Below are positions 1-20,000 of a stretch of 20,000 nucleotides of DNA, in pieces (position 1 is the stretch's first letter; the number at the start of each line of letters is the position of its first letter). The stretch is taken from the IMG/VR virus record IMGVR_UViG_2788500588_000003; one strand, given 5' to 3'. A program made the position numbers and the translations under genes. The notes beneath the pieces were generated by a model. The model was not told where the DNA came from. It searched no databases and was given only the letters and a program-made list of their open reading frames with translations. This DNA is from an uncultured virus (IMG/VR IMGVR_UViG_2788500588_000003). Taxonomy: Duplodnaviria > Heunggongvirae > Uroviricota > Caudoviricetes.

Positions 1-31
1 CTGGTTCACGATGAACCTGACCTATATATTT

Positions 32-104
32 CACTCTCAAAAGTAAGTACCGACGAATCAAAGGGGAGGAAAACTCTGCTCGATACTCACTTTTCAGGGC
101 AAAA
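32..104 (-). other. Long RNA hairpin element, copy B (15-bp stem, flanks UUUUGCYYUGAAAA / UUUUGAGAGUG)
   Basis: Arms 39-53 and 80-94 pair fully on the - strand with G-U pairs; flanks match the element at 545-621. Confidence 0.65.
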
Positions 105-129
105 TAAAAACACCCCGAAGGATGTTTTT
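101..129 (-). terminator. Intrinsic terminator with cUUCGg tetraloop
   Basis: - strand AAAAACAUCC-UUCG-GGGUGUUUUU-AUUUU immediately after the stop of 131..478. Confidence 0.85.
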
Positions 130-130
130 C

Positions 131-478
131 TTATAGTCTTGGCAAATTAAGAGTTTTAATTATATTTTTTAGTAATTCAGATACCTCGTGAATATCCAGG
201 TTGCCGTTGGTAATCAGTTCTAATAACCTTTCATCACTAATGGTACTTTCGCTCACATTTTTTTTCTTACTAATGGTTTGTCCATTATCAGGTTGGATTG
301 TTTGCTCAGTATATTTTCTTATTTCCCACGAGCCTTTGCTTATCCATATCTCTCTGATTTCTTCTTCAAAACCCAACCCACCATTTATATCCTTACTTTT
401 TAATACTAGATATGATAATTTTTCTGTTTTATCAGCACTTTGATCTGATAAATTTGATATAGCTTCTATAAGATTCAT
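131..478 (-). CDS. Hypothetical protein (115 aa), single-gene moron
   Basis: Strong RBS GGGAGGTGA upstream of ATG, own terminator, AT-rich; no recognisable family. Confidence 0.8.
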   Translation of the reverse strand: MNLIEAISNLSDQSADKTEKLSYLVLKSKDINGGLGFEEEIREIWISKGSWEIRKYTEQTIQPDNGQTISKKKNVSESTISDERLLELITNGNLDIHEVSELLKNIIKTLNLPRL

Positions 479-485
479 TGATCTT

Positions 486-528
486 CACCTCCCACTTAAT
501 CATAAGCCGGGAGGTAACAAATTGGAAC
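486..528 (-). promoter_or_regulatory. Putative sigmaA promoter (TTCCAA-17-TATGAT) embedded in an anti-SD/SD inverted repeat
   Basis: - strand TTACCTCCC-GGCTTATGATTAAGT-GGGAGGTGA; the -10 lies between the anti-SD and the SD. Confidence 0.55.
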
Positions 529-544
529 AATTTTCTACAAATTC

Positions 545-621
545 CACTCTCAAAACCACACCAAACTCTGCCCTCTCAACTCATAGTGTTTTGGCTGTTT
601 GATGCAGTTTTCAAAGCAAAA
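545..621 (-). other. Long RNA hairpin element, copy A
   Basis: Arms 552-566 and 597-611 pair on the - strand with G-U pairs; same flanks as 32-104. Confidence 0.65.
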
Positions 622-651
622 GAAAAAGCCTCCATCCGAAGATGAAAGCTT
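618..651 (-). terminator. Intrinsic terminator with cUUCGg tetraloop
   Basis: - strand AGCUUUCAUC-UUCG-GAUGGAGGCU-UUUUCUUUU. Confidence 0.85.
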
Positions 652-996
652 AAATATTGTGGTAAATTGTCGAGTGCTCTTTTCCGACTCGTGGTAGAGC
701 GACACCACGTTATTTTGTAACGAATTGTGTTCTAATTTTAGAGTGCATTTCCGTGCACTTGTTGATGTAGTAAGTTTGACTGAAATTATGGAAAGTGGAC
801 GAAGTTCACATATAAACCACTTCTTCAGTTTTATTTGCCTGTTCCCTATATCTCTTAAAAAATATGGGCCGGCCATGTATGTCTTGCTCCGAACAAGTTT
901 GTTCAGCGCGGGTCGGTCGTCGGTCTGTCTTTTCCTAATATTTAGGATTTTATAAATACCAAGGGAGGAAACCTTTACCGCACCGAACCTACCTCC
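618..996 (-). ncRNA. Putative structured late-leader RNA / ncRNA (~380 nt)
   Basis: Series of hairpins (964-996, 934-946, ~888-908, 779-829, 742-759, 669-709) between a candidate late promoter and a UUCG terminator; no convincing RBS-bearing ORF. Confidence 0.5.
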
Positions 997-997
997 G

Positions 998-1071
998 AGT
1001 TTACAATACATTTTTTCTATCACAAACTTTCGTACATATATTACATTTGTTCCTTCTGTTACATTTGTTCC
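998..1071 (-). promoter_or_regulatory. Probable late promoter with direct-repeat activator site
   Basis: 13-bp direct repeat TTACATTTGTTCC at 1041-1053 and 1059-1071, followed on the - strand by -10-like TATTGT/TAAACT (998-1008) without a good -35, as expected for an ArpU/RinA-activated promoter. Confidence 0.55.
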
Positions 1072-1149
1072 AATGTCAAGAAAAGTAATAATTTATTTAA
1101 TGCTCTACATCTGCAAGTAAGCAACAACTTACATGAGACATCAGTCAAT

Positions 1150-1220
1150 TAATTTAAGAGGAAAATAGCTTGACTTCACGAAACTTATGAAGTCAAGCTA
1201 TTTTCCTCTCTCTTAAATTA
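1150..1220 (-). terminator. Long perfect inverted repeat at the end of the three-gene moron (probable terminator/stabiliser)
   Basis: 22-bp perfect arms 1157-1178 / 1188-1209, 9-nt loop, extendable past a bulge to 1150/1220; abuts the stop codon at 1221. Confidence 0.75.
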
Positions 1221-1796
1221 TTATTTTTTAGAAGTTCCTAAATCATCATACTCTTGCAAAATTTCTTTATTACTTCTTTCAAAGTCAGACCCTACTCTTG
1301 AAAAGAAATTCCCAAAATGGTGAGAAATTTGTTCTAAATATGGATTCGTTGGTCGTAACCTTTTAGTTTGTTTTTTAGCAAAAGCATCTAAAAACGCATA
1401 AGGCAAGGTATGTAATTTAGAATAATCAATTATATATGACTTATCTAACACTTCATGTTCCTTATGTAAGATAAAATATCCTGGTCTACGTCCGGAATTG
1501 GTTTCGGAAACTAAATTTTTTGAATAAGCATTAATAGGATAGATGCTTGCACAAATCACTGATTCAATAGGTTTCCTACCTCTTTCTGGCTCATTTGCTA
1601 AGTCACAAGCTTGACTCATAACAATCAAATTTTTTGTTTCAACAAGAACTTCCGAATGTTTTTCTAAATTTTCAAAAGTAAAATCAGGAAGACTTTCTAT
1701 GTGATTAATTCCAATTGTAATAATAGGAACATCAAATAAAATATCTCCCTGTGTAATTAATTCAGTTGACTTTCCTAGATGGTAAAGAGAAGACAT
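1221..1796 (-). CDS. Hypothetical protein (191 aa), QGD...SQxCDL...RVG family; possible PemK/MazF-like fold effector
   Basis: Motifs ITQGDILFDVP, IVMSQACDL, YIIDY, RLRPTNPY...FFSRVG; TAATG coupling to the upstream gene; the fold assignment is inference. Confidence 0.75.
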   Translation of the reverse strand: MSSLYHLGKSTELITQGDILFDVPIITIGINHIESLPDFTFENLEKHSEVLVETKNLIVMSQACDLANEPERGRKPIESVICASIYPINAYSKNLVSETNSGRRPGYFILHKEHEVLDKSYIIDYSKLHTLPYAFLDAFAKKQTKRLRPTNPYLEQISHHFGNFFSRVGSDFERSNKEILQEYDDLGTSKK

Positions 1797-2353
1797 TATG
1801 AAAGGTCACTTCCCATCTCAACATTTTCTATTGCCTTAAAAGGAATATTAATTCTTGTTTTATTCACTGGGAAAGAAGGCTCTTCTCTTTCATAATTCAG
1901 ATTATCCTCTATACCATTCGAAGATAATACAACAGTTCTTTTAACTTCTCGGAAGGGCACATTGAGACGCACCTTATTAATTTCTACAGAAGGTTCTTCT
2001 CTTTCGTAATTAATAACTTTCTCGCGAAAATCTGAAAAGTTAGAAGCTAGTTGACTTTGAGAAGCGATGTTCTTCTTTTCAGCCATGGCTTTCATCCCCT
2101 TCACAATAGACGGACTTTGAGAAACAACGAACTTTGGTTGGTTTTTTGATGACATAATATGCGCATGTGCTGTCATCTGACTATCAAAACTCGAATTATA
2201 CTTTCCTACACTTTCACTAACTGAAGTTTTAACATTTTGTGGTGTAGCTGCTGGTGAGCATAGACTAACTACATTGCAAAAAGCAATAACAGCAGTAGCT
2301 TTAATAAAAGTGTTAACAGTTCTTTCTTTTTTATACGCTATTGTTGCTACCAT
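1796..2353 (-). CDS. Hypothetical protein (185 aa) with signal-peptide-like N-terminus, internal RBS/start (M90, nt 2086) and two 20-aa repeats
   Basis: RBS GGAAGGTGAG in the end of the upstream gene; repeats NYEREEPSVEINKVRLNVPF / NYEREEPSFPVNKTRINIPF. Confidence 0.8.
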   Translation of the reverse strand: MVATIAYKKERTVNTFIKATAVIAFCNVVSLCSPAATPQNVKTSVSESVGKYNSSFDSQMTAHAHIMSSKNQPKFVVSQSPSIVKGMKAMAEKKNIASQSQLASNFSDFREKVINYEREEPSVEINKVRLNVPFREVKRTVVLSSNGIEDNLNYEREEPSFPVNKTRINIPFKAIENVEMGSDLS

Positions 2354-2356
2354 ATA

Positions 2357-2761
2357 TTACTCACCTTCCTTTAAAAAAGTTACAGGTATGTGGAATGTAT
2401 TAAGTTTTTCCTCATTAAATAATACTTCTACAGAATAAAAACCAGAACCTTTGAAAGGTAAGTTATTGAATGATACCCCCAAAGTAAAGCCCATAAACAC
2501 TTCTTTGTTATCAACACTTCCTGGTGTGTCGTTAGGAACATGTATGAAGTCTGTATCAAAGAAATCATTGTTTTGAGGATCTTTGACTATTATTCTACAA
2601 GTATTATCCTCTAGTAAAGAGTAATCACATACAGTAAAAACAATATTTAAAGAAAATTCATCAGTGTTAACTTCTACAATATCTAGTGGACTAAAAACCC
2701 CACTCTGACTTCTAAAATTTTCATCGTTTTCACAAAAAACGAAATTAGTTAGCTTTGCCAT
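2357..2761 (-). CDS. Small acidic all-beta protein (134 aa), DUF6941-like
   Basis: RBS AGGAGA; pattern FVFCE...IIVKDP...FNNLPFKGSGFYSVEVLFNEE...IPV resembles DUF6941 from memory. Confidence 0.75.
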   Translation of the reverse strand: MAKLTNFVFCENDENFRSQSGVFSPLDIVEVNTDEFSLNIVFTVCDYSLLEDNTCRIIVKDPQNNDFFDTDFIHVPNDTPGSVDNKEVFMGFTLGVSFNNLPFKGSGFYSVEVLFNEEKLNTFHIPVTFLKEGE

Positions 2762-2804
2762 GTTTGTTCTCTCCTAAAACATATGATAAACCTTCCCTAG
2801 ACTA

Positions 2805-2833
2805 ATTATACACCACTGAGAGTTACTTTTGAA
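2805..2833 (-). promoter_or_regulatory. sigmaA promoter of the three-gene moron
   Basis: TTCAAA (2833-2828), 17 bp, TATAAT (2810-2805). Confidence 0.7.
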
Positions 2834-2880
2834 AATTTATTGATGAAATTTACTCTGTTATCGAAAAATGTTATTACTGA

Positions 2881-2926
2881 AAATAAAAAAGCCTTGGGAA
2901 ACCTATATAAATAAGTTTCCCAAGGT
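2881..2926 (-). terminator. Intrinsic terminator ending the early lytic operon
   Basis: CCTTGGGAAAC (2892-2902) / GTTTCCCAAGG (2915-2925) stem followed by a U-tract on the - strand. Confidence 0.85.
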
Positions 2927-2956
2927 TGTTAGTTACCTTAAAGAATTATTCCTACT

Positions 2957-3397
2957 TTATTGCACTATCATCTGATTCAAAATGTCATTTCTAACCCTAA
3001 ATATTGTAGTGCTAGATAATCTCATATGCTTACCAATAGCACGCATGCTATCACCATCCAGCAATCTATGGAGGACCTCAATCTCCCTGTCTCCGGTTAC
3101 TAGTGGTATACGCACTTGCACTTCCGCAATCTTTTGCTCATATTCCTTAATGCGATAATTAAGTGCATAAACTCTGCGTTGTACTTCTGTATACACTGGA
3201 TCACTTGTACCTCCACTTGCCTTCGGCAATGTTGCCTCAATACCATACATAGCCGTTTTCGCCCCAATGTAACTGTTATTATCAACCTTTGCAACTGGCT
3301 GTCTTGCTTCTTCAATGGTTTCAACCATCCATCGATAATTTTCAATCCACTGAAGTAAATTCTCTTTAGTTACTTTAATTTGCCCTTGTTTGCCCAT
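2957..3397 (-). CDS. Late-gene transcriptional activator, ArpU/RinA-like with C-terminal HTH
   Basis: Last gene of the early operon; TAMYGIEATLPKA..SDP motif; C-terminal HTH LDGDSMRAIGKHMRLSSTTIFRVR; RBS AGGAGG. Confidence 0.8.
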   Translation of the reverse strand: MGKQGQIKVTKENLLQWIENYRWMVETIEEARQPVAKVDNNSYIGAKTAMYGIEATLPKASGGTSDPVYTEVQRRVYALNYRIKEYEQKIAEVQVRIPLVTGDREIEVLHRLLDGDSMRAIGKHMRLSSTTIFRVRNDILNQMIVQ

Positions 3398-3415
3398 TAG
3401 GTTTGCCCTCCTAAG

Positions 3416-3499
3416 TGTGTTATAATGCTTGTACCAGATTGTCTTAAAAGGGCATGTACCAATTCGAGCTGTAGCGTCTGCAAACGCTGCGGCTTTTTT
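3416..3499 (+). ncRNA. Antisense mini transcription unit (extended -10 promoter, ~65-nt RNA, terminator)
   Basis: TGTGT-TATAAT at 3416-3426; stem GCTGTAGCGT/ACGCTGCGGC (3468-3493) plus T6; G-U pairs fit the + strand. Confidence 0.65.
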
Positions 3500-3536
3500 A
3501 TTTACTGCGTATATTCCTCATATTGTGCAGTAACCT

Positions 3537-4778
3537 CTATACTCCAACTGCATAACGACTGCTACCTGCACACATTTCAGGTAAATTAGCTCTCACTAAT
3601 GCGTCAGCAAAGGGTGGCGGCACGCTATTTCCTACCCTCTTAATCTGCTCTACTTTCTTACCTGGGTGCTGATAGTTACTTGGAAAGCCTTGTCCAGCAA
3701 ATAACTCATGCGGTTGTAACATACGTAATCCGATGTCAATAACATGGTAGCCATTAGTGCGAACTGCTGTTAATGCGAAACGATCTTTAGTAGTGATTGT
3801 ATGCAAAGGTTCACTTAGTCCCTGTGCTGTGCTTTGTCCGTAATATTTGGTTAAAAAAGCTGTCACAAGTCCAAATCTATTACCACCAGCTGTGATTGTG
3901 TGAAGTGGTGTGTTTAATGACAATCCTCTAACCTCTTTTTCTGATTGCTCAGTATAATAACTGATTAAAAAGGCTGCTTTATGTTCATCTGGAACCATAA
4001 AGGGCTTTTTTGCATCAATTACAAAGCGCTGCAAACCCTTTTCAATACGTTTTAGGGTGTTTGGTACTAGTGGTTTCTTTCTTTCAAATATAGATGGTGC
4101 GCCTATACTCCAATCAATTATTTCACTTGCTGTACGCCAAGGTTTTAATCTTCCTAATTGCACAGCTGGCGATTGAGGATCTCCGTGTGTTGGATTTGGC
4201 CATTCGATAGCTTTACCATCACATCTAGCAATCATAAAAAATCGCTTACGAATAGTAGGTGCACCATAATCACATGCATGCAATTCCCTAAAATCTACCT
4301 CGTAGCCTAATGACTCAAGTGCTTTCACAAAACTTTGAAATGTTTTCCCCTTCAATTCCTTAATAGGTTTACCATTTTCTATTGGTCCCCAATCTTTAAA
4401 TTCCTCTACATTTTCCAACATGATTACTCTAGGCTTAACTGCTAATGCCCACCTAACAGTAACCCACGCAAGACCTCTTATTTCTTGTTTAACTGGTGTG
4501 CCACCTTTTGCTTTTGAATGGTGAGTACAATCTGGACTAAACCAAGCAAGCCCTACTTTACGACCTCTACATGCTTCTTTAGGGTCTACATCCCAAACCG
4601 ATTCACAATAATGCTCTGTATCTGGATGATTTAACTTGTGCATCTCAATAGCAGCAGGATCATGATTAATTGCAATATCTACGCTCATTCCTGTTGCCAT
4701 TTCAATACCTGTACTTGCTCCTCCACCACCAGCGAAATTGTCTACAATTATTTCTCTAAATAAGCTTAATTGCTTCAC
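3537..4778 (-). CDS. DNA (cytosine-5) methyltransferase, phage type
   Basis: FAGGGG motif I, SPDC catalytic motif, ENV, RKR, C-terminal GNSV. Confidence 0.93.
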   Translation of the reverse strand: MKQLSLFREIIVDNFAGGGGASTGIEMATGMSVDIAINHDPAAIEMHKLNHPDTEHYCESVWDVDPKEACRGRKVGLAWFSPDCTHHSKAKGGTPVKQEIRGLAWVTVRWALAVKPRVIMLENVEEFKDWGPIENGKPIKELKGKTFQSFVKALESLGYEVDFRELHACDYGAPTIRKRFFMIARCDGKAIEWPNPTHGDPQSPAVQLGRLKPWRTASEIIDWSIGAPSIFERKKPLVPNTLKRIEKGLQRFVIDAKKPFMVPDEHKAAFLISYYTEQSEKEVRGLSLNTPLHTITAGGNRFGLVTAFLTKYYGQSTAQGLSEPLHTITTKDRFALTAVRTNGYHVIDIGLRMLQPHELFAGQGFPSNYQHPGKKVEQIKRVGNSVPPPFADALVRANLPEMCAGSSRYAVGV

Positions 4779-4817
4779 ATTAGCTACCTCCTTTACTGCA
4801 CAATATCTTTCAAATAC

Positions 4818-5036
4818 TCACCTAGCCCACCTACGCAAAAGACTAATCTGCTCAAGCTCTTTTCCGATGCTCCTTAGTTCTCTATAAACCTTGCATCCTC
4901 TGCATTTCTTACTTGGATCATAAGCTTTTCGCTTCGGACACCCTTTGCATTTGAGAAAAGCTATGTGGTCCTGCTGATTGATTAGCCTGGCTCTGCGTTG
5001 TTTAACTTCCTTGCGAACCGCGTTCACTTCCAGCAC
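4818..5036 (-). CDS. Small hypothetical Zn-finger-like protein
   Basis: CKGC...CRGC; overlaps the stop of the upstream gene. Confidence 0.7.
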   Translation of the reverse strand: MLEVNAVRKEVKQRRARLINQQDHIAFLKCKGCPKRKAYDPSKKCRGCKVYRELRSIGKELEQISLLRRWAR

Positions 5037-5449
5037 CCTACTTTAGCCTCTTTACGTGTTTTCCTAGCCTTTTTAAGTTCATCATGAGTAATCCAACCAC
5101 CATCAATCTTCGAGTACGTTAGAAGCTTTAATTCATGCGGATAACGATATTCAAATAACTTCTTCCTCAATTCAAATTGCTGTGTAACCATTCCCTTAAT
5201 ATCAACTACCTCTGTATGGCCATCTGCATAATGAACAGTAAAATCCGCATTGTAACCAATCTCACGATATTTCTTACCGTTCTTTTCGAACTTGGGCAAT
5301 AATACAAACCTTGGCTGTAATTCAAAGGCTGTCACAACGCCTTGTGCTTGTTGATGTTTCAAGTAATCGTAATACCTTGCTTCTATCGCTGAATCGAATG
5401 TAATTCCATCATGTACGACTTTTTTGTTTCCGTATTTTGCTTTGCTCAT
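5024..5449 (-). CDS. DUF1064 family protein (PD-(D/E)XK nuclease-like)
   Basis: SKAKYGNKK..DGITFDS..EA..Y; LQPRF; YNADF; VVDIKG. Confidence 0.88.
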   Translation of the reverse strand: MSKAKYGNKKVVHDGITFDSAIEARYYDYLKHQQAQGVVTAFELQPRFVLLPKFEKNGKKYREIGYNADFTVHYADGHTEVVDIKGMVTQQFELRKKLFEYRYPHELKLLTYSKIDGGWITHDELKKARKTRKEAKVGCWK

Positions 5450-5458
5450 GTTTTCCTC

Positions 5459-6280
5459 CTACACAATTCCAAAAAGTGTTTCTTGTATATATCCACGCTC
5501 AATTATTTGAGGGTTGAGCCACAAACTTTCACATTTTTCTTTTGCAGCTTCAGTTGTGGCCATCTTCGAAATTCTTGTCCAACCTCGTAAGATGTCATTG
5601 TACATATCGCTGTTGTAGCCACTAATCATGGCAAAACCTTGATGCTTATTTAAAGCCAGAAGTAATGTTTCGTGTTGCTCATTTGTCATTTCATGTGCAT
5701 AGTGTCGTTTTGTACGTGTGCTTAATAAATACGGCGGATCACTGTAAATCAAACAATCCTCTTTGTTGTAACGGCCTATTAATGTTGCAGCATCTAAATT
5801 TTCAATTTGGACATTTTGTAATCGCTCCGTTGCTTCTAAAACGACATCTGGTAGCTTACGCCAATCAGGTAATGCACTAAATGTTGTTGAGTCTACATTG
5901 TGGCGCCAGCCTGTACGGTCGCTTGTTTTACCTCCACGGGCCATCCAACAACGAACAAGGAATACTCTAGCTCTTTCTAAGTCACTTAACCGGCCTTGTA
6001 ATGCCTCAAAAGATGAAATGTATTCTTGTCTTGAATATGGAGTGAGTTGAATATGTTTAGCTAGCTGTTCCGGTTGTTCTCGAATGACTTTGAATAGATT
6101 CACGATATTGCCATCAATGTCGTTCACTGTTTCTATTTTTGAGGGTTGCTTGTTGAATAACACGGCACCACTACCAAAGTGAGTTTCAAGATACACATTG
6201 TGCTCTGGCATTTGACTTACTATCCATTCTGCTAAGTTCCACTTGCTACCCACGTAATTTAGAATTCTTTTCATGTTCAT
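5459..6280 (-). CDS. DNA adenine methyltransferase (Dam/D12 class)
   Basis: LNYVGSKW, HFGSGAV, VNDIDG, DPPY motifs; start may be 6274. Confidence 0.93.
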   Translation of the reverse strand: MNMKRILNYVGSKWNLAEWIVSQMPEHNVYLETHFGSGAVLFNKQPSKIETVNDIDGNIVNLFKVIREQPEQLAKHIQLTPYSRQEYISSFEALQGRLSDLERARVFLVRCWMARGGKTSDRTGWRHNVDSTTFSALPDWRKLPDVVLEATERLQNVQIENLDAATLIGRYNKEDCLIYSDPPYLLSTRTKRHYAHEMTNEQHETLLLALNKHQGFAMISGYNSDMYNDILRGWTRISKMATTEAAKEKCESLWLNPQIIERGYIQETLFGIV

Positions 6281-6557
6281 TCACCTTCCTCGTAATCATA
6301 CTCTCCGCATACTTCCTACAAGCTTTATATTTAAGCCTCATATCAGGTCCGTATCCGTTACCAGTCCTTTGCAGAGAACATTTATACCAATGTGTTTTGG
6401 AGTCACGTTCATGTTGTTTTTTCTCCAAGTAGTAACATGTTTTACATGTTGCATTCTCTGGTCCATAACCATATTTACGACACATACCATTGGGTTCGAT
6501 TTGTTTATTCTGCGGTGGTTCCTCTGGTAATCCTAGGTCAAATTCGATTTGCTCCAT
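6246..6557 (-). CDS. Hypothetical Cys-rich phage protein
   Basis: RBS GAGGTGA; CKTC...KC...AC pattern. Confidence 0.75.
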   Translation of the reverse strand: MEQIEFDLGLPEEPPQNKQIEPNGMCRKYGYGPENATCKTCYYLEKKQHERDSKTHWYKCSLQRTGNGYGPDMRLKYKACRKYAESMITRKVNEHEKNSKLRG

Positions 6558-6582
6558 CAGCTCACCTCAATCCCGTTATTCC

Positions 6583-7089
6583 TTAAAATGGTAAATCATC
6601 CTCACTAACCTCAATCGGTCCCTTACTATTAGCAAATGGATCTTCATCCACTCTCGTATAACTTGGCTGGTTATTATTACCGCCATAATTGCCCTGTGGT
6701 GGATTTTGATTCGTTCCACCTGTATTTGTACTAGATTGATAGTTTGGTGTGCTCTGTGCGCCTCCTGTGCTGTTTCTTGGCTCTAAGAATTGGATGCTGT
6801 CTGTTACAACGTCTGTTGTAAAAACACGCTTACCATCCTGCCCCTCATAGCTGCCTGTTTGGATTCGCCCTTCCAAACCTATTAAATTACCTTTCTTCAT
6901 GAAGTTGGCTAGATTCTCAGCTTGTTTACGCCATGCCATACAAGGGATGAAATCTGCCTGTTGCTCCCCTTCATTTTTGAATGGTCTGTTAACTGCCACT
7001 GTGAAGCGACATGATGCAATTCCGTTCGGTGTGTAGCGTAATTCAGGATCTTTTGTAAGTCGGCCAACTAAAACGACTCGGTTAATCAT
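6583..7089 (-). CDS. ssb: Single-stranded DNA-binding protein
   Basis: [20 protein letters not shown]... and acidic DDLPF tail. Confidence 0.98.
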
Positions 7090-7490
7090 GCTGTTACCCC
7101 CAATAGGTGCTTGTGTTCATAGATGTTGCCAATGACTTCGCCATCATCTAAATACAGCAAATGCAAGCCCATTAAGCAGTCATTTTCGCCTCTGAAGAAC
7201 TGAAACATCCCACCGTAATACTTAACAAGTAGATTTTCTGGTAATACTCCTGAAGTTTCATAAGTTAGTTTATTTACTCTTACAATGTCCCCCTCATAAA
7301 TCTCCTTGCTGTTTGCGTCCTTTAAGCCTGTGTACTGCATATACTGCAATCCGTGGTCATCCTCATTCAGAATAATGTTTACAGCCCTTACTGGATTGCA
7401 ATTGTATTCGACATGCCCATATAATTCGTTTGAATACACCATGATTTTTAATTCAGAATCCCACGCCCGAAACTTAATCTCTCTACTCAT
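7086..7490 (-). CDS. YopX family protein
   Basis: [34 protein letters not shown]. Confidence 0.93.
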
Positions 7491-7675
7491 GCAGCCATAG
7501 CCCCTTCCATTTTCATAATGAGATAATCCGTAGCCTCTTCGGCATCTTTCAAACCAACTAGGACCCTCAATTGCTCCAAACGGTTATATGCCATAGTTTC
7601 GTTTTGTTTGCCTCCAAAGCACTGGAACTGCCCTAAATACAGGATGATCTGGTCGATTAGGAATTGTTCATTCAT
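7487..7675 (-). CDS. Hypothetical phage protein (62 aa; start trimmed to MNEQF)
   Basis: RBS GGTGGTGA before ATG at 7675; ATGA overlap with the yopX-like gene. Confidence 0.7.
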   Translation of the reverse strand: MNEQFLIDQIILYLGQFQCFGGKQNETMAYNRLEQLRVLVGLKDAEEATDYLIMKMEGAMAA

Positions 7676-7880
7676 GAGCTTCACCACCCAAAGCTTCTCG
7701 AGCAATTTTGTAAGCTGGTGTTTCCCAACCTTCCATGATAGGTGCTTCAACTTCCATGACTTTTTCTAGTGCTTTACGAAGTCGTTCAATTTCCTCTTTC
7801 TGTTTTTCTAGATTTATAGCAATCATTGCTAATTCGATACCCGATAACTCTCTAGCTTCAGGTAGTGGTTTTTTCTTCAT
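7668..7880 (-). CDS. Hypothetical coiled-coil phage protein
   Basis: RBS GGGGAG; EIERLRKALE...IAREALGG pattern common in phage early regions. Confidence 0.75.
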   Translation of the reverse strand: MKKKPLPEARELSGIELAMIAINLEKQKEEIERLRKALEKVMEVEAPIMEGWETPAYKIAREALGGEAHE

Positions 7881-7883
7881 CCC

Positions 7884-8069
7884 TCATTCACTCCCCACTA
7901 ATTTGTTAAAAGCCTCACGGTTGCCAGTTTCCAAAGCTATGTCGATGGCATTTGCGATGTTAAACGCTTCAATTTCGCTCATAAGCTTGTCCATTTCTCT
8001 TTCAAGTTGCTCTCTGTGAAGTTCATTAGCTGCCTTTGCTACATCGTTTACAAGCTTCCAAAAGTCCAT
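7884..8069 (-). CDS. Small hypothetical protein, IDEAL-domain-like C-terminus
   Basis: RBS GGAGGT; IDIALETGNREAFNKL. Confidence 0.75.
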   Translation of the reverse strand: MDFWKLVNDVAKAANELHREQLEREMDKLMSEIEAFNIANAIDIALETGNREAFNKLVGSE

Positions 8070-8084
8070 CCCAAGACCTCCACT

Positions 8085-8270
8085 TCATTCAAATAGTTGA
8101 AAACTAATGATTACAACCGATTTATCAGGAAAATAATTTTTTCGTTCAAGATTTCTACCTTCCTCAACAATGTCGCCAATGTTTTGAATCGGTGTTGTTC
8201 GTCTTATCTCTGCATTAGCAAAGCCAGTATTATGAGAAAACGATACAAAGTATCGATATTTTTTATCCAT
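8085..8270 (-). CDS. Hypothetical phage protein (start probably MDKKY at 8270)
   Basis: RBS GGAGGGTGA before ATG 8270; an upstream GTG at 8306 is also possible. Confidence 0.7.
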   Translation of the reverse strand: MDKKYRYFVSFSHNTGFANAEIRRTTPIQNIGDIVEEGRNLERKNYFPDKSVVIISFQLFE

Positions 8271-8302
8271 CCCTTCACCCTCCATCAAGGGGCTGTTGCC
8301 CC

Positions 8303-9127
8303 TCACTGATTTAAAATTGCATTGAATTTACTCAAGCGACCTTTAGCGATTTCTCTACGAAAACTAGTAGCCTCATTTTTAACTGGTTGCGACATTTCGA
8401 TTAATCTATCAGGTATCCTCTTGCCTATTTGCTCTGGTAAATCTTTTGGATTGAGATTTGATGTTGCTAGAATAGGTTTTTTTCTACGACTACGGCCGTC
8501 AAATATTTGGAACATAGTTTCTAGCACCCAATCACTTATTTTTTCTGCCCCTAAGTCGTCGATAATCAACAAGTCACATATCATCAATGCTTTCATAATC
8601 TGCTGTTCACTCTCGTTATTGTCGCGATTGAAAGTAGCTTTGATTTTGCTTAGTAACTCCGGCATGGATATGAAAACTATTACCTTACCTTGAGCAGTTA
8701 AATAATTGTGTACTGCTGCAGCTAAATGGGTTTTACCATTCCCTACATCGCCCCACAACAAGAGAGATTCAGCGCCAAATTCTTCGAAATGTTCAGCGTA
8801 ATATTTAGCTGCCTTAAAAGCTTTTTCAGATCCTTGCCGCATAAGGAAGTTTTCAAAACTAGCATTCAAGTATTTATCACCAATATTACTGATAGAGAAT
8901 AAAGTGCGTACCTCATTTTCTTCTTTGGCTCGTATCAAACGTTCAACCTCTGCCTTTTTAATGTCCTGCTCACATTGGCATACAGGTTGCACCCAACGAG
9001 TTCTACCAAGGACCTCAACTGGAATCGCCTTGATTTCATTTCCGCAATGACTGCATATTTCGCTAGAGTGAGAAGCCGTCATATTCTTCGTTACTATGTC
9101 GTTCATAGTTTTGGCTATTCCTTGCAT
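8303..9127 (-). CDS. DnaC/IstB-like helicase loader ATPase
   Basis: N-terminal CxxC..CxC, Walker A GDVGNGKT, Walker B LLIIDDLG, TSN; follows the initiator. Confidence 0.93.
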   Translation of the reverse strand: MQGIAKTMNDIVTKNMTASHSSEICSHCGNEIKAIPVEVLGRTRWVQPVCQCEQDIKKAEVERLIRAKEENEVRTLFSISNIGDKYLNASFENFLMRQGSEKAFKAAKYYAEHFEEFGAESLLLWGDVGNGKTHLAAAVHNYLTAQGKVIVFISMPELLSKIKATFNRDNNESEQQIMKALMICDLLIIDDLGAEKISDWVLETMFQIFDGRSRRKKPILATSNLNPKDLPEQIGKRIPDRLIEMSQPVKNEATSFRREIAKGRLSKFNAILNQ

Positions 9128-9977
9128 CTCGTTGAGCCTCCTTCATTTTCAACTGCAATTGCTGATAAGTAGTGATCATGTCTTTACGCCAGTTGATTAA
9201 CGTACCTTCTGCATATTTAATTTTGTTACGAGCATTGTTTAATACTGCATTTTGTAAAGCAGCTAGGATTAGATCCACATCTTTGTAATCATCCAAGATG
9301 TAACCAAGGTGTTCAGCTATTGTTGGAAGAACAGGTGTAATGTTTTGATTTGTAAATTCAACTAATCTAGCAAAATCATATTGAGAAGAAACCGACTGAC
9401 TACTCTTTTGTTCTTGTTCTTTTTCTTCTTCTCTTTCTTGTTCTTCTTCTTGTTCTTGTTCTTCTTCTTCCCTATAGTCTATGGAAGTGGTATTGATATG
9501 GTATGGATACGGTATCGAACCCTCGCCATTACTAGTGTTAAGTACTTTTGGCTCACTTTTTTCTTCTAACAGTATTGATACGGTATCGATACGGTATCCT
9601 AACTGTTCCAAAGAGGTTACATAGCTTCTTACAAAAGGTATATGCTTCACAGCAAGCAGCTCTTTTTCGATACATTTTTTCACTTTCGGTGAGTTGATAA
9701 AGTTGTACTTTGCCCAGTTATTTAACATGATTTCTTTTGTTGATTCGTTGTAAGTGATCTTTCCATACTCTACGAACCTTTGTAGTAGCTTCTGAACCGT
9801 TTCTCGGTTATATCCTGTGTGCATTTCTATGACTCTATATGGCAATTCGTAGATGCCACATTGTGTTGTATTGCCATTCGTCATCAAATACAGATAGAAG
9901 TATTTCTCCTCTGGTGTAAGATCCAATACAAAGCCGTCATCCCAAAACGTTGTGTGTACATTTCTGTATTTAGCCAT
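9063..9977 (-). CDS. Phage replication initiator (N-terminal wHTH, C-terminal DnaD-like domain)
   Basis: FWDD..LTPEEKYFYLYLMTN..TTQCGIY; C-terminal KYAEGTLINW; internal iterons. Confidence 0.9.
   Translation of the reverse strand: MAKYRNVHTTFWDDGFVLDLTPEEKYFYLYLMTNGNTTQCGIYELPYRVIEMHTGYNRETVQKLLQRFVEYGKITYNESTKEIMLNNWAKYNFINSPKVKKCIEKELLAVKHIPFVRSYVTSLEQLGYRIDTVSILLEEKSEPKVLNTSNGEGSIPYPYHINTTSIDYREEEEQEQEEEQEREEEKEQEQKSSQSVSSQYDFARLVEFTNQNITPVLPTIAEHLGYILDDYKDVDLILAALQNAVLNNARNKIKYAEGTLINWRKDMITTYQQLQLKMKEAQRDARNSQNYERHSNEEYDGFSL
9490..9599. repeat. Iterons, probable phage replication origin
   Basis: Two blocks (9490-9518, 9572-9599) of 11-bp units GTATnGATAYG inside the initiator gene, next to a TTCTTG/TTCTTC tract (~9405-9470). 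Confidence 0.8.
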
Positions 9978-9992
9978 TTGCCCTCACCCCTC

Positions 9993-10403
9993 CTAGTACG
10001 TTTTAATCGGCTCCCAATCGTTCGCGTAAGCAGCCTCATTAAATTTATCTACTGGCATATCAATGTTGACTGGCTCATATGTTTCAAGCCATTTTGCGAC
10101 GTCGTAGCTGATAAAAGCTCTATCACCAAATTTTTCATGCATGTATGCCTTATGTGCCTCCGAATGTGCTATTACTTCATCTATTTCTGGTTGCCCTGGC
10201 TTTTGACGATCATTACGAACAATGATGAAAGCATCTTGAATATCATCCATCGTTATATCACCATCTGGATCACTGAAATCTGCTACATCAATATCTGCTG
10301 CAAGGTAACGTCCTTCTTTATCACGATGTTTTAATACAATGACAGGAACAGTAGAAATAATTTCATCCTCGCCACCGAAGATGTTTTGTTGAAATATTTG
10401 CAT
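9993..10403 (-). CDS. Hypothetical acidic phage protein
   Basis: RBS GGAGGGTGA; operon context. Confidence 0.8.
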   Translation of the reverse strand: MQIFQQNIFGGEDEIISTVPVIVLKHRDKEGRYLAADIDVADFSDPDGDITMDDIQDAFIIVRNDRQKPGQPEIDEVIAHSEAHKAYMHEKFGDRAFISYDVAKWLETYEPVNIDMPVDKFNEAAYANDWEPIKTY

Positions 10404-10448
10404 GGTTCACCCTCCATATTTTCAATATTCAAATTTTTAATCACAGAC

Positions 10449-10631
10449 TTATTCAGTGATCGGTTTGCACTTTTGACAAAGCCTAATACTATATGGTCTT
10501 TCTCCTTTGAAAGCCGAACCGAAAAGGTAAGTATATTTAGAACGCTTCTCGATAGGCTTTTGGCAATCGTCACAAATGTATTCCTTTCGAGCTACCTGAA
10601 CTGCTTCTTTAATCACATTACTCAAAATCAC
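10449..10631 (-). CDS. Small Zn-ribbon-like hypothetical protein
   Basis: RBS GGAGGT; ARKEYICDDC...CQKC. Confidence 0.7.
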   Translation of the reverse strand: MILSNVIKEAVQVARKEYICDDCQKPIEKRSKYTYLFGSAFKGERPYSIRLCQKCKPITE

Positions 10632-10637
10632 AACCTC

Positions 10638-11339
10638 CTACGGTATAAAAATCATCTTGCCTGTTGCCCTTGCTACTGCTTTAAAGATGCGCTCTATGTT
10701 GCTGTTGCCATCAGATAAATGCAGTAGGTGTATTTCTTCGACCTTTGATAAGTCACTAGCTTTAAAAAACTCTAATAAGTTTTCTAAACTGAAATGAGAC
10801 TTCATAACACGCTTTTTCATAGCTGGATGAATACGGCCACTCTCGACATTTTCATCTAATGTTTGTTGATCATAATTACACTCAATCATGATGTGAGTTA
10901 AGCCTTTGAACCGGTATTTCACATAGTAGGTATCAGTAGCAAATAACAGCTTGCCACCGTTGTCTGACTGTAGTAAAAAACCTAACGGCTCATTTACATC
11001 GTGCTGCACATCAAACGGCAATATGGTCCATGAACCTACTCTAAATTGTTCTTTGCTTTTAACCGTTTTAATCCGATGATGATCAAGCGATAATGCCTCT
11101 CTAGTACCTTGTGACATATAAACATCAAGCCCCCGATTTAACACCGATTCCACGCCTTTACAGTGATCTTTGTGTTCATGGGTAACTAATACGCCACCAA
11201 GGTTAGAAGTCTCGAAATTAACGCCTTGCTGTATCTGTTTGAAGCTGATACCACACTCTAGGAGTAGAGGGGTGCTACCATCTGTAATGTGATAGCAATT
11301 TCCCTTACTGCCAGTTGCTAGAGTTTTGATTTGAATCAT
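10638..11339 (-). CDS. MBL-fold metallo-hydrolase (probable nuclease partner of Bet)
   Basis: GSKGN, THEHKDH, HD, TDT, ECNYD, HLS motifs. Confidence 0.93.
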   Translation of the reverse strand: MIQIKTLATGSKGNCYHITDGSTPLLLECGISFKQIQQGVNFETSNLGGVLVTHEHKDHCKGVESVLNRGLDVYMSQGTREALSLDHHRIKTVKSKEQFRVGSWTILPFDVQHDVNEPLGFLLQSDNGGKLLFATDTYYVKYRFKGLTHIMIECNYDQQTLDENVESGRIHPAMKKRVMKSHFSLENLLEFFKASDLSKVEEIHLLHLSDGNSNIERIFKAVARATGKMIFIP

Positions 11340-12067
11340 TAGAACCCTGGTCCATCGCTTTGTTCTTCTGGAAACACTTCTTCAAAAGTGGCATCGATAA
11401 TCTCTTTGTGTTCAGGCGTCAAACTTGGATCTTCTGATTTAATATCAAGGTCCTCAGTGTTAGCATTTTGCTTTATTTCTTGTTCTACATTCATTTCAAC
11501 AGATTGTGCACCCTTATCCTCTTCTGTGTACATTGCTCCCAAACTTTCTGGGAATGCTTCACGTAGACCATTTACAATTGCCGATTTACGAATCATATTC
11601 ATCGGCATATCTTTCCACGTAGCTTGATTTTTACTAAACTCTTTGAAATCTATTTTTGTAATAACAGGCACTTTTCGGTCCTTTCGGTACACCTTGCACC
11701 ATCCACCAATAAGCTTGTCCTTATCTAACTTCACAGCACCCTCAACTTCGACTAATTGACCATCTCGCTCAACAATGATTCCTGCCTCAAATCCTTCGTA
11801 TTTATCGTGACCCTCCGCACGTTTCATGAACGCTTCTTTTGATACAATAATTTGTGCTGGACTTGAACCAAATTTGATTAAATATGCTTCATTTAAAAAT
11901 GGATTTAGCTTTTGGAATTTACAAAGATTCATGAACATAACTACTTCTTGTTCACTTACACTTCCGTTACCACGTACTAGATACTGCATTACTGTATTGC
12001 CTGATAGTTTTACTTCTTCACCATTTACTTCAAATTTGATAGGCGACGTCATTACTGCATTTGTCAT
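11339..12067 (-). CDS. bet: Phage recombination protein Bet/RecT (single-strand annealing)
   Basis: LCKFQKLNPFLNEAYLIKF, MIRKSAIVNGLREAFP, GAMYTEED. Confidence 0.9.
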   Translation of the reverse strand: MTNAVMTSPIKFEVNGEEVKLSGNTVMQYLVRGNGSVSEQEVVMFMNLCKFQKLNPFLNEAYLIKFGSSPAQIIVSKEAFMKRAEGHDKYEGFEAGIIVERDGQLVEVEGAVKLDKDKLIGGWCKVYRKDRKVPVITKIDFKEFSKNQATWKDMPMNMIRKSAIVNGLREAFPESLGAMYTEEDKGAQSVEMNVEQEIKQNANTEDLDIKSEDPSLTPEHKEIIDATFEEVFPEEQSDGPGF

Positions 12068-12069
12068 TT

Positions 12070-14097
12070 TTAAATTGCCTCCTTAAGTATTGGTTGTTGA
12101 CCTTCGACTTCAACTCGTAACTGCTTGTCCTTCTCTGAAACTACTAAACTAATAAGTTGAGTATCCACATCAATAAACTTGGTTACAGCCTCGGCATTAT
12201 CCACGAAAATAGGTGCTTGGATACCGAAATGAGCAGATAGTGTATTGATGATGTCTAGGCCGACATTGATTTTCGCTGCATTGTTAAGGCCTGTGCCGTA
12301 TGGTACACCCTTGAAAGTTGTTTCACATACCTCATTTAAACCGCCATTTACTTGTGTATCAAACAGTTTGAAACGTGCATATTTGAACTTGCTATTAATG
12401 CGTTCCGTTAGCATGTTTACCTTTGTACGAATAAATTCTTCTATTAAGAAGGTTGTTTGCTCTAGCTTTTCATACTCTTGAGCAAGTTTTACTTGCTGAT
12501 CTTCCAGCTCGATAATGCGTTCCTTACTCGCTTCAATATTTGCGTGTTGAGCAATAGCGCTATTGCACTCTTTGCGCTCAAGATTGAGCTTATCAATTTC
12601 TTCGTCGATACCAGCAACTGCCTCGTAAGCATGCTCGTTTAACTGTTTAATTTCAGCCTGCAATGCTTCTATTTGTAAATTAATAGATTTATATTCATCA
12701 GTCGTTGTAACGTCCTTCACTGATGATTGTGCTGTTTCAAGTGCCTTTTGAGCTTTCTTCAACTCTTTGTCTTGTACCACTAAATCATCTTGATACTTGT
12801 TCATTTCTGCTAAAATGACATCATGTTCATTATTTAAGGTAGTTAAGCGTGCATTTAATTCAGCAACCTTTTCCCTACGAATGCCACCTTCACGTTGAAT
12901 ATCTTTCAAGCGAATTGTTTTAAATTCATTAAACTGTGCTTGAGCTTCATTACGAGCAGCCTCTACTTGTTCAATAGGTAAAGATTGCTTACATGTTGGA
13001 CATTCACAGTTATCTTCAAAATGGAACTGTTCTTTTTCTACTGCAAAATACTTCTCACGTAGATGGTCCATCTCTTTCGTTAAACGTCCGATTTCATCTT
13101 GTATACGATTAGCTTCATCTACTTTAAATTTCCGATTGTTATCAGCCTGTTGCAGTTTGCTATTAATGATCTGAGTGTTTCCTTGAACTTCTTGCAACTT
13201 GGCTTGAGCCTTATACACTTCTTGCATACTATCAGCTTCGAATGAACGTTTGATATCACTAAGTTTCATTTCTAACTCTAGTAACTGGCGCTGTTTATCA
13301 AGTACTGATGCACCGTTCTTCACGCGGATTTTTTGTTCCTGTAATTCCTCAATATTCGCCTCAATCTTAGACACCTGTTGACGCATTGTTTCAACATCTA
13401 CCATTGTTTCTGGCATCATTTTATTGATTTCATCAATACGTACTGGAATCTTCTCCAGTTCTTCATTGATGTGCTTTTTCTTGCTGGCAATGATTTTCTT
13501 CATATCCTCTAGCGACTTGCCATTTAATAAGTCGTTCAGTTTTACTAGTGAAGCGTTAGATGCGATTACTTCCTCGTCTGAAGTATCACCGCATATTTCT
13601 AAAAGTAGCTTACGTTTATCCTGCCATTTCATCTGGTTAAAATAAGTTGGTGATGTTAAAAGTTTGAACACTTCTTCTTCAACGATTTCAGCAACTTTCG
13701 CTGTGTACTCTTTCTTATTTAGAGGTACATCATTTACCGCGTAATCTACGGTATGGCCTGTAAATTCTTTGTTGGCAGCACCACGTTTTTTAGTCCAAAC
13801 CTCTTTGTAGATTTTCTTTAAAGTGATTGGTACTCCATCTACTAAAAATGTTCCTTCGACTGTATGCTCGAGGTTATGTTGTTCGGATCCATCACCATTT
13901 AATGTTTTAATAGCAAAATCCTTTTTGTTGTTGCTGTCTTTATCAAACAGTAGCCATAAAAACGCATCAAACGTTGTTGTTTTACCTACCTCGTTATCAC
14001 CAAAAATCTGTGCGTTACCACCATCTAATTGAATGTCTAGCGATTTAATGCCCTTGAAATCACGTAGTTTTAATACAACTAACTCAATTTTCTTCAT
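12070..14097 (-). CDS. Rad50/SbcC-like coiled-coil ATPase (675 aa; start trimmed to MKKIEL)
   Basis: RBS AGGAGG before ATG 14097; DFKG, Walker A GDNEVGKTT, CPTC hook, Walker B IFVDNAE. Confidence 0.92.
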   Translation of the reverse strand: MKKIELVVLKLRDFKGIKSLDIQLDGGNAQIFGDNEVGKTTTFDAFLWLLFDKDSNNKKDFAIKTLNGDGSEQHNLEHTVEGTFLVDGVPITLKKIYKEVWTKKRGAANKEFTGHTVDYAVNDVPLNKKEYTAKVAEIVEEEVFKLLTSPTYFNQMKWQDKRKLLLEICGDTSDEEVIASNASLVKLNDLLNGKSLEDMKKIIASKKKHINEELEKIPVRIDEINKMMPETMVDVETMRQQVSKIEANIEELQEQKIRVKNGASVLDKQRQLLELEMKLSDIKRSFEADSMQEVYKAQAKLQEVQGNTQIINSKLQQADNNRKFKVDEANRIQDEIGRLTKEMDHLREKYFAVEKEQFHFEDNCECPTCKQSLPIEQVEAARNEAQAQFNEFKTIRLKDIQREGGIRREKVAELNARLTTLNNEHDVILAEMNKYQDDLVVQDKELKKAQKALETAQSSVKDVTTTDEYKSINLQIEALQAEIKQLNEHAYEAVAGIDEEIDKLNLERKECNSAIAQHANIEASKERIIELEDQQVKLAQEYEKLEQTTFLIEEFIRTKVNMLTERINSKFKYARFKLFDTQVNGGLNEVCETTFKGVPYGTGLNNAAKINVGLDIINTLSAHFGIQAPIFVDNAEAVTKFIDVDTQLISLVVSEKDKQLRVEVEGQQPILKEAI

Positions 14098-14111
14098 ATC
14101 CTTTGCCCTCC

Positions 14112-14169
14112 TGTGGTAGAATGATATAAATATTGTTTTTGCAGACCACTGTTCGCGCAGTGGTTTTTT
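14112..14169 (+). ncRNA. Antisense mini transcription unit (~40-nt RNA)
   Basis: TGTGG-TAGAAT (14112-14122); terminator ACCACTG/CAGTGGT (14145-14164) plus T-tract. Confidence 0.6.
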
Positions 14170-14287
14170 ATTTTGATGGATAACCACCAATCTACTTACA
14201 AAACTGTCGTCGCAACTGGGGCCTATCGGCTGTCGCTCGCAAATGGTCATGGCGTACTGTGCTAGGTTTTTTAAATAGATTGCTAAT

Positions 14288-14373
14288 CCCATCAAGCAAC
14301 TTACAGTGGCAAAGCATAACCGTAGGGAGACGGTGCTGTAAGCTGCTTGACGAGAGCGAGATAACTCTCGCAA
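14288..14373 (-). other. Structured RNA element: 19-bp stem with inner hairpin and an overlapping alternative hairpin
   Basis: Arms 14288-14306 / 14336-14354 pair on the - strand with three G-U pairs. Confidence 0.65.
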
Positions 14374-14384
14374 ACGTCAAAACT

Positions 14385-14450
14385 TGTGATATAATAGATT
14401 TGTATATGTTGTCTCGCTGTTTAATCTTCGCTCGATTAAGCAGCTTTTTT
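14385..14450 (+). ncRNA. Antisense mini transcription unit (~50-nt RNA)
   Basis: TGTGA-TATAAT (14385-14395); terminator GCTGTTTAATC/GATTAAGCAGC (14416-14444) plus T6. Confidence 0.65.
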
Positions 14451-14538
14451 ATTGCCATTTAACTTCTCCAACACCCTCTTATCACAGAAGAAATGTACAT
14501 ATATTAACCTCTGTTTCAATGTCATGTGTCGCCACGCT

Positions 14539-14781
14539 CTAGGCTTGATGCGCAAGTTTCTTCACCACCTGAACAAGTATTCCTCGCTGGTTTAAATCAG
14601 CAACCGTTGCCCATAACTCTTTTTTCTTATGAAGTTTTTCTAGTTGATTCAACGAATTATGTAGGTCTCGTTCTAGTTGTTTTGCTATGTTGATACGACC
14701 TGCTTTTACATGTAGTTTGATTACATCTGTTAGATCATCGATACATCTGATTTCACGCTCAATTTGTTCATCTATATTCAT
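14539..14781 (-). CDS. Hypothetical helical phage protein
   Basis: Start overlaps the stop of the upstream gene; RBS AGGTAGG. Confidence 0.75.
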   Translation of the reverse strand: MNIDEQIEREIRCIDDLTDVIKLHVKAGRINIAKQLERDLHNSLNQLEKLHKKKELWATVADLNQRGILVQVVKKLAHQA

Positions 14782-15305
14782 TTAATAAATCCTACCTTTT
14801 GAAGATATTTGTAATGGTCCATCCAAACCCCTGTGTAACTAATCCCAAGGTGCTCTGTGGTTACAGCAATAAAGTTAGCCAGTGCTGTAGCTGCCTCAAC
14901 CGCCTCTTCGATCATGTCCATAATGTTTTTTCGCTCATAATGCTCGATTGCATCACTTGGTTTGGCTAAGCTTGTACTAGTTATGGCATCTAAGGCTTCT
15001 TGGAGTTCTTCAATTGTTTTCTCACGTACACTACAGCGATGGAGGTCTACGTTTGGGCCGTTCAAGTAAATAGGTCCTGTTCCTGTGTACTCATGCTGCA
15101 CTGCTAAAGCAAGCTTCGGATTATCAAACCGATTAACCAGTGTTCTACTAATATCCGATGGCACTTTAGCACGGCCATTTTCATATCGAGAAAGCCGTTC
15201 CCTTCCAACACCTATGTCCAACCCGAGGCTCAATTGAGTTTCGCCACCCCTCAATTCCTTGATTACTCCCCCAACAGTATTTTCAGTGACATTCACATTT
15301 ACCAC
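14778..15305 (-). CDS. XRE-family HTH protein with C-terminal helical domain
   Basis: TQLSLGLDIGVGRERLSRYENG HTH; exact start uncertain. Confidence 0.85.
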   Translation of the reverse strand: MVNVNVTENTVGGVIKELRGGETQLSLGLDIGVGRERLSRYENGRAKVPSDISRTLVNRFDNPKLALAVQHEYTGTGPIYLNGPNVDLHRCSVREKTIEELQEALDAITSTSLAKPSDAIEHYERKNIMDMIEEAVEAATALANFIAVTTEHLGISYTGVWMDHYKYLQKVGFIK

Positions 15306-15376
15306 CCTTTCTATTAAATTAAGGTCACATTTCAGTCTAAAGTTAACTTGGTTGCAACCATCAAGTTTCAGTAATT

Positions 15377-15478
15377 TGTGTATAATAATGGTTAAGAGGT
15401 AGATTTGCCCCTACCTCTTAGATTTCTACTAGATTGGTAGTTTGATTTATCTTGAGGCCATTTGCCCTGGCCTCTCCT
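15377..15478 (+). ncRNA. Candidate antisense sRNA with two UUUGCCC-loop hairpins
   Basis: TATAAT 15381-15386; hairpins 15393-15420 (loop AUUUGCCC), 15426-15440 and 15454-15474 (loop UUUGCCC); 3' end undefined. Confidence 0.55.
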
Positions 15479-15833
15479 ATGCTCTTAATAATCTAAGTCT
15501 TTCATTTTCACTCACGTAAATACCAAGACGCGAGTTCATGTATGATACATTATTGTTTTTCCATGCCAACACTTTGTCCCGAGGATAACGAGCACTTAAT
15601 GCAAGACATTTTGGAAAACCATCCATTCGAATTATTTTTTCTACTGTTGGTAATTCGCAGTTGAATATTTTAGCTACATCTTCTTTTTTTAAGTTTGGTG
15701 GTAGAGAATTTTCGAATTTTGCTTTTTCTATCTCTCGTCCATCCTCTACACCCTGCTTATATGCTTTTTGAAGAAAGTCAACTAATTCTGCATTGAGTAA
15801 GGCGTCTTTTAATTCGTCGATAGTTAGATTCAT
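15477..15833 (-). CDS. Putative DNA-binding protein, Xis/AlpA-like winged HTH
   Basis: LKKEDVAKIFNCELPTVEKII...FPK...RYPRDKVLAW; RBS AGGAGG. Confidence 0.7.
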   Translation of the reverse strand: MNLTIDELKDALLNAELVDFLQKAYKQGVEDGREIEKAKFENSLPPNLKKEDVAKIFNCELPTVEKIIRMDGFPKCLALSARYPRDKVLAWKNNNVSYMNSRLGIYVSENERLRLLRA

Positions 15834-15849
15834 TTTTTAACCTCCTACT

Positions 15850-16086
15850 CTATCGATTTTCTGAGCGTTTAAGAGCGTCACTAGCTTGTTGTAAAATGAA
15901 GATGACTTCATCTAATTCTTCATAGTTAAGACTTAAAGTAATACCTGTGTTTTCTGTGAATCCATCAGCTTCATTTCCATCTACTGTATTTATGGATACA
16001 ACAGATAAAGCACTATCAATATTTGTATCTGTTTCTATTGCAAATTGATCTGTGAGTAAAATATTTTTTCTGATGAGTTCTAACAC
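15850..16086 (-). CDS. Hypothetical acidic protein
   Basis: TAGTG coupling to the antirepressor gene. Confidence 0.7.
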   Translation of the reverse strand: MLELIRKNILLTDQFAIETDTNIDSALSVVSINTVDGNEADGFTENTGITLSLNYEELDEVIFILQQASDALKRSENR

Positions 16087-16898
16087 TAGGCACCCAACCC
16101 TTCTACCTTAATTTTGTGAGTTATAGCCATCTCTTTCACGATAGCTAAGTAGATTTCAATCAGTTTAGGATCACCAGCAATTACATCAATCTTTTTAAAC
16201 TTTTCAATCTTAGCTTTAGAAATGATTCCGTTTGATAGGGCTTCTTTTTTCCGGTTCTCCAAACGAATATTTAAACGACAATGACCCCGTTTTTCTAACA
16301 ACTCATAGCTTTCGTTTCGTACTAGGCGATATTGTTCACCGCCTCCGCGAGCTAAAGCAATTTTGTTAAGAATGACATTAACCTTGTCCTTCCACTCCGT
16401 TAGATCGAGGGAAACAATTTGAGAAATATTTTCTTGTTCTCGTTCTAGTTGATTTTGCTGATATTCTATTTTTTCAAGCCTTTCATCCTGTTCACGCTGT
16501 TTCAATTCTGTTGAAGCAATTGCCTTGTATAGATGATTAAACATTTGTAGTTCAGGACTTAGCTGAGTAGTATCAATTGAATAACTACCTGTTTTTCGAA
16601 GTGATGGGATAACCTCAATCGCTAACCAATCTTGGAATTTCTCAGCTACGTCATTTGAAGCTTTGAAAGCTAGTTTGTAGACCAATGATTCAGGGATAAA
16701 ATCACCTTTTGCCACATCTGGCAAATAACTTGGAAGGTACTCATTTACACGTCCCCATCTAATGTATTCTTTTCCTTGAACAGTCGTAGTAATTCCAAGA
16801 CACCTTGCTACTTGCTCAACGTTAAATAAAATTGCGTCTCCTTCTGTTTTTGCACCAACTTCGAATAATTCGTTTTTGAAAACTTGTAATTGATTCAT
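16086..16898 (-). CDS. Phage antirepressor (BRO-N-type N-terminus)
   Basis: FIPESLVYKLAFKA..AEKFQDWLAIEVIPSLRKTGSY; C-terminal KIDVI..DPKLIEIYLAIVKEMA; RBS AGGAGG. Confidence 0.88.
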   Translation of the reverse strand: MNQLQVFKNELFEVGAKTEGDAILFNVEQVARCLGITTTVQGKEYIRWGRVNEYLPSYLPDVAKGDFIPESLVYKLAFKASNDVAEKFQDWLAIEVIPSLRKTGSYSIDTTQLSPELQMFNHLYKAIASTELKQREQDERLEKIEYQQNQLEREQENISQIVSLDLTEWKDKVNVILNKIALARGGGEQYRLVRNESYELLEKRGHCRLNIRLENRKKEALSNGIISKAKIEKFKKIDVIAGDPKLIEIYLAIVKEMAITHKIKVEGLGA

Positions 16899-17105
16899 TT
16901 CAATTCCTCCTTTGTTGTAATTACCATTATAAGAATTGATTGATATCCATTTTTGTTATAAAAAGGAAATATAAACTTATATCGATTTAGTTGAGTTTTA
17001 AAATTCATATAAAGTGTTAGAATTTTAAACTCTAATGTTTATAGCTATTTATACTGATTTGTATACAGATTGGAAAAAATCAATAAATATCATGTCAAGT
17101 GTTTT

Positions 17106-17384
17106 TTATAAATCAGGAAACAATTCAAAAAAATGTGTTTCTAAAACTTTTTCCAACTCCATCGAAATATCCAAACTCGGATTTCCACGGCCATTTTCAA
17201 GATGAGCTATCATCGCTGTTGAACATCCAACTAATTTTCCAAGTTGAGCTTGCGTTAACCCTTTAGCTTTTCTCGCAGCAATTAAGCATTCACGTTTAGG
17301 TCCTTTGAGGTTTCTGAATTCCTCAGTTGGATTAATCTTTTTATTACGTTTTTTTCTTTTTGGTTTGGTCATACTCCAACCCAT
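17106..17384 (-). CDS. XRE/Cro-like HTH regulator with basic N-terminal arm
   Basis: LIAARKAKGLTQAQLGKLVGCSTAMIAHLENGRGNPS; RBS GAGGTG. Confidence 0.88.
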   Translation of the reverse strand: MGWSMTKPKRKKRNKKINPTEEFRNLKGPKRECLIAARKAKGLTQAQLGKLVGCSTAMIAHLENGRGNPSLDISMELEKVLETHFFELFPDL

Positions 17385-17436
17385 CTAAACACCTCTTTTC
17401 GAGTTATATAAAAATCAACTGATGATATATAGACAT

Positions 17437-17673
17437 TTAGGCCAGTTTTTTAGTACAAGAATCTTGTACATTATAACCAAATAAAAAGACTACATCTTTT
17501 TCTAAAATTTTTGATACTGCCATTGCCACCTCTAAACGGGGTTTAGAGTAACCTGTTTCCCAATTAGATATAGCTGCTTTGGAAACGCATTTCAATAATT
17601 TGGCTAATTCTGCTTGAGTAAGGTTTTTGTTCTTTCTAGCACTTATCAAGTTCAAGTTTTTCAAACCACTCAC
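17437..17673 (-). CDS. Cro-like XRE repressor
   Basis: LTQAELAK..SKAAISNWETGYSKP; first gene of the lytic operon, divergent from the CI-like gene; RBS AAGGAGGT. Confidence 0.9.
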   Translation of the reverse strand: MSGLKNLNLISARKNKNLTQAELAKLLKCVSKAAISNWETGYSKPRLEVAMAVSKILEKDVVFLFGYNVQDSCTKKLA

Positions 17674-17809
17674 CTCCTTTTGTATGACTAACTTGTACTT
17701 TTATATTAACAACAAGATTTTCATACGTCAACACAAAAGTATGATATTCTTATACTTTTTATTTTCAAGATAGTTATATTCATTATTTGATAGTACAATT
17801 TACTTGTAC
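17453..17809. promoter_or_regulatory. Five 17-bp palindromic operators (consensus ~GTAYRA-N5-YTRTAC)
   Basis: 17453-17469 GTACAAGAATCTTGTAC; 17682-17698 GTATGACTAACTTGTAC; 17710-17726 CAACAAGATTTTCATAC; 17739-17755 GTATGATATTCTTATAC; 17793-17809 GTACAATTTACTTGTAC. Confidence 0.8.
17703..17731 (-). promoter_or_regulatory. Early lytic sigmaA promoter
   Basis: TTGACG, 17 bp, TAATAT; spacer occupied by operator 17710-17726. Confidence 0.8.
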
Positions 17810-17826
17810 ATAGTGAGGTGATTATG

Positions 17827-18228
17827 ATGTTTAACCATAGATTAAAGGCTGCTCGGAAAGCCAAAAAACTTACGCAAGAACAGTTAGCCGGAAAACTTCA
17901 AACAACTAAAGGTACAATTAGTAACTATGAAAATGGACATAGCACGCCTTCGAACGAAATGCTTGTTTTATTATCAAAAATACTCGATGTTACAACTGAC
18001 TATTTACTAGGAGTTACCGATAATCCTAACCCTGTAGATTATAAATTAGCTGGAATCTCAGATGATGACTACAACAATCTAAGCACATACCAAAAAGAAG
18101 TTATTAATTTCTTCTTAACTAGAGAGAATTTGTTTTTTAAAAACCAACCAGAAAATTTACTTGATGCCTTGGAACAATTCGAAGTTTATTACGAGGTATG
18201 GAAAAAGCAACGAGAAAATAAGAAGTGA
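17827..18228 (+). CDS. CI/ImmR-like XRE prophage repressor
   Basis: LTQEQLA..TTKGTISNYENGHSTP...DVTTDYLLG; no S24 autoprotease domain; upstream of ImmA; RBS GAGGTG (start 17824 or 17827). Confidence 0.92.
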   Translation: MFNHRLKAARKAKKLTQEQLAGKLQTTKGTISNYENGHSTPSNEMLVLLSKILDVTTDYLLGVTDNPNPVDYKLAGISDDDYNNLSTYQKEVINFFLTRENLFFKNQPENLLDALEQFEVYYEVWKKQRENKK

Positions 18229-18262
18229 TTTTACATTCTTATGTAGACTTTCCAGACATTTA

Positions 18263-18293
18263 AAAATTCGCCTTTTCAGTGGTGGATTTTTTT
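18263..18293 (+). terminator. Probable intrinsic terminator after the repressor
   Basis: AAAATTCGCC / GGTGGATTTT stem plus T-tract. Confidence 0.6.
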
Positions 18294-18305
18294 GTTAACA
18301 TAAAG

Positions 18306-18319
18306 AGAACATATGTTTG
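18306..18319. promoter_or_regulatory. LexA/DinR (SOS) box
   Basis: AGAACATATGTTTG resembles the Bacillota consensus CGAACRNRYGTTYC; just upstream of the immA-like RBS. Confidence 0.75.
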
Positions 18320-18334
18320 CAAAAGAGGGATGTT

Positions 18335-18823
18335 ATGACGTTTGTTTATACTCATTTAGAAGATTACATTCGCGATTTATACACTAGTATTGGGGTAACT
18401 AAACCTTCCCAATTAAATCCGCGGATAATTGGCTCGAAGCTTGGCTTCACCGTAATTTACTTACCAATAGATTCAGTAAGTTACGACAATATAATAATCA
18501 TAGATTCAAGATTATCTAAGCAAGAACAATGGCAAGAATTTTGTCATGAATTAGGCCATGTAATCTCGCATTCTGGCAATCAAACAAAAACTCACCCTTT
18601 ATTTAGAGAGTATCAGGAATGGAAAGCTAATAATTTTGCGTTACAAGCTTCTGTTCCTACTTTTATGTTAAATAAAATTAGTCTTCCTATAGATGAAGAA
18701 TTGGCGATTATTAAAATTTGTCTACTTTTCAAAGTTGAATATGACTTCGCTGAAAAGAGACTGAATCATTACTTAAACAATCATTTTTTTAACAATTGTA
18801 CTCTAATAGAAAGGAGTTACTAG
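18335..18823 (+). CDS. ImmA/IrrE family metallo-endopeptidase (antirepressor)
   Basis: FCHELGH zinc motif and QEWKANNFA; RBS AGAGGGA before ATG 18335. Confidence 0.92.
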   Translation: MTFVYTHLEDYIRDLYTSIGVTKPSQLNPRIIGSKLGFTVIYLPIDSVSYDNIIIIDSRLSKQEQWQEFCHELGHVISHSGNQTKTHPLFREYQEWKANNFALQASVPTFMLNKISLPIDEELAIIKICLLFKVEYDFAEKRLNHYLNNHFFNNCTLIERSY

Positions 18824-18824
18824 T

Positions 18825-20000
18825 ATGGGGTATGTAAAAAAAATTGGGAAAAACAAATACTCATTATATGCAGACTTAGGCTATAGAGGGAAAAAGCGTG
18901 TTCGTAAATATAAAACCGTTGAAGCGAAAAGCGAAAAGGAAGCAAAACGTTTGCTAATTTTATTTGAAGAAGAGTTACTGCGAAATAAAGAAGTATATTT
19001 TAATAATTTGGACACTATCACTTTAAACGATCTTTATCCTCGCTGGAGAGATGAGTATGCTGAACAACATTATAGTATTAGAGGGTTTAGAGATAATTGT
19101 AATCATCTAGAAAACCGAATACTTCCTATTTTTGGAGATATGAAAGTAAGAGAAATAAAAAAAGTAGATATTATTTTCTTTGTTAATGAACTTCAGAAAA
19201 ATAATAAAAGAAGAGATGGTAATACTGGACCTCTCGCACCATCAACGGTACACAATATATACAAGGCTTTTTCTAGCATAATGTCAGTTGCTTTAGATTG
19301 GGAAATTATCGAAAACAACCCTTGCAAAGACATACCTTTACCTAAACTAAAATACAAAGAAGGAAAAGCATATAGTCAAAATCAAATTTTAATTTTATTT
19401 GATCGCTTAAGAAAGAACGCTTCACCAGAAAGAAGGTTATTAGTTGAATTAGCAATTGTAAGTGCTGCACGACAAGGTGAGATAGTTGCTTTGGAAGAAA
19501 AACACTTGAATCCTGAAAATAATACCCTATTAATAGAACAAGCTCTTGTTAACGTTAAAGGTGATGGTATTGTACTGAAAGAGACAAAGGGAAAAAGAAA
19601 AAGAACGATTTCTATTCCTCCAAACATTATGAGCAATCTTGTTACCCTTGCAGCAGTTAAAAGATATCAACTTGAAGAGGCTGGTGATGAACGAGAATGG
19701 AAAGAACACAATTTCCTTTTCTCTAACGAATTTGGCAAACCATATAGACCTGATTCAATAAGTCAGTGGTGGGAACGTTTCATGAAAAGAAATACTGATT
19801 TGGAGACTATTCGTTTTCACGACCTTCGCCATACTTCGGCTACCCTATTAATTCATGAAGGTGAACACCCGAAAGTTATTCAAGCTCGTTTGGGACATTC
19901 AAGTATTACGACTACAATGAATACTTATGGTCATTTATTAGAAGAAACTGATCAACGAGCTAGTGCTCACTTTGATAAGCTTTTTAATAAAAAGGATTGA
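18825..20000 (+). CDS. int: Tyrosine integrase
   Basis: ARQGEI, ETK, HDLRH, LGH, catalytic Y in MNTYGH; complete, with stop at 19998-20000. Confidence 0.96.
   Translation: MGYVKKIGKNKYSLYADLGYRGKKRVRKYKTVEAKSEKEAKRLLILFEEELLRNKEVYFNNLDTITLNDLYPRWRDEYAEQHYSIRGFRDNCNHLENRILPIFGDMKVREIKKVDIIFFVNELQKNNKRRDGNTGPLAPSTVHNIYKAFSSIMSVALDWEIIENNPCKDIPLPKLKYKEGKAYSQNQILILFDRLRKNASPERRLLVELAIVSAARQGEIVALEEKHLNPENNTLLIEQALVNVKGDGIVLKETKGKRKRTISIPPNIMSNLVTLAAVKRYQLEEAGDEREWKEHNFLFSNEFGKPYRPDSISQWWERFMKRNTDLETIRFHDLRHTSATLLIHEGEHPKVIQARLGHSSITTTMNTYGHLLEETDQRASAHFDKLFNKKD

What the first reader, a model, noticed from the sequence alone, without database searches (positions are those of the whole stretch)
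1221..2833. Insulated three-gene moron resembling an uncharacterised chaperone-antitoxin-toxin defence system
Seen: an AT-rich, tightly coupled operon (3-bp gap, then TAATG overlap) with its own sigmaA promoter, an upstream terminator (2881-2926) and a downstream 22-bp hairpin, so it can be expressed in the lysogen. Gene 1 is a small acidic beta-rich DUF6941-like protein. Gene 2 is a low-complexity protein with two beta-strand-like repeats. Gene 3 has QGD / SQACDL / RVG motifs that I suspect adopt a PemK/MazF-like fold. Known: toxin-antitoxin-chaperone systems (HigBA-SecB, CmdTAC) in prophages defend against phages via a chaperone-dependent antitoxin. Inference: an analogous tripartite system with a non-SecB partner.
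Basis: partly seen in the sequence, partly recalled or inferred. Interest (0 to 1): 0.82.

Follow-up and report, generated by a model that had tools for sequence, protein, structure and literature searches.

The report
Prophage three-gene MazF-fold toxin-like module
A prophage carries a self-contained three-gene operon whose last gene has the fold of the MazF/CcdB bacterial toxins and belongs to a large unnamed family, which makes it a good candidate for an undescribed three-part toxin-antitoxin or anti-phage system.

Summary
Three tightly coupled minus-strand genes (g1 2357-2761, g2 1796-2353, g3 1221-1796) lie in an AT-rich island. The island sits between a terminator plus promoter-like site and a 23-bp hairpin, inside a prophage.

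- **g3.** It has no Pfam, NCBIfam or PADLOC hit. It belongs to a large unnamed family: 847 cluster representatives at E<=1e-3. With a 134-sequence alignment AlphaFold2 gives pLDDT 95.5. The 15 best solved-structure matches are all MazF/Kid/CcdB/ToxN-type toxins (best Z 11.4).
- **g1.** It is a DUF6941 protein.
- **g2.** It has no detectable homologue. It carries an N-proximal hydrophobic segment and a significant C-terminal duplication.

The layout "first gene / fast-evolving middle gene / g3" recurs in 12 loci with DUF6941. In most other relatives a TIGR04255 protein takes the first place, and once an AAA_21 ATPase does. So middle gene plus g3 is the core and the first gene is exchangeable.

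Contigs of one RNA-seq run cover the operon without a mismatch.

Toxicity, neutralisation by g2, a chaperone or sensor role for g1, and phage defence are all inferred, not shown. The scan had not noted this module before; it holds only notes on DUF6941 in chaperone operons.

The parts
2892..2925 (-). Intrinsic-terminator-like hairpin (15-bp stem, T-run) that ends the upstream HTH/late-regulator-like gene (2957-3397) and insulates the module
   Evidence: sequence
2805..2833 (-). Promoter-like site TTCAAA-17-TATAAT, 44 nt upstream of the g1 start
   Evidence: 10 of 12 matches; consensus match only, such sites are not enriched over shuffles
2357..2761 (-). g1: 134-aa DUF6941-family beta-rich protein, the exchangeable first component
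   Evidence: (phrog_5881, E 1e-6)
1796..2353 (-). g2: 185-aa fast-evolving middle protein. Hydrophobic segment at about residues 16-32, polar linker, two C-terminal repeats (residues 111-138 and 149-176). Candidate antitoxin or adaptor
   Evidence: (no homologue)
1221..1796 (-). g3: 191-aa member of a large unnamed family with the CcdB/MazF fold. Candidate toxin or effector
1150..1220 (-). Downstream hairpin (core 23-bp stem at 1157-1209), likely 3' end or insulator of the operon
   Evidence: dG -40.2, z -10.4

Best explanation
The region is a prophage-borne, independently transcribed three-gene module that works as a three-part toxin-antitoxin-like system, most likely for abortive infection or phage exclusion.

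Shown here:
- g3 has the CcdB/MazF toxin fold.
- g3 belongs to a large unannotated family with its own invariant residues (Q16, C64, P152) and near-invariant ones (G17, Q62, D65, R146, E155, R167).
- g3 is almost always preceded, within about 20 nt, by a small fast-evolving gene.
- That pair is preceded by one of several unrelated first genes (DUF6941, TIGR04255, AAA_21 ATPase).
- The operon is present in contigs of an RNA library.

Inferred:
- g3 is a growth-arresting effector. It is probably an RNA-cleaving or RNA-binding one, like all MazF/Kid/ToxN relatives, but it would use a different set of catalytic residues.
- g2 is the labile neutraliser. It is made in a fixed ratio by translational coupling, and its duplicated C-terminal strand-like motifs may each occupy one subunit of a g3 dimer.
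- g1 (DUF6941) keeps g2 soluble or stable through its hydrophobic segment, or acts as the sensor. Loss or diversion of g1 during infection would then free g3, by analogy with SecB-type chaperones in HigBAC and CmdTAC.
For: **Fold.**
- AlphaFold2 with the 134-row alignment A2 gives pLDDT 95.5 and pTM 0.85.
- VIA-align against 48,161 chains: ranks 1-15 are all MazF/Kid/CcdB/CptN/AbiQ/ToxN. The best is MazF-mt3 (8zws_A), Z 11.4, rmsd 2.5 over 103 of 105 residues. The next unrelated fold has Z 4.5.
- The low-confidence first model (pLDDT 65) already gave the same ranking.
- Foldseek against the PDB: all listed rows (ranks 1-50, similar chains left out) are MazF-family endoribonuclease toxins (MazF, YdcE, MoxT), E from 3e-4, TM by target 0.55-0.72.
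- Foldseek against BFVD: of ranks 2-9, seven are phage proteins named PemK/MazF or endoribonuclease; rank 5 is Brochothrix phage Gp171.
- The ESM Atlas's own model matches a PemK cluster with TM 0.60.

**Family size.** 847 representatives at E<=1e-3 and 209 at E<=1e-10 among 1.84 billion.

**Conserved layout.**
- 12 unique loci have DUF6941 + middle gene + g3.
- 38 loci have a TIGR04255-like first gene by my own HMM. NCBIfam confirmed 8 of the 11 I put through it.
- One locus has an AAA_21/PtuA-like ATPase first.
- The gap from the middle-gene stop to the g3 start is within +/-20 nt in 54 of 77 loci and within +/-60 nt in 71 of 77.
- The antitoxin-before-toxin order with overlapping stop and start is that of mazEF, kis-kid and ccdAB (established knowledge).

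**Middle proteins.**
- g2 has no homologue among 5.8 billion clusters, although g1 and g3 relatives at 57-70% identity share three contigs.
- In TIGR04255-type loci the middle proteins share a C-terminal tail of about 45 aa. An HMM built from 20 tails and searched against 3,197 ORFs hit only middle proteins down to E 0.27, always at or within a few residues of the C-terminus. Twelve of these (11 distinct sequences) at E<0.01 were not seeds.
- All 12 DUF6941-type middle proteins have an N-proximal hydrophobic 17-mer.
- 5 of the 12 have a clear C-terminal duplication.

**Context.**
- The window is a prophage: integrase, repressor, RecT-like, DnaD/DnaC-like and SSB genes, read by eye.
- Relatives sit beside a prophage endolysin (L015) and a type I R-M methylase (L007).

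**Expression.** Contigs of RNA run X1 cover 1205-1680 and 1726-2732 with 0 differences. One contig spans the g3 start, all of g2 and most of g1.

**Chaperone lead for g1.** A DUF6941 gene lies directly upstream of groES-groEL in L103. Earlier scan notes place DUF6941 between dnaK and dnaJ (I did not check this).
Against: - No toxicity, binding or defence assay exists.
- g3 shows no sequence relation to PemK: no Pfam hit and hhalign probability 0.2% against a Bacillus MazF.
- By my own reading of the secondary-structure register, the MazF catalytic Arg (before strand 2) and Thr (end of strand 3) have no conserved counterpart. An RNase activity is therefore not implied by the fold. CcdB, a gyrase poison, matches almost as well (Z 10.2).
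- An invariant Cys is unusual for this superfamily and is unexplained.
- g2's hydrophobic segment (Kyte-Doolittle 1.91 over 17 residues) may be a membrane anchor. If so, the repeats could lie outside the cell, away from a cytoplasmic g3.
- The tail HMM of TIGR04255-type middle proteins does not detect g2 or any DUF6941-type middle protein. Homology of the two kinds of middle protein is therefore not shown.
- DUF6941 is mostly found away from g3: in the Bacillota sample 20 of 401 genomes have it and only 2 have it beside g3. Its chaperone link rests on one locus of mine plus unchecked notes.
- None of the three proteins or their relatives matches PADLOC v2.
- tblastn finds no relative in 50,697 isolated phages or 72,556 plasmids.
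- RNA contigs cannot show strand, ends or level, and they come from one run of one study.
Confidence: 0.5

Rival explanations
1. It is a plain two-gene toxin-antitoxin addiction pair (g2-g3) that stabilises the prophage. The first gene would be a passenger or general accessory, and the module would have no role in phage defence.
For: The middle gene plus g3 is the invariant core, while the first gene is swapped among unrelated families. The gene order and stop/start overlap are typical of type II TA pairs.
Against: A first gene is present and translationally coupled in most loci with enough upstream DNA. About 43 of 59 loci have one, counting TIGR04255-like, DUF6941 and AAA_21. In the DUF6941 type, the hydrophobic segment of the middle protein co-varies with the first gene. 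Relatives lie in prophage slots after the lysis genes and beside an R-M system.
Confidence: 0.2
2. It is a membrane-associated superinfection-exclusion or envelope module. g2 would be a single-pass membrane protein with external repeats. g3 would be a non-toxic MazF-fold adaptor or RNA-binding regulator and g1 an Ig-like partner.
For: A hydrophobic 17-mer (Kyte-Doolittle 1.1-2.4) occurs in all 12 DUF6941-type middle proteins. Basic residues precede it in g2. DUF6941 is a beta-sandwich-like domain according to the Atlas and earlier notes. The MazF catalytic pair is not conserved in g3 (plus inspection).
Against: Most TIGR04255-type middle proteins lack any hydrophobic segment, yet they keep the same operon and a conserved tail. 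The segment starts at residues 16-39 even where the start codon is fixed by an ATGA overlap, so it is not a canonical signal peptide. Neither g1 nor g3 has a hydrophobic stretch that I could see in their translations (by eye, no signal-peptide predictor was run). Every characterised member of the fold is a toxin.
Confidence: 0.15
3. g3 is a cysteine-dependent enzyme (for example a peptidase or modifier) built on a MazF-like barrel. It would act on the conserved C-terminal tail of the middle protein, or on a phage protein. It would not be an RNase or gyrase poison.
For: C64 is invariant in 134 sequences, inside an S-Q-x-C-D motif. Q16, D65, R146, E155 and R167 are invariant or nearly invariant. 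The middle proteins carry a conserved or duplicated C-terminal peptide.
Against: There is no invariant His for a Cys-His pair. Matches to cysteine-peptidase folds are weak (Z about 3.1). No precedent exists in this superfamily.
Confidence: 0.1

Closest known systems
MazF/PemK/Kid type II toxins with MazE/PemI/Kis antitoxins
   Same: Same SH3-like barrel plus C-terminal helix (Z 8.1-11.4 over nearly whole chains). A small, translationally coupled gene lies directly upstream. A G-D motif opens strand 1, and a hydrophobic strand 2 ends in a polar-Asp motif.
   Different: No sequence-level membership. g3 is about 70 residues longer, with insertions and an extra helix. Its invariant residues differ and include a Cys. 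The upstream protein has no AbrB or RHH DNA-binding domain that Pfam could detect. A third, upstream gene is present.
Toxin-antitoxin-chaperone (TAC) systems: M. tuberculosis HigBA-SecB, E. coli HigBAC and CmdTAC
   Same: Three co-oriented genes. A candidate labile middle protein carries an aggregation-prone hydrophobic element. The accessory protein is modular and could act as stabiliser and phage sensor. In TAC systems the chaperone senses a phage tail or capsid protein (abstracts of 10.1101/2024.02.24.581848 and PMC11618068; PMC5105189 and PMC6377645 seen only in the search listing).
   Different: The accessory protein is DUF6941 (or TIGR04255 or AAA_21), not SecB-like, and it is encoded first, not last. 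The hydrophobic element is N-proximal, not a C-terminal ChAD extension. The toxin fold is MazF-like, not HigB or an ADP-ribosyltransferase. No chaperone activity is shown.
Type III toxins ToxN/AbiQ/CptN (anti-phage abortive infection)
   Same: Same superfamily fold (Z 5.0-7.9). They are carried on phage-related or mobile DNA and have a proven abortive-infection role (established knowledge).
   Different: There is no tandem RNA antitoxin repeat array upstream of g3; two protein genes lie there instead. The structural match is weaker than to MazF.
CcdB gyrase poison
   Same: The fold match is nearly as good as to MazF (Z 10.2, rmsd 2.4, 95 of 95 residues). The antitoxin gene lies upstream.
   Different: No sequence relation. 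g3 is about twice as long. No target can be inferred.

Membership tests
CcdB/MazF (PemK) toxin superfamily | SH3-like beta-barrel with a C-terminal helix, superposable over the whole toxin chain | tested here: met
   Model pLDDT 95.5. VIA Z 11.4, rmsd 2.5, 103 of 105 residues, with ranks 1-15 all in the superfamily. Foldseek PDB and BFVD agree. Atlas TM 0.60.
CcdB/MazF (PemK) toxin superfamily | Sequence match to Pfam PF02452 PemK_toxin | tested here: not met
   No Pfam hit for g3 or for the 134 family members. hhalign of A2 against a PF02452-positive Bacillus MazF gives probability 0.2%.
CcdB/MazF (PemK) toxin superfamily | MazF catalytic Arg before strand 2 and Thr/Ser at the end of strand 3 | tested here: inconclusive
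   I mapped the register only by eye, from secondary structure and family conservation. No conserved Arg or Thr lies at those places. No residue-level structural alignment was available.
CcdB/MazF (PemK) toxin superfamily | Growth inhibition neutralised by the product of the upstream gene | not testable with these tools
   Needs expression assays.
Toxin-antitoxin-chaperone (TAC) systems | Dedicated SecB-like chaperone | tested here: not met
   g1 matches DUF6941 only. None of the three proteins has a SecB hit.
Toxin-antitoxin-chaperone (TAC) systems | Antitoxin with a C-terminal chaperone-addiction (ChAD) extension | tested here: inconclusive
   g2 has a hydrophobic element, but it is N-proximal (residues 16-32). 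The C-terminus holds the duplicated motif. Binding was not tested.
Toxin-antitoxin-chaperone (TAC) systems | Three co-oriented, co-transcribed genes conserved as a unit | tested here: met
   12 unique loci have the same three-gene order with DUF6941. Coupling distances are short. One RNA contig spans the g1-g2-g3 junctions, which does not prove a single transcript.
Pfam DUF6941 (PF22091), for g1 | Score at or above the gathering threshold (27 bits) | tested here: inconclusive
   g1 scores 21.1 bits. Its relatives at 61-64% identity, P0011 and P0013, carry PF22091. Six of seven orthologous first genes score 29.9-39.8 bits. Atlas feature score 0.95 and TM 0.85 to DUF6941 clusters.
Type III toxin-antitoxin (ToxIN/AbiQ) | Tandem direct repeats encoding an RNA antitoxin directly upstream of the toxin gene | tested here: not met
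   The only array TRF reports in 900-3100 (1044-1072, period 9, 3.2 copies, score 30) lies downstream of g3, and there is none upstream of it. The only longer direct repeats found are the coding duplications inside g2.
Known or candidate defence systems in PADLOC-DB v2.0.0 | Any component matching a PADLOC model | tested here: not met
   g1, g2 and g3 give nothing below E 0.05. Of 134 g3 relatives, 5 have single chance-level hits. Of 29 neighbouring or related proteins, one has a chance-level hit.

The most novel reading that the evidence does not exclude
The window holds one member of a widespread, undescribed class of modular three-component abortive-infection systems. A MazF-fold effector with its own cysteine-containing active site would be held in check by a hypervariable adaptor or antitoxin. 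One of at least three interchangeable, unrelated first proteins (DUF6941, TIGR04255, AAA_21 ATPase) would act as the infection sensor. DUF6941 would then be a new, non-SecB holdase-type chaperone family, which would also explain its presence in groESL and dnaK operons.
Probability: 0.3. Interest if true: 0.85.

Novelty: new variant of a known kind. Interest (0 to 1): 0.72.

Why it matters
If g3 is a toxin, a family of at least 847 sequence clusters would join the MazF/CcdB superfamily. These clusters span Bacillota, Actinomycetota, Planctomycetota, Acidobacteriota, Thermotogota and phages, and they are currently annotated only as hypothetical proteins.

The family would come with a new catalytic signature and a new three-part regulatory logic.

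The exchangeable first gene would give functions to two orphan families, DUF6941 and TIGR04255. My full-text searches found no paper on either.

It would also extend the "chaperone as phage sensor" principle of TAC systems beyond SecB.

Finally, it is a directly testable prophage-encoded defence candidate in a Bacillus-type lysogen.

Tried and rejected
**Structure and binding**

**Sequence-level links of g3 to solved structures or MazF**
- phmmer gave only chance LRR hits.
- The A2 profile gave one chance hit.
- hhalign against MazF gave probability 0.2%.

**Links for the first genes**
- DUF6941 and TIGR04255 profiles against PDB sequences gave nothing significant.
- DUF6941 against TIGR04255 by hhalign gave probability 0.3%, so the two are not related by sequence.

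**Middle proteins**
- The tail HMM of TIGR04255-type middle proteins finds no DUF6941-type middle protein, g2 included. The resemblance I saw by eye (K-A-x-P type motifs) is not supported statistically.

**Searches in phage, plasmid and viral collections**
- Megablast of 1000-3000 and of 3000-20000 against 50,697 phage records found no match.
- tblastn of g3, and of a central family member (L064), against phages and plasmids found no match.
- Close g3 relatives in viral contigs: only L012 again.
The middle genes of the nearest relatives were therefore not seen.

**Defence and RNA libraries**
- PADLOC gave nothing.
- Rfam gave only spurious miRNA-model hits on the hairpin.
- No tRNA genes were found.
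- No ToxI-like repeats were found.

**Genome and earlier findings**
- No whole genome is held for the window.
- Earlier findings by sequence and by place returned nothing.

**RNA run X1**
- Most of 3336-17000, the replication and other early genes, has no contig cover.
- The module, ORF 131-478 and the repressor gene do have cover.
I therefore do not count it as evidence of silence, only as the reason why uniform DNA carry-over looks unlikely.
Full report
**1. The observation**

The window is a prophage arm. From 20000 leftwards I read, by eye from the translations:
- an integrase (18825-20000 +), an ImmA-like protein and a repressor-like HTH protein (17818-18228 +);
- minus-strand early genes, namely a Cro-like protein, an anti-repressor-like protein, a large SMC/AAA-like protein, RecT-like, metallo-beta-lactamase-like, DnaD-like, DnaC-like and SSB proteins, and two DNA methyltransferases;
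- a 146-aa protein with a C-terminal HTH (2957-3397; weak GerE/HTH hits).

The finding follows directly after that gene. One search gives three minus-strand ORFs:

| Gene | Coordinates | Length |
|---|---|---|
| g1 | 2357-2761 | 134 aa |
| g2 | 1796-2353 | 185 aa |
| g3 | 1221-1796 | 191 aa |

Other features of the region:
- The sequence shows the 3-nt gap between g1 and g2 and the TAATG overlap between g2 and g3.
- GC drops to 0.29-0.35 over 1001-3000, against 0.38-0.44 to the right.
- One search finds a terminator-like hairpin at 2925..2892 and the region's best promoter-like site (TTCAAA-17-TATAAT, 2833..2805).
- Such promoter-like sites are not enriched over shuffles (7 found, 8.9 expected), so the promoter is only a consensus match.
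- The downstream hairpin is very stable: 23-bp core at 1157-1209, dG -40.2 kcal/mol, z -10.4.

**2. What g3 is**

g3 has no Pfam, NCBIfam or PADLOC match and only a marginal PHROG hit.
- The word-indexed search found six relatives at 42-68% identity.
- A profile of these seven sequences, run exhaustively, found 847 cluster representatives at E<=1e-3 and 209 at E<=1e-10.
- In an alignment of 134 of them (A2), Q16, C64 and P152 are invariant.
- In the same alignment W4, G17, Q62, D65, F125, R146, E155, F161, R167 and P171 are at least 90% conserved.
- None of the 134 has a meaningful Pfam or PADLOC hit.
- The Atlas lists only "hypothetical protein" clusters, in Actinomycetota, Planctomycetota, Acidobacteriota and Uroviricota.

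The fold evidence:
- AlphaFold2 with seven sequences gave a mediocre model (pLDDT 65). With A2 it gave pLDDT 95.5 and pTM 0.85.
- The exhaustive structural search with the good model puts 15 CcdB/MazF-superfamily toxins at ranks 1-15.
- Among these are MazF-mt3 (Z 11.4, rmsd 2.5, 103 of 105 residues), S. aureus MazF (Z 11.2) and CcdB (Z 10.2).
- Kid scores Z 8.9, CptN 7.9, AbiQ 5.6 and ToxN 5.4. The next fold scores Z 4.5.
- Foldseek on the PDB, on BFVD, and both searches on the weaker model agree. The Atlas's independent model also matches a PemK cluster (TM 0.60).

It is not a sequence-level member. hhalign of A2 against a PF02452-positive Bacillus MazF gives probability 0.2%. By my reading of the strand register, the MazF catalytic Arg and Thr have no conserved counterpart. 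The conserved residues of this family, including an invariant Cys in an S-Q-x-C-D motif, are its own.

**3. What g1 and g2 are**

g1:
- It is a DUF6941 protein. It scores below Pfam's threshold (21.1 bits).
- Its relatives at 61-64% identity carry PF22091.
- The Atlas gives a feature score of 0.95 and TM 0.85 to DUF6941 clusters.

g2:
- It has no homologue at all in 5.8 billion clusters. Yet g1 and g3 relatives of 57-70% identity lie together on three contigs of matching lengths (2525, 4331 and 6806 nt). The gene between them therefore evolves much faster.
- It has a basic N-terminus and a hydrophobic stretch (best 17-mer from residue 16, Kyte-Doolittle 1.91).
- It has a polar linker and two C-terminal repeats. 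These score 93 against a shuffled mean of 27.8 (sd 3.8). The DNA copies are 79% identical and 114 nt apart.

**4. Conservation of the module**

I collected loci from several sources:
- Distant g3 relatives in genomes: Bacillus pacificus L001, a Bacillota MAG L003, G365 L008.
- Viral contigs L012, L015, L018 and L019.
- Metagenomes L023, L024, L027 and L030.

All of these show the same three genes in the same order, with stop/start overlaps or gaps under 20 nt.

The DUF6941 assignment of the first genes:
- Pfam confirms DUF6941 for 6 of the 7 first genes I tested; the seventh scores 23.6 bits.
- All seven match phrog_5881.
- The four metagenome cases rest on my own HMM (E 4e-17 to 6e-41).

Counts across all loci:
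- Before counting I dropped L005, L006 and L021 (duplicates) and L020 (the MazF locus). I then collapsed the rest by the last 100 residues of g3. Some near-duplicates remain.
- This left 90 loci: 12 of DUF6941 type, 38 with a TIGR04255-like first gene by my HMM, and 40 unassigned.
- Of the 59 loci with at least 1400 nt upstream, the split is 11, 30 and 18.
- NCBIfam confirmed TIGR04255 in 8 of the 11 proteins I tested: L002, L007, L013, L014, L031, L042, L049 and L051. It did not confirm L009, L011 or L016. L031 came from the "unassigned" set.
- In L040 the first gene is an AAA_21/PtuA-like ATPase (PF13304, E 1e-21).
- DUF6941 and TIGR04255 are unrelated by profile comparison.

The stop of the middle gene lies within +/-20 nt of the inferred g3 start in 54 of 77 loci and within +/-60 nt in 71 of 77.

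The middle proteins of TIGR04255-type and unassigned loci share a C-terminal tail of about 45 aa.
- I built an HMM from 20 tails and searched 3,197 ORFs.
- Down to E 0.27 it hit only middle proteins, always at or within a few residues of the C-terminus.
- Twelve of these at E<0.01 (11 distinct sequences) were not seeds.
- It does not detect DUF6941-type middle proteins.

The DUF6941-type middle proteins instead all carry the N-proximal hydrophobic 17-mer (Kyte-Doolittle 1.1-2.4; 12 of 12). In 5 of 12 they also carry a clear C-terminal duplication.

The stable core is therefore "fast-evolving middle protein + MazF-fold protein". The first gene is an exchangeable third part.

**5. Context and expression**

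- L015 has the module after a PlyL-type endolysin amidase (E 1e-56).
- By eye, L012 and L019 (and L014, for its TIGR04255-type module) show the same placement after lysis genes.
- L007 lies directly upstream of a type I R-M methylase (E 2e-95).
- L003 lies next to a sigma-like gene and a tape-measure-like gene (by eye).
- In a sample of 401 Bacillota genomes, 6 have a g3 relative and 20 have DUF6941. Only two genomes, G001 and G365, have the two adjacent. DUF6941 is thus a wider family that this module has recruited.
- In one sampled genome (L103) DUF6941 lies directly upstream of groES-groEL.
- Earlier notes of this scan report DUF6941 between dnaK and dnaJ in candidate-phyla bacteria. I did not check that. 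These are leads towards a proteostasis role, nothing more.

One RNA-seq run (X1, kept as contigs) holds 77% of the sampled words of 1100-3000. Its contigs lie on the window without a single difference:

| Window range | Lies on |
|---|---|
| 137-456 | ORF 131-478 |
| 686-1103 | intergenic region downstream of the hairpin |
| 1205-1680 | g3 |
| 1726-2732 | g3 start, all of g2, most of g1 |
| 17863-18272 | repressor gene |
| a few short pieces | elsewhere in the window |

Contigs cannot show strand, ends, level or a single transcript, and this is one run of one study. What can be said is that RNA-library contigs cover the whole operon and bridge its gene junctions. This fits expression in the lysogen.

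**6. How it most likely works**

Steps that are shown:
- the fold of g3 and the size of its family;
- the conserved three-gene layout and tight coupling;
- the hypervariability of the middle protein;
- the exchangeable first gene;
- the prophage and defence-island neighbourhoods;
- the presence of the operon in an RNA library.

Steps that are inferred:
- g3 is a growth-arresting effector.
- g2 is its labile neutraliser. This rests on gene order as in mazEF, kis-kid and ccdAB, and on a conserved or duplicated C-terminal peptide that could fill the two sites of a dimer.
- g1 stabilises g2 or senses infection. The analogy is with SecB-type chaperones, which guard an aggregation-prone antitoxin element and are diverted by phage tail or capsid protein. 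I saw only the abstracts of 10.1101/2024.02.24.581848 and PMC11618068.

I put about 0.5 on this three-part toxin-antitoxin or abortive-infection reading. The rivals are:

| Rival | Confidence |
|---|---|
| Plain addiction pair with an accessory gene | 0.2 |
| Membrane-associated exclusion module with a non-toxic g3 | 0.15 |
| Cysteine-dependent enzyme acting on the middle protein's tail | 0.1 |

**7. Comparison with known systems, and novelty**

The module works like a MazEF-type pair extended to a TAC-like trio, but it is not a member of either.
- PF02452 membership fails.
- There is no SecB.
- The hydrophobic element is N-proximal, not a C-terminal ChAD.
- The accessory gene comes first, not last.
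- There is no ToxI-type RNA array.
- No component is in PADLOC v2.
- Full-text searches for "DUF6941" and "TIGR04255" returned 0 papers each. Subscription journals and supplements are not covered by that search.

I class it as a new variant of a known kind. It is a large, unnamed MazF-fold family in a modular three-gene system.

**8. Limits**

- No binding or toxicity test was possible.
- No residue-level superposition was available.
- The neighbourhood counts rest partly on HMMs that I built myself.
- The middle genes of the closest relatives could not be fetched.
- The window's own genome is not held.

Noticed in passing
window 131-478 (-): A 115-aa ORF of unknown function lies downstream of the hairpin. 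It has no Pfam hit. An RNA-run contig (137-456, 0 differences) covers it. It may be a further lysogen-expressed moron gene.
   Followed up: partly
window 1041-1079 (-): Two 13-nt direct repeats (1071-1059 and 1053-1041, read) lie just after a TTGACA hexamer (1079-1074). TRF reports only a weak period-9 array at 1044-1072. They may form an operator-like site. An RNA-run contig covers 686-1103.
   Followed up: no
L103:1486-3354 (genome G211): A DUF6941 gene (E 2.4e-25 to PF22091) lies directly upstream of groES and groEL. This echoes earlier scan notes that place DUF6941 inside dnaK operons.
   Followed up: partly
L040:953-3171: Here the first gene of the module is a 430-aa AAA_21/PtuA-like ATPase (PF13304, E 1e-21) in place of DUF6941 or TIGR04255. 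A 134-aa middle gene and a g3 relative follow it.
   Followed up: partly
L010:1-1941: A distant g3-like domain (E 2e-12 to 8e-12 in my local HMM searches; 2.6e-11 in the genome search) forms the C-terminal part of a 325-aa protein. That protein is encoded right after a histidine-kinase gene. This may be a fused, signalling-linked form of the fold.
   Followed up: no
L009:1501-2058 (genome G175): The g3 relative is split into two ORFs (84 aa and 71 aa); the genome search reports one TAA inside the match. No middle gene remains beside a 239-aa first gene. The module looks decayed.
   Followed up: no
window 3534 to 5547: One RNA-run contig joins 3534 to 5547, skipping 2012 nt that include the C5-methyltransferase gene. 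Only 21 nt lie on the shorter side and the depth is 5.4. This is probably an assembly artefact or a related prophage that lacks the segment.
   Followed up: no
ESM Atlas hit for g1: The Atlas model of g1 superposes (TM 0.72 by query) on part of a 462-aa caspase-domain (Peptidase_C14) protein cluster. This hints that DUF6941-like domains can be fused to effector proteases.
   Followed up: no

Follow-up and report, generated by a model that had tools for sequence, protein, structure and literature searches.

The small immunity RNAs of phages P1 and P7 (C4) and of P4 (CI) carry exposed loops that pair with the lytic transcript, including a ribosome-binding site. Both are cut from the transcript that bears their targets and control an antirepressor operon or transcription termination, and a C4 family is contained in Rfam. 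The OOP RNA of lambda and the sar RNA of P22 are short RNAs with a promoter of their own; they lie just ahead of the replication genes, run counter to the early lytic operon, and each act only on the gene that they overlap. Antirepressor and cII are the targets of the classical phage regulatory RNAs. Among the Firmicute sRNAs, RsaE/RoxS and RNAIII of S. aureus pair through C-rich loops with G-rich Shine-Dalgarno regions of several mRNAs; these chromosomal RNAs regulate metabolism or virulence and show conservation between genera. Mosaic temperate phages are also known to carry conserved boundary sequences at their module junctions.

The two-hairpin cassette described here is best read, in our estimate with a probability of about 0.55, as the gene for a trans-acting antisense sRNA. 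Like C4 and P4 CI, it carries loops complementary to lytic ribosome-binding sites and would form an RNA layer beside a protein repressor: GGGCAAA, present at three translation starts, is the complement of its UUUGCCC loops, and the complementarity extends over 23 nt at the start of the replication initiator. Unlike these RNAs, the predicted cassette RNA would come from the strand opposite to its targets, the candidate targets are 5.5 and 8.7 kb away, and they have replication functions. An origin on the same strand, as for C4, calls for UUUGCCC targets on the lytic strand, where a single copy (97-103) is present. As the region matches nothing in Rfam and its RNA would come from the opposite strand, we do not take the cassette to be a C4 member. 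With OOP and sar the predicted RNA would share the orientation against the early operon, a place shortly before the replication genes and the pairing in cis with the early transcript, but the cassette lies between genes and touches only the stop codon of the upstream gene. Since its best complementarities are to distant genes, the RNA would act in trans. The several hairpins with C-rich loops (UUUGCCC, AUUUGCCCC) recall RsaE/RoxS and RNAIII, from which the cassette differs in being phage-borne, confined to one genus among the genomes searched, equipped with two long target-derived segments and without an Rfam match. As with the boundary sequences of mosaic phages, it is a short conserved stretch between unrelated flanks and recurs at gene starts, but a boundary sequence would be expected neither to form hairpins that are kept by compensatory change, as is seen here, nor to recur as a copy within a separate intergenic element.

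The window, that is the whole stretch of 20,000 nucleotides analysed, is a Lysinibacillus-type prophage; Lysinibacillus genomes and IMG/VR proviruses contain the closest relatives of the neighbouring genes. The + strand carries the lysogeny genes, and the early and middle lytic genes are all on the - strand. The lytic order begins with a cro-like gene, a second HTH gene, a Bro-N antirepressor, small ORFs and a 118-aa HTH_17-like gene, and then reaches the cassette; it continues with a 175-aa HTH regulator, an SbcC-like ATPase, RecT, a hydrolase and the replisome organizer (DnaB_2), followed by a DnaC-like loader, SSB, methylases, a resolvase and a phrog_1058/GerE-like regulator. The cassette occupies the 171-nt gap between the 118-aa gene and the 175-aa regulator (15305 to 15477). 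The genes around it and its own parts are as follows.

17818-18228, + strand, HTH_3 repressor, lysogeny gene
18317-18823, + strand, ImmA-like protease, lysogeny gene
from 18825, + strand, integrase, lysogeny gene
17673 down to 131, - strand, all early and middle lytic genes
15833-15477, - strand, 118-aa HTH_17-like gene, upstream neighbour of the cassette
15305-14778, - strand, 175-aa HTH regulator, downstream neighbour of the cassette
15381-15386, + strand, TATAAT box read from the sequence, candidate -10 of the + strand RNA
15393-15420, + strand, hairpin B', 10-bp stem, candidate 5' hairpin of the RNA, with the loop AUUUGCCC on + and GGGCAAAU on the lytic strand
15422-15444, + strand, linker joining the hairpins, mostly unpaired in the centroid fold
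15454-15474, + strand, hairpin A', GC-rich 7-bp stem with the loop UUUGCCC on +
15475-15479, + strand, UCCUA tail, which includes the upstream gene's stop codon when read on the lytic strand

The segment 15393-15479 is a discrete cassette consisting of a hairpin, an invariant 18-nt linker and a hairpin. Both hairpins had been described as perfect in the preceding sequence-only reading, and both were found to be so, the first reading TAAGAGGTAG/ATTTGCCC/CTACCTCTTA and the second GAGGCCA/TTTGCCC/TGGCCTC; the first begins at the 7th base past the TATAAT box, also as described. The UCCUA tail together with the 3' arm of hairpin A' gives CCUCUCCUA, complementary to the Shine-Dalgarno sequence GGAGAGG of the target. 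In lytic sense, the consensus consists of hairpin A, [UAGGA] GAGGCCA-GGGCAAA-UGGCCUC, then 3-12 variable nt; the linker, CAAACUACCAAUCUAGUA, then 0-10 variable nt; and hairpin B, (U)AAGAGGU(A/U)G-GGGCAA(AU)-C(U/A)ACCUCUU(A). The 18-nt core of the linker was invariant in 27 of 27 aligned relatives. A segment within ssb is identical to the linker at 21 of 23 positions, and, as the linker read in the ssb frame gives SNYQSSRN, we take it to be a copied ssb fragment. A mini-ORF starting from the AUG in hairpin A was considered and rejected, since the length and frame of the peptide differ among copies and one variant has ACG.

Search against known families gave no match for the region. By Rfam cmscan of the whole window with 4227 families at E <= 1, no match was obtained at 15300-15500, the four matches in all being weak ones to miRNA models at 1142-1230. 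When the region and the neighbouring regulator were used as queries against an annotated phage collection (megablast, blastn and tblastn), no match was detected, and no account of the two-hairpin element appeared in the titles and abstract openings covered by a full-text literature search.

Covariation was analysed for 73 copies of the cassette, giving 53 distinct rows and 17 stem pairs, together with 500 shuffles and slid controls. Pairing was maintained in 98.2% of the cells, and 6 of the 17 pairs change on both sides. None of the 500 shuffles reached any of the five measures, and the slid controls gave 0-1 both-side pairs. In the stem of hairpin B', an A-U pair is swapped with U-A in 22 of the 53 distinct rows (GGUAG/CUACC to GGUUG/CAACC), and G-C is replaced by U-A in two rows; GGUUU/AAACC is also observed. 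In hairpin A', 4 of the 7 pairs are altered on both sides among the variants, with compensatory changes from GGCCA/UGGCC to GGCGA/UCGCC, to GGUCA/UGACC and to GGCUAA/UUAGCC. In the loops, GGGCAA(A/U) is retained. These alignments mark the region as a conserved element with RNA structure, on either strand, whose stems covary and whose loops are kept.

Among the 22 relatives found in the first round, the canonical cassette was present in 17 and absent in two, the other three having a divergent two-hairpin version with different stems, in which the GGGCA(A) loops are retained. A protein-profile search yielded 23 further loci, six of them with the cassette; the more distant relatives in this set with sufficient upstream sequence were without it. 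Hairpin A was found in exact form in 48 IMG/VR contigs. The covariance model matched 18 of 49 Lysinibacillus species genomes, with 1-4 copies each, and 3 of 151 genomes of a family-wide sample, all three being Lysinibacillus genomes already found. The flanks are unrelated between copies, and the sequence changes abruptly right at the edges of the cassette on both sides; by reading, several unrelated upstream and several unrelated downstream contexts can be told apart. Two of the upstream genes gave weak HTH_17 matches, below the cut-off of Pfam.

The position is constant, with an upstream early gene on one side and the regulatory region of an HTH_3 gene on the other, the downstream gene being an HTH_3 regulator in all three contexts tested. 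Such a fixed place, between the immediate-early genes and the HTH_3 regulator, recombination and replication genes downstream, would suit a punctuation mark of the lytic transcript, namely a terminator, an attenuator, an antitermination site or an RNase processing site, and two hairpins in tandem within an early operon are reminiscent of the lambdoid nut and put sites. Punctuation, however, explains neither the 23-nt matches to the initiator and ssb nor the motif at translation starts, and the region has no Rfam match at E <= 1; we regard it as highly improbable. Intrinsic terminators on the lytic strand were rejected, since neither hairpin is followed by a U-run on that strand.

The heptamer TTTGCCC, read as GGGCAAA on the lytic strand, had been reported eight times on the + strand and once on the - strand, under an assumed GC content of about 36%. 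Exact counting gave the same eight positions (3379, 3389, 3402, 9709, 9977, 14102, 15404 and 15461) and the one - strand copy at 97-103, and the computed GC content was 36.9%. In 200 dinucleotide-preserving shuffles, the mean number on both strands was 2.67 (sd 1.65, maximum 8), and nine or more copies occurred in 0 of 200. For the host background we used 400 kb of a related Lysinibacillus chromosome, in which the frequency of GGGCAAA was 0.079 per strand-kb; 1.6 copies are then expected per 20-kb strand, and the Poisson probability of at least eight is 2.4e-4. The scarcity of GGGCAAA in the host chromosome also led us to rule out a Chi-like or orienting oligomer. The copies on lytic genes, together with the two longer matches considered below, are located as follows.

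14102-14108, - strand, GGGCAAA in the spacer between SD and AUG of the SbcC-like ATPase gene, with the same layout in relatives L002, L009 and L017
9709-9715, - strand, GGGCAAA within the coding region of the replisome organizer (N-W-A-K-Y-N)
3379-3408, - strand, start of the phrog_1058/GerE-like regulator (late activator), with GGGCAAA in three copies
9973-9995, - strand, translation start of the replisome organizer (UAGGAGGGGUGAGGGCAAAUGGC), strongest predicted target in trans
6724-6746, - strand, site in the coding region of ssb (CAAACUAUCAAUCUAGUACAAAU), second predicted target in trans, 21/23 identical to the linker

The motif thus lies, as had been claimed, on the translation starts of three lytic-strand genes, those of the late regulator (three copies), the SbcC-like ATPase and the DnaD/DnaB_2-type replisome organizer. 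One quoted sequence needed correction: the ATPase start reads AGGAGGGCAAAGGAUAUG, not ...AAAGAUAUG (one G missing). Within -25 to +6 of the start, GGGCAA was found at 3 of 21 called lytic starts of the window versus 2 of 333 host starts (Fisher one-sided p = 0.0017).

Conservation at the starts of homologous genes was then read from divergent relatives, and the motif was found to be kept near both the initiator and the late-regulator starts. Of 32 late-regulator loci, 26 have one or more GGGCAA no further than 45 nt from the start, and the six homologues without it include the five most distant ones; as the phages are related to one another, these loci are not independent events. Near the initiator start of two divergent phages GGGCAAA occurs at shifted positions, before the AUG in L306 and at codons 2-4 in L307; in both phages the long complementarity at the initiator is gone and GGGCAAA persists, and the late-regulator-like start of L307 also retains it. 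In the window, the first of the late-regulator copies lies in the loop of a small hairpin, UUAGG-AGGGCAAA-CCUAA, which spans the SD and abuts the AUG. By eye, hairpin B of the cassette loosely resembles this small hairpin.

A motif on the mRNA strand at translation starts may also point to a protein. A phage or host RNA-binding protein could recognise GGGCAAA(U) in hairpin loops or near start codons of the lytic transcript and regulate translation of the initiator, the late regulator and others, the cassette being a pair of high-affinity sites in the early mRNA. The motif is indeed presented in small loops on different stems, UUAGG/CCUAA in the window and AUGG/CCAU in L009 and L011, and at several initiator starts on GGUCA/UGGCU with G-U pairs; hairpin A itself, whose 5' arm contains the SD and whose 3' arm adjoins the AUG, has the look of a translational operator. 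Against this protein, which we hold to be unlikely, stands that no candidate for it is conserved, the genes flanking the cassette varying on both sides. Further evidence bearing on it comes from the pairing and from the strand, as described below.

Pairing in trans was modelled by cofolding of the + strand RNA 15393-15479 with each of 32 lytic translation starts, using net energies. The replisome-organizer start was the sole outlier, at -29.1 kcal/mol, the next being -12.9. The late activator (-8.6 kcal/mol) and the ATPase (-8.4) remained inside the background of the 32 starts, their sites being seeds of only 7-8 nt. A control RNA of lytic sense gave no outlier, with a best value of -9.2 kcal/mol. 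When the whole lytic strand was scanned in 1310 windows (mean -5.0, sd 3.1), the initiator start again ranked first (-29 to -31 kcal/mol, z about -8), and the second rank was taken by the site within ssb (-21 to -22 kcal/mol, z about -5.3). Identity of 20 in 23 positions between 15457-15479 and the initiator start region 9973-9995 had been pointed out before and was reproduced here; the strong site within ssb had gone without mention. A comparison of the linker with related ssb genes shows 2-4 mismatches in 23 positions, while the linker core itself is invariant.

On these modelled energies, a + strand RNA would pair exceptionally well with the translation start of the replication initiator. 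A joint block of three lytic genes had been proposed; its initiator part stands as an exceptional pairing, its late-activator and ATPase parts fall into the background, and "three key lytic genes together" is an overstatement as judged from the predictions. Taken with the match of the linker, the initiator match suggests that the cassette is built of pieces mirroring two replication mRNAs.

The initiator start was found to share a 20-nt motif, GGAGRGGNNAGGGCAAATGG, with the cassette. The motif occurs 95 times in IMG/VR, 45 times in hairpin A and 50 times at gene starts. The 50 gene copies follow many different upstream sequences and precede six unrelated N-termini (MAKYR/MAKFR..., MGIIRVAK..., MAEITWIK..., MADNKKYY..., MAERNFKG... 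and MAGIYRER...). Exact hairpin A was present in 41 of 48 contigs with the start motif, and the start motif in 41 of 48 contigs with hairpin A, counts that are not independent, one genus of related mosaic phages being the source of every copy. Five of the seven motif-only contigs were examined: a variant cassette was found in L190, a decayed one in L189, and no cassette-like match in the other three. Two phages lacking the cassette have homologous initiators (63% and 72% identity), which start in the ordinary way without the motif.

Variants of hairpin A share the central dinucleotide with variants of the start motif (CG in L221, TC in L217), the other arm being compensated. Against a simple rule stand L004, which carries a divergent cassette and whose own initiator start is without the motif, and L008, whose initiator start reads GGGCTAATGG; L005 has a start variant, CGGGCAAUGG, the extra C of which is found also in both of its hairpins.

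The likeness between start motif and hairpin A could also reflect recombination at module junctions. The cassette would then be a patchwork of an initiator start piece and an ssb piece without RNA function, the 20-nt motif being a module boundary. Mosaic breakpoints lie exactly at the edges of the 20-nt motif, in the cassette and at the initiator genes alike; the linker is recognisable as an ssb fragment (SNYQSSRN), each piece runs in the same direction as the gene from which it derives, and two phages (L097 and L099) carry the motif at two adjacent genes. A neutral remnant should decay, however, and the cassettes are near-identical beside genes of 72-99% protein identity, both stems show compensatory double changes, and the linker does not vary, unlike the genuine ssb genes. 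What decay looks like is displayed by the one clearly decayed copy (L189/L199). We consider such a patchwork very unlikely.

The wobble pairs and the terminator-like hairpins lean towards transcription of the + strand. Among single substitutions, seven site-types produce G-U on + where the lytic strand has A-C, versus four for the reverse, and in the stem cores, with the outermost pairs left out, wobble was counted five times for + versus once for the lytic strand, differences that are not significant and to which the decayed copy L189 contributes. Pair-breaking substitutions are accordingly commoner on the lytic strand, which speaks against the RNA-binding protein; so does the L190 substitution, one of the + wobble types, by which both the closing pair and the AUG are lost on the lytic strand. 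The same protein would be favoured by two substitutions that give G-U solely on the lytic strand (L221 and the L009 type) and by the better fold z-score of that strand, -3.7 versus -2.0 for +. On the other hand, the initiator start is kept as a linear sequence of 20 nt, its potential hairpin being lost and its central NN and 3' side variable, and the invariant ssb-like linker would be left without a role. As far as the sequence tells, only an RNA of the opposite strand would make the identity with two separate lytic mRNAs useful, as pairing.

A terminator-like hairpin with a U-run past the cassette was found for 28 of 65 distinct left flanks on + and for 12 of 65 on the lytic strand, most of the latter being, by reading, weak matches, distant and in coding sequence. 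The terminator-like hairpins on + are located in non-coding spacer past the upstream stop codon and comprise at least seven stem families, with C-rich loops (CUGCCC, CUGUCC, AUGCCC and UGCCC). In the window itself, no U-run follows hairpin A' on +. The terminator-like hairpin travels with one family of the upstream gene, and an identical second copy of the extra hairpin was found 20-30 nt before the int start in L010/L011, L005 and L004; because of this second copy near int, the extra hairpin may instead be a protein-binding palindrome. This extra hairpin, the third, was also considered as a CI operator, which was rejected because no copy was found in the cI-cro intergenic region of L010.

For the promoter, 51 of the 53 distinct right flanks have an AT-rich -10-like hexamer for + at a distance of 1-8 nt from the hairpin, and 50 of 53 match in the lytic orientation; the box is quasi-palindromic, so that both orientations match and the direction of the putative promoter is not discriminated by it. 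By reading, no -35 or TGn element was seen in any flank family, and in one family a different hairpin occupies the expected place of the -10 box. Of 21 public sequencing runs listed, the four inspected consist of assembled contigs, with contigs of 127-215 kb in the isolate 'RNA' runs, and so bear on neither expression nor strand nor RNA ends.

As a trans-acting antisense sRNA gene, the cassette would specify a candidate non-coding RNA with a length of about 85-130 nt. Its transcription would proceed from the + strand, against the early lytic operon, and start at or near the first hairpin. From 5' to 3', this RNA would consist of a hairpin with the loop AUUUGCCC, an unpaired stretch of 23 nt, a hairpin with the loop UUUGCCC and the tail UCCUA. 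The C-rich loops may make the first contact with GGGCAAA near start codons. The 3' hairpin and the tail would then open and pair with 23 nt of the initiator mRNA, from the Shine-Dalgarno sequence through the AUG, and such spreading of the pairing would block ribosome binding on this mRNA. The unpaired middle would pair with 23 nt within ssb. Both mRNAs would probably be exposed to double-strand RNases, and phage DNA replication would be held down as a result. Being perfectly antisense to a read-through early transcript at its own locus, the RNA could in addition cut that transcript in cis. A second layer of immunity in the lysogen, a timer of infection and action against superinfecting relatives are all conceivable as its role.

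A further reading, tentative and in our judgment possible rather than probable, takes the cassette as a self-contained, exchangeable anti-replication RNA gene made from copies of its own targets, namely the start region of an initiator, a fragment of ssb and a hairpin at a start codon. With such a gene a resident prophage might silence its own replication module and that of a superinfecting relative, which would amount to RNA-based cross-immunity aimed at replication and not at the genetic switch. Reading the cassette in this way would explain why six unrelated initiator families have one common 20-nt translation start, and also why the cassette is present in L004 and L008 despite the drift of their own start sites from the motif.

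The cassette is carried by over a third of the Lysinibacillus species genomes searched (18/49). If the + strand RNA is not real, the region is still a strongly selected structured sequence at a fixed place of the prophage. If it is real, it would be a trans-acting sRNA of Gram-positive phages targeting replication genes (initiator and ssb), with the unusual build of a mobile cassette of target-derived pieces with compensating stems. It would then give a testable explanation of why unrelated initiator genes keep one translation-start sequence, and these prophages would make a simple system in which to study how related temperate phages exclude one another, or confer immunity, by means of RNA.

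The longest open reading frame for the SbcC-like ATPase (12070-14373) opens at a TTG codon at 14373. Because the profile match begins only near residue 81-95 of this frame, and a strong Shine-Dalgarno sequence with an ATG lies near 14097, the true start of the gene is probably this ATG. A separate 88-aa open reading frame (14192-14458) overlaps the N-terminal extension of the longest ATPase frame.

Between the conserved two-hairpin cassette and the downstream regulator gene (HTH_3 or 175-aa type), a palindrome, AAGTTAACTT, was detected (window 15340-15365, and the equivalent region of the related loci L047-L094). An inverted repeat is also present there in the window, and in other contexts the spacer carries repeated ATTCC/GGAAT half-sites. 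The spacer is probably an operator/promoter region.

Several other hairpins were observed in the window and its relatives. At 1142-1230 lies a long near-perfect hairpin that four Rfam models of animal miRNAs matched weakly, the best at E = 0.008 and far below the gathering scores; these matches are spurious. This hairpin is probably a terminator. The hairpin GAGGGGCAACAGCCCCUU (about 8290-8320, - strand) immediately precedes the GGAGGG Shine-Dalgarno sequence of a small gene and is kept in at least 10 loci, the window and many relatives included; its GGGCAA forms part of the stem. Within the gene upstream of the cassette, whose product carries the protein motif ...VDVGQKRLFEWLRENG, three related loci hold a hairpin with a 9-11 bp stem, a GGGCAAA loop and G-U pairs on the lytic strand:

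L009, 5331-5355
L016, 3978-4002
L019, 4973-5001

In two further loci, L097 and L099, the 20-nt start motif GGAGRGGNNAGGGCAAATGG of the initiator gene occurs at the starts of both of two adjacent genes (401-420 and 812-831), 411 nt apart. The cassette copy of L189, a provirus record identical in sequence to the genome locus L199, is decayed, hairpin A being lost and the hairpin B loop now reading GGGACAAAU. Despite this decay, the same phage retains an intact initiator start motif (L135).

In three groups of related phages (L010/L011, L005 and L004), the small palindrome adjoining the cassette recurs in identical form within the same phage, 20-30 nt ahead of where the integrase gene starts:

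L010, 1184-1197 and 4435-4448
L011, 1184 and 4260
L005, about 1425 and 5832
L004, about 2713 and 5825

The sequence varies from phage to phage with palindromy retained, and an A-run precedes the cassette-side copy but not the int-side copy. The palindrome near the cassette and int could be a protein site. The two copies could also allow the early lytic transcript to base-pair with the int 5' leader.
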